Shown here: positions 1 to 64,000 of the stretch, piece after piece
Layout of the letters: each line of letters starts with the position of its first letter
How positions within the stretch are numbered: the first letter of the stretch is position 1
NCBI GenBank assembly: GCA_000092065.1
Contig: CP000601.1
Source: Ostreococcus lucimarinus
Lineage: Eukaryota
Direction: 5' to 3' (one strand)
Length of the DNA: 64,000 bases
Notes under the pieces: model-generated
Told to the model about the DNA's origin: nothing
Database searches by the model: none
Seen by the model: the letters and a program-made list of their open reading frames with translations, nothing else
Translations under genes and position numbers: made by a program

Positions 1-698
1 CGGGGAGTTACTTGTACGACACGTCGATTCCGCTCAAGCTGCCGTCGTTGTCGGAGAGCGTGCGCGTACCGGCGTACGTGGCACACGATTACATGCAGCG
101 CACGATGCGATTGACGGCATTTTCACGGTCGTGGCCGAGCTTGTTTGTCGCCGCGAAGAACACGCGATCGTCCCTGCACGTCGATCAGTGGCAGGGGCAC
201 TTTTTCATGGCCGTGGTGCGCGGCACGAAGCGATGGACCGTCTTCTCGCGCGAATCGCTCGCGTTTTTACGGCCGAGCTGGTCGCGCGGCACGCTCGATC
301 CCGCGATGCCACCGTTGGAGGAACAAGAAGAGATGGGAATGTTACCGCTCCCGCGTGAATTCGGCGCGCGCCGATGGGACGTCGATCTTGGCCCGGGCGA
401 GGTGCTTTTCGTGCCGGGCGGCTCGCCGCACGCCGTTCGAAACCTCGATTGCACGGTGGCGTTCGCGGGAAACTTCGTCGACGACGTCAATCTGGACCGC
501 GTGTTGGAAGATTTAAAGCTCATGGCCGCCAAAGATCCCGCGTTGATGGAGAGCTACCGAGCGCTCGACGAGGTGGATTTCGACGACGAAGGCGCCGCGC
601 TCGCGGCGGGCGACGACGACGTCCACGCGGGCGCGTTCGACGCGAACGCGCGCGTCGTGCGAGTCGCCGATTATCTCGCGGGGGGGCGACTCGTGTGA
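1..698 (+). CDS. JmjC/cupin-domain protein, 5'-partial (runs off the window start)
   Basis: ORF frame is open back to nt 3. Translation has a JmjC-like core (HVDQWQGHFFMAVVRGTKRWTVF ... GEVLFVPGGSPHAVRNL), the double-stranded beta-helix fold of 2OG/Fe oxygenases. High GC3 codon usage matches neighbouring genes. Confidence 0.55.
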   Translation, partial: GSYLYDTSIPLKLPSLSESVRVPAYVAHDYMQRTMRLTAFSRSWPSLFVAAKNTRSSLHVDQWQGHFFMAVVRGTKRWTVFSRESLAFLRPSWSRGTLDPAMPPLEEQEEMGMLPLPREFGARRWDVDLGPGEVLFVPGGSPHAVRNLDCTVAFAGNFVDDVNLDRVLEDLKLMAAKDPALMESYRALDEVDFDDEGAALAAGDDDVHAGAFDANARVVRVADYLAGGRLV

Positions 699-808
699 TG
701 GGATGGATGTCTCGCGTCGCGTCTCGGAGTTCGGGACGAGGGGTTCGCGGCGTCGTGAAAAAGTGACAAAAAAATCAGGGAAGCCGAGCTCCCCCCATGG
801 GGGTGAAT

Positions 809-1036
809 CTCACAGCGATAAATTTTTTAAAGTACTATCCGTCACCCCGAAACGACGAAAGTCACAGTGTTGTCGTGTCGCTTTTCCATCACGGACAATC
901 GGGTGTGGGAAAAAGTAAGGTGTGATGTCGACACATCTCTTCCTGCGGGTTTCGATCCCGCGGCTTCCAGATCTCTATCGGAGCAGCCGTCATATTCGAC
1001 GGAGACTTTTTCCTAACAGTCTGACACTCTACCAGC
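809..1036. repeat. 228-bp dispersed/direct repeat, copy 1 (about 98.7% identical to 6744-6971)
   Basis: Aligned by eye to copy 2 with 3 mismatches and no indels. Contains a GCGGG-TTTCGAT-CCCGC hairpin and the 14-mer TGTCGACACATCTC. Confidence 0.9.
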
Positions 1037-1066
1037 AAAATTGTTTACAGAGATACCGCGACGAGA

Positions 1067-1443
1067 TTGAAGCAATACAAGGAACTCGATGGGCACCTGA
1101 TGAACGCCTCCGTGTGGGACGAGTATTTGACCCCAGAGATGCTCAGTCTGTATAATCCCGAAACAGACCAATTCGAGGAGCCCAAGCACTGGCTAAATGG
1201 GAAGCGTGTAGGAATTGCAATACTGGCGGATGATGTAAAATCGAGTCCGTTGCTGTCTAACAAAGCCTGGCGCAACCTGTGTATCAAATGCCGCCACCTT
1301 GGATCCTTCCCTGACAGTTCTCCACCAATAGGGTGCTCGATTTTCTGCGCGAGGTCAAGGACGCCGACGCGACGCTCCCAGACAAGTTGAAAGCCGAGGT
1401 ACCGACCATGCTTCAGAAAGGCGTGCGCGCGTATCTGGATTAA
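1067..1443 (+). CDS. hypothetical protein; reading frame changes near 1280-1320, possibly a very short 37-nt intron or a frameshift
   Basis: ORF 1067-1390 (first ATG near 1097) codes WDEYLTPEML...GKRVGIAILADDVKSSPLL. A second frame then continues with a protein-like C-terminus, VLDFLREVKDADATLPDKLKAEVPTMLQKGVRAYLD, to TAA 1441-1443. Removing gtatcaaatg...ccctgacag (GT..AG, 37 nt) joins the frames. No family recognised. Confidence 0.3.
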
Positions 1444-1666
1444 GCTTCACAAGTACCGTGGTGTGGGTAACATCTGGGACATCTTATCGAAATAATTCAT
1501 CGATGTTCGCCAGGAGATCGAGGAACAGGTGCCGTAAATTACGAAGAGCGTTTCGATTTACAATTTATATGATCCTCTAGCTTGAAAAATAGATCTCCGT
1601 CAGTGGCCGTGGGTGTGTTTGCCACAACTTGATTTGATAGTAATTGACATTTTTTTACCGCTCTCA

Positions 1667-3100
1667 TTAGTGCGCGTGTGCGTGTGAGTCTCCGCCACCG
1701 CCACCGCCTGTGCAATGCTTGTGGTTGAGGAGCACGAGACTGATGGCAACAACGCCGACGATGAAGGTGAGAATGCTCGTCGCGCGAAGACGAGGTGAAG
1801 TGGCGCTCACTGATACTCGGGGCATGCACTCTGCGGCGGCGATTTGCAGATAGACTCCAGCACCGAAGGCGAGCAGCAGTCCATGCCAGAAGTCGTTGTT
1901 ATTTCCCGATCCAACACTAATGAGGACGCCAAGAATGACACTCAAGCCGGAAACGAAGTTTAAAGTCAGCGTCGGCAACGGCGCGAGATCGCCCTGGAAG
2001 GGGTCTACGAGCACCAAGTAGTCAGCAAGCTCTTGAGCGATTTCGTGATAGACGGTCGCGGCGGTGATCGACCATCCCATGGTACTGTCGCAGTTCAGAA
2101 AGCCGAAGCCAATGAAAATACCATCCACTAGGTTGTGCATGAAATCTCCAAGAATGATACCACTTCGAACGCGATACTTGTGTGAGTTACAAGTACAAGT
2201 ATCACAGTCATCTTGAGCGCCTTTGACTGCAAGTTCCGCATCGGTTGTCTTCGCTGTATTTCCAAGAGTTGGGAACACGACAGAGATACCAAAGTCGATG
2301 AAGTAGGCCATGAGAAAGCCGAAGATAGAAGCGGAAGCCCACCATGCGGTCTGCTCTGCCTCATCCGAGCCAGCAGGTTTGATTAAATGCGTGGCTTCGT
2401 AGAACATCAGATAAAACGCAGCCGAAAGAAGTGCGCCGGCGGCAAACGAGTTAATTGTGCAACTCACAGTTTCAGGGTACGCTTTCTGCTTCTTAGCGAT
2501 ACTCGGGATGAGAAAGACCACACCAGAAAGTGTGACGATATTGACGATAATTGCCGCCCCAATGGCGTTGGCCCACGGTTTTGATTTCGATTCGCTCACG
2601 GTGGATGCTTCGGGAAGTGAAGCTTTTGGCACCACGTCATCTCCGTGGAGGTCCTTGAGATAGTGCGCGTCGCGCTCGAACTCGGTGGGAACGTGCTCAG
2701 CGAAGATTGAGATCGCGTCGATGCCAGTCGTATTAATCTTAAACGGCGTCGTGTGCCAGGTGTTGTCAAATTCAAGGTTGACACACCCACTATCAGGTGT
2801 CAAAACACTATCTCGTATCTTAGCCGTCGTACAAGCTCCCCCGATTGCGGTATCACCGCTATCCTCGCGGGCTTCGAGCTCGTCGTGTCCGGCGGCGATT
2901 TCGTCGTAGATGACCATTTTCATGGTATCGGCGGCGTACTTATCGGCCACCTTTTGCGCCTGCCACACGTATTCATTCTCTGGCGTCTCAAAGATTCCAG
3001 CCCATTCGAATGCGTGCGCGCCGGACGCGTGCGCGCCGCGCTGCGCGAGCGCGCTCGCGACGATCGCGATGCCACCACCGAGCGCGCTCGCGCAGCGCAT
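1667..3100 (-). CDS. ZIP-family (ZRT/IRT-like) metal transporter with large N-terminal ectodomain and signal peptide
   Basis: Translation carries the ZIP signature HNLVDGIFIGFGF and a second metal-binding helix HEIAQELADY, with multiple TM helices. The putative signal peptide MRCASALGGGIAIVASALA starts at the ATG near 3100; the ORF extends to 3196. Confidence 0.8.
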   Translation of the reverse strand: MRCASALGGGIAIVASALAQRGAHASGAHAFEWAGIFETPENEYVWQAQKVADKYAADTMKMVIYDEIAAGHDELEAREDSGDTAIGGACTTAKIRDSVLTPDSGCVNLEFDNTWHTTPFKINTTGIDAISIFAEHVPTEFERDAHYLKDLHGDDVVPKASLPEASTVSESKSKPWANAIGAAIIVNIVTLSGVVFLIPSIAKKQKAYPETVSCTINSFAAGALLSAAFYLMFYEATHLIKPAGSDEAEQTAWWASASIFGFLMAYFIDFGISVVFPTLGNTAKTTDAELAVKGAQDDCDTCTCNSHKYRVRSGIILGDFMHNLVDGIFIGFGFLNCDSTMGWSITAATVYHEIAQELADYLVLVDPFQGDLAPLPTLTLNFVSGLSVILGVLISVGSGNNNDFWHGLLLAFGAGVYLQIAAAECMPRVSVSATSPRLRATSILTFIVGVVAISLVLLNHKHCTGGGGGGDSHAHAH

Positions 3101-3325
3101 CGTTCGCCCTCGTCGTCGCTCGACCGTCCTCGCACCGCGTGCGCGTTCGCGCGGCGGCATCGTCGTCTTCGTGTTCTTCGTGTTTTCGTTCGTCATCGTT
3201 TCCGTCGTCGTCGTCGTCTTCGCCGGCGTCGGTAAGTGCGGCTGCGCACAAACTAAAGCGGCATACGAACCGAACCGGCGCGATGGAGGGCGGTCGTTTA
3301 TAAGTCACGACTCGCGAACGACAAA

Positions 3326-3590
3326 ATGTCGACATCCGCCGCAGTGTCGACACATCTCGGTGGTACTTGGATATGTCGAAATATGTCGACATGTGCGTCG
3401 AGACGTTTTTCGTATATAGATGCATCACGGGGTTCAATGCGTACACGCGCGTGGGTAAATATGTCGACATGCGTGTCGACATGTTTACGACGCGCGTCGC
3501 GACGCGATCCGTGATGGGCTTCGCGGGGCGTCGCGTACGACGATCCTCGACACGTGCACGACGCGAATCGTCGACACGTGCACGACGCGC
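3326..3590. promoter_or_regulatory. Palindrome-rich divergent intergenic region between the ZIP and COG0523 genes
   Basis: Five TGTCGACA palindromes (3327-3334, 3345-3352, 3384-3391, 3461-3468, 3474-3481) plus a half-site at 3373-3380. TATATA at 3413-3418. A 19-bp tandem duplicate TCGACACGTGCACGACGCG (3547-3565 and 3569-3587), each copy containing CACGTG. Confidence 0.4.
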
Positions 3591-3658
3591 GCGCATCGCC
3601 GCACTTCGCGACGCCTCTTCGGCTCGTTCGCGCGCGGAGACGTCGATCGCCGTACATC

Positions 3659-5299
3659 ATGTCCACACCCGCCGCAATCGCCAATCATAATCGATTGCCG
3701 GTGACAACGCTGTGCGGGTTCCTCGGCGCTGGGAAGACGACAACTCTGAAACGCGTGCTCGAAGCTAAGCGAGACGCGAACGGAAAGTTTCGGTGTGCCG
3801 TCGTCGTGAACGACGTCGCGGAGTTGAACATCGACAAAAAATTAATCGATGATTCCGCTTTGCTGCAGAGCGACGAGGTGGTTGCCATGCAGAACGGATG
3901 CGTGTGCTGTTCGTTGAGCGGAGACTTTGTAAAACAAATCGGGGACATGGCCAAGAGTGGCAATTTTGACTACATGATCGTAGAGGCATCAGGAGTGTCG
4001 GAACCGGCGGAAATTGCGAAACTCTTCGCAAATTGTGAGGACGATCACGATCATGAAGCTGCGCACGTTGATGAGCATGAACATTTGAGCACACTGGCGC
4101 GGCTGGATACGTGCGTGACGGTCATCGCTGCAGGTGACTTTCTCGACATGATTGATTCTTTCAGGGCGTCAGCTGTGAACAGGCAGTCTTACTCTCAATT
4201 GTTGGCTGAACAGATAGAGTACGCGAATGTCGTCGTATTGAACAAGGTCGACACTGTCGATGACGAACAACTCGCCGAGATTAAAGCGCAGATACAACTT
4301 CTCAATTCACGTGCTGATATTCTTGAAGCTGTGAACGGCGCGATCGACGTTACGCGAATCGTCAATACAAAACTTTACAAAGAGAATGACTTTGCTGGTT
4401 TCATAACATGGGAACAAGAGATAGAAGCAACATCTGTGAAGTCATGCTGCGCCGGCGCTAGGGACAAAGGTGAGTCTCCATGCTGTAAGCGAGCTCGCAT
4501 GAGAGAAACAGCCTTAAGCGAGGTCACGCTTGCACCAAGTTCTTCCCAAACACGTCACGATAGTCGGTTCGGTATTACGTCTTTCATTTACCGAGCCAGA
4601 AGACCTTTTCATCCCAAACGGTTTTTAGGCTCATTTGTCGAGCGCTTCTTCAGCTCCCTCGAGGCCGATGACCGTGATGAAGAAAAAGATGAAGAGACAC
4701 CAAGTGTAGACTGGAGTGCAGTGAAAGATATTCGAGCGCGACAAGAAGCGATGAAACTCAAGCGCCGTAAAAGGGAAGGTGAAATTGGTGTGCTGCTACG
4801 TTCGAAGGGTGTAACGTGGCTCAGTGATGCCCACGACTTGATAATTGTTTTCAGTCAGGCTGGTAATATTTACTCTCTCGAAGGATCAAGCCGATGGACC
4901 GCGCTGAATAAAAATGCTTGGGTCGGCTCACAGGGGATAAAGCAAGAACTTCGTAAAGACTGGGAGGGGCCTTATGGTGATCGCCGACAAGAACTGGTGT
5001 TCATTGGCAAGGATCTTAAATACGATGAAATTCAATCAACGTTGGACTCTTGCCTCTTGACCGACGAAGAATTCGAAATGGGTTCTGATGGCTGGAGAGC
5101 AGTCATGGGTGATGTCTTTCTAGACGAAGACGACGAAGACGAAGACGACGAAGTCGATGACGAAGACGACGAAGAAATCGACGAAGATTTGGTCGACGAC
5201 GAGGAGATCGAAGAGGAGATCAGGCCGCAACCCACTTCAAAGTCGAAGGCAAAACCAAAGGCAAAGTCGGCGCCCTCTCAAAACGACGGCTTAGTCTGA
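3659..5299 (+). CDS. COG0523 / CobW-type G3E GTPase metallochaperone (zinc-chaperone-like), with His-rich insert and poly-acidic tail
   Basis: P-loop LCGFLGAGKTT (in VTTLCGFLGAGKTTTLKRVL). CxCC metal motif GCVCCSL. His-rich stretch CEDDHDHEAAHVDEHEH. C-terminal DEDDEDEDDEVDDEDDEE tail. Start taken at MSTPAAIANHN (3659); the ORF itself is open from 3554. Confidence 0.85.
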   Translation: MSTPAAIANHNRLPVTTLCGFLGAGKTTTLKRVLEAKRDANGKFRCAVVVNDVAELNIDKKLIDDSALLQSDEVVAMQNGCVCCSLSGDFVKQIGDMAKSGNFDYMIVEASGVSEPAEIAKLFANCEDDHDHEAAHVDEHEHLSTLARLDTCVTVIAAGDFLDMIDSFRASAVNRQSYSQLLAEQIEYANVVVLNKVDTVDDEQLAEIKAQIQLLNSRADILEAVNGAIDVTRIVNTKLYKENDFAGFITWEQEIEATSVKSCCAGARDKGESPCCKRARMRETALSEVTLAPSSSQTRHDSRFGITSFIYRARRPFHPKRFLGSFVERFFSSLEADDRDEEKDEETPSVDWSAVKDIRARQEAMKLKRRKREGEIGVLLRSKGVTWLSDAHDLIIVFSQAGNIYSLEGSSRWTALNKNAWVGSQGIKQELRKDWEGPYGDRRQELVFIGKDLKYDEIQSTLDSCLLTDEEFEMGSDGWRAVMGDVFLDEDDEDEDDEVDDEDDEEIDEDLVDDEEIEEEIRPQPTSKSKAKPKAKSAPSQNDGLV

Positions 5300-5399
5300 T
5301 GTCTTTCTAGGTGACACTGAAGCGGAACAGGGTGGAGATGTGGACTCGGGCAACTCTTCCGACATGTAAGCTTGTCCTTTATAGTGAGCCCACACCGAT

Positions 5400-5696
5400 G
5401 TGAGCGCAAGTCATTTTTATGCACACAGTGACATCTTCATCGAATACCAGACGTGGTTGCCAGCGGCTGCGCGCGGTCAAGATAGCGCGACGAAGGTCGG
5501 CAATAAGCTCAAGGACTTCTTCAAGAAGGAAAAGGGCCACAGGGTCCCAATGGAAGAGGACCACCTGAGGCAAGGTAGAGACGAGAAGGGCGTCTATTGG
5601 GAAATTCACCGCGACGGGTGCTTCGAGTGGCTGAAGGACAATGGGTACACAGGGGAGACGGAGCTCGCGCCGGCGGTCGTCTGGTGCTCATACTAA
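5400..5696 (+). CDS. small hypothetical protein (98 aa)
   Basis: Open reading frame in the lower-GC island. The protein-like segment GVYWEIHRDGCFEWLKDNGYTGE has no recognisable family, so coding status is uncertain. Confidence 0.25.
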   Translation: MSASHFYAHSDIFIEYQTWLPAAARGQDSATKVGNKLKDFFKKEKGHRVPMEEDHLRQGRDEKGVYWEIHRDGCFEWLKDNGYTGETELAPAVVWCSY

Positions 5697-6130
5697 TTTT
5701 GTAATTCGTACATTTGCAATATGAAGACTCAACGAGACACCAAAAAGACCATGGTTTGGATCCTGACGAAATGACGAATGACGAACTGTTTTCATAAAGG
5801 TCCACACTGTTGCTTGTCATAGATCTAAAATAAAAATAAACATTAAAATATTTTAACATTTCGTCATTTTCATCATTGGTACACACAAAGTGTCACCGAA
5901 CGACGGGTTGACGAATTTGTGGACGACAAAACAAGTTCGTCATTTCGTCAGGTCTCGACGGATCACGAACGTCCAGGTGTGAAATCAGGCGGTTCGGTAT
6001 CTACATTCCGGACCTTGCAGCCCACGCAGCGATACGCGTACCTATGGTCTCTCGGATGTGACTGCAAACCGCAGGAGGAGGCACTTTTGGCAACAATATT
6101 TTCTTAGGGATAGATAGGTAACCAGGACAA

Positions 6131-6628
6131 ATGCCGTCGGGATGCGTGTACGAAATGTTTAGCGATAATGCGAAATGTAACAAAACGTACATCGGATCGA
6201 CGACGGGTTCGCTCAGAGCGCGCCTTGCCTCGCATAAATACGCACGACATCCAATCTTCACGTTTGGCGACGCGGACGTGAGAGTTCTCGAAAAGGACAT
6301 TCCAGCTGGAGAGCTCCATCAACGTAAAGGTGCCTACATGAGAGAGAAGCGTGACGGCTTATTCAACTCCCGAGCTGCTGGACGCAGCCAGAAACACGCG
6401 TGCCGCGAGAACGTGGACGAGAGTCCAGCCTACAGCAGAGCTCAATATACGCCGAAGCGGGACGGCGGCGATGGTAACTACAGACAACTCAATTATTACA
6501 AGCAGCACGCAAAAGGAATACTGCGCAAGACGTGCCTCAAGAATGCCCGAGCGCGCGGCACGCTGCCTTCGAAGCGCAGTCTCGACAAGTATCAATTTAC
6601 GGTAGATGAGTTACGCGGCTTGGCTTGA
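6131..6628 (+). CDS. GIY-YIG nuclease-domain protein (homing-endonuclease-like)
   Basis: N-terminus GCVYEMF-x9-KTYIGSTTGSLRARLASH fits the GIY-x(10-11)-YIG core with the following Arg and His/Glu. Lies in the lower-GC island, immediately upstream of repeat copy 2. Confidence 0.55.
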   Translation: MPSGCVYEMFSDNAKCNKTYIGSTTGSLRARLASHKYARHPIFTFGDADVRVLEKDIPAGELHQRKGAYMREKRDGLFNSRAAGRSQKHACRENVDESPAYSRAQYTPKRDGGDGNYRQLNYYKQHAKGILRKTCLKNARARGTLPSKRSLDKYQFTVDELRGLA

Positions 6629-6743
6629 CCACTTCACTCACACGATTGGTTCTGGAGAAATCTTACATGCGGTACATCAACGTCGATGTGCGGTTTTATC
6701 ATGTTGGGGTGCCCCAACTCAAAAAAAAAGTTTATTTTTATTA

Positions 6744-6971
6744 CTCATAGCGATAAATTTTTTAAAGTACTATCCGTCACCCCGAAACGACGAAAGTCAC
6801 AGTGTTGTCGTGTCGCTTTTCCATCACGGACAATCGGGTATGGGAAAAAGTAAGGTTTGATGTCGACACATCTCTTCCTGCGGGTTTCGATCCCGCGGCT
6901 TCCAGATCTCTATCGGAGCAGCCGTCATATTCGACGGAGACTTTTTCCTAACAGTCTGACACTCTACCAGC
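6744..6971. repeat. 228-bp direct repeat, copy 2
   Basis: Near-identical to 809-1036. Preceded by an A9 run and an AT-rich stretch (6700-6743). Confidence 0.9.
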
Positions 6972-7232
6972 TGAGTTAAGGAAGACTGTTTATGCATACG
7001 CACAACATCGCGGACATTCGACTGCCCATGCTCTTTATTTCGAGGCTTAACTCGGCGAGGTGGACGAATAATTGGTATTATACGTCGCTCGATGGTGGGT
7101 TTGCGACAGATCTTCGCGGCTTGACGCCGTCGATCCGCGATCGCGAATGTTACAGGTTGAGGGCTCGGGCGAGGACGTCGGTGGTTTTCGCGCGTTCGTT
7201 CGTTCGTCGTCACTCCGCGGTCGAATCCATCG

Positions 7233-10200
7233 GTGGATACGATGGATTCGACGCGGTGCGCGACGTGCCGGGCCGTCGTGCGCGGCGGCGCGGCGACGTG
7301 CGCGGAATGCGGGGCGCCGCAGGGCTACGATTCGGATTCGGACGCAACGATTCGCGTCGACGATGACGATGATGACGATGATTCTTCGCACTACGCCCGG
7401 GACGCCCGGGACTCGAGCGCTTCAGACGCCGACTCGAGCACTTCCGCCTCGTCCACGACTCGGCGTCGGCGGGAAGTCGAGTCGCGCGAGCGGGAGATGG
7501 AGGAATCGCCCGAGGCGTTGAAATTGTTGTACATGCTGAGTTTGTACACCGACGCGTCTCAGAAACAGTCGAAGTCGAAGTCTGCGGTTTCCAACAACAA
7601 CAACAACAAACGTTCTCCCTGGATTCGCGAGCTGCCGCTCCTGGTGCTCGTGTACGAGGGCATCGTGCGAAACGCGGTGTTCGATTACGATTACGCGCCA
7701 AAATCAGAAAAGATATTTGGAGCGTGTCCGAGGTATTTGAACGTCTCGGAAGAGGGACGAGACGATTTAGACGATTTGCGTGAGCTTGGTTTCATCACGG
7801 CGCTCAAGGTGACGAGCGAGACGTACGATCACTCGACGTTGTTGAAGATTTCCAAGAAGGGGAGCGAATTCTTGCAGAGGATGACGGCCTCGGGACGGTT
7901 CACGAGCGCGATGCGCCAGTCGGTAGATTCGTTGGTGCACGAAGCTGGTCACCTCCTCGAGGTGCGGTACGACCGCGAGTCCTCGGATTTTTTCCTCACC
8001 GTCCCCTCGATCGGGGTCCGCATCCGCTCCACCATCACGGACGTCGAAGACGTGCCGTACGTCTCGTCTCCGTACATCCCTCCGCACATGCTGAGCTCCG
8101 ATGCGTTCACACCGAACGCGTTGAACGGGCACAAAAAGGCAAAACGCGTGCTCGGCGGCGCCGTTCAAAGTAGTCGCGATATTCGCGACCCGCGCCTGAG
8201 TGAAAGTATCTTGCTCGACTCGGTGAAAATCATCGTCACCGAATACGTGCCGATGGGATCGAACGAAATGGTTTCTTTCTGTAGAAAACTCGGCACGGGA
8301 GACCGCGTCGCGGGCGGTATGTTCACCGCGGAAGCGAGCGCGACGCAGGACGAATTCAACATGGTGGTCGGGATCAACGCCGACAATAAAACCGAGCTAA
8401 AAGTCCTCGACGTCGACGAAACGCGATTCGTAAACGTCGAGGCAGACTTGCTCGCCACCGGGGCGCCCAAGAGTAACTTGGTGCAGCAGCAAATCGAGGT
8501 TTTCGGCATCAACTTTCGGGAAAACGGCGCCATCACTTACGGCATCGTCGTCAACGGCATCGCCGATCGAATTCGAAACGATATCAGCGTCGATTTACTC
8601 GCGCGCTTACTTTCCGACGTCCACGAAGACACGAGCTCGCTGGTGGGAAATTTATTTTCCGAGCGTCAGCGCTCCATGTTGAACATCACATACAAGGGCG
8701 AGCCGGACAATCGCGACAAGTTTACGTGCATCATCGCCGAGCGCGCGACGCCAAAACTGAAAGCCGCGGCGTACATGGATGGTGAAGATAACGAAAACGA
8801 GCTCAAGCAAGTCATCGGCGCGACGTTTTACGCGTACGACCTGAACGAACAAGAAGTCATCGTCTTTGGTTCACGCGGTGTCGTCGTCTTTGGTCCGCGC
8901 ACCGAACGTCATCACAAGCTTCTCGCGACATATTCAGCGTTCCAAGCTCGCTCGTTGTTCATCAAAAGTGTCTTCAGCAGTTGTTTCGCGCTGAACGACG
9001 AGTTGAAGAAGACGCGAGCGTTGATTGAAACCTATCAGATCGATCCGACGAACGTAACGCGCATTCGTTCGCGCCTCGCCGATCACACGACGACGGTGAC
9101 GATCTTGAGCGCCACTCAGCAGTTCGTGCTCGAGTCGCTCGAAAACGTCGACACGTCTCGTGAAAAGTTGAGCGCGGATATGAGCGACGGCGCGTCGCAA
9201 GTGTTGTACGACTTGTTTCAGTTGGAACCGTCGTGGAAACGCTTGCAAAGACGCGCCGTTGACTTGGAAAAAGTCATCGCGGCGTGCGTCAACGATCTCG
9301 AGTCTCTGCGAGAAATGAACGCCGTCATCGGCTCACGAAGAAAGCTCCGCATCAACGAGGCGATAGAAGGGACGACGAAAAACTTAGAGGATGCTTTCCG
9401 AGCGCAGGCGCGCAACAGCACCACGCTCGAGGTGACGCAAGTGATTTTGTCGGGGACGCTCGCGTTTGACATTCTCGATCGATTCACGGGGCAATACCTT
9501 TCGTTCACCGAGATTCGATGGGCCGTCGAAGCGGTGCAGCCGTACATAGTGAATGTTCCCGCGGTTTGGTTCATCTTGAACATGCTCGCGTGGTCGGCGT
9601 TGGGCGGTGGAATTGTTTATTTGATGCGCTACTTGGCCTACATGCATTGCAGCGTGGAGACGAAAAAGCTCACACTCAATAAACCCATTCATTTGTCGCG
9701 ATGGCGGCGATTCATCGCGACGCGCAACGTGGAGTCGACGGCTTTTAAGGAGGAGAACAACCGTCGCGTGGTGAAATACGGCTGGACCGAGCCCATCGAC
9801 GTCAAAAAGTGGAAAGGAACGCCCCCGAAGATTAACGTCACCATCGACGAGCGATACGGTTTCATCTTGCAAGCGATGATCATCATCAATAAGCGCACGT
9901 GTACGCTCTCCGGCGATGCGGTGTGGCGTCAATTTTGGAGCGATGTTTTCGTCGCTCGCAACGTCCACGATCAAAGTCGAGAGCTGTTTGACACCGACAC
10001 CGGCGACCGTTTGCAAACGGCCGAATATTCGTCAGAAGAAGAAGACGAGACTCGCCGCGACGTCACGGCCAAGATCATCGGCATCGACAACCGAAAGTCC
10101 ACGTTAAAGTGGCGCGATGGCAGGCAAATCCTCGCGCAAGACGACACCGACGACGACATCGATTCGGACGAGGAGGCGATCGCGAAGACGGGCGATTTGA

Positions 10201-10292
10201 CGTTTGAAGGCTTCGTCGCGTCCAGGTCGTTGAAACTCGCTCGAGAGGAAGAGAAGGCTAAAAAGAAACGAGCGGCAAGGATGGAAAAGTGA
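7233..10292 (+). CDS. large hypothetical protein (1019 aa): N-terminal zinc-ribbon, acidic tract, C-terminal TM segment
   Basis: Long ORF with host-like GC3 bias. CATCRAVVRGGAATCAECG (C-x2-C-x10-C-x2-C) at the N-terminus. D8 run. Hydrophobic helix AVWFILNMLAWSALGGGIVYLMRYLAY near residue 780. (AAC)6 repeat coding an Asn run. No family recognised. Confidence 0.55.
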   Translation: MDTMDSTRCATCRAVVRGGAATCAECGAPQGYDSDSDATIRVDDDDDDDDSSHYARDARDSSASDADSSTSASSTTRRRREVESREREMEESPEALKLLYMLSLYTDASQKQSKSKSAVSNNNNNKRSPWIRELPLLVLVYEGIVRNAVFDYDYAPKSEKIFGACPRYLNVSEEGRDDLDDLRELGFITALKVTSETYDHSTLLKISKKGSEFLQRMTASGRFTSAMRQSVDSLVHEAGHLLEVRYDRESSDFFLTVPSIGVRIRSTITDVEDVPYVSSPYIPPHMLSSDAFTPNALNGHKKAKRVLGGAVQSSRDIRDPRLSESILLDSVKIIVTEYVPMGSNEMVSFCRKLGTGDRVAGGMFTAEASATQDEFNMVVGINADNKTELKVLDVDETRFVNVEADLLATGAPKSNLVQQQIEVFGINFRENGAITYGIVVNGIADRIRNDISVDLLARLLSDVHEDTSSLVGNLFSERQRSMLNITYKGEPDNRDKFTCIIAERATPKLKAAAYMDGEDNENELKQVIGATFYAYDLNEQEVIVFGSRGVVVFGPRTERHHKLLATYSAFQARSLFIKSVFSSCFALNDELKKTRALIETYQIDPTNVTRIRSRLADHTTTVTILSATQQFVLESLENVDTSREKLSADMSDGASQVLYDLFQLEPSWKRLQRRAVDLEKVIAACVNDLESLREMNAVIGSRRKLRINEAIEGTTKNLEDAFRAQARNSTTLEVTQVILSGTLAFDILDRFTGQYLSFTEIRWAVEAVQPYIVNVPAVWFILNMLAWSALGGGIVYLMRYLAYMHCSVETKKLTLNKPIHLSRWRRFIATRNVESTAFKEENNRRVVKYGWTEPIDVKKWKGTPPKINVTIDERYGFILQAMIIINKRTCTLSGDAVWRQFWSDVFVARNVHDQSRELFDTDTGDRLQTAEYSSEEEDETRRDVTAKIIGIDNRKSTLKWRDGRQILAQDDTDDDIDSDEEAIAKTGDLTFEGFVASRSLKLAREEEKAKKKRAARMEK

Positions 10293-10457
10293 AAGCCGCG
10301 CGATCGCGGCCGCGGTGAAGCGAGGTAGGCCGCCCGCGTCGTCGTCGTCGTCCCTCCCGTCGGGTAGAATAGACAAATTGCTACGTCACACACAGAGAAC
10401 CGACCCAAACTTCACGTCGCGACGCGCGCGAGGCGCCCGACGTCGGCGTCGATCGCC

Positions 10458-11867
10458 ATGCGCGCCGCGTGCGTGCGCGTCGTCGTCCCGGACGTCCCGT
10501 CGTCGTCGTCGTCGTCGTCGGGCGCCGCCGTCCCGACCTGGCTCCCTCCCGGCACGGGATTCGTCTCAAAAAGCCTCAAACTCGACGTCTCTCGACCCTC
10601 CCGCGCGACGCAGTGCGAATTCTACGTCGTCGGTACCTCCCACGCGAGCGCGGCGGCGGCGGCAGACGTTCGACGGGTCATACGACGCGCGAAACCGCAG
10701 GCTGTGGTGCTCGAGCTCGACCAAGAGCGCGCCGACGCCCTCGTCGCGAGCTTCGTCGAACGCGCGCGCGTGATCGACGATTCCGAATACGGGAGCGATT
10801 TGTTGACCGGTATCATCGAATCAGAGCGCGAGGACGCGCTGACGGTGTACGGGGACGTGCGGGCGAGAGGTATAGGCGAGGCGTTGGCGGCTCGCGCGTT
10901 CGGGACGAACCCTTTCGCGATCGAACGGTGGAAAACGGTGTTGGCGTACGTGAAAAACGCGTGGGATGGTGGATCCGTGGGTGTTTCGAGCGATGGCGCG
11001 CTCGCCGCGGCGGACGTGGCGAGAGCTCTCATGGACGAGCCGAGAAATCTGACGCCGCTCGCGGGACCGGCGGCGGCGTTCGTCGCGGCGACGTTGGCGA
11101 GCTTGGCGATGCCGAACGGAGCGGAGAACGGTCTCGTGGACGCAGTCGGCGTGTTCCTTGCGCTTTTATTATTTTGCCCGCTCGTGGAGACGCTGTGGAT
11201 GGAAAGAGACGAGGTGTTGTGCGCCAACGCGTTGAACGCCGTCGACGTGTGCTCGGGCATCGCTCGAGGGCGGGTACGCCGCGTGCGATTTGGGTTTTCC
11301 ACCGATCCGTCGGCGACGAAGAAGAGCATGCAAACATTCACCCCGAGTGATGCTGGCGCGGTGCCGTGCTTCACGCTGAAACGTCCGCTGAAACGGGGCG
11401 AAACGAGAAGGCTGAACTTGTGGGAGCCGCGTTGGCTAGCGCTCATGGACTCGCTCGCGGAAGCGAATGGCGGATCCCTCGTGGGCGCCGAGCTCGGGTG
11501 TTTACTCGGGCGCGCGAGACATTACGTGAGTAGTTCTTGCTTTGAGATTCTAGGCGATGCGGCTCGACGTACTGGAACCGTGGCCGTTGAGGATTCCATG
11601 CGCCGCGCACGAGTGACGCGCGTGGTGGAGGGCGAGCGCCCGACGACAAAGGCTCGGAAATTGGAGGTTTGGATCGAAGGAATGGACGAGTGCGACGTGC
11701 ACGCGTTAGAGACACATCCGGCTGGGTATTTACTCGCGAGCGCGAGCGTCGAGGCGTCGCAAGCGCCGCGGATTGATGAAGACGACGACGAAGTCGTCAC
11801 GTGCGTCATCGTCACCGGCTTGGCGCACGCGAACGGCATCGTTCGCGGCATAGCCGAGGCGCAGTAG
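10458..11867 (+). CDS. TraB/PrgY-family protein fused to a LON-N (substrate-binding)-like C-terminal domain
   Basis: FYVVGTSHASAAAAADVRRVIRRAKPQAVVLELD matches the TraB-family N-terminal motif. C-terminus RRLNLWEPRWLALMDSL resembles the LON N-terminal domain motif (..FEPRY..). Confidence 0.55.
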   Translation: MRAACVRVVVPDVPSSSSSSSGAAVPTWLPPGTGFVSKSLKLDVSRPSRATQCEFYVVGTSHASAAAAADVRRVIRRAKPQAVVLELDQERADALVASFVERARVIDDSEYGSDLLTGIIESEREDALTVYGDVRARGIGEALAARAFGTNPFAIERWKTVLAYVKNAWDGGSVGVSSDGALAAADVARALMDEPRNLTPLAGPAAAFVAATLASLAMPNGAENGLVDAVGVFLALLLFCPLVETLWMERDEVLCANALNAVDVCSGIARGRVRRVRFGFSTDPSATKKSMQTFTPSDAGAVPCFTLKRPLKRGETRRLNLWEPRWLALMDSLAEANGGSLVGAELGCLLGRARHYVSSSCFEILGDAARRTGTVAVEDSMRRARVTRVVEGERPTTKARKLEVWIEGMDECDVHALETHPAGYLLASASVEASQAPRIDEDDDEVVTCVIVTGLAHANGIVRGIAEAQ

Positions 11868-11923
11868 AATATTGTAGTAGTATATCACACTTAGTTTATA
11901 TGTACATTCTCTGGTGTCGTGCC

Positions 11924-13933
11924 CTACGCCGCGGCGTTCTTCATGCCTAACTTCTCAACCTTCGCCGCGACGATTTCGGCGTCGAGCGGAGACGATAAAT
12001 TACGCACGACGCTCTCGCGATCATCCGGACCTTCATCACCGCTCGAGCTCGCGGGGCTGTCTAATTCAGGAGTGTGGCACGTCCCGGGATGACCTTCTTT
12101 GGGTGTCAACGCTGTGACGGAGTGTCGAACCTTGACCAAGCGCGAGTCACACAAAAAGTGCGTCCGACACAGCTTCAACGCCTTACCCACAGAGCTCAGT
12201 TCAGCGAACTCGATGAAGGCGATGGCTTGCTTCTCGCCCTTTTCGAACGCCTTGTACCAGAATAACGCCACCTCACCGCATTCCTCCTCAAACTTGTCGC
12301 GCACGAGCGTCGGTTCGATCTCAGGGTCGATATCCGTCACGTAAACCGTGCGATCCGCCTTTTCTTGCGCTACTGGATCCAATGGCCGTGTCAGGGCGCG
12401 CTTTTTGCTGTGCGAGATCTCAACTTTGAGCTGGCAATCATCCACTTCTTTGCCGTCTAAATCCAACGCGCGCTTTACCGCTTCGTTGTCCTCAAAGTCT
12501 ATGAAAGCGTACGGAAACTTACTCTTTGGGTTGGTGAGCAACTCGACGTGTCTCACTTGTCCACATTCGGAAAACATCGCCCTGAGACTCCCTGGAGATA
12601 AAGTTTTCGGAATGTTCCTCACGTAAACTTTGCACGGCGGCGACTCCGGCGTCGTCGGTTCATCACCGATGGTCCGGGTGGACGTCGAGTACGGGTAAGG
12701 GAACGGTGGCATGGTTGCGCGCTGCGATTCGGCAGACGAGTCGCCCGAAGTCGAAGCCGCGGATCCGTGATTCGTTCGTCGATGCAAACGGAGCGGCGTC
12801 TTTGACGCACTCACGCGAATCATGCGGTTTCCAAGCTGTTCACCCGTCAAATGCAGCGCGGTTCCCACGCTTTCGAGGTCGACGAACTCTACGAAGGCTA
12901 CATTCGCCACGGCGTTGTTCTTCACTTGCAAATGCAAGCGGTTGACGGGGCCGGCGCGGTCCTCGAAAAGTAACTTCAACGCGTGCGAGTCCACGGTCTT
13001 GTCGACGTTTGCGACGTAAATTGTCCTCGCGCACGATTCAACCTCTCGTTCATTCTGCGGTAGCAGTAACGGGTTCACTGGGATCACCGCGGTGTCGCTC
13101 TTCTTCACCATGATGTTTTTCCCGTGGAGCGGCGTCTTGTCCAACAATAACGCCCGATCCACCGCCTCGGCGCACTCAAACGCCACAAAGGCGTAGCTAA
13201 ACTTGTGTGTGTTCGCATCACCGCACATGCGACAGTCTATGATGCGGCCGCACGAGGCGAAAACATCCGCTAATTCGCGTTCGCTCACGCTCGCCGGCAC
13301 ATCCTTGACGAAGACGGTGTACGGCACCGCCTTTTCGTTCGCACGTCCATCGCCGAAATATCGTCCACTGGCGCCGTAGAAGCGGCCACCGACGATACCA
13401 CCGTTCACGTGCACACCATTACGCCACTGCTCGCCGCGACCTCGGCCGCCACGACCTCCCACTCGACCGCCGCGACCTCCCGGCGATCGCCTGCCGTATC
13501 CGCGACCGCCAGGGACAAAGCCCGCGCCCATGTAAGGCGGCATCACGTACCCGTAGTGGTCGTAATGATGCGCGTTATGCATGGCTGCGTAATACTCGTG
13601 CTGCGCCGCCGTCATCGCCGCGTATGCGTACTCACCGTACGCCCCCGGCGGCGCCGGCGCGCCCATCATCATCATCGGCGGCGGCACCCCGTACGCGCCC
13701 GCCGGCGCGTACGAACCGGCCGCCATCGCGTGCGGATCGTACCCCCCGTACCCCATATCCGCCACCCCAGGCGGTGACATACCCTCCCCACCCGGCATTA
13801 AGTTCACCGGCACCACCACCGGCACCGCGAACTCGTGCTGAGACACCACCTGCAACGGCGTCCCCGCCGCCGGCACCACGCCGCCGTTCGCCATCGCCGC
13901 TCGATACCACTCCATGTACGACGGCGTCATCAT
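11924..13933 (-). CDS. RNA-binding protein with four RRM domains and an N-terminal RGG/Gly-rich region
   Basis: Four RNP-type modules, e.g. VFVKDVPASVSERELADVF...YAFVAFECAEAV, TIYVANVDKTV, KVYVRNIPKTL...YAFIDFEDNEAV, TVYVTDIDPEI...AIAFIEFAE. RGG/GRGG repeats. Start set at MMTPSYMEW (13933); the ORF continues as an Arg-rich, probably non-coding extension to 14476. Confidence 0.65.
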   Translation of the reverse strand: MMTPSYMEWYRAAMANGGVVPAAGTPLQVVSQHEFAVPVVVPVNLMPGGEGMSPPGVADMGYGGYDPHAMAAGSYAPAGAYGVPPPMMMMGAPAPPGAYGEYAYAAMTAAQHEYYAAMHNAHHYDHYGYVMPPYMGAGFVPGGRGYGRRSPGGRGGRVGGRGGRGRGEQWRNGVHVNGGIVGGRFYGASGRYFGDGRANEKAVPYTVFVKDVPASVSERELADVFASCGRIIDCRMCGDANTHKFSYAFVAFECAEAVDRALLLDKTPLHGKNIMVKKSDTAVIPVNPLLLPQNEREVESCARTIYVANVDKTVDSHALKLLFEDRAGPVNRLHLQVKNNAVANVAFVEFVDLESVGTALHLTGEQLGNRMIRVSASKTPLRLHRRTNHGSAASTSGDSSAESQRATMPPFPYPYSTSTRTIGDEPTTPESPPCKVYVRNIPKTLSPGSLRAMFSECGQVRHVELLTNPKSKFPYAFIDFEDNEAVKRALDLDGKEVDDCQLKVEISHSKKRALTRPLDPVAQEKADRTVYVTDIDPEIEPTLVRDKFEEECGEVALFWYKAFEKGEKQAIAFIEFAELSSVGKALKLCRTHFLCDSRLVKVRHSVTALTPKEGHPGTCHTPELDSPASSSGDEGPDDRESVVRNLSSPLDAEIVAAKVEKLGMKNAAA

Positions 13934-14499
13934 CGGTCGTTCGCTCGACTCGTACGACGCGCTCTGCGACGTTAAAAATCCACGTTTCGCGCCTTCGTCA
14001 GTCTCTCGCGCGCCTTCACCGCGCCCCGATCGCCCTCGCGTCTTCGCGTCCTCGCGTTTAAAAAATCTTTCAAAATCACCAGCCGTTTGAAAGATCGCCC
14101 ATCTCCCGAATGTTTCCCTCCCGTCGCCATCGCATCGCCCGTTCGCGCGTCGCGCGCACCCTCGTCGGCTCTCGAGCGGTTTTCCCATCGTTCCCGTTCG
14201 CCTCGCGCGCGTCCTCGCGCGTCGTCGACGCGCGCGCCGTTCGATTCGCATTCGCTTCATTTTCATTTTTCGCATTCGCGCGCGTGACGGCGACGCCGTC
14301 GTCTCCCGCGTCGTCGTCGCCTCGCGTCGCGCGTCTCGGCGCGGGCGCGCGCGGGGACGGGCGATCGACGTCGCGCGGCGTCGGCGGCGACATCGCGCGT
14401 CTCCCGCGTCCTCGAGCGTCGCGTCGTGCCGACGCGCGCGCGCCGTCTCCGGGCGCGCGTGGCGCCCAAAGGTCACGTCGCGCGTCGAAAGTTCATGGC

Positions 14500-14611
14500 G
14501 GTTTCGCCCCGGTGAATACGACTTTGCGCGCGTCGTTCGCGTTTATGTATACATTCGGCACGCGTCGCGATCGCGGTTTCGCCCCGGTGAATACGACTTT
14601 GCGCGCGTCGT
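14500..14611. repeat. Two copies of a 37-bp motif GGTTTCGCCCCGGTGAATACGACTTTGCGCGCGTCGT in the divergent intergenic region
   Basis: Identical 37-mers at 14500-14536 and 14575-14611, flanking the palindrome ATGTATACAT (14545-14554). Lies between the 5' ends of the RRM gene (-) and the Cdc20 gene (+). Confidence 0.6.
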
Positions 14612-14840
14612 CTGCGTGTCGTGACTTAGTATCACTGTCGTCGGAAGGCGTCACACACGGATTACGACGACCGCGCGACGCGACCGCGCGACGACCGACG
14701 CACCGCGACGCGCGTCGCGCGCGACGACGACCGCTCGACCGCGCCGATCGCGAGCGGACGCGCGCTTTAACGCCGAGACGCCGAGACGCGAACCGAAAAC
14801 GCGCGCGCCGACGTCCCACGCGCGAGAAAACGGACGGGAA

Positions 14841-16631
14841 TTGCGTCTCGGGAGCGCCGGGACGACGACGCTGATTCGCGGCGACGGCGCGCGCGGGATG
14901 GCGAACGGGGGGCATCGCGGCGTGGACGTGGCGCGGCGATTGATTTTCGAGGACTCGACGCGACGCGGGACGGGCGCGCGCGATGGGAGCGCGCCGGGGA
15001 CGCCGGAGAGGGAGGGGCGGGCGAGCGCGGGACGCGGCGCGAGCGCGGGACGGGCGAACGCGGGATACAGCGATCGGTACGTGCCGTCGAGGAGCGCGAG
15101 CGCGGGATTTCGGGGTGATTTTAGTATGCTGGAGGCGTGCGCGAGCGTCGGGGTCGGGGCGACGGGAGGGGGTAGGGGTGAAGAGATCGGCGGCGCGAGC
15201 GGCGGCGGCGGCGGACGAATCGGTCGGGACGGACGCGGCGACGCCGATCGGGGACGGGAGGGGGACGCGAATCGCGATGCTGATAGCGCGGGCGCGCACA
15301 GGGGTGATGGTGGTTCGGCGCGAGCGCACGAGCGCGAGGATACGAGCGCGGCGTACGGGGCGTTGTTGCGAAGCGAGTTGCTCGGAGACGTGTGTCCGCC
15401 CGAGGCGTACGGCGTGACGCCGCCGGCGACGCCGAGCGCGGCGAGGTACCGACCGCGGACGCCGGCGACGCCGATCGATGGATCGTCGTACTCGTACTCC
15501 ACTCCCGGAAGGAACTTGTTCAAATTTCGCGACGATGGCTCGTTCGGGACGATCGCTCGAGGCGAATCGCCGTACGCGTTGAATCCAGTCGGCGACGGCG
15601 ACGGACCGCTCGGCATGACGCTTTTATCGCCGCGCCGCCGCGCGCCGCGAAAGATCGCGCGTAGTCCGTTCAAAGTACTCGACGCGCCGGCGTTGCAGGA
15701 CGATTTCTACCTCAACCTCGTCGATTGGAGTTCGAGCAACGTGTTAGCCGTCGGTTTGGGAACGTGCGTCTACCTGTGGAGCGCGTGCACTAGCAAGGTG
15801 ACCAAGCTGTGTGAGCTCGCTCCTAACGATTCCGTCGCCTCTGTGGCGTGGACGCAGCGTGGGACGTATTTGGGCGTCGGCACGAACAGCGGCGAGGTGC
15901 AGATATGGGACGTGGCCAAGTGCAAAAAGACGCGAGCGATGCTCGGGCACCGCAGTCGCGCCGGGACGTTGGCGTGGAACTCGCACACGCTCTCGAGCGG
16001 GAGTCGCGATCGCGCCATCTTGAATCGCGACATTCGATCACCGAGCGATTACTCTAGCAAGCTTCTCGGGCATAAGAGCGAGGTGTGCGGATTGAAGTGG
16101 TCTTACGACGACCAACAGCTCGCGAGCGGCGGCAACGACAATCAACTCTTCGTGTGGAATTCGCACTCGACGTCACCAATCTTGCGATGCAGCGAGCACA
16201 CCGCCGCGGTCAAGGCCATCGCGTGGTCTCCACATCAACACGGCTTACTCGCCAGCGGCGGCGGTACCGCCGACCGATGCATTCGGTTTTGGAACACCGT
16301 CACCAACACGCCGTTGCAGTGCGTCGACACCGGTTCGCAGGTGTGCAACTTGGTTTGGAGCAAGAACGTGAACGAGATCGTCAGCACGCACGGCTACAGC
16401 CAAAATCAAATCGTCGTCTGGCGTTATCCGAGTATGTCCAAGCTCACCACGCTCACGGGCCACACCCTCCGCGTGCTCTTTCTCGCCATTTCTCCCGACG
16501 GCCAAACCATCGTCACCGGCGCCGGCGACGAGACGTTGCGCTTTTGGAACGTCTTCCCCGGCATGAAGTCCCCCGTCTCGGGCGCCGGCGACAACACCGT
16601 CAGCACGCTCGCGCGCACGAGCATTCGGTGA
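14841..16631 (+). CDS. CDC20: Cdc20/Fizzy-family APC/C co-activator (WD40)
   Basis: C-box SDRYVPSRS. WD40 propeller with Cdc20-typical FYLNLVDWSSSNVLAVGLGTCVYLW ... GHRSRAGTLAWN ... RFWNVF. The low-complexity N-terminus leaves the exact start uncertain. Confidence 0.8.
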   Translation: MRLGSAGTTTLIRGDGARGMANGGHRGVDVARRLIFEDSTRRGTGARDGSAPGTPEREGRASAGRGASAGRANAGYSDRYVPSRSASAGFRGDFSMLEACASVGVGATGGGRGEEIGGASGGGGGRIGRDGRGDADRGREGDANRDADSAGAHRGDGGSARAHEREDTSAAYGALLRSELLGDVCPPEAYGVTPPATPSAARYRPRTPATPIDGSSYSYSTPGRNLFKFRDDGSFGTIARGESPYALNPVGDGDGPLGMTLLSPRRRAPRKIARSPFKVLDAPALQDDFYLNLVDWSSSNVLAVGLGTCVYLWSACTSKVTKLCELAPNDSVASVAWTQRGTYLGVGTNSGEVQIWDVAKCKKTRAMLGHRSRAGTLAWNSHTLSSGSRDRAILNRDIRSPSDYSSKLLGHKSEVCGLKWSYDDQQLASGGNDNQLFVWNSHSTSPILRCSEHTAAVKAIAWSPHQHGLLASGGGTADRCIRFWNTVTNTPLQCVDTGSQVCNLVWSKNVNEIVSTHGYSQNQIVVWRYPSMSKLTTLTGHTLRVLFLAISPDGQTIVTGAGDETLRFWNVFPGMKSPVSGAGDNTVSTLARTSIR

Positions 16632-16920
16632 TTCACCGCATTCTTTCTTTCGATACGAATCCGTCTGTACCGCAAACTTTTTTCATTCATTCGTCGCCGT
16701 TGTAACTCGTACCACTCGACGCGTTCGTCCCGTCGCCCGCACACCGCGCCGCCCTTCCGCGCCGCGTCGACCGTCCACCAGCGCGCGCGTCGGCGCACCG
16801 TTCGCCGCCCATCCCGCGCGCGTCGCCCTCGCCTCGCCGTCCGCGCGCGCGTCCGCGCGTCCCGAAGCCGCCGCGCGGCGTCCCGAAGCCGCCGCGCGCG
16901 CGCGCCTCGCCTCGCCTCCG

Positions 16921-17778
16921 ATGTCCGCGCCGTCGTCCGGCGACGCCGCGCCCTCGACGAGCGGACGCGCGGTCTACGACGACGTCCTGCCCACGGCCTC
17001 GCCCTGGGGCGTCGTCGGGCGTCAGGCGGTGCTCGCCGCGGTGGCGGCGTTCAGCAAGTGCGTCCTGGACGTCGCCAACGTCACGACGACGACGAATCTC
17101 GCGACGTTCGAGCGCGCCATCGCGAATCGCGATCGAGCGAACGCGCAGGGATTACTCACGGTGTGCAATCACGTGAGCACGTTCGACGACCCGGGAATGC
17201 TGAGCGCGCTGATCCCGTGGTCGGTCTTCGTCGGCGAGCCGCGGCGCGGGGGCGTGCGGTGGACGCTGTGCACGGATGAGATTTGCGCGAAAACCAAGCT
17301 GCGAGAGAGCTTTTTCTTGTGCGGTAAGGCGCTGGCGATCAAGCGAGGCGGTGGGGTGGAGCAGCCGGCGATGCGAACGGCGGCGAATCTGTTACTGAGA
17401 GGGGATTGGGTGCACTTGTTTCCCGAGGGTCGCGTCAGTCGCGACGGAGAGTTGGGAACGATGCGAAGAGGCGTGGCGAAATTGCTGTGCGACGTCGAGA
17501 TCGCGGGCGGAACGCCGCCGATGGTGCTACCGTTTTGGCACTCCGGCATGTCCGACGTAAAACCGTACGGGCGATGGGAGATTGGCGTGGGTAAGCGCGT
17601 GCACGTTACCGTCGGCGAACCGCTCGATTTGACCGACTTGACGGCCAAGTGCGCGCGCTGCGAGAAGAACGCCAAGGCGCGCGACCATCTGCACGCGCAG
17701 ATCATGCGTCGCGTGGAGACCGCGTTGAAAGATTTAGAAGCCCAAAATAGGCGCGAGCGCGGCGACGCGTCCGCTTGA
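16921..17778 (+). CDS. Tafazzin-like phospholipid/lysophospholipid acyltransferase
   Basis: NHVSTFDDP (acyltransferase HX4D). RWTLCTDEICAK, GDWVHLFPEGRVSRDGE and VLPFWHSGMSDVKP all match tafazzin-family conserved blocks. Confidence 0.7.
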   Translation: MSAPSSGDAAPSTSGRAVYDDVLPTASPWGVVGRQAVLAAVAAFSKCVLDVANVTTTTNLATFERAIANRDRANAQGLLTVCNHVSTFDDPGMLSALIPWSVFVGEPRRGGVRWTLCTDEICAKTKLRESFFLCGKALAIKRGGGVEQPAMRTAANLLLRGDWVHLFPEGRVSRDGELGTMRRGVAKLLCDVEIAGGTPPMVLPFWHSGMSDVKPYGRWEIGVGKRVHVTVGEPLDLTDLTAKCARCEKNAKARDHLHAQIMRRVETALKDLEAQNRRERGDASA

Positions 17779-17837
17779 CCTCGTATTGTAACCGTCCGCG
17801 CGCGTCCCGGGTCAGCCGCAGAGCGCGCCTCGCCGCC

Positions 17838-18455
17838 ATGTCCCACTCCCCGTGGCACCGCCTCAACGCCACGCTCACGCTCGCCGTCGCCATTTTCGCC
17901 GTCCTCGTCGCGTGCGCGTCCGTCACCGATGTCTTTCACGCCTGCGCGCCGACGTCTTCGATGCCGTTCATGTCCCGAAGCCCGATCGTTCGAGTCGTCG
18001 ACTACGAACGCTTCGCGCGCGTCGCCGACAGCCGAGACGAGGCAGTGGTGAGGCTGGAAGTAGACTACGATCTGTCGTCGTGCGCGAGCTGGAACACGAA
18101 GATGGTGTTCGCGCACGTGACGGTGTCGTGGGAGACGGAGACGCGCGGCGTCAACGAGGCGACGATTTGGGACGACGCGGTAAAGTTTGATAGATGGGAA
18201 AGCGCGGAGAGTAAGGCGAAGAAATTGAGGAAACAGGGCGTGATACGGGCGAAGTATAAGCTACGGAGCGTGGACGAGCGGTTGTCCGGACGAGGGATGG
18301 AGGTGAAATTACGGTGGGCGGTGACGCCGCGCGCGGGACGGATTTGGCGAGGCGAAACGTCGACGTCGAATGCGACGTTTCCGGTCGAATATTTGAATGT
18401 AGGTGGAGACGGACAACGCGCGAGGGCGGCGCCGCGGACGCCGGGGATGCCTTGA
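17838..18455 (+). CDS. SPCS3: Signal peptidase complex subunit 3 (SPC22/23)
   Basis: N-terminal TM anchor. SWNTKMVFAHVTVSWETE...ATIWDDAV...KAKYKLRSVD...LRWAVTPRAG follows the SPCS3 pattern WN.KQ.F.Y...N..V.WD.I..-KY-L.W.V.P..G. Start taken at MSHSPWHRLNATLTL. Confidence 0.65.
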   Translation: MSHSPWHRLNATLTLAVAIFAVLVACASVTDVFHACAPTSSMPFMSRSPIVRVVDYERFARVADSRDEAVVRLEVDYDLSSCASWNTKMVFAHVTVSWETETRGVNEATIWDDAVKFDRWESAESKAKKLRKQGVIRAKYKLRSVDERLSGRGMEVKLRWAVTPRAGRIWRGETSTSNATFPVEYLNVGGDGQRARAAPRTPGMP

Positions 18456-18558
18456 TTCGATCAAGAGTTTAGAGATTTGATAATCGTACAGTAGTCGTCG
18501 CGTTTCGTCGAGCGTCTAAGCTGAAGCTATTTACAGTGCGCGCGCTATTCCTACGTTT

Positions 18559-20517
18559 CTACATGTCGATTAAGTTTGGGAGCTCGTCAACGTCTGCCAT
18601 CGTCGCGCCCGTGCGCTTAGACGGCGTCACGGGGGCGAGCGTGTCTCCGGCGTCGTCGAAAGACATCAAGTTCGCCATCATGTTTGCCGCGCCCGAGACT
18701 GATTCGACGCGTGGCGGCGGTGCCGACGCGAGCGTCGGAGCCGGCGTCGGTGCCGATGCGAGCGAGTCGACGATGGGCTCGCTCATCGCCACTGGTTCGT
18801 TCACTTCGACGGCTTCGCGCTCGACCACCGGTGATTGCGTCTGCGGCGGCGCGGGAACCGGCGCCTCTGCGGTCGACGCCTCGGCGAAACTCAAATTCTT
18901 CGCCGTTCCCTCGTCCGTCCACTCCGCCCATTTCGCCTGCAAATCCTCCGAACTCTTTTCTCTGAGTTTTCCTATTGAGTGTGCGAGCTGCGAACGTTTC
19001 GATGCGAACGCCTCGCGCATGCCCTGAATCGTCTTTGACGTCGAGTACGCCTTCTTCGCCTTTCGCATCGTCTCGCGAAGCGCGGAGCTTCCCACGGAGA
19101 ACGCGTGCGACGAAGCGGAGGCGAACTGCTCGGACAACGCTTGACCTCGCATCATTAAATCAGAAAGCGTCAACTCGCCCTCTTCGAGATCGAAATCGAC
19201 GATTTCGTCCCCCATGGGCACGAAGCCGGTTTTCCTCGCCACCTGGGCGCACATGCGCAATCGCTGTCGCACGAAGACTTCGTACATTTGCGTCCCTCGC
19301 ATCGCGGCGAGAATGCCGGCGTGCTTCAAGTTTCCGAGCTCGAGTCCTCGTTGGTCGAGCCATAAACTATCGGCGATGATGGCGTCTCGAGGCGGCGGAT
19401 GCGCGACGACGCCCTTGATGTGCTGCTTGTACGGCCCGAGCACGCTCGAGAAAAACGTTCGAAACACGCGCGCCACCGCTTGCGAGTCTTCACCTCGCGT
19501 GCGCTCGATCTCCCTGAGCAACCCGACGCGAAGGAGCGTGAACGGACCGGACGGAATCGCCTCGAAATCTTCCTCAAAGTACGTGAACGATCCGTCGTCG
19601 AGATTCAACGTAAAGACGTCGTCGCACGGAAGTCGCTTCGCGTCCTCCGACAGACTCGAATGCAAACCGACCAAAAACGGCATCGGCGCCGTCAAATAAT
19701 CCAAAAACGCCTCCGGAACGACGGGTAAAAATATGTGCTGCCAACTCAGCGGATACAGCGCCGCGTTCGCCGCGTGCACCGCCGCGCTCACCGCCTCCAA
19801 CCGCCCGCTCGTCAGCACCACCCGTCGCTCCGTCACCAACGCCGCGAACAGCGCCAGCACCGCCTCCACGTGCCCGCAGTCCAACAGCGCCGTAAATTTT
19901 ATCCCCCCGTTAAACTCCTTCCTCAGATCCGGCGCTCGCAGCCGCACGCTCTGCGTCGCGACGCCCGCGAACTCGGTCCACGGCAGCCCGACGTCCGCCG
20001 TCGTCCCCGCCGTCGGCGCCCGCGTCCCGATCGTTCGATCCAGGTACTCCCACAGCGCGTCCCCCCGCGCGAGTTCCCGCGTCGTCCCGCGCGCCGTCGC
20101 GTCCAGCGCCTCCATCGCGCGCGTCATCGCGTGTCGCAGGACGTCGTCGTGGTACTCGAACCGCGCCGTCCGCGTCAGCGCCGCCGCCGCCCGCCTCGCG
20201 CCGACGCGTCGCACCGCCCCGATCGTCCGCGCGCCGTCCGCGCGCGTCAGGCAAAACGTGAATCGCGTCGTCGTCGTCGCGCCGTCCGTCGTCCGCGCGC
20301 GCGCCGCGGCGCGACGCTCGGGAAACGCGAATCTCCCGTCGACGACGTTCGCGCACATCGCGCGCAGCTCCGCGGCGAGCGCGCCGTCGTCGCCCGCGAG
20401 CGTCGCGAACACCACCGTCGGAGTCCCGTCGTCGTCGTCGATCGCGACGAACGCGGCGCCGGTCGCCGCGTCGGTCGCGCGCGACATTCGCGAAGCGCCG
20501 ACGCGATGCCGCGTCAC
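18559..20517 (-). CDS. DENN-domain protein (Rab GEF-like)
   Basis: Core RVVLTSGRLEAVSAAVHAANAALYPLSWQHIFLPVVPEAFLDYLTAPMPFLVGLH is the canonical DENN block, with flanking uDENN/dDENN-like regions. Confidence 0.6.
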   Translation of the reverse strand: MTRHRVGASRMSRATDAATGAAFVAIDDDDGTPTVVFATLAGDDGALAAELRAMCANVVDGRFAFPERRAAARARTTDGATTTTRFTFCLTRADGARTIGAVRRVGARRAAAALTRTARFEYHDDVLRHAMTRAMEALDATARGTTRELARGDALWEYLDRTIGTRAPTAGTTADVGLPWTEFAGVATQSVRLRAPDLRKEFNGGIKFTALLDCGHVEAVLALFAALVTERRVVLTSGRLEAVSAAVHAANAALYPLSWQHIFLPVVPEAFLDYLTAPMPFLVGLHSSLSEDAKRLPCDDVFTLNLDDGSFTYFEEDFEAIPSGPFTLLRVGLLREIERTRGEDSQAVARVFRTFFSSVLGPYKQHIKGVVAHPPPRDAIIADSLWLDQRGLELGNLKHAGILAAMRGTQMYEVFVRQRLRMCAQVARKTGFVPMGDEIVDFDLEEGELTLSDLMMRGQALSEQFASASSHAFSVGSSALRETMRKAKKAYSTSKTIQGMREAFASKRSQLAHSIGKLREKSSEDLQAKWAEWTDEGTAKNLSFAEASTAEAPVPAPPQTQSPVVEREAVEVNEPVAMSEPIVDSLASAPTPAPTLASAPPPRVESVSGAANMMANLMSFDDAGDTLAPVTPSKRTGATMADVDELPNLIDM

Positions 20518-20645
20518 AATCTGACGCCGCGCGTCGTCGCGCGGCCCCGCGAGCGCGCGCGCGCGCGCGGGATGCTCGAGCGCGACGCGCGTCGCGCGCG
20601 ACGCGCGTCGGCGACGGCGTAGGCGCGAGCGACGCGACGCGCGCG

Positions 20646-20773
20646 ATGGAGAGCGATTTCGGCTGGGACGGCGCGGTCGACGACCGAGACGACGCGCGCG
20701 CGATCGACGACGGCGACGACGACGAAGAAGAAGAAGAAGAATCGTCCGCGCTCGCGAGGTCGCGCGACGCGTT

Positions 20774-20804
<31 letters not shown>

Positions 20805-23024
20805 CGGCGACGGCGACGACGCGCGACGGGACGACGGGCGACGACGGCGGCGACGGCGTTCGAGCGAACCGTCGCGGCGTGGACGGCGAAAGACCTGACG
20901 GCGAACGCGCGGGAGGGCGAGGGCGGGCGGATGGTGGCGGCGCGCGCGACGTACGCGAGCGCGGACGCGTGGTACGCGACGTGCGAGGCGTTGGCGTACG
21001 AGGAGGCGCGGGCGACGACGGCGGCGGCGACGTCGCGAGGACGAGGCGAAGCGTTCGACGCGGAGGTGGTGGAGACGCGCGCGAGCGATGGATTCGTGGA
21101 GCTGAGCGCGCGACGCGTCGGTGGCGAGAAGACGGCGAGGCGCGGAGGCGACGACGCGGATTGGCGTCGACCGGCGACGGTGGTGCTGTTGCGTCGCGCC
21201 GACGACGAGACGCGCTCGGCGCTCGCGCTCGTGCGGGGACGCGGCGACGCGCGGGGCGCGGACGTCGTGCCGCTGTTGGCGAAACGTTCGCGCATTTTCG
21301 ACGACGTCGAGGGCGTCGAGTTTAAAGCCGTCGCGCTGGCGTCGCTCGTCTCGTATCAGCGCATGGCGCACGCGTGCTTCGTGCGACCGCGCGTGGCGTT
21401 TGCGCACCAAATCGTCGGCGCCAAACGCGCGACGCACATAAAATTTAGCGATTCCGACGAAGACGACGACGAGCGAGTCGACGGGAAAAGTGGTGTCGAG
21501 GGTGATGATGAATCCTCGTGCGACGAGCGCGAGGGCGAGTACGTTTTACCGCTGAATGCGTCGCAGCGACGGGCGTTGCGTCGATTCTTCGCGCGCGACG
21601 GGCATTTCGATCAGTTACAAATGGTTCAAGGACCGCCGGGATGTGGGAAGACGCACTTCATCGTATCGCTCCTCGCGGTGCTCGCGGCGAAGAAACAGCG
21701 CGTACTCGTGTGCGCGCCGAGCAACAAGGCTGTGTGCGTCGTGATGGAACTTTACCTGCGAACGTGCGGCGAAGACGCCGCGCCGTGCGTGCTCACGGGC
21801 GCCGAGGATACGTTGCGAGAGGCGTCGTCGGTCGACGGCGGGGCGATGGATTATTTCATTTTCGAACGTTGCAACGTCATCGCGTCGTCTTTTCGACGAT
21901 CTTTCGTTTCGGGAGGCGACGGCATTCGCGAGAGCGCGAAAGCCGCGCGGCGAGCTCTGGAATCCATAGCGCCTTCGTTTTGCAAGGGCGTCGTCGCCGA
22001 AGGTCTCTCCGCCGTCGCCGCGATGGACGACGAAGCGTCCATGCGCGCTCGAGGTGAGGAGATCGCGCGAGAAATCGAAAAGGGCTCGGGGCGCGGTGAG
22101 CGTTCGGATGAATTCGCGCGCGAAGCTTTGAATCGCGCGAGCTTGGTGTTCTGCACGCTCGCGAGCGCAGGCCAGTCGATCATGTCTTCGCTCGAGCAGC
22201 CCGACGCCCTCGTCGTGGACGAAGCCGCGCAGGCGCTCGAGCCGGAGATTGCGATTCCATTTTTGCGGTATCCAAGAAAAGCACTGCTCGTGGGCGATCC
22301 TGCGCAGTTGCCAGCCACGTTGATCTCGGAAATCGCTCGACGTCACGGCCACGCGACTTCGCTCATGGAACGATTGATGTCCGCGAACGCCGAGCGCGCG
22401 AGTTTGCTCGACACGCAATACCGAATGCATCCGTCGATCGCGAGTTGGCCTGCAGCGCAATTTTACGGTGGACGCCTCGCGAACGCCGATCACGTGTTGA
22501 CGCGAAATCTCCCGCAAGGTCTTTCATCCAGCGTGCCGTCGTACGCCTTCGTGGACGTGGCGAGCGTCGAGAGTGGCGGAGTGGGAAAATCGAAGTGGAA
22601 CCAGCGCGAGGCCGACGTCGCGTGTGCGCTGATTCGAGCGTTGAAAACCAAGTCTCCGACGCTTTTCGTCGTGTGCATTACGTTTTACAGCGCGCAAGTT
22701 CGTGCCATCGCTCGAGCTTTGCAACGAGCAGGCGTTCGCGATGTGGCGGTGCACAGCGTCGATTCGTTTCAAGGAAGCGAGGCGGACGTCGTCGTGTGTT
22801 CCGCCGTGCGAAGCAACGCAAAGGCGAACGTGGGATTTTTATCCGATAAACGTCGTCTCAACGTCGCGCTGACGCGCGCAAAATATTCCTCAATTGTCCT
22901 CGGGTCGCGCGATACGTTGTCTCGATGCGGCGTCGACGCGTTGCGTTCGCTCGTCGAAGACGCCGCGGCGCGCGACGTCATCGTCTCCGAGCATGACATC
23001 GTGCGTAGAATTATTAGAAATTAG
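20646..23024 (+). CDS. Superfamily-1 (UPF1/Sen1-like) DNA/RNA helicase with acidic N-terminus
   Basis: Walker A VQGPPGCGKTHFIV. Motif II VVDEAAQALE. LVGDPAQLPATLIS, DTQYRMHPSIASWPAAQFYGG and VDSFQGSEADVVVCSAVRS match the AAA_11/AAA_12 helicase architecture. Confidence 0.75.
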
Positions 23025-23088
23025 CTACAGTAGTCGATGTAGTCGATGTAGAAGTACTAGGCTATCGCAGCGCCGACGTGTCGAAATC

Positions 23089-24039
23089 TCACGCCAACCC
23101 TTGGCTCTTCAAACGCTGGATGAACAAATTAATCGGCGACAGGAGCTGCTGCGGATCCTCCATCGTCGCCACGGTGCCGCAGCCCTCGATCTCGATCCAG
23201 CTCGTCTTGCTCGCCTTCATCAACGAATTCATCACGATCGTGTCCTTGTACCAAGGGCTGCTCGTTCCCGCCAAAATCATCGCGTCTATGTCTAACGACG
23301 CGTACACGTGCTCGTTATCCAATCGATGCAACGCCGCGTCGTAATACGCCAACGTCGCCTCCGGGTTCATCTCTCGCATCTCCCTTCGCGCCGTCTGCGC
23401 CAGATCGCTCTCGTACATCCCATTCGACCCACCAAGTCCGCGATAACTAAACATTCGCTTCAGCAAGTGTTTCAACGTCCACGGCGTCCATCCGTGACGC
23501 TTCAAATTAAACTTGCAAACCGCCCCCAACGCGTGCTCCATCGTCCTCGCTCGTCCGCAACTCGGCGACACGAATATTCCCGCCCGACACGCGCTCGAGT
23601 GTCGTCCCGCGTACAGCGCCATCACCGTCGCTCCCGCGCCGACCCCCAAGCACGTCACATCGCGCAATCCAAAGTGTTTCACGACGTCCTCGACGATCTC
23701 CGCGTGCGCGTCCAGCGTCGTCGCCGTCGTCGCCGCGTCCCCGTCCCCGCCTCGATCTCGCCCCCGCGCGCCGTCCTGGCACCCCGGGGCGTCGATGTGA
23801 TACGCGCAGAACCTGCTGACGAGGTCGCTCCGCGGTCCCGCGCACACGAACAGCGGCTGGAAGCACGTGCGGTGGTTTAAACCGACGTCGTGGTAGGTGA
23901 CGAGCGCGGGTCTCGAGCGATCGGCGCCCTGCGCGGTGACGGTGACGGGGCCGTGGCGCGTCGGCACGACGTGCGCGACGCCCGAGACGTCGAAGGACGC
24001 CGCGGGTAACAGATCGAGCCCGTCCTCGGGGAGCGACAT
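23089..24039 (-). CDS. NDRG-family alpha/beta-hydrolase-fold protein
   Basis: PALVTYHDVGLNHRTCFQPLF and YHIDAPGCQDGA match the NDRG N-terminal signature; the full-length hydrolase fold is present. Confidence 0.7.
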   Translation of the reverse strand: MSLPEDGLDLLPAASFDVSGVAHVVPTRHGPVTVTAQGADRSRPALVTYHDVGLNHRTCFQPLFVCAGPRSDLVSRFCAYHIDAPGCQDGARGRDRGGDGDAATTATTLDAHAEIVEDVVKHFGLRDVTCLGVGAGATVMALYAGRHSSACRAGIFVSPSCGRARTMEHALGAVCKFNLKRHGWTPWTLKHLLKRMFSYRGLGGSNGMYESDLAQTARREMREMNPEATLAYYDAALHRLDNEHVYASLDIDAMILAGTSSPWYKDTIVMNSLMKASKTSWIEIEGCGTVATMEDPQQLLSPINLFIQRLKSQGLA

Positions 24040-24142
24040 GACGGGACGGCGCGCGACACGCGCGACGACGAGTGCGGCGCCGGCGGCGCGGCGAACGCGA
24101 AGGCGACGCGCGAAGCGCGCGGAATTCTCACGCGAGTTCTCA

Positions 24143-24771
24143 CGCGAAGCGCGCGTTGGCGTTCAACGCCAACCCGAGCTTAAAATCTAAATCGTCTCCC
24201 GGATCGACGAGCGCGCCGCGGACGAGCGCGGCGTGGCGTTGACGCATCTCGCCCAGGAGCGCTCGACTCTCGAGCGAGAAATCGTCCGCGGAATCGAAGG
24301 GTTCGTCTGCGAACACCATGTCCTTCAAAACCTCCCGCGGCGACTTGGCGCACCCGAGGCGAGCGTCCGCGAACACGCATCCCCACGGATCGCCGTCGCG
24401 GTCGGCGTCCTTCGCGAGGACGATTTCGAGCGCGTCCGACGCGACGCTCCACGCCGTCTCGTCCGCCTTGACTCGCCGCGCGAGCGCGCCGGATAATCCC
24501 TCGACGACGCCGTGCCACGACGTCCACACCGTCAGCGCGCCGTCGTCGACCGTCACGCGCACGTCCCGCCCGCGCGTGTTCGCGGGCAGTTCGACGGTGA
24601 TCTCCACCGTCGACGTCGTTTGATTCCACAACGCAATCTCCGTCCAGCACCTCGAAGAACCGCGACACGCGGACGACCACGCGCGACGCGCGCGCGCCGA
24701 GTCGGCGTCGCCGTCGGCGCGCGCGACGCATCCGTCGCTGTCGTACCCATCGTCGGCGTCGCCGGCGCCCA
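24143..24771 (-). CDS. CS-domain (p23/NudC/Sgt1-type) protein
   Basis: WNQTTSTVEITVELPANTRGRDVRVTVDDGALTV...ETAWSVASDALEIVLAK is a CS/HSP20-like beta-sandwich. Start set at MGAGDADDGYDSD; the ORF is open to about 25057 as an Arg-rich extension. Confidence 0.5.
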
Positions 24772-25149
24772 TCGTCGCGCGCGTCGCCGTGTGACGCGTT
24801 TTCCGTCGACGTGCGTTTCGCGCTCGAGTAAAATAAAAACGGTCCGTCGCGCGCGCCGCCGTCGGCCTTCGACGCGCGTCGCGTCGCGCGCGCGTCGCGT
24901 CGCGCGCGCGGGGGCGTCGAAAACGAAGCGATCCATCGTTTTCGGCGCGTCGCGTCGCCCGTCGTCGCGCGCGTCGCGTCGCGACGCGCGCGTGCCGGCG
25001 CCGAATCGGCAAAAAAAAACGGTTTAGGTCGCGCGACGGACGGCGCGCGGCGCGCACACCGCGTCGCTTCGCGCGGCGTCGCGCGACGCTCGACGCCTCG
25101 GCGCGCGCGCGAGCGAAGGAACCGGACGACGACGCGCGCGGTCGACGCG

Positions 25150-26958
25150 ATGACGGCGTCCGGCGCGTCGGCCGCGGCGCGCGCGACGCGCGCGGACGTC
25201 GAAACGATCGGCGCCGAGGTCTTTCGAGACGCCGTCGACGACGGTTTGCACGACGCGGTGTGCGCGTGGGTCGCGGAAGAGCTCGAGCGAGGACGGCGAG
25301 GGGAGCTTGAGGGTAAGACGCACGCGCCGGTGCCGCCGAAGTGGGCGCGAAGGGATCAGTCGAGGGAGATGCTGCAGTACGGGACGTACACGCACAGTAA
25401 CCGAGTGGACGCGGAGACGCGCGTAGCGGCGATGCCGGCGATGTTTGAAGACGTGCTGGACGCGCTGGTGGCGAGAGGGGTGATCGGGAAGGATGAAAAG
25501 ATGGATTCGTGCACGGTGAACGTGTACGGGAAGGGACAGTGGATACCGCCGCACATCGATAATCCGACGTTCGCGCGGCCGTTTGTGACGGTTTCGTTGG
25601 CGAGCGCGCAGACGATGACGATGGGGCGAGGGATGCTGTGGCCGAGTGGGGACGAAAAACCGGATCCGGGGGTCGTTTATGAGGGGGAGGAGTTCAGGGT
25701 GGTGCTTCCGGCGAAATCGGCGGTGCGCATGGAGGGAAGGGCGGCGGACGAGTACGAGCACGCGATTCCGCCCGTGAGCGAGGATAGGATTTCGCTCACG
25801 TTTAGACGACGAATGGCGGCGAATACCGAAGGCGACGCGATCGCGGCGCAGATGGCGATGACGGAGCAGTTTCGAGCGATGTATAGGGAAAAGCGCGCGG
25901 TCGGTCGAGACGATTCGTTGAAGGAACCCAAGGAAGTTTCCGAGGAGCAGAGACGACGCGAGAGCATCGCCGCCGAGAGGGCGGCGATCAAGGCGGCGCG
26001 AGAGGAGCGTAAGAAGGCGAAACAGTTGCGCAAGGAAGGTAAGCGGTCGGATGCGCTCGAAATGGAAGAGGCGACGAGGAAGAATCCGTCGCCGTCCGTA
26101 AAAACGAGCGTGTCGAACGCAGGGACGACGGCGACAGAGTTGGTGAAGAAGCCGCCCAAGCGAGCGTGCGCCGTGGTGCCAGAAAATTTCATAGACGCCG
26201 CGGAAAAGGTGACAGCGATGCCCGAAGTCGAGCGCGAGCACGTGCAGAAGGTGTACGATATCGTCGCGCAGCAATGGCACGGCACGAGGTATCGCGCGTG
26301 GACCGGGGTGGAGGCTTTCGTTAGGAAACAGCCGCCCGGTTTGCTCGCCGCGGACGTCGGATGCGGCAACGGTAAGAACATTCCCGAAATCGTCAAGGGC
26401 GGTGGTTTCGCGCTCGGAAGCGACTTTAGCAGAGGCTTGATTGAAATCTGTCGCGATAGCGGATACGAGGTAATGGTGGCCGACGCCGTTATTTTGCCGT
26501 ATCGATCCGACGTGTTCGACTACGCGCTCAACATCGCCGTGTTGCATCACATATCGTCTCCCGAACGTCGCGTGGAGCTCGTAAAGGAAACGATGCGCAT
26601 CGTCAAGGTTGGTGGTGTCGCATTATTCTACGCCTGGGCGCTCGAGCAAGAGCAAGGGGGGGTTTCTGGTCACCAATTTGAAGGCCAAGACGTCTTGGTG
26701 CCGTTTCATAACAAGATCAAAGTCAAGGGCGTCGCGCCCGAGGACGAGCGAGAGCGCCAATCGCGCGTGAGCGGCGCGCCCACGCACGGTGAGGCCGATC
26801 GCGAGAAACGATCGGTTGTGTATCAGCGATATTGTCACGTGTACACCGAGGGTGAGCTTCCAAAGCTGTTTGAAAACCTTCCTTGGTGCGAGGTCACGGC
26901 GGCGTATTACGATCACGGCAACTGGTGCGTCGAGGTTTTGAAGACGTCTCGTCCTTAG
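25150..26958 (+). CDS. AlkB-like 2OG/Fe(II) oxygenase fused to a SAM-dependent methyltransferase (ALKBH8/Trm9-like)
   Basis: Oxygenase core GQWIPPHIDNP...EHAIPP (HxD...H). Coiled Lys/Arg/Glu linker. Methyltransferase motif I VGCGNGKN and downstream DVFDYALNIAVLHHI...GGVALFYAW. Confidence 0.7.
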   Translation: MTASGASAAARATRADVETIGAEVFRDAVDDGLHDAVCAWVAEELERGRRGELEGKTHAPVPPKWARRDQSREMLQYGTYTHSNRVDAETRVAAMPAMFEDVLDALVARGVIGKDEKMDSCTVNVYGKGQWIPPHIDNPTFARPFVTVSLASAQTMTMGRGMLWPSGDEKPDPGVVYEGEEFRVVLPAKSAVRMEGRAADEYEHAIPPVSEDRISLTFRRRMAANTEGDAIAAQMAMTEQFRAMYREKRAVGRDDSLKEPKEVSEEQRRRESIAAERAAIKAAREERKKAKQLRKEGKRSDALEMEEATRKNPSPSVKTSVSNAGTTATELVKKPPKRACAVVPENFIDAAEKVTAMPEVEREHVQKVYDIVAQQWHGTRYRAWTGVEAFVRKQPPGLLAADVGCGNGKNIPEIVKGGGFALGSDFSRGLIEICRDSGYEVMVADAVILPYRSDVFDYALNIAVLHHISSPERRVELVKETMRIVKVGGVALFYAWALEQEQGGVSGHQFEGQDVLVPFHNKIKVKGVAPEDERERQSRVSGAPTHGEADREKRSVVYQRYCHVYTEGELPKLFENLPWCEVTAAYYDHGNWCVEVLKTSRP

Positions 26959-27014
26959 ATGTCGTACGCGTCACCTTACAAAACTACTACTCGTACCGCG
27001 GATTGTCATCGTCA

Positions 27015-27992
27015 TCATCTGTACTCTATTCTCACCGCCTTGCGCGTTTTGTGCACCTCGTGCCTGGCCTGCTTAATTCTCCTTCGCGCGTCCTTGTAAA
27101 TTTCGTTCGCCTCCTTCCACGCCTTTTTCGCCTCGTCGAGCTCGGCTTTGGCGTTCGCGTACCGCGCGTTATTCTCCACCTGCGACAGCCTTCTCGGTCG
27201 CACGACGGAATCATCCATCATCGCCTTCATCGCGTTCCAATTCCCATCGTCGCGCACGTACCGCGCGCTCGCGTCGTCCCCGTCCACCTCCGTCACGACG
27301 GCGTCGAACGCCTCGCGCACCCGCGCCCACTCCTCAAACGTCAACGTCGCCCCCGCGTACTCCAAGTATCCGTTCACGTTCCCGCACGCCATGCGCCACT
27401 TCTCCGGTATCCCATTCACGCCGTCACCGTCACCGTCACCGTCACCGTCACCGCGCGCCTCGGACGTCGTCGCGTCGTCCGCCGCCTCGCGCGTCTCGAA
27501 CGCCTCCGTCGCCTCGATCGCCTCGTGCGCGAATCGCCGCGCGAGCGCCGTCGCCTCCGCCTCGCACTTTCCCACCTCCCTCGCCACCGCTCGCGCCGCC
27601 GCCGACCCATCCTCCGCCTCCAGCGACGCTCGCACGCGTCCCAGTCGCCCGCCGACGCGCGCGCTCCACCGTTCACAAATCTTCGCGACGCACGCCGTCT
27701 CGCCGCGCGTCGCGCGCCGACGCCGAATCGCGCCGACGTAGCACATCGCCGTCATCGCCTCCGCGTCGATCGCGCGTCGGCTTTCGCGCAGGAGCTCGAA
27801 CGCGCGCGTCGCGCGCGGCGTCGCGCGCGCGAACGCGTCGAGCGCGTCGCGGTCGTCGGCGCTCGAGCGCGTCGCGGTCGCGTCGGCGCGCGCGGCGCGG
27901 CGGCGGCGAATCGGCGCCGGTCGACGGCGCGCGACGGCGCGCGCGGGCGCGCTCGAGCGCGCGGGCGAGCGCGCGCGGGCGGCGGCGCGCAT
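27015..27992 (-). CDS. hypothetical protein with (GD)n repeat
   Basis: Minus-strand ORF has a protein-like C-terminal half (LTFEEWARVREAFDAVVTEVDGDD...NWNAMKAMMDDSVV...YANAKAELDEAKKAWKEANEIYKD). The overlapping plus-strand ORF 26883-28070 is Arg-rich garbage. No family recognised and the true start is uncertain. Confidence 0.3.
   Translation of the reverse strand: MRAAARARSPARSSAPARAVARRRPAPIRRRRAARADATATRSSADDRDALDAFARATPRATRAFELLRESRRAIDAEAMTAMCYVGAIRRRRATRGETACVAKICERWSARVGGRLGRVRASLEAEDGSAAARAVAREVGKCEAEATALARRFAHEAIEATEAFETREAADDATTSEARGDGDGDGDGDGVNGIPEKWRMACGNVNGYLEYAGATLTFEEWARVREAFDAVVTEVDGDDASARYVRDDGNWNAMKAMMDDSVVRPRRLSQVENNARYANAKAELDEAKKAWKEANEIYKDARRRIKQARHEVHKTRKAVRIEYR
27423..27452. 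repeat. (GTCACC)5 microsatellite
   Basis: Perfect hexamer repeat coding (GD)n in the minus-strand ORF. Confidence 0.9.
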
Positions 27993-28066
27993 GCGTCGAC
28001 GCGCGGGCGCGCCCGACGGCGCGCGCGCGGCAGAGCGCGACGCGGTGTGCGGCGAAAGGATTCGTC

Positions 28067-30365
28067 ATGACGCGCGGTGACGGCGCGCGCGACGGCGCGT
28101 CGACGCCGCGCGCCATCGGGCGCCTGCCGAGCGACGTCGTCAATCGCGTCGCCGCGGGAGAGGTGCGTCGAGGGCCGGCGCGCGACGGCGCGCGCGATGA
28201 GAGATTGAATGTTTGAACGTCAGCTCGACGACGGACGACGCGAACGCGCGACTGACGACGCGAGACGACGCGACGACCGAACGCGCGCGCAGGTGATCCA
28301 TCGACCGTCGAACGCGCTGAAAGAGCTGGTGGAGAACTCGTTGGACGCGGGCGCGAAGTCGATCGCGGTGACGACGAGGGAGGGCGGGAATAAACTGTTG
28401 CGAGTGCAAGACGACGGACACGGAGTGCGAATAGAGGACTTGCCGCTGCTGTGCGAGCGACACGCGACGAGTAAGATTGAAAAGTTTGAGGATTTAGCGC
28501 GATGCGAGAGCTTTGGGTTTCGAGGAGAGGCGCTGGCGAGCATGAGCTACGTGGCGCACGTGTCGGCGACGACGATGGCGGCGGGGGCGACGCACGCGAC
28601 TCGAGCGACGTATACGGATGGGAAGATGGATGCGGAGGGGGCGAAACCGATCGCGGGGGTGTTAGGAACTACGATTAGCGTGGAGAACTTGTTTTATAAC
28701 GTCGTGACTCGAAGGAAGGCGTTGAAGAGCGCGTCAGAGGAGTACTCGAAAGTGCTCGAGGTGTTGCAGAGGTACGCGGCGTTGCGAACGGATGTGGCGT
28801 TCACGTGTCGGAAGCACGGTGAGTCGCGAGCGACGTTGCACACTCCCGTGGCGCAATCGCGCGTCGAGCGGTTGCAGGCGATTTACGGTCCCACGGTGGC
28901 GAGAGATTTGAAGAAGCTCGACTTCGACAGCGAGCTGTCCAAGAAAAAGTTTGATTTCAAGCTGCAAGTGGACGGTTTAGTGAGCGGTGGGAATTATCAT
29001 TCAAAGAAGACGACGTTCATTTTGTTCATCAATTCGCGTTTAGTGGAGTGCGCGCCGCTCAAGCGCGCGTGTGAGTCGGTGTACGCGGCGATACTCCCCA
29101 AGGCTGAGAAGCCGTTTGTATTCATGCACCTCCGCCTGCCGTTTGAAGACGTCGACGTCAACGTGCATCCCACGAAACAGGAGGTGCACTTTCTGCACCA
29201 AGAAGCCATTGTGGAGTTGATTCAGTCCAAACTAGAGAAGATTCTTCTCGCGACGAATTCGTCGCGAACATTCACCGTGCAAACACTGCTTCCTGGCGCG
29301 GAGAAACTGGCAAAGAAGGATGACGAAAACGACGCCGAGCGAAGCGGCGACAAGGAAAATAGCGAAAAAGCGGACGAACCGCCGGCGTCGCAGGCGAAGA
29401 CGATGCGGACACAGCGCGAACGCGCGGGTGGTGATCACAAGCTCGTTCGCACGGATGCGAATTTAGCAGCGGGGAGTTTGGACGCGTACTTGCAGCGAGC
29501 GATGAATTCCGAGGGACGCGAACACGAGAAAATAGAAGAGGTTCGACGCGCGGTGAGAGAGCGTCGAGGACAGCGCACGGAACCCGAAGACACGTACGTG
29601 TGCGAGTTGACGTCTATTCGCCAGCTTAACACCGAAATCGCCAATCGCGCGCACAAGGAGCTCGGCGACGTGATTAAAAATCACACACTCGTCGGCGCCG
29701 TGGACGCGCGCAAAGGCGTGTGGTTACTTCAGCACCAAACCAAGCTCTTCATGGTGGACGCCGTAAAGCTCACCGAGGAAATGTTCCATCAAATGGCTTT
29801 GAAGAACTTCGCCAACTTTGGGTACCAATCGCTGCAAGATCCCGCGTCTTTGGCCGAACTCGCGCTGTGCGCGCTGGAGGATAAATTCGTCGACGACGAA
29901 GAGTGGGACGCGAGCGATGGCTCCAAGGAGGAAGTCGCAGAGAAAATCGCAGAGATGCTCGTCGAAAAGGCGGACATGCTCAAGGAGTATCTCGGCGTCG
30001 TCATCGACAAGGAACGGCGTCAGATCACCGGAGTGCCGTCGATGCTTCCCGGGTACGCGCCGGAAATCGGCAAACTTCCCGAGTTCGTCCTCGCCCTCGC
30101 CGAAGACGTCGATTGGACGAGTGAAAAAGAGTGCTTCGAAACCTGCGCTCGAGTCATCGGCGCATTTTTCGCCATGGACTGCTCTTTCCACGATCCGAAA
30201 GCCGAAGAAGGCGACGCCGAGTCCGACGCTCGTCGCGTCGCTCGCCTCTGCGTCTTTCCCGCGATGAAGCGCCGTCTCGCCCCGCCTCGTCGTTTCGCCG
30301 ACGACGGCACCGTCATTCAGATCGCGTGCCTCGAGCAGTTGTACAAAATTTTCGAGCGCTGTTAG
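28067..30365 (+). CDS. MLH1: DNA mismatch repair protein MLH1; two exons join(28067..28162,28293..30365)
   Basis: Exon 1 MTRGDGARDGASTPRAIGRLPSDVVNRVAAGE joins exon 2 VIHRPSNALKELVENSLDAGAKSIAVT, reconstituting the universal MutL motif AAGEVIxRPxNAxKELxEN. GHKL ATPase blocks DDGHGV and GFRGEAL follow. Full-length C-terminal MLH1 domain ends ...YKIFERC. Confidence 0.85.
28163..28292 (+). other. spliceosomal intron (130 nt) in MLH1
   Basis: GTGCGT donor. ACTGACG branch-like motif at 28251-28257. CGCGCAG acceptor. Removal restores the frame and the conserved MutL motif. Confidence 0.8.
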
Positions 30366-30717
30366 TCGGTCCGCGTCGTCGTCGTCGCCCTCGAACGGCG
30401 TCGGCGTTCCGAATCGTCTCGCGGCGCGTCGCCCGGTCGTAAAGCTTGAAATCGTGAACCAACCAGCCGTTCGATTCAACCGACGCGCGTCGACCGCGCG
30501 CGCCTCGGTCGTCACTCCCGCGCGCGCCACCGGCTCGACGGACGGACCGACGCGACCGACGCGACCGACGCGCGCGTTCGAATCGTGCATGCGCGCCGCG
30601 CGTCTCGTCGCCGCGCGCGTCGCCGCGAGAACGCCGACGTCATCGCGTCGCCTCGCCGCTCGAAAACTCAAAACGACGACCCGCGCGCGCGACGCCGCGA
30701 TCGCCGAGCGAGCGAGC

Positions 30718-32702
30718 ATGACGACGGGCGAACGCTCGAACGCGTCGAAGCTCGCGGCGGTGCGAGAGGCGATGGCGAAGCGAGGGGTGCGAGCGGTCGT
30801 CGTGCCGTCGCAGGATCCGCACTTTAGGCGCGTCGGCGAAGCGAAGGCGAACGAACGAAACGAGGAACGACGACGCGCGCGACGGGAAAGACTGACGAAC
30901 GGGCGAGGGCGTGTTTTTGTGGGGAACGCAGTGAGTACGTGGCGGCGTGCTTCGAGCGACGACGATGGTTGAGCGATTTTACGGGGTCGGCGGGGACGGT
31001 GGTGGTGACGGACGCGGCGGCGTTGTTGTGGACGGATGGACGGTATTTCGTGCAGGCTGAAGACGAGCTGAGCGAGGACTGGACTCTGATGCGAAGTGGG
31101 GTGAAGGATGTGCCGGACGTGAAGAAGTGGTTGTGCGCGGAGGAGGCGGGACTGGCGTTTACCGGAGCCAAGGTGGGCATCGATCCAAACGTGCACTCGG
31201 TGAGCGAGGCGCGAGGTTTGAGAGAAGCGTTGAGCGCGTGCGGGATCGAGTTGATGAGCGTCGAAGAGAACTTGGTAGATTTGGTTTGGAGCGATCGTCC
31301 ACCGTTCCCGAAGACGCCGCTCAGAGTGCACCCGATGGAGTACGCGGGGAAGAGCGTGGCGGAAAAATTGGAAAACCTTCGAGAAAAAATGAAGGAAAAC
31401 GACGCGCAGAAGCTCGTCGTGAGCTCGTTGGATGACGTCATGTGGCTATGCAATGTTCGAGGCGGTGATGCACCGTGTAATCCGGTGACGTTGTCTTACG
31501 TCTTGGTGGGTGAAAACGACGCTTCGTTTTACGTCGACACGGACAAGGCGACGCCTGAAGTCGTGGCGCATCTCGCCGAGGCAAACGTGACGATCAAGCC
31601 GTACGAAGACATGGCCAAAGACGTGTATGCCGCGGCACAGCGCGGTGAGCGACTCTGGATGGACGTCGATAAGGTCTCCATCGCCATGCTCGAACAGGCT
31701 GAAGCCGGAGCCGCCGAAGCGCCCAAGGATGCGAAAAAGGTGAAGACGGAGAGCGCGCCGTCCGCCATCAAGGAGGGCACGTGTCCGGTCCCGATCGCAA
31801 AGGCGGTGAAGAATGAGGCCGAGATGGCCGGTATGGTCGAAGCCCACCTCATGGATGGCGCTGCGATGGCTGAATTCTGGTGCGCGATCGAGCGAGACGT
31901 CGCCGAGGGGCGCGCCATTGACGAGTACGAAGCTGGCGAGAGGGTCTTGGCGTGCCGAGCCAAGCAAAACGGTTTCTTCGAAGAATCGTTCCCGACGATC
32001 GCGGGTGAAGGTCCTCATGGCGCCGTGGTGCACTACCGTGCTTCGAAAAAGAGCGCGAGGGCTATCGGTAAGGACAGCTTATTACTCTGCGACAGCGGCG
32101 GCCAGTACGCGTGTGGCACGACGGATGTCACTCGAACGGTGCACTTCGGAACGCCCACCGCTCATCAAAAGGAGTGCTACACGCGCGTGCTCCAAGGTCA
32201 CATCGCACTCGACCAAATGGTTTTCCCTGTCGGCACGAAAGGTTTCGTTCTCGACGCCTTTGCGCGATCGCACCTGTGGGCCAACGGCTTGGATTACCGT
32301 CACGGCACCGGCCACGGCGTCGGCGCGGCGCTCAACGTGCACGAAGGTCCGCAAGGAATCTCTCCGCGTTTTGGAAACATGACGCCCCTTATGCCAGGAA
32401 TGATCTTGAGCAACGAGCCGGGGTATTACGAAGACGGTGCGTTCGGTATCCGCATCGAGACGCTTCTGCAAGTGAAGGAGGCGAAGACTGCGCACAACTT
32501 CGGAGACACTGGATTTTTATGCTTTGACGTCTTGACGTTGATCCCGATTCAAACGAAACTCATGGACTTGAGCATTATGAGTGAAAAAGAAATCGCGTGG
32601 GTGAACGCGTATCACGAAAAAGTTTGGCAACAAATTTCCCCGCGAGTGTCGGGGGAGACTAAAACGTGGCTCGAACGCGCGTGTGCAAAGATTTCCAAGT
32701 AG
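30718..32702 (+). CDS. Xaa-Pro aminopeptidase P (M24B); two exons join(30718..30827,30932..32702), probable GC-AG intron
   Basis: Exon 1 MTTGERSNASKLAAVREAMAKRGVRAVVVPSQDPHF resembles the APP N-terminus (...YIVPSEDAHQSEY). Exon 2 (S)EYVAACFERRRWLSDFTGSAGT...WTDGRYFVQA continues it. C-terminal M24 motifs HGTGHGVGAALNVHEGPQ and the EPGYY block. Confidence 0.7.
30828..30931 (+). other. candidate GC-AG intron (104 nt) in aminopeptidase P
   Basis: GCGCGT at the 5' end is one T-to-C change from the GTGCGT used by the other introns. ACTGACG at 30891-30897. T-rich tract then AACGCAG acceptor. The splice gives the in-frame join ...DPHF|SEYVAAC. Confidence 0.5.
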
Positions 32703-32883
32703 GCGGCGTAGATTTACGTGTTTTAATTTGATGTTGAATTCGAGGTTGTTTTCGGCGAAAATTTGAATGCGTCTCTCGTTACAACTTTATTTTAGGATCA
32801 CATTCGTTCGTTGAACACAAAAGTATGGTACGACGTATTTTCTCACTGGGACTCTATACCGCTAAGATCAAGAAGCAAAGGCT

Positions 32884-34287
32884 TTAGATGGCCTTGTACT
32901 CAACCTTGGTGATCTTACCCAACATGACGGCGGTGTTACCGTCCAAGAAAGCGATGCGGGAAAGACCTTCGCACTTCTTGAAGGAGTCGACGACGAGCGG
33001 GTGGACCGGCTCGAAGACGCACTCGGCGACTTCGTTGGACTTCAACGACATCGGGGACTCGAGCTTCTTACCGCCGGTTTCCTTGCCAACCTTGAAGTTG
33101 AGCGCGGTCAACTTGCACGCGGAGCGGCCGCATCGGACGAAACCGATGGGGCTGTAGCCCGCCTTGAGTTCACCCGGAATGTCCAAGGTTTGGATTTGCG
33201 CGGTGAACTCCTTGCACGGGGCGAGGGAGGTGTCCTTCTTGTAGATCATCACGTCACCGGTGCGCGGCATGTTGAGCTTGTCGAGACCCTTGATGTTCAT
33301 ACCGACGTTGTCACCCGGCGCGGCGGCTTCGACGCGCTTGTGGTGCATTTCGACGGTGAACACCTTACCACCGCACGGGTTGGAGGAGGTGTGGGTCGGG
33401 AGGAAGACGACGTCTTCACCCGGCTTGACGAGACCTTGCTCGACGCGACCGGCGAGGACATCACCGACACCCTTGATCTTGTAGACACCGGAAATCGGAA
33501 GGCGCATGGCGGCTTCCGTGTTGCGGTCCGGCTTGTCGACCATGTCGTTGAGGACGTTGAGGAGGCAGTCGATGTGGAACTTCTTGCCGCCGCCCATGTA
33601 GTCTTCGACGTCGACGCCGTTCCACCACGGCATCTTCGCGGACTTGGACAACAAGTTGTCGCCGTTCCAGCCAGAGATCGGGAGGACCGGGACGCTCTTC
33701 TCGACGTAATCCTTCTTCCAGCCGACCTTGATCAACATGTTCTTCATTTCGTTGCGAATTTCTTCGTAACGCTCTTGCTTGTAGCCAGCCATGTCGCAAT
33801 CCATCTTGTTGATGCCGCAAATGAGCTGCTTGACGCCGAGCAAGTTGAGAAGACGCGCGTGCTGGCGCGTTTGGCCTTGGACTTCACCAGCCTTGTGGTT
33901 ACCCTTTTGGATGGCGACCGTGAAGTTACCGTCCGCCGGCACCATGAGAAGCGCCACATCGGCTTGCGCCGCGCCGGAAATCATGTTCTTGATGAAATCG
34001 CGGTGACCCGGGGCGTCGATGATGGTGTAGTGCCACTTGTCCGTGAAGAATTCCTTGGTCGTGCAAGAAATCGTCACACCACGCTCACGCTCTTCCTTTT
34101 GGCGATCCATGTAGAACGCGAACGCGAAAGAAGACTTACCGAGCGCATCGGCTTCGGCGCGAAGCTTTTCGAGTTCGCGCTCCGGGATACCCCCGAGCTC
34201 GAATAACAAGCGACCGGTCGTCGTCGACTTACCGGAATCGACGTGACCGCAGATCACGATGGAAAGATGTTCCTTGCCTTCAGACAT
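32884..34287 (-). CDS. EFL: EFL (elongation factor-like GTPase, the EF-1alpha paralogue/replacement)
   Basis: [42 protein letters not shown] and [25 protein letters not shown] are EFL-type rather than EF-1alpha-type (MGKEK..[24 protein letters not shown]). Intact 467-aa ORF. Confidence 0.9.
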   Translation of the reverse strand: [467 protein letters not shown]

Positions 34288-34901
34288 TGTGCGTTTATTT
34301 CAACTGTTTCGAGCCACGCGCGCATCGTCAGTCCCCCTTCCTCTCGTCTCGCCTCGTCCCGCGTCCAAACCTCCCGCCATCGCGCCGCCATCGGATCGCG
34401 ATCGTCAACCTCGCCCCCCCCCCTCGCTCGCGACCCTCGCGCGCGTCCCGCGCCGCCCGATCCATCGCGCGCGTATTCCTCCCGATCGTTTCCATCCGCG
34501 ACCGACGCCTCGCGCGTCGCATCGCGGCGTCACCGCGTCCGATCGTCGTCCGCGCGCCGTCCGCGATCGATCGTCGTCCGCGATCGATCGCGCGGCGCCC
34601 GCATCGCCTCGCCCTCGCGTCGTCGCGCGCCCTCGCGCGCGCGCCGCGACGCGCGCGAATATTTCCCACCGCCGCGTCCGTCGATCGCCGTCGCGCGCGC
34701 GTCGTTCGCCGCGCGCGGGCGCACCTTTGACCGTCGAAGAATGGCGCCGCCGCCGTCCTGGGGTCTTCGCGAGGATGCGTCGACGCGTGCGTTTCGTCGA
34801 CGGTTCATGACTCAAGAGTATGTGTCTTCGTATGGGTAAACAGTGTGAGTATCAGCAGAACGCCGCCCAGCCTCGACGGCCCGCGCGGCGGACGCCGCAG
34901 C

Positions 34902-35894
34902 ATGGCGCGCGCGCGCGCCGACGCGCGCGACGCGCGCGCGAGCGATTGGCGCGCGTTCGTCGCCGGCGTCGCGGGCGGCGCGTCGAGCACGCTCGCGCTG
35001 CACCCGCTCGACGTCGTGAAGACGCGGCTGCAGGTGCAGGACGACCCGGACGCGCGACGCGCGCGGTACGCGGGCGCGTGGCGAGGCGCGCGACGGATCG
35101 TCGCCGAGGAAGGCGCGCGCGGGATCTACGCGGGCGCCGCGCCGGCGATCGTCGGGAGCGCGGTGAGCTGGGGGGCGTATTTCGCGTGGTACGACGGCGC
35201 GCGGGCGCGGTACGCGGACGCGCTCGGACGAGAGCGAAACGGGGCGCTGCCGGCGGGCGCGAACATGATGGCGGCCACGGAGGCGGGGGTGGTGACGACG
35301 GTGCTGACGAACCCGATTTGGGTGGTGAAGACGCGGTTGCAGTTGCAGAGAGGAGGAGGATTAGGGGACGCGGCGAGCGAAGCGGCGAAGAGCGGCGAAA
35401 AGCGATACGCGGGATTCGTCGACGCGTTGGCGACGATCGCGCGAAAGGAAGGGTTGAGAGGGTTATACAAGGGACTCGTGCCGTCGATATGGCTCGTCTC
35501 GCACGGTTCGATACAGTTGACGGCGTACGAGTGGTTGAAGGAAATCGCGGCGAGCGGCAGAGCGAGACGCGCGCGAGGGGGCGCGGCGGACGTCGCCCCG
35601 GTCGAGGCTGGCGCCCTGGGCTTGGCGTCGAAATTCATCGCCGTGACCGCGACTTATCCAATTCAAGTCGTGCGCGCGCGCATTCAACAGCGCTCGGACG
35701 TCGGTAGACCCGCGGACGCCCCGACGTACGCGCGCTTCGGCGAAGCCGTCTCGCGCACCTTCGCTCGCGAGGGCGTTCGCGGCTTCTACAAGGGCTTCGC
35801 CCCCAACGTCGTTCGCGTGTTACCGAGTTCGGCCATCACGTTCGCCGCGTACGAGGGCGTTTTAGGCGTATTAAACGACGATCCCGTCGCGTAG
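34902..35894 (+). CDS. Mitochondrial carrier family protein (folate/FAD/NAD-transporter-like)
   Basis: Three tandem ~100-aa repeats each with P-x-D/E-x-x-K/R-x-R/K-like signatures (HPLDVVKTRLQVQ, NPIWVVKTRLQLQ, YPIQVVRARIQQ) and six TM helices. Confidence 0.75.
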   Translation: MARARADARDARASDWRAFVAGVAGGASSTLALHPLDVVKTRLQVQDDPDARRARYAGAWRGARRIVAEEGARGIYAGAAPAIVGSAVSWGAYFAWYDGARARYADALGRERNGALPAGANMMAATEAGVVTTVLTNPIWVVKTRLQLQRGGGLGDAASEAAKSGEKRYAGFVDALATIARKEGLRGLYKGLVPSIWLVSHGSIQLTAYEWLKEIAASGRARRARGGAADVAPVEAGALGLASKFIAVTATYPIQVVRARIQQRSDVGRPADAPTYARFGEAVSRTFAREGVRGFYKGFAPNVVRVLPSSAITFAAYEGVLGVLNDDPVA

Positions 35895-35920
35895 CGTAGC
35901 GTAGCGTAGCGTAGCGTAGC
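35891..35920. repeat. (GTAGC)6 microsatellite
   Basis: Perfect pentamer repeat overlapping the stop codon and 3' end of the carrier gene. Confidence 0.9.
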
Positions 35921-36003
35921 CGTTTGCAACGCGTCCTCGCGCGAGGGCGCCTCGAAACGACGATTGGCTTCGCCGACCGACGCCTCGCGCACTTCGCGAC
36001 GCG

Positions 36004-37260
36004 ATGTCGCGCGCGCCCGACGTCGCGAGCGAGCGACGCGACGCGTCGCGCGTGTCCATGCCGTTCGCGCCCGGCGCGATCCCGCGAAGCGAGAGCTACG
36101 ACGCGTTCGTCGCGTCGGTGCCCGACTCGCGCGCGTCGCCGGTGAAATCGCTCGCGCGCGCGCGCGATGCCTCCGCGAGCGCGACGACGGGCGACGACGA
36201 GCGACCGCGCGTGATGCTGCTCCACTGCGGCGGCACGCTCGGGATGGGGGTGGAGTCGTTCGAGCTGCGAGAGGCGGACGTCGTCCCGCGCGCGGGTGGC
36301 AAGTACAGACCGCTGGGGGCGTCGAAATATCTGTTGGACGTGCAGGAGGTGATACCCGAGCTGCGAGATTTCGCGCGGCTGGACGTGGAGGTGTTGATGA
36401 ATAAAGACTCGAGCGAGATGGACGGAAAGGATTGGGTGACGCTCGCGCGGGCGCTGCACGAGAGGAGGGAGGAGTACTCGGCGTTCGTCGTGGCGCACGG
36501 AACGGATACGATGGCGTACGCGGCGAGCGCGCTGTCGTTGATGCTGGTTGGGTTCGGAAAGCCGATCGTGTTGACGGGCTCGCAGTTGCCTCTGTCGTTC
36601 GCGCGATCGGACGCGCGCCAAAATTTGATTGACGCCCTGACGTGCTGTTGCGCGAGTCGAAGCTGCGGAGGTACCGTGGATTTCGCGGAGGTGGCGATTT
36701 GTTTCGGCGGTAAGCTTTTACGCGGGAATCGCGCGTCAAAGACGAGCGCGACGGTGTACGCGGCGTTTAGTTCACCTTCGTATCCAGCGCTCGCGAGATT
36801 AGGAGTGGGGGTCGATTGGAACCACGCGCGTTTGTTACGGCCGGCGCCAGAGTACGCGCCGCAATTTGAGTTGAATTCGAACGTCATACGCGTCCCGGTG
36901 ATTCCTGGCTTAGACATCGAAAAGGCGTACGGCGATTTGTACGGTCGAGGCGTGCGAGGCATCATCTTGGAAGCGTTCGGCGTGGGAAACTTCCCGCAGA
37001 GCCTCGTCCCTTGGCTCACCAGCCAAGCGTCGCGCGGATTGCAAATCTACCTATCGACGCAGTGTCAAAGCGGCGAATTACGACCGGAGCTCTACGCCGC
37101 CGGTCTCGGCGCGTTAGCCGTAGGGGCCAAATCTGGCCCGGTCATGACCAGCGAGTGCGCCGTGGTCAAAATGATGCTCCACATCGCGAATCCCGAGCTC
37201 GAGCTCCACGTATCGTACTCTGGCGAAGCCGGCGACGTCGATTTTTGCGACATCAAGTGA
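36004..37260 (+). CDS. L-asparaginase (type I / cytoplasmic-type)
   Basis: VMLLHCGGTLGM (active-site TGGT-like region). FVVAHGTDTMAYAASALSLML and PIVLTGSQLP are asparaginase family blocks. Start could alternatively be MPFAPG (about 36058). Confidence 0.7.
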   Translation: MSRAPDVASERRDASRVSMPFAPGAIPRSESYDAFVASVPDSRASPVKSLARARDASASATTGDDERPRVMLLHCGGTLGMGVESFELREADVVPRAGGKYRPLGASKYLLDVQEVIPELRDFARLDVEVLMNKDSSEMDGKDWVTLARALHERREEYSAFVVAHGTDTMAYAASALSLMLVGFGKPIVLTGSQLPLSFARSDARQNLIDALTCCCASRSCGGTVDFAEVAICFGGKLLRGNRASKTSATVYAAFSSPSYPALARLGVGVDWNHARLLRPAPEYAPQFELNSNVIRVPVIPGLDIEKAYGDLYGRGVRGIILEAFGVGNFPQSLVPWLTSQASRGLQIYLSTQCQSGELRPELYAAGLGALAVGAKSGPVMTSECAVVKMMLHIANPELELHVSYSGEAGDVDFCDIK

Positions 37261-37518
37261 CCGCTCGCGCCTCGTTCCACGCACTATCCAAACCTAAAAG
37301 TAGCCCTTTTAATTTTAGCCACCGCGCGCCGAATCGACCGACCGCGCCGGCGTCGGGGCCACGGTCAAAATCGCGAACCGCCGCTGGACTCGCGAATGGC
37401 GACTTTGGATGGATGACTTTGGTCGGCATCAGATCGCGACGCGTCCACGACGCACGCGCGCATCGATCTCCCTTTGGACGCGCACACGCGCGCGTGAACG
37501 TGATCCCACGCCGTCGCG

Positions 37519-39286
37519 ATGTCGCTCAAGTCCATCAACCCCAACGCCGAGCTCATGAACGCCGATGCCGCGCTGTTCATGAACATCAACGCCGCCAAGG
37601 GTCTCCAAGACGTGATGAAGACGAATTTAGGCCCGAAAGGGACGATCAAGATGCTCGTCGACGGTGCTGGAGGTGCGTGTACGATCGTTTCGTCGATACA
37701 TCGCGGTTTCGCGCGTCACGGCGGCGCGTGAGAGATGCGCGGTGACGGTGATCTGTTGGATTTCGCGCGAACGCGGCGCGGCGTTGACTCTGTTGACCGA
37801 ACGACTGACGGCGATGTTGAAATCGATGTGCGTAGGTTTGAAGCTCACGAAGGATGGGAACGTGCTGCTGAGAGAGATGCAGATTCAAAACCCGACGGCG
37901 ATCATGATCGCGAGGACGGCGGTGGCGCAGGATGATATCACCGGGGACGGGACGACGACGACGGTGCTCGTCATCGGAGAGTTGTTGAAGCAAGCGGAGC
38001 GGTATTTGAATGAGGGTTTGCATCCGAGAGTGATCGTGGAGGGATTCGATGTGGCGAAACGCGAGTCGCTGAAGTTTTTGGAAACGTTCAAGCGCGCGGC
38101 GCCGGGTGTGGAAGCGCCGGATCGAGAAATGTTGTTGTGCGTGGCGCGCACGGCGTTGCGAACAAAGTTGCGGGAAGAGTTGGCTGATAAGTTGACGACG
38201 ATCGTCGTCGACGCTGTGTTGTGCATCGCCAAACCGGAAGAGTCGATCGATTTGCACATGGTGGAGATCATGACCATGAAGCATCAGACGGATGACGAAA
38301 CCAAATTGATTCAGGGTTTGGTCCTCGACCACGGGGCGAGACATCCGGATATGAAGAGATACGTGGAGGACGCGTTCGTGTTGACGTGTAACATCAGCCT
38401 GGAATACGAACGATCGGAGGTGAACTCGACGTTCATGTACACCGATGCGGAACAGCGCGAGAAGATGGTCGCCGCCGAGCGCGCGTACACCGATGAAACC
38501 GTGCGCAAGGTGATCGCGCTCAAGAAGCAGGTGTGCGACGGCAACGACAAGGGTTTCGTCGTCATCACACAAAAGGGGATCGACCCAATCTCTCTGGACA
38601 TGCTCTGTAAGGAAGGCATTATGGGACTTCGTCGCGCCAAGCGCCGAAACATGGAGCGTCTCGTCCTCGCATGTGGTGGTCAATGCATCAACTCTGTTGA
38701 GGAACTCTCGCCGGAAATTTTGGGCCACGCCGGCGAAGTGTACGAGTACGTCTTGGGCGAGGAAAAGTACACTTTTGTGGAAAAAGTCGTCAACCCGACG
38801 TCGTGCACGGTACTTTTAAAAGGCTCGAACGATCACACCATCGCACAGCTCAAGGATGCGGTGCGAGATGGCTTGCGGGCGGTGAAGAATGTGTTGACCG
38901 ACAAGGCCGTGGTTCCGGGCGCGGGTGCGTTTGAGATGGCCTTGAACAAGCACTTGAAGGAGAACGTCACCAAGATGGTCGAAGGTCGCGCGAAACGCGG
39001 CGTCGAGGCGTTTGCGGAAGCCATGCTCGTGGTCCCGAAGACACTCGCGGAGAACAGCGGTTACGATCCGCAAGACGCCATCATCGACATGCAAGAGGAG
39101 CACGACAGAGGCAACGTCGTCGGTTTCGATATCAGCATCGGCGAGCCCTTCGACCCCACCATGAGTGGTATCTACGACAACTTTCTCGTCAAACAGCAAA
39201 TTCTGCACTCTGCGCCCATCATCGCCACGCAGTTACTCTGCACGGATGAGGTTCTCAGAGCGGGCGTGAACATGCGCAAGCGATGA
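37519..39286 (+). CDS. CCT6: T-complex protein 1 subunit zeta (CCT6); join(37519..37672,37836..39286)
   Basis: Exon 1 [51 protein letters not shown]. Exon 2 (G)[50 protein letters not shown]. This is the CCT-zeta N-terminus including the GDGTT ATP-binding motif; a full-length chaperonin follows. Confidence 0.85.
37673..37835 (+). other. spliceosomal intron (163 nt) in CCT6
   Basis: GTGCGT donor. ACTGACG at 37804-37810. TGTGCGTAG acceptor. Phase-1 splice restores the CCT6 N-terminal alignment. Confidence 0.8.
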
Positions 39287-39380
39287 TCGACGCGAGTCAG
39301 AAACTTATAGAATTTAGTGGTGGTGCGTACGCACGTACGTAGTAGCAGCGTGTGTGAATCTACAAGGAAAGAATTGCTAA

Positions 39381-40262
39381 TTAAGCGCGCGTGAAAATGT
39401 ATATTCCGCCCGCGGCGGCGCGTCCGATCAACATGTCCTCGTCGCAAAACGTGAGATGATACGTGCCCACGGCGGCGCCAGCTTCTCCGCCGCCCATGGA
39501 CGTCAGAGCGCCCCGAAGCGGAAACTTCAGCTCGAGCTCTTTGATAAACATCAGCACTTGATGATTCAGCGACGACCGAGGCAAAATCGCCGGCGCCAAC
39601 AACGTCTCGGCGAGCGGCGAAATACTAATCTCGCTCACCTGCGCCTCTTGAAACGTCAACGCGATGCGCCGCCGCCCGACATCCTTAAAACTCGCCTGCA
39701 CGCGCAATCCGACGCCTCCCGGCGCGCCAACCTTCGCCTCGCTCAACAAAAACGGCACGCTCAGGCGTATCTCGTTCGTGATCCCCGTATTCGTCCCGTT
39801 CGCGCACCCGAAGCTCTGAAAAATATCCCCCACCTCGGGCACCCCCAACCTCTGCGACGCCATCAACAGCCCCAGCACGTCCGCCGCGTTCGTGTACGCC
39901 AACCGCCACTTCCCATCCAGCGCATCCCACTCGATCGTCTCGCTCGTCGTCAGCCGCTCGAGCGCGCCCGCCGCCGCCATGATCTCCGCCGCGTCGTCGC
40001 GCGTCGCCAGCGCCCCGCGATACGTCCCCGCGCACGCCTCCCGCAGCCGCGCCCTCGCGCGCGCGCGCGCCTCGTCCGCGCGCGCCTCCGCGTCGACGTC
40101 ACCACCCTTTCCTCGCGCGCGCGCGTCGTCGATCGCGCGCGTCGTCGTCGCGCGCGCCCGCTCGAACCTCGAACCGACCCCCGTCGACGTCGTCCTTCGC
40201 GGCGACGCCGCCGCGCGCGCGCGCGCGCGCGTCGCGTCCGCGCGCGCGACGGCGACGCGCAT
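39381..40262 (-). CDS. Plastid-lipid-associated protein / fibrillin (PAP_fibrillin family)
   Basis: Arg/Ala-rich transit-peptide-like N-terminus. Family blocks LDGKWRLAYTNAADVLGLL ... C-terminal HLTFCDEDMLIGRAAAGGIYIFTRA. Start set at MRVAVARAD. Confidence 0.6.
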   Translation of the reverse strand: MRVAVARADATRARARAAASPRRTTSTGVGSRFERARATTTRAIDDARARGKGGDVDAEARADEARARARARLREACAGTYRGALATRDDAAEIMAAAGALERLTTSETIEWDALDGKWRLAYTNAADVLGLLMASQRLGVPEVGDIFQSFGCANGTNTGITNEIRLSVPFLLSEAKVGAPGGVGLRVQASFKDVGRRRIALTFQEAQVSEISISPLAETLLAPAILPRSSLNHQVLMFIKELELKFPLRGALTSMGGGEAGAAVGTYHLTFCDEDMLIGRAAAGGIYIFTRA

Positions 40263-40366
40263 CGTCGCGATCGCGTCCCGTTCGCCCGAGCGCCGCGAAC
40301 TCGCGTCGCGCGCGCGTCGCGCGATTGTGACGCGCCACATCGCGCGCGATCGTATTCTCGACGCGA

Positions 40367-41302
40367 ATGCCGCCGCGCCCTCGCGCGGACGCGTCGGTGG
40401 ACCTCGCGCGCGCGCGCGCGAGCGCGGACGACGTCTCGCATCGCCTGTCGGACACGCGCGCGCGCACGGTGCAGGCGGTGGAGCTCACGGAGCGCGCGCT
40501 GAGGGAATTCAGAGACGCGGACGCGCGCGACGCATCGAAACCGCGATCGACGCTCGTCTCGCCGTACGACGGCGAGGAGGACGAGGAGGGCGGAGATAAC
40601 GAACTCACGGCGCTGGTGCGGCAGCTGGAGTCGTTCGCGGAGAAACGAACGGGGACGGGACAGGCGCCGCGAGGGGCGAACGGGACGAGCGGGACGACGC
40701 GCGGCGAACGGGAACGAGAACGGGAACGAGGAGGGGATAAATGGAGCGTGAAGAGCGGAGATAGCGGCGATGGACGATCGATGAACGATGAAAATTCGTT
40801 GGTCGGGTACTCGATGATGTACGGGAGCACGGTGGACGACGATGGGAGCGCGGCGGACGCGGATGAGCTCGCGAGCGAGTTTTCGGTTGATTTTTCGCTG
40901 CCGAGCGAACGCGTGGCTGGGGGTGCGACGGCGAGGAACGATAAAAAGAGCGAGCTCGGGAGCGTGAGTGGGCGGATAAACGCGGTGAGCGATAGTTTAA
41001 CGACGAGCAAGTCGCGATTGCACGAGAGCATCGCGAGCTTGGAGCTCGAAGCCGGGTTGACTGAAAACGGCGCCGAGATGGATTTCGAGCAGTACAAGGA
41101 CGACATGCCCGTGGTCGGGAACACGAAGACCGGTCAGGTCGTCATCGATTTAGCCGCGAGAGGCGTGAACTCGCTCAGTCGATCGAGTTCGCAGTTCATG
41201 GGCGAAGGCAAAGGCGGTCGGGGCGGCGACGGCGCCGAGCTCAGTCCGCTTGTGCGAATGTTCAATAGCGTGTGCGGCGGTTGTTGCGCCCTGCGCAAGT
41301 GA
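40367..41302 (+). CDS. hypothetical low-complexity (Ser/Gly/Asp/Glu-rich) protein
   Basis: ORF with host codon bias and C-terminal CGGCCALRK (possible lipidation/CaaX-like cysteine cluster). No family recognised. Confidence 0.3.
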   Translation: MPPRPRADASVDLARARASADDVSHRLSDTRARTVQAVELTERALREFRDADARDASKPRSTLVSPYDGEEDEEGGDNELTALVRQLESFAEKRTGTGQAPRGANGTSGTTRGERERERERGGDKWSVKSGDSGDGRSMNDENSLVGYSMMYGSTVDDDGSAADADELASEFSVDFSLPSERVAGGATARNDKKSELGSVSGRINAVSDSLTTSKSRLHESIASLELEAGLTENGAEMDFEQYKDDMPVVGNTKTGQVVIDLAARGVNSLSRSSSQFMGEGKGGRGGDGAELSPLVRMFNSVCGGCCALRK

Positions 41303-41461
41303 CGCCGCGCGCGAGATGACAACCACCACTAGCTACGGTGGGTGCGTGTAAAACTAAACAGCGCAGCGCGACGCGATTCGACGCGACGCGCGCGCTCGAA
41401 TCGAGACGAGCGTCTCTCGGCGCCGCCGCCGCCCTCGCGCGTCACTTCGAGCCCGCCCGCC

Positions 41462-42610
41462 ATGCCGCGACTCCTCTCTCCACGCGCCCTCGCGTCGTCG
41501 CGACTCTCCCTCGAAGCGACGGTGCTTCCGGGTCGTCGCGCGCGCGCCTCGCCGCGCGCGCGCGTCGCCGTCGCGCGGGCGTCCTCGCTGACCATCGCTC
41601 GACCGGACGACTGGCACCTGCACGTCCGCGACGCCTCAAAGCTCGCCGACGTCGTCCCGTTCACGTCGAAGACGTTCAAGCGCGCGCTGGTGATGCCGAA
41701 CCTGACGCCGCCCGTGCGCACGGCGAGCGAGGCTGAAAAGTACCGGGAACTCATCGCGAAGGCGGCGCCGGCGAGCGACGGATTCGAACCGCACATGACG
41801 CTGTATCTCACGGATAACACCACGGTAGAGCAAGTCGAGGAAGCGCACGCGTGTGGATTCGTGCGAGGGTATAAGCTGTACCCGGCAGGGGCGACGACGA
41901 ACAGTGAATTTGGGGTGACGGATGTGGCGAACGTGGCGAAGGCGACGAAACGCATGGCGGAACTGGGGCTGACGTTGCAAGTGCACGGAGAAGTGACGCA
42001 CGCGAGCGTGGACGTGTTCGATCGAGAGGCGAGATTCATTCAGGACGTTTTGATGCCGCTGTTGGATAGATCTCCGGATTTGAGGGTGGTGATGGAACAC
42101 ATCACGACGCGCGACGCCGCCGAGTTTGTCGCCGCGGCGGGGCCGAACGTCGCAGCGTCAGTGACGCCGCAACACGTGCTGTTCAATCGTAACGCCCTTT
42201 TCAAGGGTGGTTTAAGACCACATTTCTATTGCTTGCCCATCTTAAAGCGTGAGGAGCATCGCGAAGCCGTGCTCGCGGCGGCGACGAGCGGGAGCGGCAA
42301 GTTTTTCCTCGGCACCGACAGCGCGCCGCACCCCAAAGGCGCAAAGGAGGCCGCGTGCGGGTGCGCGGGTATCTTCTCTGCGCATGCCGCGTTGCCACTC
42401 TACGCCATGGCTTTCGAATCCGTCGACGCGCTCGACAAGCTCGAGGCGTTTGCGTCGCACAACGGAGCCGACTTTTACCGCGTCCCGCGTAACACCGAGA
42501 CGGTGACGTTGGAGAAGAAGGCTTGGAAAGTGCCGGATGAGTACAAGTTTGGTGACACTACGGTGGTGCCATTTTACGCGGGTGAGGAAATTCCGTGGAG
42601 CGTGGTGTAA
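41462..42610 (+). CDS. pyrC: Dihydroorotase (homodimeric/type II PyrC) with N-terminal transit peptide
   Basis: IARPDDWHLHVRD (metal-binding HxH). FKRALVMPNL. VHGEV...DVFDRE. HITT. LGTDSAPHP is the carboxylated-Lys and Asp region typical of E. coli/plant-type DHOase. Start set at MPRLLSPRALASSRL. Confidence 0.8.
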   Translation: MPRLLSPRALASSRLSLEATVLPGRRARASPRARVAVARASSLTIARPDDWHLHVRDASKLADVVPFTSKTFKRALVMPNLTPPVRTASEAEKYRELIAKAAPASDGFEPHMTLYLTDNTTVEQVEEAHACGFVRGYKLYPAGATTNSEFGVTDVANVAKATKRMAELGLTLQVHGEVTHASVDVFDREARFIQDVLMPLLDRSPDLRVVMEHITTRDAAEFVAAAGPNVAASVTPQHVLFNRNALFKGGLRPHFYCLPILKREEHREAVLAAATSGSGKFFLGTDSAPHPKGAKEAACGCAGIFSAHAALPLYAMAFESVDALDKLEAFASHNGADFYRVPRNTETVTLEKKAWKVPDEYKFGDTTVVPFYAGEEIPWSVV

Positions 42611-42658
42611 TTAAAATCGACAACAAATTGTAGGAGACGCGGCGAAGATAATCAGCCA

Positions 42659-43651
42659 TTACAAATTGTACGCCTCGCAGCTCTTGACGCCGTTCTCCTT
42701 GCAAAACTCGATGCTCAAATCCCAAAGCTTCGCGTTAGACTCGGCGTTTTTCGCGCGCGGCGCCATGGCATCGGCGCCGAAACCGGCGAACGCTTTGGAT
42801 AAGAGAGGCATGCCGAACATGTACGTCGCGCTCTTGTGCATCTTGAACAGCTTGGACATTTTAATCTTGAACGGCATGTAAAGCGTCGCCTTTGTTATGG
42901 ACGGCAGCGACGCCGCGTTCACGCTCGTCATCGCTCCTTGCGCGGGCGTCAAGGCCAAGATGCTCATGATCTTTCGCAAAACCGGGTTGTAATCTCTCCA
43001 AATGTTGCTCGCCACGAAGCCCGGATCTGCGGCGGCGCAGACGATCTTGTTATCCGGATACGCCGCATCCAATCGTCGCTGCAGCTCCACCGTCATCGCC
43101 AAACACGCCAACTTGCTCGACCCGTAGTTCCCCTTCGTCTTACTCGCACCCTTGTAGTAGTACTGATACTTGTTTGACCCGAACCACGTCGTCACCGAAC
43201 TCAACGCCACCACCCTCGCGCCGTCGCTCTTCATCAACTGCGGCAACAACAACGACGTGAGCATGAAGTGTCCGAGATAATTCACCCCCATGCATATGTC
43301 GTACCCTTGTTTCGTCGTCTTCGGTCCACTGTATCCGCTCGCCCCGTTCAATCCCGCGTTATTCACCAAGACGTCCAATTTTTCATACTCCTTCCCAAAC
43401 TTTTCCGCGAACGCCCTGACGCTCGCGGCGTCGCTCAGATCGAGCGCCATCACCGCCACGTCGTTCGCGCCCCCGTTTGACGCGTACTCGAGCGCCGCCC
43501 TCGCTCTGTCGATCGAGCGACACGCCATGACGACGCGCGCGCCGGCGTCCGCGAGCAACCTGGCCGTCTGCAACCCGATCCCGGTGTTCGCGCCGGTGAC
43601 CACGGCGATCTTACCGCGCATGTCCACCGCGCACGCGGCGCGAATGCCCAT
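42659..43651 (-). CDS. Short-chain dehydrogenase/reductase (retinol-dehydrogenase/WWOX-like SDR)
   Basis: KIAVVTGANTGIGLQTARLLADAGARVVMACR (TGxxxGIG Rossmann motif). LVNNAG. Catalytic YxxxK region (YGSSKLA). ORF open to 43750 and the start is ambiguous. Confidence 0.7.
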   Translation of the reverse strand: MGIRAACAVDMRGKIAVVTGANTGIGLQTARLLADAGARVVMACRSIDRARAALEYASNGGANDVAVMALDLSDAASVRAFAEKFGKEYEKLDVLVNNAGLNGASGYSGPKTTKQGYDICMGVNYLGHFMLTSLLLPQLMKSDGARVVALSSVTTWFGSNKYQYYYKGASKTKGNYGSSKLACLAMTVELQRRLDAAYPDNKIVCAAADPGFVASNIWRDYNPVLRKIMSILALTPAQGAMTSVNAASLPSITKATLYMPFKIKMSKLFKMHKSATYMFGMPLLSKAFAGFGADAMAPRAKNAESNAKLWDLSIEFCKENGVKSCEAYNL

Positions 43652-43860
43652 GGCGCTTCGTTGGACGACGTCGACGACGGTCGGGCGCGATCGCGCGCGC
43701 GACGCGACGTCGCGGCGGAGTGACGACTTTATCCACTTCGCTCGGGACACTTTTCGGCGCGACTCCGAGGCGCGACGCGCACGTCGCGACGCGCCGACGC
43801 GCTTCGACCGGTCGCGCGCGCGCGGACGAGCGACGATAGACGCGGGCGATCGTCGAGACG

Positions 43861-44505
43861 ATGCCGGCGCCGACGCGACCGCCGACGCGACACCACCACT
43901 TCGAGACTGGGACGTACAAACCGAGCGGGCTGTTCCTGCCGGACGACGAGTACGGACGCGCTTTGGACGCGCTGGTGAAGGGCTGCGTCGATTGCTTGCT
44001 GACGAACGAAAAGGGAGAGGTTTTGCTCGGGCTGCGCAAGCACGAACCGGCGAAAGGGACGTGGTGGTACATCGGTGGACGGATGCGCACGGGGGAGACG
44101 GTGGAGGAGACGGCGAGACGGCACGCGAAGCGAGACATCGGGATCGAGATCGACACGGAGCGGTTTCGATTCGTGACCACGAGCACGATGAATTGGGAAT
44201 TTCGAGTGCAGGAGCCGGCGGGGAACGGGACGTGCGATATTAACGTGGTCCTCGCGGCGACGCTGACGGAGGAGGAAATCGCGCGCAAGACGATGTGCGC
44301 CGACGAATATTTAGATCAAAAATTTTGGTCCGTGGAGGACATCTTAGCCGTGACGGACGAAAAAGTGATTTTACCGCCGATTCACATCTCTGCAAAGAAA
44401 ATGGTGTGGTCTGAACGCGAGGATGCGATGTACGCGGCGGTGGCTCGCGGCGCGGACGACGCGGAAATCGCCCGACTCGCGCGCCGCGCGTACGAGTTCG
44501 CGTGA
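43861..44505 (+). CDS. Nudix hydrolase
   Basis: Nudix box GGRMRTGETVEETARRHAKRDIGIEI (GX5EX7REUXEEXGU pattern). Confidence 0.6.
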   Translation: MPAPTRPPTRHHHFETGTYKPSGLFLPDDEYGRALDALVKGCVDCLLTNEKGEVLLGLRKHEPAKGTWWYIGGRMRTGETVEETARRHAKRDIGIEIDTERFRFVTTSTMNWEFRVQEPAGNGTCDINVVLAATLTEEEIARKTMCADEYLDQKFWSVEDILAVTDEKVILPPIHISAKKMVWSEREDAMYAAVARGADDAEIARLARRAYEFA

Positions 44506-44726
44506 AGCGTTCGACGTGGCGGACGCGGGCTTTCGCGAAGCCATAGTTAGACGCAATTGTTTTAATGATTGATGCGCAAATGTTTTCGTGTTGTTACACT
44601 AACTGACTAAGTAAGAAGTCTTCGATCATCGTCGTGAAAATTGGCGCGGCGGAGCGCACATCGTTAGCGCTGCCCATCCTTGCTTGAAAAAATGTTGTTT
44701 GTTTATCTTTGTCCGATATCGTTCGA

Positions 44727-45383
44727 TTAGAACAGCGCGGAGCCGCCCATGATCTTTTCGACGATCGGCAACGCGACGAGACCGATCATCGCACCGCGAC
44801 CGTTCGTCATCTCCGCCTCCGCGCGGAACGGCCCGAACGCCTCGGGCGCCTCGTCCAAGCCGTTCGGCGACGACTTCTTGAGCGCCGGCGCCAAAGAGGA
44901 CGCCAAGGTCAAGATCACGCAGGCCGGCACGAGGAAGAACCCGGCCGCCGGGTACGTGGACGTGCGCGTGATGCCGTCCGCGAGCGTGAACGTGCGTTCG
45001 TTGAACAATTGGTGCATGAAGCTCGTGTTCGACGTCAGCTCCACGTAGAGCGCCGCCGTCCACCCAATCATCGCCGCGCGACCGTTGATCGTCTCCACCG
45101 CGCGCGAGTCCTTGAACGCGAGCATGACGGAGTCGAGCATGGAGTTATCGTTCCCGAGCGGCGCCGCTTCGGCGATGGAGCCGTCGGCCGGGTCGATCGC
45201 GTCGACGCGCATCGTCGGCTGCTTGGACGCCGCGTCGGCATCCTTCCACTCGGAGTTCGCCTCTTCGACCGCCTTGGAGACGTCGTTTTCGGCGCGGACC
45301 GCGACGGAGGCGCGGCGGTGCGCGCGCTGCGTCTTGACGACGGCGCGGGCGGCGAGTTGGGGGCGAGTCGTGACGGCGAACAT
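44727..45383 (-). CDS. ELIP/LHC-like chlorophyll a/b-binding family protein (three helices, helices I and III carry the LHC motif)
   Basis: ETINGRAAMIGWTAAL and EMTNGRGAMIGLVALPI (ExxNGRxAMxG motifs) separated by a hydrophobic helix AAGFFLVPACVILTLASSL. Basic transit-peptide-like N-terminus from MFAVTTRPQL. Confidence 0.7.
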   Translation of the reverse strand: MFAVTTRPQLAARAVVKTQRAHRRASVAVRAENDVSKAVEEANSEWKDADAASKQPTMRVDAIDPADGSIAEAAPLGNDNSMLDSVMLAFKDSRAVETINGRAAMIGWTAALYVELTSNTSFMHQLFNERTFTLADGITRTSTYPAAGFFLVPACVILTLASSLAPALKKSSPNGLDEAPEAFGPFRAEAEMTNGRGAMIGLVALPIVEKIMGGSALF

Positions 45384-45766
45384 GTCGTGCGTGCGTGTGC
45401 GAGAGTGACGCGATGCGGCGCGCCGTCGACGGTGACGTCGAATTTTGTCATTTTCGCGCGTCACTGTTTACGCATACGAGCGGTCGGTCGCGCGACACGA
45501 ATCGTCGACGTCGACGGTTCGCGCGTGACGTCACGCGACCGCGCGACGAAACGCGCGGTCGCCGCGGTCGACGCGGTCGACGCGCGCGCGGTCGGAGGCG
45601 AGGCGTCGGCGTCGGCGTCGCGCGCGACGCGCGAAGCCCGCGGGGCGCGCGGCGAAGGGCGCGGCGAGACGCGACGGTGCGCGCGACGACGCGATGGACG
45701 CTTTATGACTTTATGGGTCCTCGGGACGAGGGGGCGAATGTTACAAGTTTGAGCGATGCGCGCGAT

Positions 45767-47947
45767 TCATCGCCCGTCGCAGACGTCCGCGACGTCGTCC
45801 GGTCGTCCGACGATGACGTCTTCGCGGTCGATGGTGACCATGCCGAGCCTGGCGCCCTTGGGCTTTTTCACGTACTTAGGAGACGTGTACGAAACGTTGA
45901 CTTTGCCGCCCGTTCTCACTTTCGAATGAAAGCTCGCGACGTTGGCGGCGAATTGGATGTCGTCGTCTGAGGCGGTTTCGCCTGGTTGTTGGCGAAGGAT
46001 GACGTGCGCGCCCGGGGCGCCGCGAACGTGAAACCACACGTCTTGGTCTTGTCCGAAGAAAAGCGAAACCGCTTCGTTTCCGCGGCTATTTCTTCCGCAG
46101 TACACCTCCTTTCCACTCGGCGCGGTATAGATGCGAATGGCGTTCATCATCTCTTGCTTACGCGCTTGCTTACCGGTTTTCGGCTTCGCGCCGCCGCCCT
46201 TCTTCGCCGCCGCCATCGCGCGCGTCTTCGCGTCGGCGCCCTTGCCCGTGGGCTTTAAGAATCCACCGTCCACGAGTTCGGCGCCAATTTCCTCGATGAA
46301 CAATAAATCGTCGCGCGATTTGAACTCGCTGACTTCGAGAATACTAAATTCGACGCCCTCTAAATACTCAATCTCGCTCGCATTTTGTTCGATGAGCGGC
46401 TCGACGGCGTCGGCGGTGCGACGCAGCTTTCTCGTCTTTTTGTACAGCGCCTCGGCGGTGCCCACAGGACCTTTCTCGGGATCTACTTTAAACATCACTG
46501 TCTCGCCCGTGGTGAAGTCTTGACCCTCAAGCTCGCTCGAACCAGGCTTATAGTTGTAACTGTACGCCATCAACGCGTCGGCGAGCAGTTGAATTTCTTC
46601 GTGCCCGCTCGCCGCCTCTAATTGCTTGCGGAACCCAACGTCTTTGCTCGCCAACTTTTTCAGACGCGCGCGCACGGCTTGTAAAATGCGCGAGCGTTCG
46701 CGCTCGAACACGTCGGTTTCGCCCGCTTCGCCGTACACAGCGCCGAAAAGAGCGCCGATCGGCCCGCCGGCAACGCTCAAATCGTCGGCGGCGGGCGGCA
46801 AGACGACGCCCGCGGACGACGGGTGCAATAACAACTGCCCGAACTCTTCGCACCACGTGGCGTTTGCGAGCGTACCCGCACTGTCGGCATCACTTGAAAC
46901 GCTCGCAATCCATCGCATGAACTCATCGTACACGGCGACCCAATCGCTCGCACTCGCGGTTTCGACGCGCTCGCCATCGGCGACGCCCGCGCCGCGAATC
47001 AACGCCTTGGCCAAAGCCGGTGACACCCCTCGAAACGCGCGCACCATGCACTCATCCAAACGCGCTTCGCCCATATCACCACTGCGACCGCGTGCGACGT
47101 CGCGCAACACCGCGGTCCATCCGTCCACGCCCCCTTCAACCCCGGTCGTGGGATCGATCCCGGGCGCCGAGGGCGGCGGCTCGTACGCGTACCCGATCGC
47201 CAATCGCCGCACACTCGTCTGTTTCTCCCCAACCTGATACCCACACGCTAAAACTTCATCATTATTTTTACTATCAAGCAAGAACGCGTTGCTGTACCGC
47301 CCCATGACCTCACACAACAGCTCGTACTCTGCCTCACCTCCCGGCCTATCGCCGAATCGCAACCGACACGCGCGTTCCCACGCCGTCCCCACGCGCGCAT
47401 CCAGCAGCACCTTCCCCTTGAGCAGCGCGTTCGCGCTCTCGCCAAAACTAAGATTCATCCCCTTCTCCACCTTGGCCCCGCGCGCGCTCATCGCGACGTG
47501 CGCGGTCACCGGGTGCCAACTCACTCGCACGCTCCGCCGTCCATCCGCCGCGCGCGCGTCCAGCGTCATCGAGTGCGCGTCCACCTGCGCGCACGCGTCG
47601 ATCTTCACCGGCGTCGACAGCGCGTTTATCTCCCGCACGCTCGCGACGAGGGCGGTGTAATCGAACGTCGCGGGCGTCGCGCGCGCGGCGCGAACGACGA
47701 CGAGCGAGCGGCGGTGACGCGGCGACGGCGCGCGCCGCGGCGACGCGAGCGACGCGATGCGCCAACGCGCGCGCGCGGGGATGCGTGACGCGCGGTACAT
47801 GACGCCGAGCGCGGGCGCGGGCGGGCCGCGGGCGCGCCGCGGGCGGACGCGCGCGAGGGAAAGTGAGGACGCGGCGCGAGCGGGACGCGAAGCGTCTCGG
47901 CGAAAGGTTCGGCGCGCGAATGAATATCTGGCGATGAGCGTTGACAC
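45767..47947 (-). CDS. NFACT/FbpA-DUF814 family protein (bacterial-type RqcH/NEMF homologue), with transit-peptide-like N-terminus
   Basis: C-terminal NFACT-R block DVWFHVRGAPGAHVILRQQ...NVASFHSKVRTGGKVNVSYTSPKYVKKPKGARLGMV. N-terminal NFACT-N-like region. Arg/Ser-rich presequence. Confidence 0.65.
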   Translation of the reverse strand: MSTLIARYSFARRTFRRDASRPARAASSLSLARVRPRRARGPPAPALGVMYRASRIPARARWRIASLASPRRAPSPRHRRSLVVVRAARATPATFDYTALVASVREINALSTPVKIDACAQVDAHSMTLDARAADGRRSVRVSWHPVTAHVAMSARGAKVEKGMNLSFGESANALLKGKVLLDARVGTAWERACRLRFGDRPGGEAEYELLCEVMGRYSNAFLLDSKNNDEVLACGYQVGEKQTSVRRLAIGYAYEPPPSAPGIDPTTGVEGGVDGWTAVLRDVARGRSGDMGEARLDECMVRAFRGVSPALAKALIRGAGVADGERVETASASDWVAVYDEFMRWIASVSSDADSAGTLANATWCEEFGQLLLHPSSAGVVLPPAADDLSVAGGPIGALFGAVYGEAGETDVFERERSRILQAVRARLKKLASKDVGFRKQLEAASGHEEIQLLADALMAYSYNYKPGSSELEGQDFTTGETVMFKVDPEKGPVGTAEALYKKTRKLRRTADAVEPLIEQNASEIEYLEGVEFSILEVSEFKSRDDLLFIEEIGAELVDGGFLKPTGKGADAKTRAMAAAKKGGGAKPKTGKQARKQEMMNAIRIYTAPSGKEVYCGRNSRGNEAVSLFFGQDQDVWFHVRGAPGAHVILRQQPGETASDDDIQFAANVASFHSKVRTGGKVNVSYTSPKYVKKPKGARLGMVTIDREDVIVGRPDDVADVCDGR

Positions 47948-47977
47948 GCGCGCGCGTTCGTTCGGTCGGTCGTTTGT

Positions 47978-49108
47978 CTAGGATGTCTTGGCCGATTTCG
48001 GGGTGACTTCCTCGGCGCGCGTCTCGCGAAGGAAGACGCGGTCTTCGGGCTTGTTGTTCTCTCGCTCTTCGTGCGCGTACGAAGACGCGATGGCGAGCAA
48101 GGACCCACAAGGACTGAAAGCGAGCGCTGAGATGGAGGTGGGGTAGCGGGGCGACTGAAAAAGTCGCTTTTTAGCGTCGCCATCCCAAAAATTGACGTAA
48201 CCGTCGCCGCCGCCCGTGGCGAATGTGCCGTGGACGGGATGAAACGCCACCGCGTGGACGGGATAAACAATCTCACCCACGCTCGCGTCATCGGTTTTGC
48301 GATGACACTTGAACGCATATTTTCGCTTGTCGTTCTCTTCATCGCGTATGAACTCCACCGCTACGCGTCCCTCGACGCTCGCGGCCACGAATCCATCGCC
48401 TCGGATATTTGCTGCGATGGCGCGCGTTTGAAACCGCATGCTCGAACGTCTATTTATCAACGGACGCGGCGGCGCTTCCGACGCGCGTCGTCCGTCATCA
48501 CCATCCACACCGCGCACTAAATCTCGCGTCTCGTACGCCAAAACTTGCCCATCGCTCGTCGCCACGAAAATCTTACCGTCTCTCAAATCCGCCGCGTAGC
48601 ACTTCCCAGCCGTCTTCGTCGTCGACACCGCGCGCCCTCGCTCGTCCTTCGTCAAATCCCACGCCCTAATCGTTCGATCCCAGCCAAACGTAAACAATTT
48701 CTTCGTCGCATCATCGTACTCCACCGCCGACACCGCGCCGTCGTCGTGCGCGCCGACGACGCGAAACGCGCCAGTTTTAAAATCGACGAGGCGCACCGAC
48801 CCGTCGAGGCATCCCACGCACGCCGCGTCCTCATCCGTCCCGACGAACGTCCCGCACAGCGCGGGCGCGCCCAAATCGATCGAGTTCAACGATTTCACGT
48901 CCCCGATCTCGCGCGCGCGGCACGCGTACCGCCGCGCGGTCCCGTCCCAGGACGTCACCAGGAGCGTCAACCGTCGCGCCATCCCATCGTCGTCGTCGTC
49001 GCGACCCTCTCCCGCGCTGACCGCGCAGAACCGCACCGCGCTGACGCCGTCGCCGAACGCCGCGCCTCCGGCCCCTCGCACGTCGCGACCGAGGTCTCGA
49101 TGCGCCAT
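47978..49108 (-). CDS. BUB3: BUB3 (or closely related RAE1) WD40 mitotic checkpoint protein
   Basis: YAFKCHRKTDD...EIVYPVHAVAFHPVHGTFATGGGDGYVNFWDGDAKKRLFQSPRYPTSISALAFSPCGSLLAIASSY is the diagnostic BUB3/RAE1 C-terminal block. N-terminal ...LVTSWDGTARRY. Confidence 0.7.
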   Translation of the reverse strand: MAHRDLGRDVRGAGGAAFGDGVSAVRFCAVSAGEGRDDDDDGMARRLTLLVTSWDGTARRYACRAREIGDVKSLNSIDLGAPALCGTFVGTDEDAACVGCLDGSVRLVDFKTGAFRVVGAHDDGAVSAVEYDDATKKLFTFGWDRTIRAWDLTKDERGRAVSTTKTAGKCYAADLRDGKIFVATSDGQVLAYETRDLVRGVDGDDGRRASEAPPRPLINRRSSMRFQTRAIAANIRGDGFVAASVEGRVAVEFIRDEENDKRKYAFKCHRKTDDASVGEIVYPVHAVAFHPVHGTFATGGGDGYVNFWDGDAKKRLFQSPRYPTSISALAFSPCGSLLAIASSYAHEERENNKPEDRVFLRETRAEEVTPKSAKTS

Positions 49109-49650
49109 CGCGCGCGCGCGTCTCGCGCGCGCACCGCGCGCGCGTCCCGACCGTCACCGCGACGACGTCGTCGTCGCCCGCGCGCGCATCGGTTTATCGC
49201 CGATCGACGACGGTCAAACGCGCGTTCGGGCGCCGTCTCGATCCATGTGCGATCGCGATGACGCGCGCATAAATAATCATCGCCGCGACCGAACGCGCAT
49301 TGCGACGCGCGCGAACGCCGTGTCGTGCGAGCGCGTCTCGCGCGGGCGTCGCGCGCGCACCGCATTTCGCGACGGCGGTCGATGCGGGCCCCGTCGCGCG
49401 CGCCGTGCGCGTCCGCGCGCCCGGAGGCCGGCGTCGTCGACGCCCTCGATGATCTCGCCGCCGTCGACGCCCGCGCGTGCGGCATCGGCAAGCTCACGAT
49501 CGCGCACGACGACGACGACGACGACGCGCGAGGTCTCCGCCATCGCGACCGCGGCGCGTTCGCCCTCGATTTGCGCGCGTGGTCGTTCACCGCGCGCACG
49601 CAGCCGGTCCGCGCGCTCGGGGCGTGCGCGCGAGACGCGTCCGTCGACAT

Positions 49651-52600
49651 GCGCGTGCCGTTCAGGGACGAATACGAGCGACACAGGGCGTCGCGACCGG
49701 ACGAACGCGCGCCGCGAGGGGCGAGTTGGCGCATCCATCGAGTGCGAGGATGGCGCTTCGACCTGCGCGCGCTGTACGAGGAGGTGAAAAGACGCGGTGG
49801 CGCGGACGCGATCGATGGAAATCAAGGCTGGCGCGAGGTCGCGGAGGCGATCGGGGCGCACGGACGCGGATGCGCGGCGGGACACGCGGCGAGAGCGCTG
49901 CACGGGGCGTGGCTGGAGGCGTTCGCGCGCGACGCCAAGCGAAGAGAAGACGCGGTGAAGAGCGCGCAGTTCGACGCGGTGAAGGGAGAGATCGAACAAG
50001 ATGACGCGCTGGCGATCGATGCGCTGTGTGGGCTCGAATTTGGGGCGTCGGGCGCGCCCGAACGGCGAGTCAAGGTGGAAAATGTGCGTAATTCGTGCCA
50101 TATCTTCTTCGCGCGGGACCGGGATGACGGCGAATCGCACGCGTTCGCGGCGCGTGCGACGCGCGCGCGCGATGATGGGCGTCGCGATGACGTGCGACTG
50201 ACTTTTACGGCGCGTGTTTTCGCGACGCAGGGCCTCGATCTCGTCGCCTCGCAGCTCGCGGACGCGCCCGAGGGCGACGCCGACTGCGACGTGTGCGGCG
50301 CGAGCGGGAACGAAGACGCGATGATCCTGTGCGATGGGTGCGATCGAGGGTGCGTATACGACAATGCCACGCGAGAACGCGCGCGTGAAAATTATCTCGA
50401 TCGTTCGGACGCGCGTTCGGGGAGAGAGAGCGCTCGCGCGGCGCGCGAGGGCGCGGCGAACGCGCGCGTGGGCGACGGTTAGACGTGGGGTTTAGAGGCG
50501 CGCGGGGGAGAAGGAGCCGCGAAGGAGCGACGAGACTGACGAATGATGCGCGCGTAGGTCACATATGTACTGCTTAACGCCGAAGATGACTGAAGTGCCG
50601 AGTGGAGAGTGGTTTTGTGGACGATGCGAAGAGATTGACGCGGAGGTGGAGCGATTGAGCGCGGATGAAGGGACGCAGTTTACGCTCGGCGATTTCAACG
50701 AGGCGTGCATAGAATTTGATACGGCGTTCTTTGGCGAGGACGCCAAGCGAACTGGGATCGATATGCAGGTGATTGAGGAGTGTTTCTGGCGAATGGTTGA
50801 AGATGCGAGCTCGGTGGATGATGTTTGCGAGGTCAAATGCGGCACGGCGATTGACACGACAAAGTACGGAAGCGGGTTCCCGAGACACGGCGAAGCGCTT
50901 CAGGTAAAGATTGACGGCGTGAGCCCGGAATCTATCAAGCGCTGGTCAGAGTCGAAATGGAATCTCAACAACGTCGCGCGCGCGAGTGGGGAAAAGTCGT
51001 CGCTACTGGGCGCGTTGAAGGATGACGTGGCGGGCGTGACGACGCCATTCTTAGAAGTCGGAAGCACGTTTAGTTCCACGACTTGGCGTCGAGAAGAGCA
51101 TAACATGTACAGTATCACTTACAATCACTGGGGTGCCGCGAAACTGTGGTACTGCGTGCCGGCGAGTGCAGCGGACAAGTTGGAAGAATGCTTCCAGAAG
51201 GTGATGCCCGACGTCTACGAGGCGCACGTCAACGATTTGGGAAGCGTCTTTACGATGCTCTCGCCGAGCTTCTTGATGAGCGCGGGAGTGCCCGTGCACA
51301 CGTTGGAGCAATTCCCAGGAGAATACGTGGTGACGTATCCCGGGGCGTACTACGCGTCGTTCAACTGTGGATTGAACTGCACGGAGAGCGTCAACTTTGT
51401 GCCCGCTGACTGGCTCCCAGAGGGCTCGGCGAGCGTGGAGAGAAACCGATCGTACGCCAAGCGTTCATTGTTTAGTCACGACGAGTTGGTTTGCAGAGTA
51501 GCAAACAATCCTAGTTCGAGCATAGCGCCGCACTTGTGGCCCGAGATTGCGCGCTTGTACGCTGAAGAGGCAAACGGTCGCGCCGAGCTTTTCGCGTCTG
51601 GCGTGACGCGCAGCGCGCAAATGACGTCAGCAGACGACGACGACGACGACGATGGCTGCGAAAAGCCTCGTAAAGTACGATCTAGGTTTGACGATGCATC
51701 GAACTCTGGATCCGATGAGTGCGTTGTTTGTCGACACATTTTGTACTCGTCTGGCGTCGGGTGCTCGTGCGACGAGACGCGCAAGGCGTGCTTGCGACAC
51801 GTCAACGACTTGTGCAAATGTGCGATGTCGAAGAAGACGATGTTTTACAGAGAAACAGTGGCTGATTTAGAAAGTCTGGTGAAGAAGACGGAGAAGGCGC
51901 TTTCTCAGAAGGAACTAGCCAGCTTAAAATCCAAGCACAGCGACTTGGACTCAGTCACAGTGAACAAGAATCTCGTCAAGAAGGCTCAGGCTTGGGTGAA
52001 ACGAGTGGGCGAAGAGCTCGTCAAACCACCTTTGCCGCCGCTGGACAAGATGAGAAATTTACTCGCTGCGGGTGAAGAGTTTATTTGGGGTGGTGCTGAT
52101 ATGAAGGCGGCTCGAGAAGCGTACACTCGCGTGACGAACGCCGTCGCGTGGCAGACGAGTCTTGTGGCGCTGAAGCAAAGGCTTGGATCCAGTGCTGGTG
52201 CCGAGGCCGCGCACGATGACGCTGGTGAAGCGCGATTGAGATTGAACAGACTAAAAGAGCTCCTTGACAACCCACCGGTACCGATGCCTAAGGCTGATAC
52301 TCAACCTTTCCGCGATTTGCTCGCGGCGGGCTTGAAATTGGAGGAACGCATCAAGGCGGCTCTCGCCGAGGTACCGAATCCATCTCCTCGCGCTTGTACG
52401 ACGCTTCAAACTGAAGCGAATAAGTTTGGTGTGGAAGTCCCTTCATATAAAAAGCTGAAGGACGTCATCGTTAGAGCAGGCGCGTGGTCCACGAAGGTGC
52501 GCGGCGCGCTTCCAGGACGACGACAACTCCCGCCGCGCGAGGAACTAGCGAATGCTCGAGAGATCGAGGCGTTATACGAAGAGGCGCATGGATTACCCGT

Positions 52601-55600
52601 TCAGCAGAGCGAACTCTTGACTTTGCGCAAATCTTTAGAAGAGTTGAATTTTTGGCGCGCAAAGTCTGAGTCGCTGTTCGTCGCCAAGGTTGACGTGGAA
52701 GAAGCCGAGGCGCTTCTCAAGGAGGGCATGGCGTTGTCAACAAAACTCGACGAGGTCGACAGACTAGCCGATCAAATCAAAGCTGTCAAAGTGTGGGCCG
52801 ATCATGCTCGAGCGAGTGATTATCCGGGAGCAAGAGTGACGGATTTGCACATGCTTCTCGTCGAGGGTGAAAAGTTTAGCGTGCGAGTGGACGAAGTCGA
52901 GTGGTTGCGAAACCGTATCGTCGTCCGGGAGCTGGCAGAGAAATTGAAGGACATGGTTTCATCGAAGAAATATCCGCTCGCCGAAGTCGAAGCGGCCGTG
53001 CGGGCGGGTAACGAGTTCCTCGACTCCGAAGATAAAGAGGTTGCCCCAGATGAAGAAGCGCTGCTGGCGCAGTGCGAGAGCCACATCAACGCGGCGAAGA
53101 AGTGGAACGAGCGCGCGGCGGTGATGCTCAAATCTCTCGATAGTAAGGACCGACCGTCACTCGAAGACGCCGCGTCGCTCATCCGCGAAGGAAGCTCGAT
53201 TCCAATCTTTCTGAATGGATTCGACGTGCTTTCAGAAGCGGTCAATGTAGCCAAGTCTTGGTTGGATCGTGCACAACCTTGTTTGAAGGGAAAGCAGCTC
53301 ACTCGTCGCGGTGTGTCAAATCCGATTCCGCCGCTTTCCGAGGCGCAAGAGCTCATGAAAGAGTCTTCGAACTTGAAATTGTTTGTCAAGGAAGTTGAAG
53401 CTTTGGAAGAACGCGTCGAAGCCGCAGAAGAGTGGGACGTGGACGCGAAGGACGCCATCGAGCGCTGGCGAGAAGACGGCGCCGAGGTGACGTTGACCGA
53501 GCTTGAACTTTCGCACGAAGACTTTGGATTAGAATTACCAGCCATGGAGACAGTTCGCATTCGTTTAAAGTCGCTCAAGTGGGAAGAACGCGTCGCTAAG
53601 ATCATTGCACCCAAGGCGAAGCTCGTCGAGGACACCGTTTTGGACGAGCTCAGGGAAGAAATCGACGTGCTTCAAGACTTGAAAGAGGATCTTGTCGCTG
53701 AAATCATGAAACGGTACACGATTGTGGACGAATGGCGCAAGAAAGCGGATCGTTTGCTCGATCCTCCTCTCCTTGAAGACGGTCGATTGGCTCCGAGTGC
53801 ATCACCGGAGGAAATAGACGCCCTCATCGCCGAAGGCAAGGCACTTCCCGCTGACGTCTCGAAGGTAGAAGACCTCGAGGCGTCGTTGGCGGATCACGCA
53901 CAGTGGGTCGACACCGTTCGTAAGTGCTTGAACAGTGTCGCTGAAGGTCGATCTCGCCCTTCGATTGACGAATTATACGATCTTCTAGCGGAGGTGGAAG
54001 ATTTGACCTTCAAGTGCTCAGAGAGACAAGCGCTCACAAATGCGTGCAACGCCGCCACGGCGTGGACGGAGAGGCTCAACGCGTTGCTCTGGGCAAACGA
54101 TCAGGGTGAAGTCAAACAAGAAAAAACGCTTATCGAAATGTTGAGCAATGTTCTTGATTCCATCAAAGCTGGTGTGGAAGACATCACCGGGACTGGCGAA
54201 CCGCCGGAGACGGAGGAGGGTTAGTTCTGCCTTTGTCGACAAGCTGGAGGAATTCAAATGGTTGGATGTGATGATTGCGGTGACTGGTATCACTTAAAAT
54301 GTATCAATGTGACGCCTACTATGGCAAAGACGATGCACAATTACATCTGTCCGCCATGCATCGCGAAGAGTGGCAAGGCGAGCGCACTCTCGTTGGATAC
54401 GTATCGCTCGGTGCATCGCACCAATCGCCCAAACGTCATGCTTTTGCGAGAACTCCTCGGTGAAGCGCAGCGATTTCCTGGAGAAGTGCCAGAAGAAGCC
54501 GTGTTGAATCAAGTCATCAATACTCACGACGCGTGGCGATTGGAAGTACGAAAGACTTTGCATAGAAAGAGTATGAAGGAAGCACACGACAACGCCATCA
54601 GTCAAGCTTCGAAGATTGCCCAAGAAGCAGCGATGAGAGAATCTGAGGAACGCACACGACGAATCGCCGAAGCGTCGCTCGCGGCGACTGCAGAGAACCC
54701 CAATCCTCCAGCTTCTCTCACGCCATTACAGCAAGTCATGCTGATGGGTCAAGCTGTCACGTTCGCCGCAACGCAGCGCACGCACGCGTTGAACATTTCG
54801 CCGTGTTCGCAGGAGATTTCAGATGTCGTCACAAAGCAGCTCGGGCAACTTCAACAGCTCGCCATGCAACTCGCGATGTGCCAAGCTCAAATTCACATGG
54901 CTCCAGTTCGGTCTAGGCCCCACATCCTCCACGTCTTGATGATGCAGCAACAGCATCTAAAGATGACAAACGAGCACGAGGAAGAGCTGGCAAATGTTGG
55001 CGCTAGCAACTGGCTCATGGAAGCGACTCTGCAACTATCTGGAATGTCTGGCATGATGCCGCCGCCGACGGCGCAAGACACCGGCAAAGAACCTTCAACA
55101 TCCACGGGTCATGGTAGTCCAAGCGATATGTCTGCTCAGTTGAAGACGAACGAACCGATGATGGTTCCGCAGCAGTTCATGTTGCAACCGGCCATGCCAT
55201 CGCTTGTCGGCGACGCGTCTGGAATGCCCAAGCAAGAGATGGATTACACGTATGACATTCCTCGAAAAGATAATGTCGATCCAGCGCTGCAAGTGTACGC
55301 GGGCATGAAGGGTGCTCTGGCGATGGAGCTGGAACCTGTTGAGGAGACGCTCGCGTTGATGCGCGAAGTGTGCGGTCCGGCGTGGAGAGAACAAGCCACG
55401 CGGCTCATGACTGGTGCGCCGTTCCCGAGGTTGATCAAGCTTCACGAGCTCAAGGAATCTGCCATGGCTGCTGGTCTTTGCCCTGGTGCCGGCATTGATC
55501 CTTTGGCCGATCGCGCGCACGCGTTGGAGGTTGCTGGACAAATCTGGCTCGAACGCGCCGCCGCCGTCGTGCAAGACAAAACGATTCCTATCGAGGCGGC

Positions 55601-56087
55601 GCAGTTGCTGCTTCAAGAGGGTCGATCTTTGCCTTTATACTTGAAGGAGGAGCTCGAGGAGTTGGGAGAGCGATGCGAACTGTATTGCGTTTGCCGAAGC
55701 GCGTACGACGCTCTCAGGCCGATGATTTGCTGCGATCGATGCGATGGTTGGTTTCATTACGAGTGCATCGGCATGCAGTCGCCGGCGCCGGGCGAGGAAG
55801 ACGAAAACGCCGAAAACGTCAAGTTTGCCTGCCCAGAGTGCTGCGCGGCGCAAGGTATTCCGTACGTTCCGTTCCGTCCAGCGCCGAAGGACACGGACAA
55901 AGCGCCGGAGCGAGCCGCGCCTCCGCCGGCTGAAGAAGCTCCGGAGCCGCCAAAGACGGAAGAAGAAGCGAAGCCGCCCGCTAAACCAGAACCGGAAGTC
56001 GCGGACAACAAGAAGAAACGAAAAACGGTGGAGCCGACTCCGCCTGCTAATAAAAGTACCTCTAGTCGCAGCAGAAGACGAAAGTAG
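49651..56087 (+). CDS. KDM5/JARID1-like JmjC lysine demethylase (ARID-PHD-JmjC-C5HC2-PLU1-PHD-PHD); segments 49651..50349, 50558..54221 and 54225..56087 with one intron and one unresolved in-frame TAG
   Basis: ARID (FDLRALYEEVKRRGG...AARALHGAWLEAF). PHD1 is split by an intron (CDVCGASGNEDAMILCDGCDRG | SHMYCLTPKMTEVPSGEWFCGRC). JmjC core (HTTWRREEHNMYSITYNHWGAAKLWY...EQFPGEYVVTYPGAYYASFNCGLNCTESVNF). C5HC2 zinc finger (CVVCRHILYSSGVGCSCDE). Two C-terminal PHD fingers. TAG 54222-54224 lies in frame between the PLU1 region and PHD2. Confidence 0.7.
50350..50557 (+). other. spliceosomal intron (208 nt) splitting the first PHD finger of the KDM5-like gene
   Basis: GTGCGT donor right after ...CDGCDRG. 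ACTGACG at 50535-50541. GCGCGTAG acceptor. Splicing reconstitutes a perfect C4HC3 PHD finger. Confidence 0.8.
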
Positions 56088-56135
56088 TTCTCTAGATTTA
56101 CAACATTTGACACAATAAACAACAACTTCAATAAT

Positions 56136-57362
56136 TCAACCGTCCAGGTGCTCGTCCCATCCCAGGTCTCGTTTCGGCTTGCGCCTACCGACCAACTTGG
56201 CCGCGTCCAGTTCGGTCAACAATTCAATTTCGTCGAGTGTTTCCTCGCTCACATCGATGTCGTCCGTCACCGCGAGCTTTTGACCCTTTCTATGACGCTC
56301 GACGAGTTCTTCGAGATATCCTTGCTTTGCGTAGTTCGGTATCAACCTAGACATGTACACGCCGCGCAAAATACGTTTTTCTTCCTCAGTCAAATCGCCG
56401 TGAAACCCTCGGCGGTTGATCCGGTCCGTCACGGCGTGCGACATCACGAGCGCGGCGGCGACGGAAATGTTCAAAGACTCGGTGAAGCCAAACATCGGAA
56501 TGTACACGGCGCCATCCCGCAGCGCTCGCGCCTCGTCCGAAACCCCCTCGCGCTCGTTCCCAAACACCACCGCCGTGGGCACGGTCCAATCGTAATGCGA
56601 CAGCGGCTGCGCGCCGTCAAACTCAGTCGTAAGAACGCGGTATCCTTTCGCCTTCGCGACTCTGAGCGCGCGTTCCGACGTCTCAAACTGCTCCACGTGT
56701 TGCCACTTCAGCGCCCCTCCCGACGTCCTCCCGCTCGCCTTGAACGACAGCCCCTTCGAGCTCACGATCGACGCGCACCCGATCCCCAGCGCCTCCGTCG
56801 TCCGACACACCGCCAAGATATTGCCGACGTCGTAGACGCCCTCTAGAATCGGCAGCAACGAAAAACTTCTATGCTCCAAAACGTTTTCCAGCCGCATGCG
56901 TCGCTCTTCCCCGACCATCGCCGTCGCGAGCGCCACCATCGTCTCCGTCTCGCACGTCGCCCTCGCGAACGCGAATCCATCGCCGTACGGGAATCTTTCC
57001 CTCTCGTCCTCGTTCGCGCGCGTCCCCAAATCTTCCCGCCGCGCCCGCACCAGCCCGTGAAACTCCAGCGCGTCCGGCGCCCACGCGCGCTGCCTTCGGT
57101 GCGCCTTCGCGCTCTTCGTCGCCACCGCGCCCGTGCGCGCCACCGCGCGCGTCGGTCGCGGCGTCGTGCGCTTCACGACGACGTCGTGCGGGCCGGCGTG
57201 CGCGCGCGACCCCGGTTCCGACACCGATTCCGATTCCGCCGCGTCGTCGTCGCGCGCGCGTCGCGTCGCCGGTCGAGCGACGCGCGCGGCGCGCTCGCGA
57301 GCGTCGCGTCGATTCGCGTCGATTCGCGATCCCGCGCCCGCGATCGCGCGCGTCGACGCCAT
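56136..57362 (-). CDS. SpoU/TrmH-family RNA 2'-O-methyltransferase
   Basis: SpoU blocks VLEHRSFSLLPILEGVYDVGNILAVCRTTEALGI, AVVFGNEREGVSDEA and YIPMFGFTESLNISVAAALVMSH. The N-terminal Arg-rich part of the ORF is likely non-coding or a presequence. Confidence 0.65.
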   Translation of the reverse strand: MASTRAIAGAGSRIDANRRDARERAARVARPATRRARDDDAAESESVSEPGSRAHAGPHDVVVKRTTPRPTRAVARTGAVATKSAKAHRRQRAWAPDALEFHGLVRARREDLGTRANEDERERFPYGDGFAFARATCETETMVALATAMVGEERRMRLENVLEHRSFSLLPILEGVYDVGNILAVCRTTEALGIGCASIVSSKGLSFKASGRTSGGALKWQHVEQFETSERALRVAKAKGYRVLTTEFDGAQPLSHYDWTVPTAVVFGNEREGVSDEARALRDGAVYIPMFGFTESLNISVAAALVMSHAVTDRINRRGFHGDLTEEEKRILRGVYMSRLIPNYAKQGYLEELVERHRKGQKLAVTDDIDVSEETLDEIELLTELDAAKLVGRRKPKRDLGWDEHLDG

Positions 57363-57520
57363 TCGAATCGCCGCGCGACGCGAAGTGTCGACATCGCGTC
57401 GCGCGGCGATTCGAATCGCGTCGCGCTCGAACGGCGTCGCGTCCTCGCGACGCGCGCGCGATGACGCGCGAACGTCGCGCGCGCGCCGCGCGGTCGCGGG
57501 GCGCGCGCGCGCGCGAGACG

Positions 57521-59032
57521 ATGGCGGCGGTGACGCTCGGGACGTTTTTGGTGTTGGGACGCGCGGGCGCGTTTCGCGGCGCGAGCGCGCGGCGCGCGCC
57601 GCTACAGGCGATGGACGCGGGCGCGGGAAGCGCGGGAGGGACGGCGTCGCGGCCGGCGCGGCGATGGATGACGCACCTGCTGCGCGATCACCCGGAGATG
57701 CGATGCACGCAGATTCCGAGCAAGCCGGTGATCGTCGGCGGCGACGGCGGCGGCGCGGGAAAGCCGCTGATGGAATTCCTGAGGGATTCGAACGCGGTGA
57801 CGTTCGGACCGACGGATAAGGATGGGAACAGCGACGCGGAGCGGTTGAGCGGGTTGGATGACATGGTGGTGGACGTCATGGCGTTTTCGAAGCGGTTGCT
57901 GTACGAACCGGATGATTTGCCGATGGATTTGCAAGCGGATTTAGCGAAACATTTGTGCGATATGTTTGCGAGACAGGAGAAGTGGTTGCACCCGGGATTG
58001 ACGATGAATGGGATACAACACGATCAAGAGGTCGGGCGGTGGGGATGGAAGGATCCGTTGGCGATGTATTTGGTGCCGATTTGGAGAGACGTGTACGGGC
58101 CGTCGGTGACGTACGTGCACTTGGTGCGGGATCCGCGGACGCTGCCGCTCGGGAATTTGCACGACAAGGAGCGGGATTTACAAAAGGCGTACTTTGGTCA
58201 AGAGCGATGGGAGCAGTTGACGGCAAAATTTGAATCCGAGTGGGCGCATCTCTCCCAGCACCAGTCGATGACGAGCGTGAAGAAGGACGACGTGATTGAT
58301 TTATTGCGCACGACGGCGTACTGGACGTCCATCAACTTTGAGCTCGGGGCGCTCATCAAGGGCCCGCTCAAGAACTACGCCACGGTGCTCCGGGCGGAGG
58401 ATTTGGTGCAACCGGACATGGATCACTTCCGACGCGACGCCACCGGGAAAAAACCGGAAAAGTACCAAGCCGCGCAAAAAGTCATGCAAGAGCTCACGAC
58501 GCTCCTCAAGCTCCCGGCGAAACTTTCCAACACGCTGGGAAGCCACGAACACATGAAGCAAAACCTCCGACGGTTCACGATCCACCGCGAAAAGTTCGTC
58601 TACCGCACCGACTCCCCCATCATCGAAGTCCAAACCCGCATCGCCGAGAAGACGTTGGAACTCTTCGGCTACTCCGCCGACGCCGCGCTCTTCGTCTCGC
58701 GGCACCCGTCGTCGAGCGAGCCCCACGGCCATCGTCTCACCCCCGAGGGCGAGTACATGCACGAGGAGCACAGGTATACTCCCGACGATTTCGAGCCCAC
58801 GATCGAACCCGCGTCGGAGGGCGATCTTCCCGGCATCACCAACCACGTCCTCGGCGCTCAGCTCAAGTACACCGACCGCGTCGAGCTCGAGCGCGCCAAG
58901 ACGCGCGCGCCCGACACGGAGCAATCTCGCGCCGTCGAGGCCCAGCTCATGGAGGCTAAGAAGAAGACCTTTTTGCTCGAAACCACCAAAATCGACGGCA
59001 AGTCTCTCAAGGACGTCATCGACCATCTGTGA
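57521..59032 (+). CDS. hypothetical secreted/membrane protein, sulfotransferase-like fold suspected
   Basis: Signal-peptide-like MAAVTLGTFLVLGRAGA. Long protein-like ORF with WGWKDPLAMYLVPIW and HLVRDPR reminiscent of P-loop sulfotransferase 5'-PSB/3'-PB regions. Assignment is weak. Confidence 0.35.
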   Translation: MAAVTLGTFLVLGRAGAFRGASARRAPLQAMDAGAGSAGGTASRPARRWMTHLLRDHPEMRCTQIPSKPVIVGGDGGGAGKPLMEFLRDSNAVTFGPTDKDGNSDAERLSGLDDMVVDVMAFSKRLLYEPDDLPMDLQADLAKHLCDMFARQEKWLHPGLTMNGIQHDQEVGRWGWKDPLAMYLVPIWRDVYGPSVTYVHLVRDPRTLPLGNLHDKERDLQKAYFGQERWEQLTAKFESEWAHLSQHQSMTSVKKDDVIDLLRTTAYWTSINFELGALIKGPLKNYATVLRAEDLVQPDMDHFRRDATGKKPEKYQAAQKVMQELTTLLKLPAKLSNTLGSHEHMKQNLRRFTIHREKFVYRTDSPIIEVQTRIAEKTLELFGYSADAALFVSRHPSSSEPHGHRLTPEGEYMHEEHRYTPDDFEPTIEPASEGDLPGITNHVLGAQLKYTDRVELERAKTRAPDTEQSRAVEAQLMEAKKKTFLLETTKIDGKSLKDVIDHL

Positions 59033-59135
59033 GGTGTAATTAAAACCAAACGCGCCTCGCGCGTCCCGCCGCGTCGCGAACGACCGTTCAAACCCGCGCG
59101 CTGGATGTGCGTCACATCGCGCCCGGTCGTCCGTC

Positions 59136-61355
59136 ATGGACGCCCCCGAGCTCGCGATCGCGCTGGACGAGCTCGCCATCTTACCTCCCGCGTCGCTCGC
59201 GCACGTTCCCACCCTGCGCGCCGCGCACGCCGCGCTCCGGTCGTCCCAGTGTCCCGGCGTCGCCGCCGCGCCCGCGCGCGACGTCGCCGACGCGCCCGAA
59301 CAGCTCGACGTCGACCGCCTCCACGACGTCTTCGACGCGTGCGCGCGCGCGGGGTGCGCGTCGGTGATCGCGCACTACGTCGACGAAGTGTGCCTGAGCG
59401 ACGATGGAAGGTTCTCGAGCGACGACGGCGCGGAGGCGTACGCGCGGGACGGGGCGTGCGCGAGCGCGTGGGCGCGAAGAGCGACGAGACGAGCGAGCGA
59501 AAGAGTGCACGCGAGCGCGGGAAGACCGCGAGAGGCGAGAGTGGCGGCGGTGGAGGACGCGATGCGAACGCTGGAGGCGGCGCGAAGGACGGTGGAGGCG
59601 CTGGGAGGATGGAGAGAGGACGGGGACGAGGCGAACGCGGAGCGAGAGGCGCTGCGAGCGACGGCGGATGAAGTGGTGACGAGACAGCTGCAGGCGGAGG
59701 CGCTGCTGTGGGCGGCGAGAGAGGGATTGAGTGATGCGGTGGGGGCGCGATACGGTGGACCGGCGGCGTGGGCGGGGGCGGTGCAACGGCGAAGGAGCGC
59801 GGCGGCGAACGGGGACGCGCGATTCGGAGGCGCAAACGCGACGACGTTTTTAGATGATTTACTCGCGGGGGTGGGCGAGCATCAGCCAGCGTATCCGTTC
59901 AAGACGGTGACGGATGCGGCGAAGTGCGTGTTCGTGGACGGGAGCGCGTCGCCGGCGGCGCTCGTGGCGAAGAAGTGTTTGTTTCTGTACTTTTTGCTCG
60001 ATTCCGGCTTGCCGCACGACGGGTCGCCGATGGAGTACGCGCGACAAGCGCGTATTCATCCGAGGTTGTTTCAAGAAACGCGCGCAGCGGTATTGCTCGA
60101 TGACTCAGAGAACGAGGCGTCGCTCGACGAGGCGTGCGCGCTCTTACCTCGCGTCGCGCATCCGTTGTTGCCGGTGAAGTTTATCGCGAGTTTAGCTCGA
60201 CGCGGTCGCGCGACGACGGCGTTAATGGTGGCGCGCGCGCGCGCGCCTTCGTCCTCGGACACCGAGGCCATAGGTTTAGATGTTTCAATCCGTCTCGCGT
60301 GCGGTCTCATCGCCGAGGCGTTTATCGCCGTCAGAGACGCGTTCAAGACGTTTCCCGAATTGCGCGGCGATTCAAAATCAGGCGCATACCTCGTGAGTCT
60401 GTTGTTAGATCACGGCGTCGAGAAGCTTTGCCTGGACAAGGTCCTCGAGCTTCCGTTTTACGGCGAGATGGAGAAGTTACTGCTCGACCTCTTGTGGGCG
60501 CGACGCTCGGAAGTTCCCGTGGAGACTGGAATTTTGTACTTGCTCAACCGAGGACGCGCGCTCGAGGCGTCCGAGTTGTTCTCCAAAGCCAGAAGTGAAG
60601 GGCGTTTAGAAGACGAGCACGCCGCGAAACTCGTGAAGCGAATGCAGGAGAGTTTGTCACGCTTGCCGGTGCCGCAAAAAGTACTCGTGGCGGAAGCCGC
60701 GAGGCAAAGAGGCGACGACGACGCCTTGTTGGCTCGCTCGCTCGTCGTGCGGGACGCATCGGAGGACGCTTTGGCCACCACCGCGAGCGCACTGTTGATC
60801 GATGAAGTCAAGGAATTCGAGGCCGTGTTGAAGAGCGAAGACGCCGCCGTCGGCATCTTGCCGTTTCTCAAACCACCCATCGAACTTGCGCGCGAGCGGC
60901 GAGAGCCGTCGATCGACAGCGCGACGGCGGCGTTGGCCACGACGATGTTGGTAAGCCCGGGCAAACCTTTGACGTTCGTTCGACCGCACGACGCGAAGGC
61001 CGATCGTCGCAGCGCGCTCGAACGCGGTCCGTCGTCCTCACCCGCTGGCATCAAATCTCTGATGACTCCGTCGGGCGCGCGAACTTCGAGCTACACGGTT
61101 CCCGAACCGACCATGTACGCCTCACCGTTCGGTGCGCGTCGTCGACCATCACTGGACGAGCCCACCGTCGCACCGCCGCCGAAGGATCACACCGCGTCTT
61201 TGCTGTTCGGCGCGCGTCCGACGCCGCTTCCCGGCGGAGACTTCCCATCCTTCCTCTCGCCCGCGCCCAAGCGCGCCGCGCGTGCATCGACGCGCGACGA
61301 ACGCGGCGATCCCTCCGACTCTCCTCGGCGTCGAAGCTCACGACTCGCGAAATAA
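59136..61355 (+). CDS. hypothetical protein (739 aa), helical-repeat-like
   Basis: Long ORF with host codon bias. Protein-like segments (KCLFLYFLLDSGLPHDGSPMEYARQARIHPRLFQ ... LVSLLLDHGVEKLCLDKVLELPFYGEMEKLLLDLLW). Ser/Pro-rich C-terminus. No family recognised. Confidence 0.45.
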   Translation: MDAPELAIALDELAILPPASLAHVPTLRAAHAALRSSQCPGVAAAPARDVADAPEQLDVDRLHDVFDACARAGCASVIAHYVDEVCLSDDGRFSSDDGAEAYARDGACASAWARRATRRASERVHASAGRPREARVAAVEDAMRTLEAARRTVEALGGWREDGDEANAEREALRATADEVVTRQLQAEALLWAAREGLSDAVGARYGGPAAWAGAVQRRRSAAANGDARFGGANATTFLDDLLAGVGEHQPAYPFKTVTDAAKCVFVDGSASPAALVAKKCLFLYFLLDSGLPHDGSPMEYARQARIHPRLFQETRAAVLLDDSENEASLDEACALLPRVAHPLLPVKFIASLARRGRATTALMVARARAPSSSDTEAIGLDVSIRLACGLIAEAFIAVRDAFKTFPELRGDSKSGAYLVSLLLDHGVEKLCLDKVLELPFYGEMEKLLLDLLWARRSEVPVETGILYLLNRGRALEASELFSKARSEGRLEDEHAAKLVKRMQESLSRLPVPQKVLVAEAARQRGDDDALLARSLVVRDASEDALATTASALLIDEVKEFEAVLKSEDAAVGILPFLKPPIELARERREPSIDSATAALATTMLVSPGKPLTFVRPHDAKADRRSALERGPSSSPAGIKSLMTPSGARTSSYTVPEPTMYASPFGARRRPSLDEPTVAPPPKDHTASLLFGARPTPLPGGDFPSFLSPAPKRAARASTRDERGDPSDSPRRRSSRLAK

Positions 61356-61569
61356 CGATCGATCGACTGTATTTGAAACGTTTCCATTCGACGCGCGCGT
61401 TCCCGCCCGACCGCGCGAACCGCCCGACCGACGCGCGAACCGTCGCGGTTCCGTCTCGCGCTCTGGGCAACGGTCAGTGCGCGGGACATCGCCAGACGCC
61501 GACGCGCGCGCGGCGCGTCCGCGACGCGGCTCGCGTCGAACGAAAGAAAGCGCATCGTGGCGTCGTCAC

Positions 61570-64000
61570 ATGCCGTCGCGCGCGAGAGACGTCGCGCGAA
61601 CGACGCGCGACGTCGCCGCGAAAGAGATTGGATTGTTGAGCTCTGGAGCCACCACCGCGGAGCGAAGTTTTTGGGACGTCGTCGGCGCCGCCGTCGTTTC
61701 CGCGGACGATGACGACGCTTCGCGAGAGGACTCGAACGCGCCGCTGCGCGCGGGAAGCTGCGTGGCGATGTACGCGCTCGGGGCGAGGGAAGGACGAGGG
61801 ATGTACGCGGCGCGGGACGGCGGCGGTCGGTCGACGCGCGCGAACGACGCGCCGGCGGCGACGGAGGGGAAGCGCGCGCTGGAGTTTTCGTGCGCGACGC
61901 TTCGGCGAGACGGAGTTTCAACGTCGACGTCGGCGAGTGGGGGTGGCGCGGACATCGATTCGTTGATGCTCACGGCGAGAGACGCGTCGACGCAGTTGGT
62001 GGTGCTGAGATTTGGCGAATTCTACGGGTTTCGTTCGCACGCGGCGGGGGGGAAGCTTTTGCAAGCGAGACGCAAGGCTGCGAGCGAGCTGTGCTTTTAC
62101 AACTACAACTTTGGAGTGTGCGAACAATGGGAACTGGTGAGCGTCGATCACGAGCGTGCGACGTACGGACGGGCGATGCTGTTTAGGAATAGACGCTTCG
62201 AGCACGTGACGATCAACGCCGCGGTGGTGGAGGTGCCGAAGGAGTTTTTGCCAAAGTATGCGTTGGATGATATGAGTCTCTACGACGATGATTTGGCGTA
62301 CGTGGAATATGGGACGTCGTACTACGGCAGTGACACGGAATCCGAATCGTCGGTGCTCAATCTAAAACCTTTGGCGGCGCCACCGAGTCCGAGCGCCGCA
62401 GCAAACGCGTCGCCGTCGAAGCCAAAATCGAAACAGAAGCGAGTCGAACAGCAACCCGTGTTGATCGAGCCACCGAAACCGGCCGAGTCTGCACCAAGTT
62501 GGCTTTCCGCCGCCATAGTAGAAAAGTGGACGCGCATATTCAAAGACGAAATTGAAATCCGTCGCGGTGTGGAGCGGGAGCTGGAAGGTTTGCGAGAAGA
62601 GCTGAAAATAGTGGAGAAGAGCTGGATGAACTCGGTACAAACGGTACAGTTAGAGTTTGAGTCTATCAACAATGAAGCTTTGAAGACAATGCGCAAGACG
62701 ATGCAGCAAAAGATGCGAAAGCGCGTTCAAGCGGTTCAGGTGAAAGCGATAGAGCGCATGACGCGGACGTCTGCACGCGCGTTCAGGGATGAAACTTTTA
62801 AAAGGTGGAGAGCGTTTGCGGATAAGGAACGTCGAAAGCGCGTCGGCGTCGTTCGGTTCTTATTACGGGCTGATAGACGAGGTCTCGGCGCGGCGTTTGA
62901 TGCTTGGAAGAATTACGCGAACACTCGAAAGTTGAAGCGCGAGAGGGACGCGCTGTTGAGCGCGAGGCGACGCGAGAGTCTTGCTCGACAATTCTTTGAT
63001 AGATGGAAGTCGTGTGCTTCGGAATCAAATCAAACGCGTCGAATAGCCGCGAGGGCGCATAGACGTGCGTTGACTGATAAATCCAGAGAGCTGAAGCAAA
63101 AAGTGTTCGTATCGTGGTATTTGTACGCGAAACGAGGGAAGCATGTCGCAAAGATTCAGCGTCTCGCGGTGCACAAGATGCGTGAGCGTCTGATGTTTGA
63201 CGCGTTTGAGTGTTGGAAGAACCGAGCGGAAGAGAGAAAAAGTTTCACTCAACGTCTGATGCGGACGTTCGCGCGCTGGGATAACCGCACCGCATGCGCA
63301 GCGTTTTTGAAGTGGAAAGAAGTCGTGGACGATTCACGTCATGCAAAGAAGACGTACAACGGCGTGTTACTGTGCTGGAACAAGGACTCACGCAAGACGC
63401 TGACGAAGCTTCACTTTTTCGCATGGAGAACGACTGCTCGATTCGTACGGGTGCATCGCGAAAAGATGTATGCCGTCACGCGGGAACGCATGAAAAATAA
63501 CACAACGCGAATCGTCTTCCATAATTGGAAAATGCTGAGTGCGCGACGGCAGCGCGAGGAACAACATCAGAGAGGCGTCGTGCACGCGATGGCGTCGTTG
63601 CGGTTCAAATATATTCGAGCGAATTTCGACGCTTGGCGATCACAAACGATCAAGTCTGCGTTCCGTAAACACACTGTCTCAAAGTTTATGAACAAACTAC
63701 GTCGTTACGAACTGTTGAGAGCGTTCCAAGGCTGGAGATACCGCACGCATACGTTGAGAACGCAGAGACGAAGCGTAGCGGCGACGCTAACGAGATGGCG
63801 TCAACGTGTGTTGTTGAGTTCGTGGAACCAATGGAAGTTCGCCACTCAAGAGCACTCTAAGTTGATCGCTGTGAGCGCGTTAGCCATCTTTAACCGCCAA
63901 CGACAGTCTCGACTGCGCCGAAGTTTCGCGATTTGGCGCGGCATGTGGCGGGCGCAAATGGTCGCTCTCGTCAAGATGCGCGCGTCGCACCAGTTCGCCA
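61570..64000 (+). CDS. Sfi1-like centrin-binding repeat protein, 3'-partial (runs off the window end)
   Basis: Frame 1 is open from about 61357 to the window end; the supplied ORF track omits it because there is no stop. From about 62600 onward there are at least 11 tandem ~33-aa repeats with the Sfi1 consensus [FL]xxW[KR]: FFDRWKS, FVSWYLYAKR, FECWKNR, FLKWKEV, FFAWRTT, FHNWKML, FDAWRSQ, FQGWRYR, LTRWRQR, NQWKFAT, FAIWRGM. First in-frame ATG is 61570. Confidence 0.5.
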   Translation, partial: MPSRARDVARTTRDVAAKEIGLLSSGATTAERSFWDVVGAAVVSADDDDASREDSNAPLRAGSCVAMYALGAREGRGMYAARDGGGRSTRANDAPAATEGKRALEFSCATLRRDGVSTSTSASGGGADIDSLMLTARDASTQLVVLRFGEFYGFRSHAAGGKLLQARRKAASELCFYNYNFGVCEQWELVSVDHERATYGRAMLFRNRRFEHVTINAAVVEVPKEFLPKYALDDMSLYDDDLAYVEYGTSYYGSDTESESSVLNLKPLAAPPSPSAAANASPSKPKSKQKRVEQQPVLIEPPKPAESAPSWLSAAIVEKWTRIFKDEIEIRRGVERELEGLREELKIVEKSWMNSVQTVQLEFESINNEALKTMRKTMQQKMRKRVQAVQVKAIERMTRTSARAFRDETFKRWRAFADKERRKRVGVVRFLLRADRRGLGAAFDAWKNYANTRKLKRERDALLSARRRESLARQFFDRWKSCASESNQTRRIAARAHRRALTDKSRELKQKVFVSWYLYAKRGKHVAKIQRLAVHKMRERLMFDAFECWKNRAEERKSFTQRLMRTFARWDNRTACAAFLKWKEVVDDSRHAKKTYNGVLLCWNKDSRKTLTKLHFFAWRTTARFVRVHREKMYAVTRERMKNNTTRIVFHNWKMLSARRQREEQHQRGVVHAMASLRFKYIRANFDAWRSQTIKSAFRKHTVSKFMNKLRRYELLRAFQGWRYRTHTLRTQRRSVAATLTRWRQRVLLSSWNQWKFATQEHSKLIAVSALAIFNRQRQSRLRRSFAIWRGMWRAQMVALVKMRASHQFA

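Follow-up and report, generated by a model that had tools for sequence, protein, structure and literature searches.

The low-GC DNA at 1037-6743 of the window (the 64,000-nucleotide stretch of the Ostreococcus lucimarinus genome analysed here) is a real, lineage-specific insertion, and is neither a self-mobile nor a virus-delivered island. It was probably built as a mosaic by break repair or template switching at a tRNA-Asn gene, with a long duplication of the target and with no recombinase at work. The features referred to below are these:

809..1036: repeat copy A, truncated 3' part of tRNA-Asn plus tRNA-downstream sequence
936..809, minus strand: the 128 nt downstream of the tRNA, part of repeat copy A
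1036..937, minus strand: tRNA relic in copy A, equal to tRNA nt 15-114, first 14 nt absent
1037-6743: insert between the repeats, about 5.7 kb of low-GC DNA
1037..1351, plus strand: P-loop gene fragment, pseudogene (tblastx/tblastn, 64-66% amino acid identity to a 308-aa protein of locus L013)
1667..3100, minus strand: ZIP-family metal transporter, 477 aa (Pfam PF02535, 1.2e-21; open frame reaches 3196)
3375..3626: hypervariable ZIP-CobW intergenic segment, allele P1 (from strain comparison)
3659..5299, plus strand: COG0523/CobW-type GTPase, ZigA-like, 546 aa (Pfam PF02492 and PF07683)
5425..5696, plus strand: remnant of a primase-helicase C terminus, final 90 residues (matched by five independent element copies)
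5758..6830: polymorphic segment of 1073 bp, retained in L004 and the window, missing by deletion from six further population contigs
6131..6628, plus strand: GIY-YIG-domain protein, 165 aa, of a multi-copy, element-associated family
6744..6971: repeat copy B, tRNA-downstream 128 nt plus tRNA nt 15-114
6985..6872, minus strand: intact tRNA-Asn(GUU) gene with a 42-nt intron 3' of the anticodon

The duplicated tRNA-Asn gene and its empty counterpart

Near-identical direct repeats had been reported in the first-pass annotation, and they are indeed present: copies A and B are 228 nt each with three mismatches (A-coordinates 813, 905 and 922), and a 49-nt core has just two occurrences in the 64-kb window, where chance would predict 0. 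The tRNA gene in the repeat had been overlooked. Each copy consists of nt 15-114 of tRNA-Asn(GUU) and the 128 nt 3' of it; copy B is continuous with the first 14 nt of the tRNA, giving a complete gene which scores 49 bits against Rfam RF00005 (gathering score 29; E 1.9e-8; full model, 1-71). ARAGORN did not call the tRNA-Asn at 6872..6985, and an Rfam search of copy A gave no tRNA match, even at E<=10. The repeat was also considered as a transposon end and rejected as such, being most of a tRNA-Asn gene together with its downstream sequence. The earlier reading saw no clean target-site duplication; the evidence largely establishes that the 228-bp repeat itself is the duplicated target.

Both in L017-L019 (flank protein 91-92% identical, dS 0.04-0.13) and in L020 (66% identical, dS 1.7), an MJ1566-like gene follows the JmjC gene after 575-805 bp amid syntenic neighbours, and ZIP, CobW and GIY are all missing from this site; L017 has one complete tRNA-Asn there. 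Because two related lineages have the flanking genes and the tRNA-Asn without the island, 1037-6743 can be taken, with little reservation and on comparative sequence grounds, as having been inserted recently, in the lineage of O. lucimarinus alone, between the JmjC and MJ1566/67-like genes. The sister empty site has an unrelated 70 bp in place of window 699-910, for which reason the distal 87-100 nt of the repeat are only presumed to have been at the pre-insertion target.

It is very improbable that the relatives once had an ancestral island and lost it through repeat recombination, or that the repeats are unrelated copies of a dispersed tRNA-derived SINE or MITE. A pop-out could be mediated by direct repeats of 228 bp, and tRNA-derived SINEs are known from many eukaryotes, but the island is absent from two successive outgroups, the sister site, having no counterpart of 699-910, is not the simple product of a one-repeat pop-out, and the CobW gene is younger than the species split, as judged by its dS from a second copy described below. 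As for a SINE or MITE, the repeat is confined to this locus in the window and the 36 fetched loci, and copy B occupies the orthologous position as a genuine tRNA gene; a T-run resembling a Pol III terminator lies ~25 nt past the tRNA, so that the 128-nt tail would be unlikely in a Pol III SINE transcript.

A patchwork of element fragments and copied genes

The GC content between the repeats is ~50%, in agreement with the earlier claim; 300-nt windows range from 0.40 to 0.55, except for a patch at 2850-3750 with 0.55-0.68, and the minimum, 0.397, falls at 5701-6000. The surroundings had been put at ~68% GC with GC3 near 90%, whereas the open frames elsewhere in the window measure 0.55-0.71 in GC and mostly 0.70-0.82 in GC3, against a GC3 of 0.54-0.62 for the island ORFs. 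The composition of the island thus differs from that of most of its neighbours; low GC3 is also found outside it, in the KDM5-type demethylase gene at 50.5-56.8 kb (0.59-0.63). It is largely established that the insert is a patchwork, made up of a P-loop gene fragment, a ZIP module, a replaceable promoter segment, and a block comprising CobW, a helicase remnant and GIY.

Parts of this patchwork derive from a multi-copy selfish element which encodes a Prim-Pol/DUF5906 primase-helicase (726-733 aa), a GIY-YIG protein and a P-loop ATPase-like protein. The full-length primase-helicase of 733 aa has the domains PF09250 and PF19263, with matches to primase chains both in PDB and in PHROGs; the L013 P-loop protein, whose gene is just downstream of the primase-helicase, has a Walker A GKT, a Walker B IIDD and a weak terminase-like PHROG match (E 0.0099). 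The gene set is virus-like, with a Prim-Pol and S3H-type helicase, a GIY-YIG protein and possibly a packaging ATPase. The two ORFs previously described as orphans turn out to be pseudogene fragments of this element: “ORF107” (1067-1390, TTG start) is part of the P-loop protein, residues about 106-212, its homology beginning at 1033-1046 on the inner edge of repeat A and stopping near 1351, and the second (5400-5696, GTG start) is a remnant of the primase-helicase, in which the onset of homology is sharp at 5424/5425 in all five element copies.

The remaining cargo had been correctly recognized, as the Pfam matches of the ZIP and COG0523 proteins confirm; the match of the GIY-YIG protein is weak (E 0.009), with PF01541 found in its homologues and the motif GxVYE...YIGST...R...H...N conserved. 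This protein is identical to ABO99431.1 and ABP01176.1, and copies of the family show a pairwise dN/dS of 0.2-0.3. At the right junction, element homology stops at 6743-6746, in the first bases of repeat B, with a 3-bp microhomology (CTC); beyond its GIY gene, the element copy L021 has a different sequence which is not tRNA-like. Both inner junctions of the island therefore fall within element sequence, of which only about 1.6 kb is left in the window, and the island and every element piece fetched proved free of recognizable integrase, transposase and capsid domains.

The ZIP protein exactly matches ABO99284.1 and ABP01263.1 of O. lucimarinus CCE9901 in the NCBI protein database, and the window is DNA of this strain. 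A segmental duplication from chr9/13 to chr21 has been published for the reference genome (PMC2367439), and the two identical copies of ZIP and GIY found in that genome fit this duplication rather than transposition. A frameshifted ZIP pseudogene adjoins the primase-helicase copy of L013, with 66-73% nucleotide identity over window 1664-3364. In the intergenic segment, allele P1 has ATGTCGACAT palindromes, repeated, inside a unit of ~78 bp, while other strains have allele P2 of 313-325 bp, unrelated to P1. Donors were not found for the ZIP module or the left part of P2. Judging from their families, a zinc importer and a zinc-metallochaperone GTPase would stand head to head around a shared promoter with fast turnover.

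For the CobW gene there is a close source. Its protein scores 288 bits against the NCBIfam ZigA model, under the 600-bit cutoff, and the gene is a recent paralog of one encoding 507/510 aa at a second locus (L029-L036, here “locus D”); dS between the two is 0.019, compared to 0.003 within the species and 0.04-0.13 to the sister lineage. Locus D and the window share 98.8% nucleotide identity over 3627-5123 and 96% over 5297-6222, with an identical breakpoint between CobW and the helicase remnant, and it is P2, not P1, into which the homology continues, along 121 bp at the right of its alignment window (the last bases entering the CobW start). The sequences argue strongly that a donor like locus D was the source of a copied block of ~3.2 kb, which reaches from ~116 bp before CobW to 6746; present-day locus D is not the exact donor, because its GIY gene is truncated. 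On cellular contigs of 584-611 kb, locus D is embedded in 13-21 kb with a GC of 0.46-0.58, in a tract with many selfish-element copies as well as sialyltransferase-like and methyltransferase genes. The new acidic and lysine-rich tail of the island copy comes from an in-frame insertion of 174 bp (5124-5297) with a 14-bp direct duplication on its flanks; going by family membership, the lineage would thereby have gained an additional, modified COG0523 protein.

These observations make it improbable that the whole island was acquired directly from a prasinovirus, a polinton-like virus or a bacterium. The low GC3 relative to most neighbours and the virus-like element genes would suit such an origin, as would the bacterial LPS gene cluster in which the nearest relative of CobW is found once the query's own cluster at 90% identity is set aside; however, at 52% identity this relative is uninformative on recent transfer, the CobW/helicase-remnant/GIY block has a cellular source 96-99% identical to it with the same breakpoint, and GIY, primase-helicase, ZIP and CobW have no close relative among 2.9 million IMG/VR contigs. 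The counterarguments concern the immediate source, not an older foreign origin of the low-GC tract. The mobile, viral or horizontally acquired island first proposed thus survives as an insertion missing from two related lineages and containing virus-like selfish-element DNA; it does not survive as an intact mobile element or provirus, given the truncated pieces and the junctions inside the element, nor as a direct viral or bacterial source of CobW.

Population variants and the route of insertion

The 5758..6830 deletion takes the GIY-YIG gene and the first 87 nt of repeat B, and leaves a 141-bp repeat; because independent element copies run unbroken across 5757/5758, the deletion is the derived state. 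Three changes are private to copy A of the window; strains L003, L004 and L007 carry four different private changes in their copy A, and with them an 87-bp intron-like insert, while copy B is invariant among haplotypes, one change in L004 excepted. Since every difference between A and B is private to a single A haplotype and B is nearly invariant, the two copies were identical when formed. The 87-bp insert is found in the sister lineage's sole tRNA copy and in copy A of the three strains, and never in copy B. In L006 the island is circularly permuted, reading 3379-5757, one repeat copy (100% B-type), and 1037-3374; both promoter alleles, P1 and P2, are mixed in this contig, which is flanked by foreign LHC sequence.

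Under the break-repair explanation, the tRNA gene would have suffered a break or a stalled fork, and repair would have copied or ligated several non-contiguous low-GC segments, through end joining or through replicative template switching of the MMBIR/FoSTeS type. The flanking duplication may have arisen by re-entry 228 bp behind the point of departure, or by fill-in of a 228-nt staggered break, and the element fragments would be passengers rather than the engine, with a recombinase uninvolved. This mechanism is deduced with nucleotide resolution at one junction only; the 174-bp CobW insertion is a smaller event of like style inside the island.

The main rival, which we regard as possible though unlikely, is a Campbell-type integration: a small circle derived from the element and not autonomous, with ZIP and CobW as cargo and a captured 228-bp tRNA-Asn segment, would have recombined, homologously or site-specifically, into the chromosomal tRNA-Asn, leaving direct repeats and an intact tRNA at one end. 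This rival stays alive because L006 is circularly permuted, an arrangement that matches the predicted circle or tandem junction. The geometry at the tRNA gene resembles attL/attR, and if the two ends of the island are connected, right to left, the natural order of the element reappears as in L013: primase-helicase, (GIY), 308-aa gene. The distal part of the repeat is missing from the sister empty site, and the ancestral 87-bp insert in copy A of some strains, never in B, follows directly if the element supplied the tRNA segment; the break-repair explanation needs a later recombination with an insert-bearing haplotype, and the permuted island and the donor-less ZIP module and left P2 also weigh against it. 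Against the integration of a circle stand the lack of an integrase or recombinase in the island and every related element piece, the L021 sequence beyond GIY, by which the 228 bp are no standard part of the element, and the extra prior step of capturing precisely the 228 bp of this locus. Moreover, L006, with its mixed promoter alleles and foreign flank, could have been misassembled as a chimera through repeats of 114-250 bp, and the circle junction was not found in IMG/VR.

Comparison with known systems

The island resembles the tRNA-targeted islands of bacteria in having a tRNA gene as its target, repeats which include the 3' part of the tRNA, one intact and one truncated tRNA, a GC content under that of its neighbours, metal-uptake cargo, and absence from related lineages. 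Unlike those integrase-mediated islands, it sits in a eukaryotic nuclear genome and no integrase was found, its repeat extends 128 nt past the tRNA, its junctions cut element genes, and its immediate donor is a different locus, in this genome or one nearly identical to it. With polinton-like viruses, virophage-like elements and further integrated selfish elements encoding Prim-Pol/S3H primase-helicases and GIY-YIG nucleases, the source element shares a Prim-Pol and DUF5906 protein, together with GIY-YIG and P-loop ATPase-like proteins; it differs from them in that no capsid, protease, integrase or terminal repeats were found in the fetched copies, that it has no close IMG/VR relatives, and that the window keeps only fragments of it.

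Complex templated insertions and dispersed segmental duplications that arise by break repair or replicative template switching (NHEJ/MMEJ filler DNA, FoSTeS/MMBIR) offer another likeness: a mosaic of non-contiguous segments with the target duplicated on both sides, a 3-bp microhomology at the sole resolvable junction, a nearby 174-bp insertion with a 14-bp duplication, and a tRNA gene as the insertion site. In yeast, tRNA genes are pause sites for replication forks. Here the mechanism is read from the end product, with donors for just one segment, and the 228-bp duplication is long compared to simple fill-in of a staggered break.

Chromosome 2 of Ostreococcus is rich in transposable elements and non-coding DNA (PMC2367439). 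Whereas the island sits in an ordinary, syntenic gene neighbourhood, the tract around locus D, which spans at least 20 kb, is ~50% GC and element-rich, and resembles the low-GC outlier regions published for Mamiellales (in Ostreococcus, chromosome 2 and a small outlier chromosome).

Repeats, tRNA-Asn and the empty site

The segment at 1037-6743 is probably a recent, lineage-specific mosaic insertion at a tRNA-Asn gene, made up of a plausible zinc-homeostasis gene pair and the debris of a selfish element and accompanied by a duplicated segment of the tRNA. The features of the locus are as follows:

809-1036, repeat A, left copy of the direct repeat
1037-1351, ORF107 fragment
1667-3100, minus strand, ZIP gene (frame open to 3196)
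3375-3626, spacer between ZIP and CobW, promoter allele P1
3659-5299, plus strand, CobW gene
5425-5696, helicase remnant
6131-6628, plus strand, GIY-YIG gene
6744-6971, repeat B, right copy of the direct repeat
6985-6872, minus strand, tRNA-Asn(GUU)

The near-identical direct repeats of 228 bp reported in the first-pass annotation were borne out: 809-1036 and 6744-6971 align over 228 nt with 3 mismatches, at a spacing of 5,935 bp in the window. A SINE or MITE origin was set aside as very unlikely, given that there are 2 copies in the 64-kb window (a 49-nt core of the repeat occurs exactly twice there, vs 0 occurrences expected by chance) and 0 copies outside this locus in the 36 loci fetched. 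Rfam detected a single tRNA in the window, an intron-bearing tRNA-Asn(GUU) at 6985..6872 on the minus strand (49 bits for a gathering score of 29, with the model matched at full length); ARAGORN, which found no tRNA in the window, missed it. Repeat B comprises nucleotides 15-114 of this tRNA gene and 128 nt 3' of the gene, while the first 14 nt (6972-6985) are unique, and repeat A is therefore a 5'-truncated copy of the tRNA with the same downstream sequence; it has no Rfam tRNA match, even at E<=10. The 3' part of the tRNA is contained in both end repeats, and an intact tRNA is present at one end only, where copy B is joined to the 14 nt. All differences between the two copies are private to one or another A haplotype, and B is invariant among strains except for one change in the population contig L004; A and B were therefore identical when they formed.

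Contigs from relatives were reached through homologs of the right-flank protein (window 7242-10292), which gave long contigs from two lineages: a sister lineage (L017-L019), with the flank protein 91-92% identical and a flank-gene dS of 0.04-0.13, and a more distant relative (L020), with the flank protein 66% identical and a dS of 1.7. The first-pass annotation had pointed to the orthologous locus as a place to look for the island: in both lineages the JmjC gene is followed 575-805 bp on by the MJ1566/67-like gene, synteny is kept on both sides, and ZIP, CobW and GIY are absent from the spacer between these two genes. The spacer of L017 has one complete tRNA-Asn; L017 9621-11500 aligns with window 6881-8717, and L017 8723-9427 with window 1-699. 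Since the spacer is empty in both lineages and L017 has a single tRNA-Asn, the island is an insertion in the O. lucimarinus lineage. Opposite window 699-910 the sister spacer has 70 bp of unrelated sequence, so that the distal 87-100 nt of the repeat, which lack a counterpart there, may or may not predate the insertion.

The orthologous spacer of the more distant relative (L020 9150-10020) has, on the opposite strand, an apparent degenerate 5' half of a tRNA-Asn (GTCTCCGATAGCTCAGTTGGTAGAGCGTTCGACTG), with a GTAAGT...CAG insert after it; the degenerate half was not detected by Rfam at the gathering threshold.

The region between the repeats has a GC content of 0.40-0.55 in 300-nt windows, except for a patch of 0.55-0.68 at 2850-3750, over two gene starts and their spacer. 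A compositional contrast with the surroundings does exist, but it is smaller than at first claimed: GC3 is 0.62 for ZIP, 0.54 for CobW and 0.59 for GIY, compared with mostly 0.70-0.82 for long open frames elsewhere in the window, and the gene for a KDM5-type demethylase at 50.5-56.8 kb has a GC3 of 0.59-0.63, as low as that of the island. This demethylase is an ordinary host gene, represented at 50547-56843 by three consecutive open frames with JmjC, zf-C5HC2, PLU-1 and PHD domains (KDM5-type histone demethylase), which are probably exons of one gene.

Origin of the element fragments and the cargo genes

The GIY-YIG protein is a member of a multi-copy family in marine metagenomes. In the element copies L011, L012 and L021, and in contigs of a donor-like CobW locus termed locus D (L029-31), its gene lies directly 3' of one encoding a primase-helicase of 726-733 aa, in which a Prim-Pol domain (PF09250) is accompanied by a DUF5906 helicase domain (PF19263); the order is reversed in L014, a more distant copy, where a GIY-YIG gene precedes the primase-helicase. 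The primase-helicase matches the PDB primase chains 6k9c/6k9e at 1e-12 and the PHROG DNA primase at 1e-31. The element family thus has a replication module (Prim-Pol and S3H helicase) of the kind known from polinton-like viruses and virophage-like integrated elements, of which the window retains the last 90 codons only: the DNA homology of element copies to the window starts abruptly at 5424/5425 in every case and spans a 98-aa ORF (5400-5696), which is therefore the end of a truncated primase-helicase gene. On the right, homology to L021 reaches 6746 and ends at the first bases of repeat B, with 3 shared bases (CTC); beyond this point L021 continues into unrelated, non-tRNA sequence. On the left, ORF107 (1067-1390) is 64-66% identical to approximately residues 106-212 of a 308-aa P-loop protein, the gene for which immediately follows the primase-helicase in the element copy L013, and the similarity runs from 1033-1046, at the inner edge of repeat A, to near 1351. 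The ORFs initially described as orphans are not orphans, both being gene fragments of the element: the end of the primase-helicase and an internal part of the P-loop protein. Both inner junctions of the island therefore cut element sequence and not element termini.

Searches of the island ORFs and of the ORFs of L011-L014, L021 and L029 with Pfam, PHROGs and NCBIfam gave no integrase, rve or transposase, the sole exception being a sub-threshold TNP-like RNase H match (E 0.0009) on the 308-aa ORF, which also has a weak terminase-like match (E 0.0099). No capsid domain was found by HMM in the island or in the fetched element pieces, including the L013 ORFs of 522, 404, 499 and 374 aa, which might be structural genes of the element. 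We found no close relatives of the GIY, primase-helicase, ZIP and CobW proteins in IMG/VR, and nothing specific in the literature on a described primase-helicase/GIY-YIG element of Ostreococcus or Micromonas.

L013 1-16912 is the end of a 112-kb contig (ENA ERZ28548062), element-rich and low in GC. It contains two copies of the primase-helicase, of 80% and ~95% identity to L011, along with a ZIP pseudogene in a degraded state, bZIP-like ORFs and the four unannotated ORFs named above, of which those of 404 and 499 aa are paralogs of 29% identity.

For the ZIP protein (477 aa) ABO99284.1 and ABP01263.1 are exact matches, and for the GIY-YIG protein (165 aa) ABO99431.1 and ABP01176.1, all from O. 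lucimarinus CCE9901. In this strain, duplicated regions from chromosomes 9 and 13 are fused into chromosome 21 (PMC2367439); the doubled ZIP and GIY proteins fit that duplication and provide no evidence of transposition. With a match to PF02535 at 1.2e-21 over residues 212-487 and the NCBI name "ZIP family transporter: zinc ion," the former is predicted to be a ZIP-family metal transporter with zinc as its putative substrate. Its sole other trace is the frameshifted pseudogene beside a primase-helicase copy of L013, with 66-73% nucleotide identity to window 1664-3364. For the GIY-YIG protein of the window the Pfam match (E 0.009) is below the gathering score, and PF01541 is precomputed for homologs of 49-63% identity; an alignment of 13 members has Y20, G22, S23, R31, H35 and N79 invariant and Y7 nearly so, and the 165-aa protein may be placed in the GIY-YIG superfamily (PF01541) as a predicted nuclease.

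CobW matches PF02492 at 6e-41 and PF07683 at 1.5e-18 and has "GCVCC" (the CxCC motif) in its sequence, and its best NCBIfam model is ZigA, at 288 bits, which is under the 600-bit equivalog cutoff. Judged by these matches it is a COG0523 protein of the ZigA/ZNG1-like metallochaperone GTPase kind, closest to the ZigA zinc metallochaperone and with a predicted specificity for zinc. Among the matches listed from a set of representatives at 50% identity, none exceeds 58% identity to the island CobW, and a metagenome scan with CobW, swamped by its acidic-repeat peptide pattern, gave three distant loci of 30-50% identity. The best representative match (52% identity, 525 aa) is at L025/L026 8001-9578, in a bacterial LPS gene cluster with LpxK, a lipid A acyltransferase, heptosyltransferases and a PQQ enzyme in the neighborhood; a bacterial relative at 52% identity says nothing on recent transfer.

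The 90%-identity cluster of the island CobW includes 507- and 510-aa variants, and through the 510-aa form we reached locus D (L029-L036), on contigs of up to 611 kb and inside 13-21 kb of 0.46-0.58 GC, where the neighbors are a 950-aa ORF, a bHLH gene, sialyltransferase-like and methyltransferase genes, and more element copies. Locus D is 98.8% identical to the window over 3627-5123 and 96% over 5297-6222, and the junction between the CobW downstream sequence and the helicase remnant is identical at locus D and in the island. Locus-D alleles that seem element-free retain a 23-bp helicase footprint and are therefore secondary deletions. Relative to locus D, the island CobW has 174 bp inserted in frame (5124-5297), with a 14-bp direct duplication (TGATGTCTTTCTAG) at the edges of the insertion, by which the C-terminal "GDTEAE..SSDM" is replaced with a 55-residue acidic (D/E-rich) and lysine-rich tail; the coding sequence of the old tail persists just past the new stop codon.

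Island and locus-D CobW differ by a dS of 0.019, with a dN/dS of 0.14; within the species dS is 0.003, and for the sister lineage it is 0.04-0.13. A dS of 0.019 being lower than 0.04-0.13, the CobW copy event is younger than the sister split, in agreement with the empty site. That the island is ancestral and was lost in the relatives was rejected on the same two grounds, namely the empty site in two lineages and the age of the copying. Because GIY is truncated at locus D, the present-day locus is not the actual donor but is related to it. The donor of the CobW block would be of an intragenomic type, resembling locus D, which may lie in the same genome as the window. The first-pass annotation had proposed a mobile, viral-derived or horizontally acquired island; the insertion is real, but with no recombinase found in the island or the fetched element pieces and with locus D as a donor-type locus, it is most likely neither an autonomous mobile island nor a fresh viral or bacterial transfer.

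Variation of the locus in the population

The island is found in 10 metagenome contigs that are 98.9-99.96% identical to the window. Six of the 10 are without 5758-6830, a stretch of 1073 bp with GIY-YIG and the first 87 nt of repeat B, which shortens their repeat to 141 bp. Independent element copies run unbroken through 5757/5758, which makes the shorter form a derived one, produced by deletion. Homing by the GIY-YIG protein was rejected as the source of the 1073-bp indel, which starts in contiguous element sequence, takes 87 nt of repeat B and has GG microhomology.

The divergent promoter between ZIP and CobW (window 3375-3626) varies in the population, with two alleles that are unrelated to each other: P1, the one found in the window, is 252 bp long with repeated ATGTCGACAT/GTGTCGACAC palindromes in a unit of ~78 bp, and P2 is AT-rich and 313-325 bp long (L002 111-423, L004 5233-5557, L007 4096-4420). 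The homology with locus D continues into P2 only, not P1, and with the P2 allele reaches 116 bp upstream of the CobW ATG. The P2 strains L004 and L007 have a 6-bp in-frame indel in ZIP at window 2188-2193 (475 vs 477 aa), and L010 has an overlapping 6-bp gap.

An 87-bp insert is present in copy A of the population contigs L003 (1242-1328), L004 (2724-2810) and L007 (1587-1673), at window position 946 in the T-arm of the tRNA; read on the tRNA strand, its spliceosomal signals (GTAAGT...ACTGAC...CAG) are perfect. A 98% identical version of this insert occupies the same position in the only tRNA copy of the sister lineage (L017-L019 9534-9621). Neither the window nor any copy B has the insert, which forms no repeat family among the fetched sequences. 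It is odd for a Pol III gene to carry an intron-like insertion. An unrelated intron-like insert of 100 bp (GTAAGT...AACTGACC...CGCAG) lies in the D-loop of copy B in L004 (8901-9000; window 6969/6970), just 2 bp from the outer end of the 228-bp repeat; breakage at this spot has therefore occurred at least twice.

Across the left flank and repeat A (window 690-929), L003, L004 and L007 are ~4% divergent from the window (10 differences in 240 bp), with ~0.15% in the island interior, which points to a left-junction haplotype that is old or has recombined.

Mechanism and comparison with tRNA-targeted islands

What is seen at the locus is a mosaic of segments with a flanking duplication, and CTC microhomology at one junction; among the loci fetched, a donor-like locus turned up for the CobW block alone. 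Working back from this end product, we give roughly even odds to complex repair at the tRNA gene as the mechanism: in a single complex event at tRNA-Asn, several low-GC segments would have been ligated or copied into the break, and the target duplicated either by long-stagger fill-in or by a switching replication end that re-entered 228 bp behind its point of departure. The 174-bp insertion and 14-bp duplication in CobW are a small-scale event of the same style as the island insertion.

The main rival route to the same structure, which we consider unlikely, is that a small circle, with ZIP, CobW, element remnants and a captured tRNA segment, was integrated by recombination. This would suit the natural gene order of the element that results when the island ends are joined, the restriction of the ancestral intron-like insert to copy A and the sister site without the distal repeat. 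Recombinase-mediated integration of an autonomous element has several points against it: no recombinase was found in the island or the element pieces, the repeat is very long and runs beyond the tRNA, the 228 bp are not part of other element copies, both inner junctions are gene-internal and the cargo is a patchwork with an identified donor of intragenomic type. The population contig L006 (JGI 3300048107, Ga0494404_002059) bears on both sides of the question. It has the order 3379-5757, one B-type repeat, 1037-3374, as a circle would; over 1-6988 it consists of an LHC gene, a P1-like promoter with an extra repeat unit, CobW, the helicase remnant, the repeat, ORF107, ZIP, P2 and the beginning of CobW, an order circularly permuted relative to the island. 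Such an order might come from a tandem or circular form, from a second locus or from a chimeric assembly. It carries both promoter alleles, opens in the GC-rich LHC gene and ends re-entering CobW, and for these reasons may be a chimera across the repeats. SNP haplotyping of L006 is compatible with both a chimera and a real form, and the circle-junction pattern had no match in IMG/VR. We consider improbable the reading in which the island is an integrated, non-autonomous circle of 4.9-5.9 kb derived from the virus-like element, its own genes swapped for a ZIP and COG0523 cassette, which would enter and exit the chromosome via the 141-228-bp tRNA-Asn homology and have its circle or tandem junction in L006; if true, this would be a eukaryotic nuclear analog of bacterial tRNA-targeted metal-acquisition islands.

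Complex repair remains our preferred reading. On this reading the locus would be a further instance of an insertion, duplicative or templated, that came out of a low-GC genome compartment. It is a dated, population-polymorphic case of DNA passing from the low-GC, element-rich part of the Ostreococcus genome into an ordinary chromosome. The insertion brought putative zinc-homeostasis genes and made a new head-to-head ZIP/COG0523 pair, and through its fast-evolving promoter (P1, P2) and new chaperone C-terminal tail this pair may help a picoalga that is abundant worldwide adapt to its metal niche. The further structural changes in the population (the 1.07-kb deletion, two intron-like insertions in the tRNA gene and the promoter replacement) make the locus a convenient natural marker set for Ostreococcus population genomics. 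Low GC, a nuclease gene and flanking repeats can together give the false look of a mobile or viral island; such a call requires that the empty site be tested and a donor be looked for, and the case is a caution against island calls from composition alone, with its main value for genome evolution in the Mamiellales.

In its geometry the locus resembles the tRNA-targeted islands of bacteria, with repeats placed like attL and attR; unlike those islands it has no recombinase that we could find, and its repeat is very long and extends past the tRNA. In tRNA-integrating islands the repeat is normally found on other copies of the element, whereas here the 228 bp are absent from them (L021) and the junctions are gene-internal.

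Follow-up and report, generated by a model that had tools for sequence, protein, structure and literature searches.

A partly duplicated nuclear tRNA-Asn gene on both sides of a strain-variable insertion in Ostreococcus lucimarinus

Genomic islands linked to tRNA genes, bounded by attL and attR, are found in bacteria and archaea. In the Mamiellales, circularly permuted tRNA genes have been described (Maruyama 2010; Soma 2014, PMC3978253), and in transformants of Ostreococcus tauri an integrated plasmid was found between two direct copies of 518 bp of target sequence, accompanied by filler DNA (PMC8002553). The nuclear genome of Ostreococcus lucimarinus is reported to contain only 44 tRNA genes (PMC3673656). 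No description of the locus considered here, or of tRNA-linked cargo insertions in Mamiellales, was found in the literature, which is not proof of absence. The locus lies in a 64-kb stretch of O. lucimarinus DNA, referred to here as the window, and is marked by a repeat that consists of most of a nuclear tRNA-Asn gene together with its downstream flank, located on both sides of a strain-variable insertion of 5.7 kb (Table 1).

Self-BLAST of the window confirms the 228-bp repeat of the original prediction as two direct copies, 98.7% identical and 5.7 kb apart, a similarity well beyond chance, and reveals no third copy within the 64 kb. The copies differ at three sites (813/6748, 905/6840, and 922/6857), all of which fall in the portion corresponding to the 3' flank of the tRNA, and the ends of the repeat are set by the alignment, between ...AAT and CTCA on one side and directly after ...CTACCAGC on the other. 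Copy 2 continues directly into tRNA nucleotides 14-1 at 6972-6985, and with these 14 additional bases the gene is complete. Copy 1 is a 5'-truncated duplicate that starts at G15 and borders unrelated sequence; it lacks nucleotides 1-14 and thus most of the A-box region, and no Rfam match is obtained within it. The repeat is accordingly a duplicated piece of the target site, comprising the 3' four-fifths of tRNA-Asn(GUU) from G15 onward and 128 nt of flank, and is no element in itself.

The evidence for the complete gene comes from a covariance model, folding, and comparison with relatives. The hairpin GCGGGTTTCGATCCCGC (GCGGG-TTTCGAT-CCCGC), present in both repeat copies, had been suspected of being tRNA-related when read on the opposite strand, and it is indeed a real T-arm, with the loop AUCGAAA, of a complete tRNA gene. 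The covariance-model and folding check that had been proposed gave a clear answer: on 6985->6872, Rfam RF00005 matches over its full length (model positions 1-71) and scores 49 bits, above the gathering score of 29, the alignment containing a 42-nt insertion after the anticodon loop that corresponds to one loop base and the 41-nt intron, and the spliced product has as its minimum free energy (MFE) structure, judged by energy alone, a cloverleaf with stems of 7/4/5/5 bp at -22.7 kcal/mol. Its anticodon, GUU, specifies Asn, and G73 is the discriminator base. In its bacterial mode, ARAGORN detected no tRNA, because the gene holds an intron. A further Rfam candidate, BTH_s1 at 3418-3603, scored 24 bits, below the gathering score of 74, and was set aside as a chance match to palindromes.

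The same tRNA gene is present in the contigs L018, L019, and L042. In L018, which represents another Ostreococcus lineage, it is located between the same two genes as in the window, and in a comparison that covered few Ostreococcus lineages, three of its stems differ from those of the window by compensatory changes: the T stem (GCGGG/CCCGC to AUGGG/CCCAU), the anticodon stem (UCAGA/UCUGG to UUCGA/UCGAG), and the D stem (ACUC/GAGU to GCUC/GAGC). In L019, from a third lineage, the exons are identical to those of the window. The intron measures 41 nt in the window, 39 nt in L019, and 34 nt in L018, and the T-loop AUCGAAA is kept in all three. The stem-compensating changes and the identical exons in relatives therefore indicate that the tRNA-Asn gene is conserved and, as far as sequence can tell, presumably functional.

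Eukaryotic initiator tRNAs are characterized by the anticodon CAU, an anticodon stem with three G:C pairs, the pair A1:U72, and the bases A54 and A60 within the T-loop AUCGAAA. The resemblance to an initiator T-loop pointed out in the original prediction is genuine, as AUCGAAA with A54 and A60 is present, but the gene otherwise fails the initiator features, and an initiator identity was rejected on account of the anticodon GUU, the pair U1:A72, and an anticodon stem (UCAGA/UCUGG) without the run of three G:C pairs.

The suggestion of a tRNA-derived, SINE-like origin did not hold, as the window has only two copies, both at one locus, with the intron kept. A wider search for copies led to the same result: when JGI metagenomes were scanned with a 32-mer from the repeat, all 10 contigs returned represented this locus, and among IMG/VR viral contigs no match was found to the 32-mer, to the CobW gene, or to the GIY-YIG-like open reading frame (ORF), for which reason a viral origin was also rejected. 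Its confinement to this locus in the sequences searched identifies the repeat as an insertion scar instead of a dispersed SINE. A tract of nine A residues at 6721-6729 precedes copy 2 and is absent before copy 1, exactly as had been observed; it reads T9 in the tRNA sense and is part of the inserted DNA, so that it is on the wrong strand for a SINE and within the cargo. The sole T-run in the flank of the repeat is T5 at +23..27, and the repeat therefore extends 101 nt past the likely Pol III terminator. With tRNA-derived SINEs the repeat shares tRNA-derived sequence that includes a T-arm; it differs from them in being undispersed, in carrying an intron and a unique flank, in the absence of the 5' A-box part from one copy, and in having neither a tail nor short target duplications.

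In its full form, that proposal suggested that a dispersed element of this kind might have seeded the zinc-promoter motif, or have been seeded by it, and its basis was the 14-mer TGTCGACACATCTC. Each repeat copy contains GATGTCGACACATCTC, and within the window the 14-mer is present at 926, 3345, and 6861 and nowhere else; its exact recurrence within the palindrome cluster between the ZIP and CobW genes was thus correctly seen. In the tRNA sense, it consists of GA from the end of the acceptor stem, G73, and ATGTGTCGACA from the start of the trailer. Its core ATGTCGACAC / GTGTCGACAC fits the consensus RTGTCGACAY of the plant ZDRE, which is associated with bZIP19/23 (PMC9643250), and TGTCGACA is found 10 times in the window against 1.4 expected (about 7-fold), with five of the ten occurrences at 3327-3481. 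Given this common 8-mer, the six extra matching bases have a post hoc probability of P ~0.012, which, like the tRNA sequence and the ATGTCGACAC match within the repeat, speaks for the seeding proposal. Against it, 64% of random 228-bp pieces of the window (300 trials) share an exact match of at least 14 nt with the rest of the window. Moreover, the empty allele of L042 has the 14-mer beside its single tRNA, which means that the motif predates the insertion, and the motif varies among strains. L039 and L040 read GATGTGACACATCTC, with a 2-nt gap and no GTCGAC core; TGTTGACA variants with a C-to-T change occur in copy 1 of L003 and L025 and in copy 2 of L014 and in L035; other strains have an 86-bp block within copy 1 and a mutated 14-mer in that copy; and the trailers of L018, L019, and T2 (a second tRNA segment described below) are unrelated to that of the window. 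The promoter copy of the 14-mer is invariant in 16 contigs. Neither in the window nor in the haplotype comparison was evidence found that the repeat or the promoter sequence seeded the other. A common origin of repeat and promoter through the 14-mer is thus not supported, and we regard the seeding proposal, whether with the element as donor or as recipient, as having almost no chance of being right; the 14-mer looks like a coincidence, in which six bases happen to match beside a ZDRE-like palindrome of local origin in the tRNA trailer.

The palindrome in the trailer could also be read as a zinc-response element that couples the tRNA or the MJ1567-like gene to the regulator of ZIP and CobW, which would fit any model of the insertion's origin. 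The exact match to RTGTCGACAY, the enrichment of TGTCGACA, and the position of copy 2 about 370 bp upstream of the MJ1567-like gene agree with such a role, but the motif is unconserved, as the C-to-T variants, the gap in L039/L040, and the unrelated trailers demonstrate, and F-bZIP factors are reported to be absent from green algae (PMC9643250); the reading is improbable. In common with the plant ZDRE, the window has five such sites between a ZIP gene and a COG0523 gene; the repeat site departs from it in lying within a tRNA trailer instead of a metal-gene promoter and in being variable or absent in relatives. Measured against the ZDRE, the promoter cluster at 3326-3481 fits, while the repeat site does not.

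Table 1. Positions of features at the tRNA-Asn locus in the window, modules of the locus, and the alleles composed of them.
Feature	Coordinates	Strand	Details
JmjC/cupin gene, 3' part	12-698	+	conserved left neighbour of the tRNA locus
Repeat copy 1	809-1036	-	tRNA nt 15-73 with intron (1036-937), 128-nt flank (936-809)
T-arm of the truncated copy	945-961	-	GCGGG/CCCGC stem and AUCGAAA loop (tRNA sense); complete-gene T-arm at 6880-6896
Inserted cargo	1037-6743	.	modules B (1037-5757) and G (5758-6743)
P-loop NTPase fragment	1037-1443	+	C-terminal two-thirds of a ~300-aa family, frameshifted; starts exactly at the junction of repeat and cargo
ZIP-family metal transporter	1667-3100	-	identical to XP_001420991.1 and XP_001422904.1 (O. 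lucimarinus CCE9901)
14-mer, third exact copy	3345-3358	.	within RTGTCGACAY-type palindrome cluster between ZIP and CobW
CobW/COG0523 G3E GTPase	3659-5299	+	nearest homolog outside the population 53% identical
98-aa ORF	5400-5696	+	always accompanies the CobW gene
Segment missing in short alleles	5758-6830	.	inverted-repeat region, GIY-YIG-like ORF, first 87 bp of copy 2
GIY-YIG-like ORF	6131-6628		sub-threshold Pfam match (E = 0.009) and UniRef name
Repeat copy 2	6744-6971	-	tRNA nt 15-73 with intron (6971-6872), 128-nt 3' flank (6871-6744)
14-mer TGTCGACACATCTC	6861-6874	.	last 2 nt of acceptor stem, G73, first 11 nt of 3' trailer; in copy 1 at 926-939
Complete nuclear tRNA-Asn(GUU) gene	6872-6985	-	exon 1 6985-6949 (nt 1-37), exon 2 6907-6872 (nt 38-73)
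tRNA-Asn intron	6948-6908	-	41 nt, canonical 37/38 position
MJ1567/MJ1566_N-like gene	7233-10292	+	conserved right neighbour, head-to-head with the tRNA
Module A	1-808		JmjC side
Module R	809-1036		repeat
Module B	1037-5757		NTPase fragment, ZIP, promoter, CobW, 98-aa ORF
Module G	5758-6743		inverted repeats, GIY-YIG-like ORF
Module C	6972 onward		tRNA nt 14-1, MJ1567-like gene
Allele A-R-C (empty)			L042
Allele A-R-B-G-R-C (long)			window, L004, L026
Allele A-R-B-R(141 bp)-C (short)			L001, L003, L023, L025; 5758-6830 missing
Allele A-R-X-T2-C			L043
Allele B-G-R-X-T2-C			L044, L047
Allele B-R(141 bp)-X-T2-C			L045, L046

The 5.7 kb between the repeats is an insertion. The MJ1567-like gene follows 430-520 bp past JmjC, with the tRNA-Asn between them, both on chromosome 13 of O. 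tauri (L017) and in L018, and in neither is a ZIP gene, a CobW gene, or the GIY-YIG ORF found between JmjC and MJ1567. The cargo looks foreign: its third-codon-position GC content (GC3) is lower (ZIP 0.61, CobW 0.53, and GIY 0.60, against 0.80 and 0.73 in the flanking genes), and the identity of CobW homologs among 5.8 billion proteins drops straight from 97-100% to at most 53%, and the homologs listed include no ortholog from Mamiellales. Its edge looks arbitrary, because the junction cuts the P-loop NTPase gene; positions 1037-1390 match residues ~110-215 of P-loop NTPases of about 300 aa, with the N-terminal P-loop part missing and the rest frameshifted. The ZIP and GIY-YIG-like proteins are each identical to O. 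lucimarinus CCE9901 RefSeq proteins under two accessions, implying that the reference genome holds two identical loci; neither the ZIP protein nor the GIY-YIG paralog P0049 gave a contig in an exact look-up. In Pfam and PHROGs, the 98-aa ORF and the NTPase fragment have no match, and neither do the ORFs of the alternative cargo X described below. The GIY-YIG-like ORF, which adjoins the rebuilt tRNA, is a candidate nuclease.

Comparison of related contigs resolves the locus into an allele series (Table 1), in which the site is empty, singly occupied, or doubly occupied within one population. In L042, JmjC is followed by a single 228-bp repeat with an intact tRNA (49 bits) and by MJ1567, at 96-99% identity to the window; L036 and L041 are arranged likewise, with an extra block in the T-stem, and L039 and L040, from a lineage 92% identical on the MJ1567 side, are also unoccupied. 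L026 and L023 are single contigs that each span the whole occupied arrangement, which therefore does not stem from a misassembly of the window. At the short-allele junction, 3 extra nt are present. X is an unrelated 3.8-kb cargo with 63% GC and an orphan 487-aa ORF whose last 8 codons run into the tRNA fragment; truncation of this ORF at the junction was suspected but is not supported, its C-terminus being about as long as that of a 70%-identical homolog. AlphaFold models of the 487-aa protein and of the 165-aa GIY-YIG-like ORF had a pLDDT of ~35 and were unusable. The X alleles contain T2, a segment of tRNA-Asn nucleotides 15-73 with identical exons, a different intron, and a trailer of its own that has a T7 run and no TGTCGACA.

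Further variation affects the tRNA itself. Blocks of 86 and 100 nt with the pattern GTAAGT...CTGAC...CAG split the locus's only complete tRNA-Asn in most wild haplotypes; the 86-nt block interrupts the T-stem, the 100-nt block lies between C16 and T17, at a distance of 2 nt from the junction, and the junction in L050 shows microhomology. No other copies of the two blocks were found in ~0.5 Mb of related sequence and they are mutually unrelated, which precludes assignment to an introner family, and no obvious bulge-helix-bulge motif was seen for them in MFE folds. As a bolder possibility, the blocks might be removed from the transcript, in which case they would represent spliceosomal-type introns in a tRNA gene.

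The allele series bears on whether the cargo might be ancestral at this site, with the empty arrangements produced by deletion through recombination between the direct repeats. Such recombination across the 228-bp repeat would leave JmjC, one repeat, and MJ1567, as in L042, and the empty alleles of the near-identical population could indeed be excision products and not ancestral states. O. tauri, L018, and the 92%-identity lineage of L039/L040, however, all lack cargo at the site; no CobW relative between 53% and 97% identity exists among the 5.8 billion proteins; GC3 is deviant; and the duplication would still require an insertion-type origin. An ancestral cargo is accordingly very improbable.

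The best explanation, which we consider probable without being certain of it, is that break repair duplicated a piece of the tRNA-Asn target around captured DNA, the 14-mer being coincidental. From an ancestral locus JmjC> <tRNA-Asn MJ1567>, a break or a stalled fork would have arisen inside the Pol III gene in the O. lucimarinus lineage. Pol III genes act as replication fork barriers, and the tRNA gene could plausibly stall a fork that meets it head-on from the direction of JmjC. Repair would then have copied the 3' part and flank from the sister, switched template to ectopic DNA, and ended by end joining, with a long target duplication around captured DNA as its outcome. In this way, 5.7 kb from elsewhere, with the P-loop NTPase fragment, ZIP, CobW, the 98-aa ORF, and the GIY-YIG-like ORF, would have been placed between A14 and G15 of the tRNA; the second 3' part and flank would keep an intact tRNA beside MJ1567, while the displaced, promoter-less copy would stay beside JmjC. 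The direct repeats could subsequently have fed homologous recombination, giving rise to empty, long, and short alleles, to the second cargo X, and to composites.

This mechanism is inferred as the most likely one because the cargo edge cuts a gene, the duplicated flank of 128 nt is of host type, O. tauri provides a precedent, and other rearrangements have affected the same gene. At the syntenic site of O. tauri, the tRNA-Asn is circularly permuted, its rejoined halves folding at -29.5 kcal/mol with a 23-nt linker, and in the L019 lineage a Mito_carr-JmjC block is inverted, with a pseudo-copy of the tRNA 5' half, likewise in inverted orientation, at its far end, at the inversion breakpoint. The 100-bp block beside the junction and the microhomology in L050 also mark the locus as fragile.

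Two observations in particular count against break repair. The unrelated cargos B and X join the truncated tRNA at the same nucleotide, between A14 and G15 (...CTACCAGC): after ...CTCTACCAGC there follows the native 5' end TGAGTTAAGG, AAAATTGTTT of B, or GAGGTGGCGG of X. Non-reuse of the insertion nucleotide would be expected of random breaks, which should not coincide, so that either a very precise break site or site-specific recombination is indicated. In addition, X comes with a tRNA 3' part distinct in its intron and trailer, as would be expected of an element-borne attachment site. As break repair leaves both observations unexplained, site-specific or homology-guided (Campbell-type) integration is kept as its main rival, with the tRNA-Asn D-loop as the attachment site, reused by circular cargo modules; it is a possibility of some weight, well short of probable. 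An equally tentative standing is given to the corollary that the tRNA-Asn 3' fragment of each module rebuilds the gene and pushes the resident fragment outward. Apart from the junction, which is the same to the base, and T2 with its T7-terminator trailer, integration would account for the displacement of the native-type fragment and flank to the far end in X alleles, for the composite order B-G-R-X-T2-C expected from serial integration, and for the coexistence of empty, single, and double occupancy in the population. The permuted contigs L006 and L016 are ordered as a circle would be, or a tandem array, but a path from cargo through the repeat to cargo fits equally well with a cycle in the (de Bruijn) assembly graph, and they were downgraded as evidence of a circle. 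Several features, in turn, disagree with integration: no recombinase family was detected by Pfam or PHROGs in any ORF of either cargo, AlphaFold2 models at a pLDDT of ~35 leaving room for a novel recombinase; the edge of B truncates a gene; the supposedly element-borne copy of the window allele has 128 nt of host-type flank; the rearrangements of other lineages at this tRNA differ in kind (permuted gene, inversion); and the repeat, the CobW gene, and the GIY-YIG-like ORF are on no viral contig. The sequences searched yielded a donor locus for neither B nor X, which counts against break repair. It is rather unlikely, on balance, that the D-loop position between A14 and G15 of a nuclear tRNA-Asn is a true, reusable eukaryotic integration site, and similarly doubtful that each module brings a tRNA 3' fragment with which the gene is rebuilt, and that modules accumulate in tandem and disappear again through recombination between repeats; break repair remains the preferred account.

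A seemingly mysterious repeat thus turns out to be a real tRNA gene and the scar of a recent gene gain. The ZIP and COG0523 genes form a zinc-acquisition pair that some wild haplotypes have and others lack; in so abundant a marine picoalga, this presence/absence polymorphism may therefore matter in zinc-poor water. Additionally, one tRNA gene serves as a breakpoint in several Ostreococcus lineages, with the insertion described here, the inversion of the L019 lineage, and the circular permutation in O. tauri. If the reuse of the nucleotide were site-specific, the locus would offer a rare eukaryotic parallel to bacterial tRNA-linked islands and would bear on the origin of permuted tRNAs; if the D-loop site were true, it would be a eukaryotic counterpart of prokaryotic islands that spreads a zinc-acquisition cassette through wild Ostreococcus.

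Among known systems, the tRNA-linked genomic islands of bacteria and archaea resemble the locus in several ways: the tRNA is intact at one end, and its 3' part is directly repeated at the opposite end; the cargo varies among strains, deviates in composition, and supplies an accessory function (here metal uptake); relatives have empty sites; and different islands use one site, also in tandem. The present locus differs in belonging to a eukaryotic nuclear genome, in the absence of a detected integrase, in a cargo edge that truncates a gene, and in its long repeat (141-228 bp), which runs from the D-loop across an intron to a point 128 nt beyond the gene. The insertions in O. tauri transformants (PMC8002553), of the end-joining type known from T-DNA, share with it the genus, a direct target duplication (518 bp there and 228 bp here), and extra bases at a junction (here the 3 nt of the short allele); those were random laboratory insertions, whereas the present one is natural, lies inside a tRNA gene, and has its nucleotide in common between two cargos. 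The permuted tRNAs of Mamiellales are linked to the locus by orthology, the tRNA-Asn(GTT) of O. tauri being a published type II gene, and both arrangements involve a partial duplication of this gene; in O. lucimarinus, unlike in those genes, the complete gene is colinear, the partial copy is situated 5.7 kb downstream instead of upstream, and no permuted product is implied.

In 30 of the contigs examined, the complete tRNA-Asn gene is interrupted by a block of 100 nt, so that most wild haplotypes have no uninterrupted tRNA-Asn at this locus. This block and a second one of 86 nt, both carried by strains other than that of the window, share, when read in the tRNA sense, the pattern GTAAGT...CTGAC...pyrimidine-rich...CAG, and in this sense both resemble spliceosomal introns. 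No obvious bulge-helix-bulge motif was found for either block in minimum-free-energy folds, and no further copies of either were found in approximately 0.5 Mb of related sequence. The T-arm of this elongator tRNA (window 6880-6896) has an initiator-like loop, AUCGAAA, with A54 and A60; the loop is kept in three Ostreococcus lineages, represented by the window, L018 and L019.

Features at the tRNA-Asn locus, in the inserted segments and in related contigs (bare coordinates refer to the window; L-numbers denote related contigs)
Feature	Location	Strand	Context
Palindrome cluster, TGTCGACA, five copies	3326-3481		between divergent ZIP and CobW/COG0523 genes
100-nt block	L008:1807-1906 (equivalent to 6969/6970)		tRNA D-loop, between C16 and T17
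86-nt block	L003:1242-1327 (946); L014 (6881)		tRNA T-stem
GIY-YIG-like ORF, 165 aa	6131-6628, within 5758-6743		inverted repeats 5762-5778 / 5936-5952
Circularly permuted tRNA-Asn(GTT), published gene	L017:11395-11500, O. tauri chr 13	minus	syntenic JmjC-MJ1567 spacer
Intact tRNA and degenerate tRNA 5'-half copy	L019:6893-7004 and L019:~10000-10065		more distant lineage
Orphan ORF of cargo X, 487 aa	L033:216-1679	minus	
Second genomic context	L024:1-4008 and L006:1-1798		joined to 3408
Rearranged allele junction	L050 (reverse complement) 3920-3953		

Several rearranged arrangements involve the tRNA gene or the 228-bp repeat that contains part of it. In L050, cargo X, an unrelated 3.8-kb insert, is present up to its own position 3235, where a TTCGAC microhomology joins it to the repeat's final 32 bp; cargo B, the segment carrying ZIP, CobW and a 98-aa ORF, comes next; this order reflects either illegitimate joining at the tRNA-Asn locus or a chimeric contig. 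The second context, found in two independent assemblies, consists of a choline transporter, an exonuclease and an LHC gene, followed by CobW, the 98-aa ORF, the GIY-YIG-like ORF, the repeat and MJ1567, with the join falling within the palindrome cluster and both ZIP and JmjC missing. ZIP and GIY-YIG each have duplicate RefSeq accessions, which imply a second locus, and this context may be that locus.

As for the inserted genes, the cluster that contains the GIY-YIG-like ORF numbers 898 near-identical proteins. In the reference strain CCE9901 this ORF has three accessions or more, and it is present in some alleles and absent from others; it may itself be a mobile nuclease gene. Exon 1 of the truncated tRNA copy supplies the final eight codons (AGRVSDC*) of the cargo X ORF, for which the protein collection contains only one homolog, a distant one with 70% identity. 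The CobW/COG0523 protein (window 3659-5299) has no relatives between 53% and 97% identity in a set of 5.8 billion proteins, and its top outside matches are from Cymbomonas and stramenopiles; this gap and these matches suggest that the gene arrived recently from a donor that has not been sampled. Strains differ in the length of the protein's acidic D/E repeat (about 5124-5296), with totals of 507, 510 and 546 aa. Upstream, three of the five palindromes read ATGTCGACAT, and the palindromes fit the zinc deficiency response element RTGTCGACAY, a land-plant consensus; F-bZIP factors are reportedly missing from green algae (PMC9643250). The segment 3375-3626 also varies in length among strains.

The same tRNA locus is rearranged in other lineages. 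In L019, the degenerate copy comprises mid-intron, exon 1 and 5' flank and has the opposite orientation to the intact tRNA. Between the two is a Mito_carr-JmjC block whose orientation is the reverse of that in O. tauri; the arrangement is an inversion with breakpoints at the tRNA. The permuted gene of O. tauri runs from the 3' half through a 23-nt linker to the 5' half, and its rejoined halves fold into a cloverleaf. It carries a standard TTCGAAC T-loop and is very unlike the O. lucimarinus gene in sequence.

Follow-up and report, generated by a model that had tools for sequence, protein, structure and literature searches.

The divergent gene pair and its spacer

Two genes stand head to head near the start of the 64-kb stretch of Ostreococcus lucimarinus DNA analyzed here (the window). 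On the minus strand lies a ZIP-family metal importer gene (positions 1667-3196; 509 aa), and on the plus strand a COG0523 (CobW/YjiA-type) GTPase gene (3659-5299; 546 aa). This pairing had been proposed in a first-pass annotation made from the sequence, and it was confirmed by Pfam searches: the ZIP protein contains the transmembrane Zip domain (PF02535, E = 1.2e-21, residues 212-487), while its neighbor has the G3E GTPase and C-terminal domains of the zinc-linked COG0523 class (cobW, E = 5e-41; CobW_C, E = 1e-18). The divergent control region common to both genes spans 3197-3658 and measures 462 bp; if the ZIP starts instead at 3103, its N terminus reads MRCASALGGG, which is signal-peptide-like, and the spacer is 555 bp. 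The unusually large ectodomain noted previously for the ZIP corresponds to an N-terminal domain of ~170 aa ahead of the Zip domain, with a beta-sandwich fold of ~155 aa at 2570-3034 on the minus strand. ZIP orthologues in other Ostreococcus lineages, including ostta06g02310 of O. tauri, are 78-92% identical. The COG0523 protein, which among solved structures comes closest to E. coli YjiA (E = 7.6e-21), has a P-loop (GxxGxGKT). Its translation also contains the CxCC motif (C81-V-C-C84), the His-rich insert (CEDDHDHEAAHVDEHEH, residues 126-142, with the His-rich stretch HDHEAAHVDEHEH at residues 130-142) and the poly-acidic tail that the first-pass annotation had listed.

The spacer elements described in that annotation are likewise all present. 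Five copies of the 8-bp palindrome TGTCGACA begin at 3327, 3345, 3384, 3462 and 3474, within 155 bp, and are accompanied by a half-site read from the sequence (ATGTCGAAAT, 3373-3382). This clustering is far above the chance level: the window holds 10 copies, whereas dinucleotide shuffles averaged 1.42 and never exceeded 5, and the largest cluster inside 160 nt in 300 first-order Markov simulations was 2. All five spacer palindromes fit the 10-mer RTGTCGACAY, which has 8 matches in the window against 0.54 expected. RTGTCGACAY is the consensus of the ZDRE, the element bound by bZIP19/23 in the zinc-deficiency response of land plants (PMC5476651, PMC9643250). The first-pass annotation had read the locus as a zinc regulon, which our results support, but did not recognize the motif as the plant ZDRE.

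ZDRE 1 (ATGTCGACAT, 3326-3335) and ZDRE 2 (GTGTCGACAC, 3344-3353) form a ZIP-proximal pair. Toward the COG0523 gene lie ZDRE 3 (ATGTCGACAT, 3383-3392), ZDRE 4 (ATGTCGACAT, 3461-3470, inside a 78-nt repeat unit at 3379-3408 and 3457-3486) and ZDRE 5 (GTGTCGACAT, 3473-3482), all restricted to the spacer form seen in the window, allele A. A second natural form, allele B, lacks these three sites, and we count this against the reading favored below; natural promoter alleles carry either 2 or 5 ZDREs. The TATATA element (3414-3419, read from the sequence) is not conserved outside allele A. Also confined to this allele is a tandem duplicate, TCGACACGTGCACGACGCG x2 (3543-3565 and 3567-3589; 23 nt, 96% identical, 24-nt period), and the two CACGTG boxes within it (3551-3556 and 3575-3580) are not conserved in the other lineages compared.

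ZDRE conservation and the origin of the COG0523 gene

The orthologous ZIP gene has 1-5 ZDREs upstream in every Ostreococcus lineage examined, O. tauri and no fewer than six more. This conservation supports the earlier suggestion that the spacer is a shared bidirectional control region, a eukaryotic zinc-regulon unit. In the ZIP-upstream spacers of seven loci, we counted 21 RTGTCGACAY sites in 2,479 nt (8.5 per kb), compared with 8 in 135.5 kb outside these spacers (0.059 per kb; Markov expectation, ~0.008 per kb). When the seven spacers, representing four lineages plus the window, were aligned, the invariant blocks were ZDREs 1 and 2, together with scattered invariant positions in a GAGTCnnGAC palindrome. 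The spacing of the ZIP-proximal pair is usually 18 nt, and the O. tauri spacer has three ZDREs with a 12-nt period. One or two ZDREs were also found in each of another 13 metagenomic loci whose sequence covers the spacer; the eight L010-type loci among them all have an extra ZDRE at the 5' end of a 435-aa COG0523 gene, as do L007 and L010. In almost every lineage, a second palindrome, GAGTCnnGACTC (an inverted repeat of TGACTC), lies at a distance of 20-35 nt from the ZDRE pair. Alleles L004 and L006 have a perfect copy, and a degenerate copy, AAGTCACGACTC, is found on the ZIP side of the pair in the window (3302-3313).

The regulon-unit reading is further supported by the recurrence of the palindromes upstream of a non-orthologous ZIP gene and of COG0523 homologues. 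The distant lineage L014 has a non-orthologous ZIP (18% identity) that adjoins an orthologue of the bZIP gene described below, and the only two copies of TGTCGACA in 12.5 kb both lie 270-400 nt upstream of this ZIP. The element, in one or more copies, lies upstream of the ZIP importer gene in the window, of its orthologues and of the L014 ZIP. In Cymbomonas, 11.6 kb contain a single ZDRE, which precedes the start codon of the closest COG0523 homologue by 259 nt. One ZIP homologue of 50% identity has no ZDRE, which we also count against the favored reading.

The window COG0523 gene, which the first-pass annotation took as the partner of the ZIP within an otherwise supported regulon, is a recent arrival by mobile element and not the ancestral partner. 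A variant with 98.7% nucleotide identity lies inside a Prim-Pol/helicase/GIY-YIG element, and no orthologue of the window gene was found between 97% and 53% identity. The mobile-element copy (L021) has the only ZDRE in 17.5 kb positioned 253 nt upstream of its start codon. Downstream of the window gene, a 98-aa ORF (5400-5696, plus strand) is a remnant C terminus of a mobile-element Prim-Pol/DUF5906 primase-helicase; it matches residues 644-733 of the 733-aa L021 protein at 93% identity, and its exact sequence occurs on 257 contigs. An inserted segment (5758-6830, plus strand), whose GIY-YIG-like ORF (6131-6628) is identical to multi-copy proteins of O. lucimarinus CCE9901, is polymorphic in natural populations, being present in L004 and absent from L001, L002, L003 and L005.

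A tRNA-Asn(GUU) gene with a 42-nt intron (6872-6985, minus strand; Rfam tRNA, 49 bits) was missed by ARAGORN. The ZDRE-like sequence ATGTCGACAC lies at 6860-6869, 3 nt beyond the tRNA 3' end, and again at 925-934 within a 5'-truncated tRNA-Asn duplicate plus 3' flank (809-1036, minus strand). The resulting direct repeat (809-1036 and 6744-6971, 99% identical) brackets the ZIP/COG0523 block.

Conceivably, the palindromes are structural leftovers of recombination or mobile elements, such as element ends or target sites, and play no part in transcription. A ZDRE-like site within the bracketing repeats and the travel of the COG0523 gene on a mobile element would fit such an origin, as would the polymorphism of the spacer and the breaks of metagenome contigs at the palindromes. 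We nevertheless consider it very improbable, given that the ZIP-proximal pair is kept at fixed spacing in lineages with no mobile element nearby, O. tauri among them, and that the motif precedes unrelated ZIP and COG0523 genes in other genera.

The bZIP gene divergent from the ZIP importer

In O. tauri (ostta06g02300) and every other lineage except that of the window, the gene divergent from the ZIP encodes a small bZIP protein. In three lineages, O. tauri among them, a COG0523 gene different from that of the window comes next (ostta06g02290 in O. tauri). The first-pass annotation, supported as to a regulon, missed this usual partner of the ZIP; the bZIP gene is absent from the 64-kb window, and no orthologue was assigned to the window lineage, which also counts against the favored reading.

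The usual bZIP basic region reads N-x2-S-A-x2-S-R, and that of group F reads N-x2-A-V-x2-Y-R. The basic region of the O. tauri protein, NRAAVRRYRERKR, bears the F-bZIP signature (AtbZIP19: NREAVRKYREKKK), and NR(A/V)AVRRYRER(K/R)R, which contains the group F pattern, is found in nine of nine Ostreococcus bZIPs. A profile of these proteins matched AtbZIP19 with an hhalign probability of 96% (E = 2.9e-9), at 38% identity over 78 columns that extend past the zipper. When the Ostreococcus basic region was scored against those of AtbZIP19 and all 46 sugar-beet bZIPs, the top three (42-48) all had N..AV..YR and consisted of AtbZIP19 and two beet proteins, the latter grouped here by signature; the other 44 beet proteins fell below, the next scoring 33.

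Two further results weigh on descent from group F. The N-terminal Cys/His zinc-sensor motif (CxHTHTCNPxGPE...HTHTCxHxHT) is absent from all Ostreococcus bZIPs, which counts against the favored reading. These proteins share a conserved C-terminal motif, FLExYFTHGDACPC (H-x3-C-x-C), whose FTHGDACPC portion appears as HDDGCPCPGHHSHHG in the P0438 version, and this motif may act as the sensor. In addition, the Ostreococcus profile scored higher with invertebrate ATF4-like proteins (40-48 bits) than with AtbZIP19 (32 bits). These scores leave orthology with group F unproven, and the algal bZIP may have converged on the plant site instead of descending from group F.

The presence of two conserved palindromes in the spacer raises the question of which one the bZIP recognizes. 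GAGTCnnGACTC could be its real target, or the bZIP could act elsewhere, with the ZDREs being regulatory sites for a factor not encoded next to them. Such an arrangement would be in keeping with the overall resemblance of the bZIP to ATF4/GCN4-type factors and with the retention of five ZDREs in the window lineage, where there is no adjacent bZIP. However, the contact residues are of the F-bZIP type, the only factors known for this non-ACGT palindrome, and in L014 the bZIP gene is linked to a ZDRE-bearing ZIP even though a perfect GAGTCnnGACTC is absent at the ZDRE sites. We therefore regard a non-neighbor factor as improbable and infer that the bZIP binds the ZDRE.

The metal signal and the proposed circuit

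Published RNA-seq data for O. tauri compare cells grown for one week at 54 nM and 1080 nM Fe-EDTA. Under low iron, the logFC values in the same samples were 3.5 for the COG0523 gene, 2.0 for the ZIP gene and 0.4 for the bZIP gene, and ZIP expression was very low in replete medium. This co-induction of the cluster genes by metal limitation again supports a regulon unit. It also suits a scheme with the same architecture and the same bZIP in which the signal is a shortage of iron, or of divalent metals in general, and the ZIP imports Fe(II) as part of an iron regulon. The RNA-seq authors class the ZIP with iron uptake, Fe is a frequent substrate of ZIP proteins, and allele A has two CACGTG boxes. 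Set against this, those boxes lack conservation in other lineages, the motif matches the plant zinc element exactly, and COG0523 proteins with CxCC and His-rich motifs are reportedly linked to zinc homeostasis across kingdoms. Moreover, the RNA-seq study itself describes strong zinc-iron cross-talk, with zinc proteins induced en masse under low iron, so that the low-iron induction could stem from a secondary shortage of zinc. We consider an iron regulon unlikely, and zinc, not iron, would be the signal for the ZIP/COG0523 module.

The reading that we favor, with a probability of roughly 60%, is that the ZDRE-type sites work in cis and that the bZIP binds them under zinc shortage and drives both the ZIP and COG0523 genes. 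The five palindromes would be working cis-elements of the RTGTCGACAY type, bound in zinc-short cells by a dimeric bZIP activator orthologous to ostta06g02300, whose predicted DNA-contact residues (N..AV..YR) are the same as in land-plant F-bZIPs. The bound activator would drive divergent transcription of two genes, the ZIP importer serving metal uptake and the COG0523 GTPase serving zinc delivery or sparing. The ancestral Ostreococcus order would have been ZIP <-ZDREs-> bZIP -> COG0523 (403-435 aa), a compact and probably autoregulated module. In the window lineage, the bZIP/COG0523 side appears to have been swapped for a different COG0523 gene on the Prim-Pol/helicase/GIY-YIG element, which brings its own ZDREs, so that the regulator would have to act in trans.

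In the plant zinc literature, the F-bZIP/ZDRE circuit is held to have arisen with land plants, and green algae, O. lucimarinus by name, are said to be without it (PMC5476651, PMC9643250); Castro 2017 found no F-bZIP in Chlamydomonas (PMC5476651). Since a plant-like bZIP lies beside ZDRE palindromes in sister species, this circuit, deemed a land-plant invention, is probably much older. We suggest, more tentatively and at somewhat less than even odds, that ZDRE-bZIP is the ancestral zinc-deficiency switch of all green plants, was present in marine prasinophytes and predates the move to land, that Ostreococcus has it as an importer-regulator-chaperone cassette with C-terminal His/Cys sensing, and that mobile elements spread COG0523 cargo. 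If so, Prim-Pol/helicase elements would carry an extra ZDRE-controlled COG0523 gene through natural populations, a cargo that is adaptive where seawater is poor in zinc. In some ocean regions, growth is limited or co-limited by zinc, and we know of no zinc-responsive transcription factor or cis-element in green algae or marine eukaryotic phytoplankton. From this locus and its relatives come a precisely defined cis-element, a candidate regulator with a gene name (ostta06g02300, annotated as ATF4/5-like), its probable targets (the ZIP ostta06g02310 and the COG0523 gene ostta06g02290) and natural promoter variants carrying 2 or 5 sites. All are found in an alga amenable to genetics, so that the origin of zinc sensing in plants and the control of zinc uptake in phytoplankton can both be tested directly. 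The cluster genes may also serve as zinc-stress markers for metatranscriptomes.

The closest parallel is the F-bZIP (bZIP19/bZIP23)-ZDRE zinc-deficiency regulon of Arabidopsis, reportedly described by Assuncao in 2010. The algal locus shares with the land-plant regulon the identical RTGTCGACAY element, in several copies upstream of ZIP importers, and a candidate bZIP with N..AV..YR and similarity to AtbZIP19 past the zipper. Unlike in land plants, the algal bZIP has the C-terminal HGDACPC in place of an N-terminal Cys/His sensor; regulator, transporter and COG0523 gene form one cluster with a shared promoter; and the second target is COG0523, not NAS. The green alga Chlamydomonas reinhardtii has both gene classes, and its ZRT transporters and ZCP COG0523 genes respond to zinc deficiency; to our knowledge, that response has been assigned no cis-element or regulator, and no head-to-head pair with a regulator has been described. 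In overall sequence score, the Ostreococcus bZIP is closest to the metazoan ATF4/ATF5 and C/EBP bZIPs (Pfam bZIP_2). The annotation of the O. tauri gene is 'ATF4/5', and the RYR signature is common to ATF4 and the algal protein. However, the A-V of the algal and F-bZIP proteins corresponds to A-A/T in ATF4, the sites of ATF4 (CRE/CARE) differ from TGTCGACA, and we know of no link between ATF4 and metal transporters. Bacterial Zur regulons (znuABC with yciC/zigA) also place palindromes in divergent promoters, target a zinc importer and COG0523, and often have the regulator gene nearby. They have no sequence relationship to the algal module, Zur being a Fur-family repressor that binds DNA with zinc, whereas the algal candidate is a eukaryotic bZIP and presumably an activator. 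Yeast Zap1 is a zinc-deficiency activator with repeated palindromes upstream of ZIP importers (ZRT1) and of its own gene, which it autoregulates; unlike the algal bZIP, it is a C2H2 zinc-finger protein that recognizes the ZRE ACCTTNAAGGT, and the two systems are unrelated in sequence.

A putative zinc-deficiency element in the ZIP-COG0523 spacer

The window carries a ZIP transporter ORF on the minus strand (1667-3196; Pfam Zip, E = 1.2e-21, residues 212-487), with a ~170-aa N-terminal domain ahead of the Zip domain, and a divergent COG0523 GTPase ORF on the plus strand (3659-5299; cobW, E = 5e-41; CobW_C, E = 1e-18). The domains on both ORFs bear out the head-to-head pair proposed in the first-pass annotation. 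The COG0523 protein also has the features ascribed to it there, namely a CxCC motif (C81-x-C-C84), a His-rich insert (CEDDHDHEAAHVDEHEH) and an acidic tail, and its nearest relative with a solved structure is E. coli YjiA. A PDB sequence search gave no match for the ZIP, and the small ORFs had no PHROGs match.

Within the 462-bp spacer, the 8-bp palindrome TGTCGACA occurs at 3327, 3345, 3384, 3462, and 3474. The whole window holds 10 copies (1.42 expected; maximum of 5 in 100 shuffles), and no more than 2 fell within any 160-nt interval in 300 Markov simulations; the five-copy cluster described earlier is confirmed and far exceeds chance. The other spacer features, a half-site, a TATATA element, and a duplicate of 24-nt period bearing two CACGTG boxes, also lie where they had been placed. 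All five spacer sites extend to RTGTCGACAY, which is matched 8 times in the window against 0.54 expected. [quoted passage not shown] Our full-text searches turned up no report of a ZDRE or an F-bZIP in algae; what we describe would be a variant of the ZDRE system in a group for which the system is published as absent.

Two further copies of the palindrome lie far from the pair. A lone full ZDRE (GTGTCGACAT, 57385-57394) sits in the spacer of another divergent pair, a SpoU/TrmL-type methyltransferase gene (56136-57362, minus strand) and a 523-aa ORF without annotation (57461-59032, plus strand), neighbors with no evident metal connection. A non-RY copy of TGTCGACA at 54234 falls inside the 33-nt gap between two adjacent same-strand ORFs, 50565-54224 (JmjC, C5HC2, PLU-1) and 54258-56087 (PLU-1, PHD), which together resemble one KDM5/JARID-type demethylase apparently divided by a stop codon or short intron. 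No JmjC synteny was seen when the window was compared with the O. tauri-like locus L012.

Conservation of the element and of a neighboring bZIP gene

Since the orthologues of the window COG0523 gene that we had expected in other Mamiellales were not found, with nothing between 97% and 53% identity, we compared promoters via the ZIP gene, following its orthologues (78-92% identity) back to their contigs. Copies of RTGTCGACAY lie ahead of ZIP in every lineage. Four loci (L007, L008, L009, and L010) have a ZDRE pair with the 18-nt spacing of window sites 1 and 2; there are three ZDREs with a 12-nt period in O. tauri (GCA_000214015.2, chromosome 6), five in the O. tauri-like lineage, and two, 14 nt apart, in locus L028. 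Across the ZIP-upstream spacers of 7 loci, site density was 8.5 per kb (21 in 2,479 nt), compared with 0.059 per kb elsewhere (8 in 135.5 kb) and a Markov expectation of ~0.008 per kb. A general Ostreococcus promoter motif was ruled out, the motif being ~140-fold rarer outside ZIP, bZIP, and COG0523 contexts. No ZDRE was found at a ZIP homologue of 50% identity (L018-L020).

In the spacer alignment, the two ZDREs are the invariant blocks, and a palindrome toward ZIP, GAGTCnnGAC, has more positions without variation. This second palindrome, GAGTC(nn)GACTC (GAGTCATGACTC), is found in almost every lineage, 20-35 nt from the ZDRE pair in the direction of ZIP (window 3302-3313; L007 5786; L008 5641; L010 1813; L011, from O. 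tauri, 5873; and others). It is an inverted repeat of TGACTC, the GCN4-type core.

The gene divergent from ZIP in O. tauri and all other lineages encodes a 190-260-aa protein with a bZIP_2 domain; no such gene is present in the 64-kb window. A COG0523 gene of 403-435 aa, only 30% identical to the window COG0523, follows the bZIP gene in the O. tauri, O. tauri-like, and L007/L010-type lineages, and in L008 an ankyrin-repeat gene stands in its place. The L007/L010-type lineage has an extra ZDRE at the 5' end of its COG0523 gene. The module is conserved and its genes are linked. Relatives have other metal-related genes near it: an EF-hand-bearing second ZIP plus a GATA factor (L012 9036-10796), and a ferric-reductase-like gene and an SBP_bac_5 gene (L009 8899-13092), with a further ZDRE at 8731.

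The motif also occurs in two independent contexts. A distant orthologue of the bZIP (P0438/P0471), which carries NRAAVRRYRHRQR, has FLVHDDGCPCPGHHSHHG at its C-terminus, and lies on 63%-GC contigs possibly from another Mamiellales genus, adjoins a ZIP gene from another subfamily (18% identical to the window ZIP). In 12.5 kb of this locus, TGTCGACA occurs just twice, both times as an identical GACGATGTCGACATCCATCG unit, 270-400 nt ahead of that ZIP gene. The homologue nearest to the window COG0523 (53% identity) is from Cymbomonas tetramitiformis, where the sole ZDRE in 11.6 kb is 259 nt upstream of the COG0523 start codon. From these contexts, the motif tracks gene function and not one inherited promoter.

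The bZIP protein and the metal signal

Two parts of the Ostreococcus bZIP family are conserved: the basic region, NR(A/V)AVRRYRER(K/R)R, and the C-terminal motif FLExYFTHGDACPC. We compared it with AtbZIP19, using a query sequence confirmed as an exact database entry. The family profile aligned with AtbZIP19 at 96% hhalign probability (E = 2.9e-9, 38% identity) over 78 columns extending past the zipper, and the O. tauri protein matched it by BLASTP at 35% identity over 79 aa (E = 2e-11). When basic regions were scored against those published for all 46 sugar-beet bZIPs and against AtbZIP19, AtbZIP19 and the two beet proteins with N..AV..YR ranked highest (42-48; next, 33). When 1.84 billion representatives were searched exhaustively with the profile, the matches outside Ostreococcus were mostly ATF4-like animal proteins, which scored 40-48 bits against 32 bits for AtbZIP19, and the best PDB match was ATF4. 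The defining feature of F-bZIPs is an N-terminal Cys/His zinc-sensor motif. Whereas land-plant F-bZIPs have this sensor, the Ostreococcus bZIPs lack it and carry the C-terminal FLExYFTHGDACPC, a putative sensor motif. Because the N-terminal motif is absent and the ATF4-like matches are stronger, we do not class the Ostreococcus bZIP as an F-bZIP, and a firm claim of orthology was dropped. It has the F-type DNA-contact signature in common with F-bZIPs and is a possible orthologue of them.

Another protein, of 762 aa (P0440; L016 7001-9289), is encoded on a 62%-GC eukaryotic contig. Its basic regions, GNRAAVRRYREKKKA and GNREAVRRYREKKKA, are both of the F type, and near its N-terminus a stretch rich in Cys and His (HTVTCGHLAHGHACHEV, CVHAHHTCGE, ECWHVHRI) is similar to the zinc-sensor motif of plants. 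There was no ZDRE in the 10-kb locus of this F-like double bZIP.

Our searches returned no zinc transcriptome; published expression data for the O. tauri cluster come from an iron study, PMC4855317, and we matched the cluster genes to entries in its supplement by CDS length and annotation. There, ostta06g02310 (ZIP) is filed under "iron transport (putative)," ostta06g02290 (CobW-like) is classed as cobalamin-related, and ostta06g02300 (bZIP) is classed as ATF4/5-like; that paper makes no connection of these genes to zinc or the ZDRE. After one week at 54 nM versus 1080 nM Fe-EDTA, the COG0523 transcript was ~11-fold up (logFC 3.5), ZIP, nearly silent in replete medium, was ~4-fold up (logFC 2.0), and bZIP was slightly up (logFC 0.4) (PMC4855317). 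This joint rise shows co-regulation by metal status. Taken at face value, the induction of all three genes by long-term low iron would make iron, or general divalent-metal limitation, the signal instead of zinc; we regard this as improbable, although it deserves weight, and zinc-iron cross-talk was strong in the same study (PMC4855317). The best-supported reading is a metal-limitation module under ZDRE/bZIP control, in which the bZIP would bind the ZDREs, and we infer that its signal is most likely zinc.

A mobile COG0523 gene and two spacer alleles

In the best-supported model, the ancestral Ostreococcus arrangement is ZIP <-> bZIP -> COG0523, and in the window lineage a mobile COG0523 cassette has rewired it. 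A variant of the window COG0523 gene (98.7% nucleotide identity) occurs close to the ends of contigs 584-611 kb long (L021-L023). Its companions there are a 733-aa Prim-Pol/DUF5906 primase-helicase (L021 14520-16721) and a GIY-YIG ORF. In 17.5 kb around this COG0523 copy, the single ZDRE precedes the COG0523 start codon by 253 nt. The grouping of these genes suggests a mobile element, virus-like or self-replicating, with a metal chaperone as cargo. In the window, a 98-aa ORF (5400-5696) is a C-terminal remnant of the same helicase (last 90 aa, 93% identity). Several O. lucimarinus CCE9901 proteins have the same sequence as a GIY-YIG-like 165-aa ORF (6131-6628), whose cluster numbers 898 members; other window proteins share 90%-identity clusters with CCE9901 proteins, and marine metagenome contigs match the region at 99.5-99.9%. 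On this evidence, the window derives from an O. lucimarinus-like picoalga. The segment containing the GIY-YIG-like ORF (5758-6830) is present in the window and L004 and absent from L001, L002, L003, and L005, a presence/absence polymorphism of a multicopy element.

One copy of a 228-nt direct repeat (809-1036 and 6744-6971; 99% identical) lies on either side of the ZIP/COG0523 block. The repeat comprises the 3' portion of a tRNA-Asn(GUU) gene with an intron, plus the flank of that gene. The intact tRNA gene (6872-6985, minus strand; 42-nt intron; Rfam, 49 bits) was missed by ARAGORN, which found no tRNA in the window; the 809-1036 copy is 5' truncated. In both copies, ATGTCGACAC lies 3 nt beyond the tRNA 3' end. 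The repeats may be likened to an att-site pair in the manner in which they bracket the block; no integrase was found. A sister lineage with a 91.6%-identical ZIP retains bZIP next to ZIP, so the bZIP-to-COG0523 swap was recent. By these sequence comparisons, the window COG0523 gene is a newcomer at the locus.

Population contigs carry two natural variants of the spacer. Five ZDREs are present in allele A, that of the window. In allele B, which retains sites 1 and 2, ~320 nt of unrelated AT-rich sequence with zero ZDREs (L002 111-423; L004 5233-5557) replaces 3375-3626. The end of this replacement matches the promoter of the mobile-element COG0523. One further contig, L006 (JGI 3300048107), would represent either a tandem duplication via a 141-nt repeat plus a second locus or a chimeric assembly. 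In it, an LHC gene and a Lys/Ala-rich gene are joined to the right half of allele A, and the onward order is COG0523, 98-aa ORF, tRNA' repeat, ZIP, allele B, and COG0523 start.

Follow-up and report, generated by a model that had tools for sequence, protein, structure and literature searches.

The window, a stretch of 64,000 nucleotides of Ostreococcus lucimarinus DNA, carries an intact ORF of the GIY-YIG type that lies among fragments of viral genes inside a 5.9-kb island bounded by direct repeats (Table 1). A GIY-YIG endonuclease-like ORF in a eukaryotic nuclear context had been proposed for this place (hereafter the original prediction), and the proposal was borne out: the motifs quoted in its support (GCVYEMF...KTYIGSTTGSLRARLASH) were all found in the ORF, and the encoded protein is an exact match of XP_001421138.1 and XP_001422817.1 of O. 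lucimarinus CCE9901, both recorded as 'predicted protein', with XP_001421474.1 as a third paralogue in this species and 'GIY-YIG domain-containing protein' as the UniRef name. The same locus with the same neighbours was recovered at 99–100% identity in contigs of Tara Oceans and other marine metagenomes, which, together with the protein records, confirms the nuclear setting; across the ten metagenome contigs of this locus that were compared, the nucleotide identity of the ORF was 100% or 99.8%. The ORF had 32 homologues at E ≤ 0.01, the full-length ones being 165–193 aa long and 49–96% identical, and these homologues, along with the dN/dS ratios of 0.20–0.34 among copies discussed below, exclude a chance ORF.

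The lower GC content noted earlier was likewise evident, with values of 0.48–0.50 across positions 4001–7000, 0.58–0.61 in the kilobases on either side and mostly 0.55–0.75 in the rest of the window. The ORF itself has a GC content of 0.54 and a GC3 of 0.60, and the neighbouring host genes have GC3 values of 0.73–0.80. The distance of 116 bp between its stop codon and the second copy of the repeat was also correctly given.

Table 1. Features of the island and its borders in the window (PLV, polinton-like virus)
Feature	Position	Strand	Description
Direct repeat copy 1	809–1036	−	3' 100 nt of tRNA-Asn (intron included) and 128 nt downstream
Fragment of putative PLV packaging ATPase	1046–1351	+	aa 113–212 of 308, including Walker B; tblastn with the L017 protein, 64%, E = 7e-46
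Second DUF5906-type helicase, pseudogene fragment	1336–1531	+	tblastn with aa 349–414 of the L057 helicase, 57–59%, E = 1e-10 and 4e-10
ZIP-family metal transporter	1667–3196	−	Pfam PF02535, E = 1.2e-21; GC3 0.62
CobW/COG0523-type GTPase	3554–5299	+	Pfam cobW, E = 6e-41; CobW_C, E = 1.5e-18; GC3 0.54
Viral PrimPol/DUF5906 primase-helicase, last 90 codons	5425–5696	+	aa 644–733; BLASTP 86/90 identical to the 733-aa L011 protein
AT-rich viral intergenic region	5697–6130		GC 0.43; 92.9% identical to the L011 intergenic region
GIY-YIG ORF	6131–6628	+	165 aa, ATG to stop
3' flank of GIY-YIG ORF	6629–6749		GGGGTGCCCC palindrome, then A and T runs; dispersed viral intergenic module
Direct repeat copy 2	6744–6971	−	Covers the 3' 100 nt of the tRNA-Asn gene
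tRNA-Asn (anticodon GUU)	6872–6985	−	Rfam RF00005, 49 bits (gathering score 29), E = 1.8e-08, full length 1–71

Fold, catalytic residues and C-terminal module of the protein

The profile search suggested in the original prediction had a divided outcome. The window ORF itself stayed below the gathering score of Pfam PF01541 (16.7 against 22.6 bits; E = 0.0093, residues 4–37 only), and relatives passed it, P0090 with 26.1 bits; 13 of 15 aligned family members matched the profile at E < 0.1, the best at E = 6.5e-07. Scans of the ORF with PHROGs and NCBIfam gave no match, and neither the ORF nor the family profile retrieved anything relevant in sequence searches of the PDB; fold comparison alone gave matches. 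Foldseek against predicted viral structures produced 50 of these at E ≤ 1e-3, the majority being GIY-YIG proteins encoded by phages, by giant viruses or by the virophage mavirus. Residues 1–95 adopt an I-TevI-like catalytic fold, a three-stranded sheet with helices that bears the GIY and YIG motifs, and a profile search of 1.84 billion representatives gathered 1039 relatives at E ≤ 1e-3. On this evidence, the ORF is a genuine gene of the GIY-YIG nuclease-type fold.

Alignment to I-TevI with hhalign paired Tyr7 with Tyr6, Tyr20 with Tyr17, Arg31 with Arg27, His35 with His31 and His40 with His40, and the family motif 'R-E-G-x-(Y/F)-I' with 'R-E75-N-F-W-I' of I-TevI. Arg31 is the conserved arginine after YIG (R27 in I-TevI), and Asn79, which lies outside the hhalign alignment and corresponds to N90 of I-TevI by motif order, was invariant in the 22 family sequences compared. 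In the profile-based alignment, the metal-binding glutamate (E75 in I-TevI) is replaced in the window ORF by Lys66. This lysine, as 'QRKG' or 'QRKS', was present in every relative with at least 87% identity to the window ORF; the glutamate was kept at position 66 in 16 of the 22 family members. Three lineages besides the Lys66 clade are without it, each having lost it independently, and loss of the catalytic Glu, Arg and His is seen in several lineages. The GIY-YIG catalytic core that had been proposed is thus upheld as to its motifs and fold, not as a complete core, and the replacement counts against an active endonuclease at the window locus. From these residues, canonical cleavage has probably been lost or altered in the Ostreococcus clade, which may have kept DNA binding.

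Five intact copies of the Lys66 clade had dN/dS ratios of 0.20–0.34 (8.5–16 non-synonymous versus 10–13.5 synonymous changes in nine pairs with dS near 0.1); these pairs are paralogous or mobile copies, and the ratios may reflect the active life of the element, not the window locus. For the neighbouring primase-helicase gene the ratio was 0.12. The values for the GIY-YIG gene indicate that the Lys66 clade evolved under constraint; if the lysine makes the endonuclease inactive, values below 1 would call for some function other than cleavage.

The C-terminal half is indeed basic and rich in tyrosine (pI 9.9; 8.6% Tyr). It had further been described as having no recognisable DNA-binding domain, which holds in that no Pfam family matched it and that searches of Pfam, NCBIfam and the PDB assigned its terminal module to no known DNA-binding family. 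The description nevertheless passes over a conserved stretch of about 50 aa, residues ~117–165, with the signatures YRQL..Y, ILR, NA and P..S..KY.(F/I)T..E and with helices modelled at 121–142, 148–154 and 158–162. Three tandem copies of it occur in the family member P0117, and it is therefore an independent module; a DUF1153 match to the module in P0117 was sub-threshold by the stretch covered. We consider it the putative DNA-binding part of the protein.

The primase-helicase module and its parent virus

Upstream of the GIY-YIG gene, a 98-aa ORF at 5400–5696 carries the match to the end of the 733-aa primase-helicase, and the remainder of that gene has been deleted in the window. Full-length relatives of the primase-helicase carry the Pfam domains Prim-Pol and DUF5906 (D5-type S3H helicase). 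Positions 5425–6749 are also ~94–95% identical (blastn) to contigs L003, L004, L011 and L027, their first 272 nt being the end of the 733-aa gene, so what the window keeps is 1.3 kb from the 3' end of a module of two genes, in which the primase-helicase is followed by the GIY-YIG gene. Intact modules were found in chromosome-size (0.29–1.24 Mb) Ostreococcus-type contigs of long-read reef metagenomes, several of them 10–20 kb from a contig end and with varying upstream contexts; frameshifted GIY-YIG copies occur in L001 and L004. The region between the two genes contains a perfect 17-nt inverted repeat (5762–5778 and 5936–5952) and GACGAA-type iterons, and its segment 5760–5953 is present twice in L002, flanking the primase-helicase gene on each side; the region could be a promoter or an origin element.

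On the 3' side, homology to the other copies ends at 6749, which is the boundary of the repeat. The 3' module was present in 24 of the 34 metagenome loci that bear its 18-mer, and most of these run on into common sequence that is missing here; at some loci another gene lies upstream of it. We also considered whether a 3.4-kb mobile element of two genes has its genuine right terminus at position 6749, as hinted by three different right contexts; this was rejected, as most wild copies run past this point into sequence that they share, and the left ends fall at staggered positions.

The GIY-YIG gene was found in three neighbourhoods. In the window, L011 and L027 it follows the primase-helicase; in L002 it comes after a 524-aa gene; and in L012, L014 and L015 it is a solo cassette of 572–588 bp, divergent from the N-terminus of the ATPase gene, with boundaries that correspond to window positions 6073–6660. 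It was missing from the interval between primase-helicase and ATPase in L017, where the primase-helicase is 81% identical, and also from L018 and L057. With three neighbourhoods, or absence, among related viruses, it behaves like a free-standing homing-endonuclease gene.

Relatives of the module occur in virus-like contigs of 13–17 kb and in one integrated element, together with a double-jelly-roll major capsid protein, a penton-like protein and a packaging ATPase. L002 combines a primase-helicase (~94% nucleotide identity), a GIY-YIG homologue (60% amino acid identity), a 446-aa protein and the ATPase. The latter is a 308-aa P-loop protein in L017, with a Walker A motif (SGKT), that we read as a packaging ATPase; its homologues adjoin capsid genes in L002, in L057 and in IMG/VR viral contigs. 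L057 has the order ATPase, penton-like gene and capsid, as well as a DUF5906 helicase, and is integrated beside the host genes Xpo1 and CwfJ at the end of a 317-kb contig, its capsid gene being frameshifted. A scan of IMG/VR with the capsid alignment identified seven viral contigs of 7–23 kb with the same ATPase-penton-capsid block, and one of the seven, L066, has in addition a GIY-YIG family member and a helicase; pattern scans of IMG/VR with the GIY-YIG alignment, the primase-helicase alignment and the 18-mer of the 3' module found none. Pfam gave no capsid, integrase or protease match among the neighbouring viral ORFs, nor an integrase among the proteins scanned of L002, L017 and L018, which are partial contigs representing part of each virus. 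The capsid, penton-like, ATPase and helicase genes beside the relatives of the module identify the parent as a polinton-like virus (PLV), known from metagenome contigs and not from an isolate; of the packaging ATPase and the primase-helicase, the window has fragments only. One or two PLV or virophage capsid genes have been recorded in Ostreococcus genomes (PMC10120064), and stand-alone GIY-YIG genes, read as homing endonuclease genes, are reported to be widespread in PLVs and virophages (PMC12220804, PMC3671162).

The island between the repeats

The two copies of the 228-bp repeat share 99% identity (3 mismatches) and enclose foreign DNA, with the 3' part of a tRNA gene in each copy, an arrangement like that of tRNA-targeted islands. 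Beyond the repeats lie a JmjC-like gene (12–698) on one side and a gene for a 1019-aa protein (7233–10292) on the other. In the alignment, the tRNA-Asn has a CUGUUA anticodon loop and a 42-nt insert after position 37; ARAGORN called no tRNA in the window, having missed this one presumably owing to the intron. The first 14 nt of tRNA-Asn are missing from repeat copy 1, where the Rfam scan called no tRNA. The ATPase fragment begins 10 nt past this copy, and the adjoining helicase pseudogene has a frameshift and in-frame stops, is spread over two frames and is 71.5% identical to L057 by blastn. Homology does not mark the ZIP gene as viral, but its GC3 is unusually low, and its product is 79.5% identical at the amino acid level to the ZIP encoded directly upstream of the intact primase-helicase in L012, L014 and L015. 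In GC3, both ZIP and CobW are near the viral genes (0.56–0.61), unlike the flanking host genes. No integrase ORF was found between 1037 and 6743, and neither the other copies of the module nor the integrated virus L057 had a tRNA, a tRNA-Asn fragment or the 228-bp repeat nearby. One exact-match scan of the JGI metagenomes (left flank, ~232 nt, right flank; single spacing) did not find an empty-site allele.

A clean att duplication is doubtful, because the left junction cuts the ATPase gene, an integrase is missing and no other copy lies near the tRNA or the repeat. We conclude that the island is a decayed and rearranged PLV insertion, and the 228-bp repeats most likely mark where the virus once integrated or where recombination took place later. 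That the tRNA-Asn was borne by the virus is disfavoured, as neither the tRNA nor the repeat was found at any other element locus. It should be noted that a simple decayed provirus does not explain the presence of ZIP and CobW between two patches of viral debris.

One contig, L056, joins the GIY-YIG gene, a single repeat copy, the ATPase fragment and ZIP, which is the junction expected of a circle or of a tandem copy. As proof of a circular form it was rejected, since an assembler can mis-join sequences over a repeat longer than its k-mer. There is a small chance that the island is a PLV-derived integrative element with captured ZIP and COG0523/CobW genes, still able to excise as a circle or to amplify in tandem via the repeats, its Lys66 protein being kept as a nuclease-dead DNA-binding factor. 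The viral debris at both ends, the low GC3 throughout, the recurrence of ZIP beside the module in other Ostreococcus contigs and L056 itself are compatible with such an element, which, if real, would be a eukaryotic counterpart of bacterial tRNA-linked genomic islands.

Interpretation and comparison with known systems

The ORF is probably a GIY-YIG gene that belonged to an endogenous, Ostreococcus-associated PLV lineage and survives in a decayed provirus. In active viruses, the protein would work as a free-standing endonuclease of the homing type. A related viral genome with no copy of the gene would be bound at a target site by the C-terminal module and cleaved by the N-terminal domain, and the GIY-YIG gene would then be copied into it through recombinational repair. 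In the clade fixed in Ostreococcus, Lys66 would mean that the cleavage chemistry is lost or altered with DNA binding retained, and the copy in the window would be a relic that does not move the island. The earlier suggestion of a viral remnant is retained for a PLV and dropped for a giant virus.

Several lineages show linkage of the primase-helicase gene to the GIY-YIG gene, P0143 in reverse order, and a role in replication is therefore possible instead of selfish homing. The protein would then be an accessory nuclease that partners the primase-helicase in nicking or processing the viral origin or intermediates at the iteron and inverted-repeat region. Such a role would fit the adjacency of the two genes in modules of the window type, the family member in P0143 that directly precedes, or is fused to, the PrimPol N-terminus, a single IMG/VR viral contig in which both genes are no more than 2 kb apart, and the repeat-bearing intergenic region, of which L002 has one copy on each side of the primase-helicase gene. 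We nevertheless hold it to be unlikely, given that L017, with its closely similar primase-helicase, as well as L018 and L057 do without the GIY-YIG gene, that the cassette also stands alone, far from any primase-helicase (L012), and that Glu, Arg and His were lost in several lineages, which is unexpected for an essential replication enzyme. Retention by the host has less in its favour and is rather improbable: as a domesticated gene, the ORF would encode a nuclease-dead, DNA-binding Lys66 protein kept by Ostreococcus, for instance as a regulator or as a defence against prasinoviruses or PLVs. The intact ORF next to a truncated neighbour, its near-invariance over the ten contigs of the same locus, the low dN/dS within the Lys66 clade and the 898 members of its 90%-identity cluster would all agree with domestication. 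Against it, the dN/dS estimates come from paralogous or mobile copies and may date from the active life of the element, copy number and position differ between strains, and frameshifted copies exist.

The GIY-YIG domain of Penelope-like elements cuts a host target for integration, and the protein could by analogy have cut the host tRNA-Asn gene to start integration, which would make the ORF the former mobility gene of the island. Its position as the last gene before the repeat copy that holds the 3' part of the tRNA, resembling bacterial tRNA-targeted islands, and the failure to find a Pfam integrase in the scanned parts of L002, L017 and L018 speak for this. It is quite improbable all the same: other copies of the module and L057 have no tRNA or tRNA-Asn fragment nearby, the 3' flank runs into common viral sequence in most wild contigs, which makes 6749 the site of a truncation rather than the end of a genome, the left junction passes through the ATPase gene, and the catalytic glutamate is absent. 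With the partner primase-helicase cut down to 90 codons, no other copy of the module beside a tRNA or this repeat, and lysine in place of the catalytic glutamate, the earlier suggestion that the ORF could be the mobility or maintenance gene of the island finds no support. Neither a giant virus (prasinovirus) insertion nor an ordinary host SLX1-type repair nuclease has any appreciable probability. SLX1 shares with the ORF a GIY-YIG fold encoded in a eukaryotic nuclear genome, but its RING/PHD zinc finger after the GIY-YIG domain and its single-copy syntenic orthologues have no counterpart here. Giant-virus, organellar and Penelope-like origins, all raised in the original prediction, give way to a small PLV with a double-jelly-roll capsid, and no reverse transcriptase was found in the neighbouring ORFs of the window or of related loci.

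The preferred reading, a PLV gene in a decayed provirus, leaves current concepts unchanged, as PLVs with stand-alone GIY-YIG genes and protist genomes with PLV relics have both been documented before. The family is a well-delimited new subfamily within the known stand-alone GIY-YIG genes of PLVs and virophages, and it lies in a known type of relic, an endogenous PLV; unusual points are the change from glutamate to lysine under constraint, the direct repeats containing a tRNA and the recurring association with zinc-related genes. An unnamed 'predicted protein' that the O. lucimarinus reference genome encodes at least three times, and whose 898-member cluster is drawn from marine metagenomes, is now tied to a specific lineage of small capsid-encoding viruses. 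Ostreococcus and its prasinoviruses are a tractable model system. The module of primase-helicase and GIY-YIG gene, present in both intact and decayed form, can serve as a marker to follow such elements in natural populations, and the family offers a natural series with and without the catalytic glutamate, all of it constrained, that could show what role viral stand-alone nucleases have after cutting stops. Endogenous PLVs as defences against giant viruses are a subject of discussion in PMC12220804.

Compared with the free-standing GIY-YIG homing genes of phages (I-TevI, T4 seg), which have the metal-binding glutamate, the Ostreococcus clade has a lysine, and the C-terminal module of the window protein matches by sequence none of the NUMOD, zinc-finger or HTH domains of the I-TevI type. 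The gene is hosted not by a phage but by a eukaryotic PLV or nuclear chromosome, and its homing-type role is putative. With bacterial tRNA-targeted islands the locus has in common repeats with the 3' part of a tRNA, an intact tRNA at one end and a partial one at the other, and, between the repeats, DNA of foreign composition with genes of mobile elements; it differs from them in having no integrase, a repeat of 228 nt that reaches 128 nt past the tRNA, a junction through a viral gene and a eukaryotic host. The study of cryptophyte PLVs reported no tRNA genes near their integration sites (PMC12220804).

The endogenous PLVs and virophages of protists (Bellas et al. 2023, PMC10120064) are, like the island, low-GC insertions with fragments of PLV hallmark genes, whereas the window has debris only, without a capsid gene, along with two zinc genes of cellular type and the 228-bp tRNA-containing repeats. 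The GIY-YIG genes of virophages and PLVs (mavirus MV06, OLV1, OLV24, cryptophyte PLVs) likewise stand alone in a small double-jelly-roll virus, and such viruses also encode a primase-S3H helicase and a packaging ATPase (PMC3671162, PMC12220804). The likeness to virophage proteins is at the level of the fold, where the mavirus GIY-YIG protein was among the Foldseek matches and HMMER against the PDB gave none. MV06 and OLV1 have a fused C2H2 zinc ribbon, and the window protein has instead its own conserved C-terminal module.

Relatives and flanking sequences of the GIY-YIG gene

In a sister lineage of the GIY-YIG family (P0143, P0155, P0180 and P0138), the catalytic Glu, Arg and His residues have been lost and the C-terminal module is retained. 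The P0143 ORF continues directly into the N-terminus of PrimPol, an order (GIY-YIG followed by primase) opposite to that of the viral module in the window. Separately, a profile search found 11 distinct stretches matching the family profile in P0104, a protein of 4605 aa.

Between the primase-helicase and GIY-YIG genes lies a segment whose AT-rich core is flanked by GACGAA-type iterons and by an inverted repeat whose two 17-nt arms (CCTGACGAAATGACGAA / TTCGTCATTTCGTCAGG) match perfectly. In the related contig L002 the segment occurs twice, once on each side of the primase-helicase gene, and we regard it as a candidate viral origin or promoter. Upstream of the GIY-YIG ORF, the 16-nt AATAAAAATAAACATT is an inverted copy of the T-rich part of a dispersed intergenic module, which consists of the palindrome GGGGTGCCCC followed by runs of A and T; in wild contigs this module is also located 3' of genes other than GIY-YIG.

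Positions of the features discussed, in the window and in related contigs or loci
Feature	Window	Related contigs or loci
Segment with 17-nt inverted repeat	5762-5952	L002 326-519, 3813-4006
16-nt inverted copy	5829-5844	
Palindrome module	6684-6749	L019-L052
Zinc-related genes beside viral module	1667-5299	L011-L016 (about 5300-17200)
30-nt direct repeat	3379-3408, 3457-3486	
48-nt direct repeat	14495-14542, 14570-14617	
Joined island segments	5918-6881 and 946-3374 (regions compared)	L056 1-3941
Insert sites, repeat copy 1	946/947, 1034/1035	
Equivalent sites, repeat copy 2	6881/6882, 6969/6970	
Inserts observed		L010 2723-2809; L008 2839-2925; L005 1807-1906; L054 3384-3469

Zinc-related genes adjoining the viral module

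Zinc-related genes repeatedly adjoin the viral module: ZIP and CobW/COG0523 and, in other contigs, GTP cyclohydrolase II as well. In chromosome-size Ostreococcus-type contigs, these genes and the module are often found 10-20 kb from the contig ends. The CobW proteins of the window and of L011 share only 27% identity, and the two zinc loci are therefore not simple duplicates. A 30-nt direct repeat (AAATATGTCGACATG...) between the divergent ZIP and CobW genes may be a regulatory element common to both; the Rfam BTH_s1 match overlapping it is at chance level (24 bits vs a gathering score of 74). The 48-nt direct repeat elsewhere in the window (94% identity, 75-nt spacing, in GC-rich DNA) is unrelated to the GIY-YIG finding.

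The 228-bp repeat in wild populations

The seawater metagenome contig L056 links the GIY-YIG gene, through a single copy of the repeat, to the ATPase fragment and ZIP. Such a junction is expected from an excised circle of the island or from its tandem duplication; a mis-join across the 228-bp repeat during assembly could likewise account for it.

The tRNA-like repeat in contigs from wild populations carries two polymorphic inserts, both of which are absent from the window: the one in the T-arm region measures 87 nt and the one in the D-loop 100 nt; alleles without an insert, with one and with both all occur. The 100-nt insert would split the A-box of the tRNA, and in these contigs the Rfam tRNA call is lost. 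On the tRNA strand, both inserts read GTAAGT...CTGAC...(pyrimidine-rich)...CAG, and in sequence they look like spliceosomal introns.
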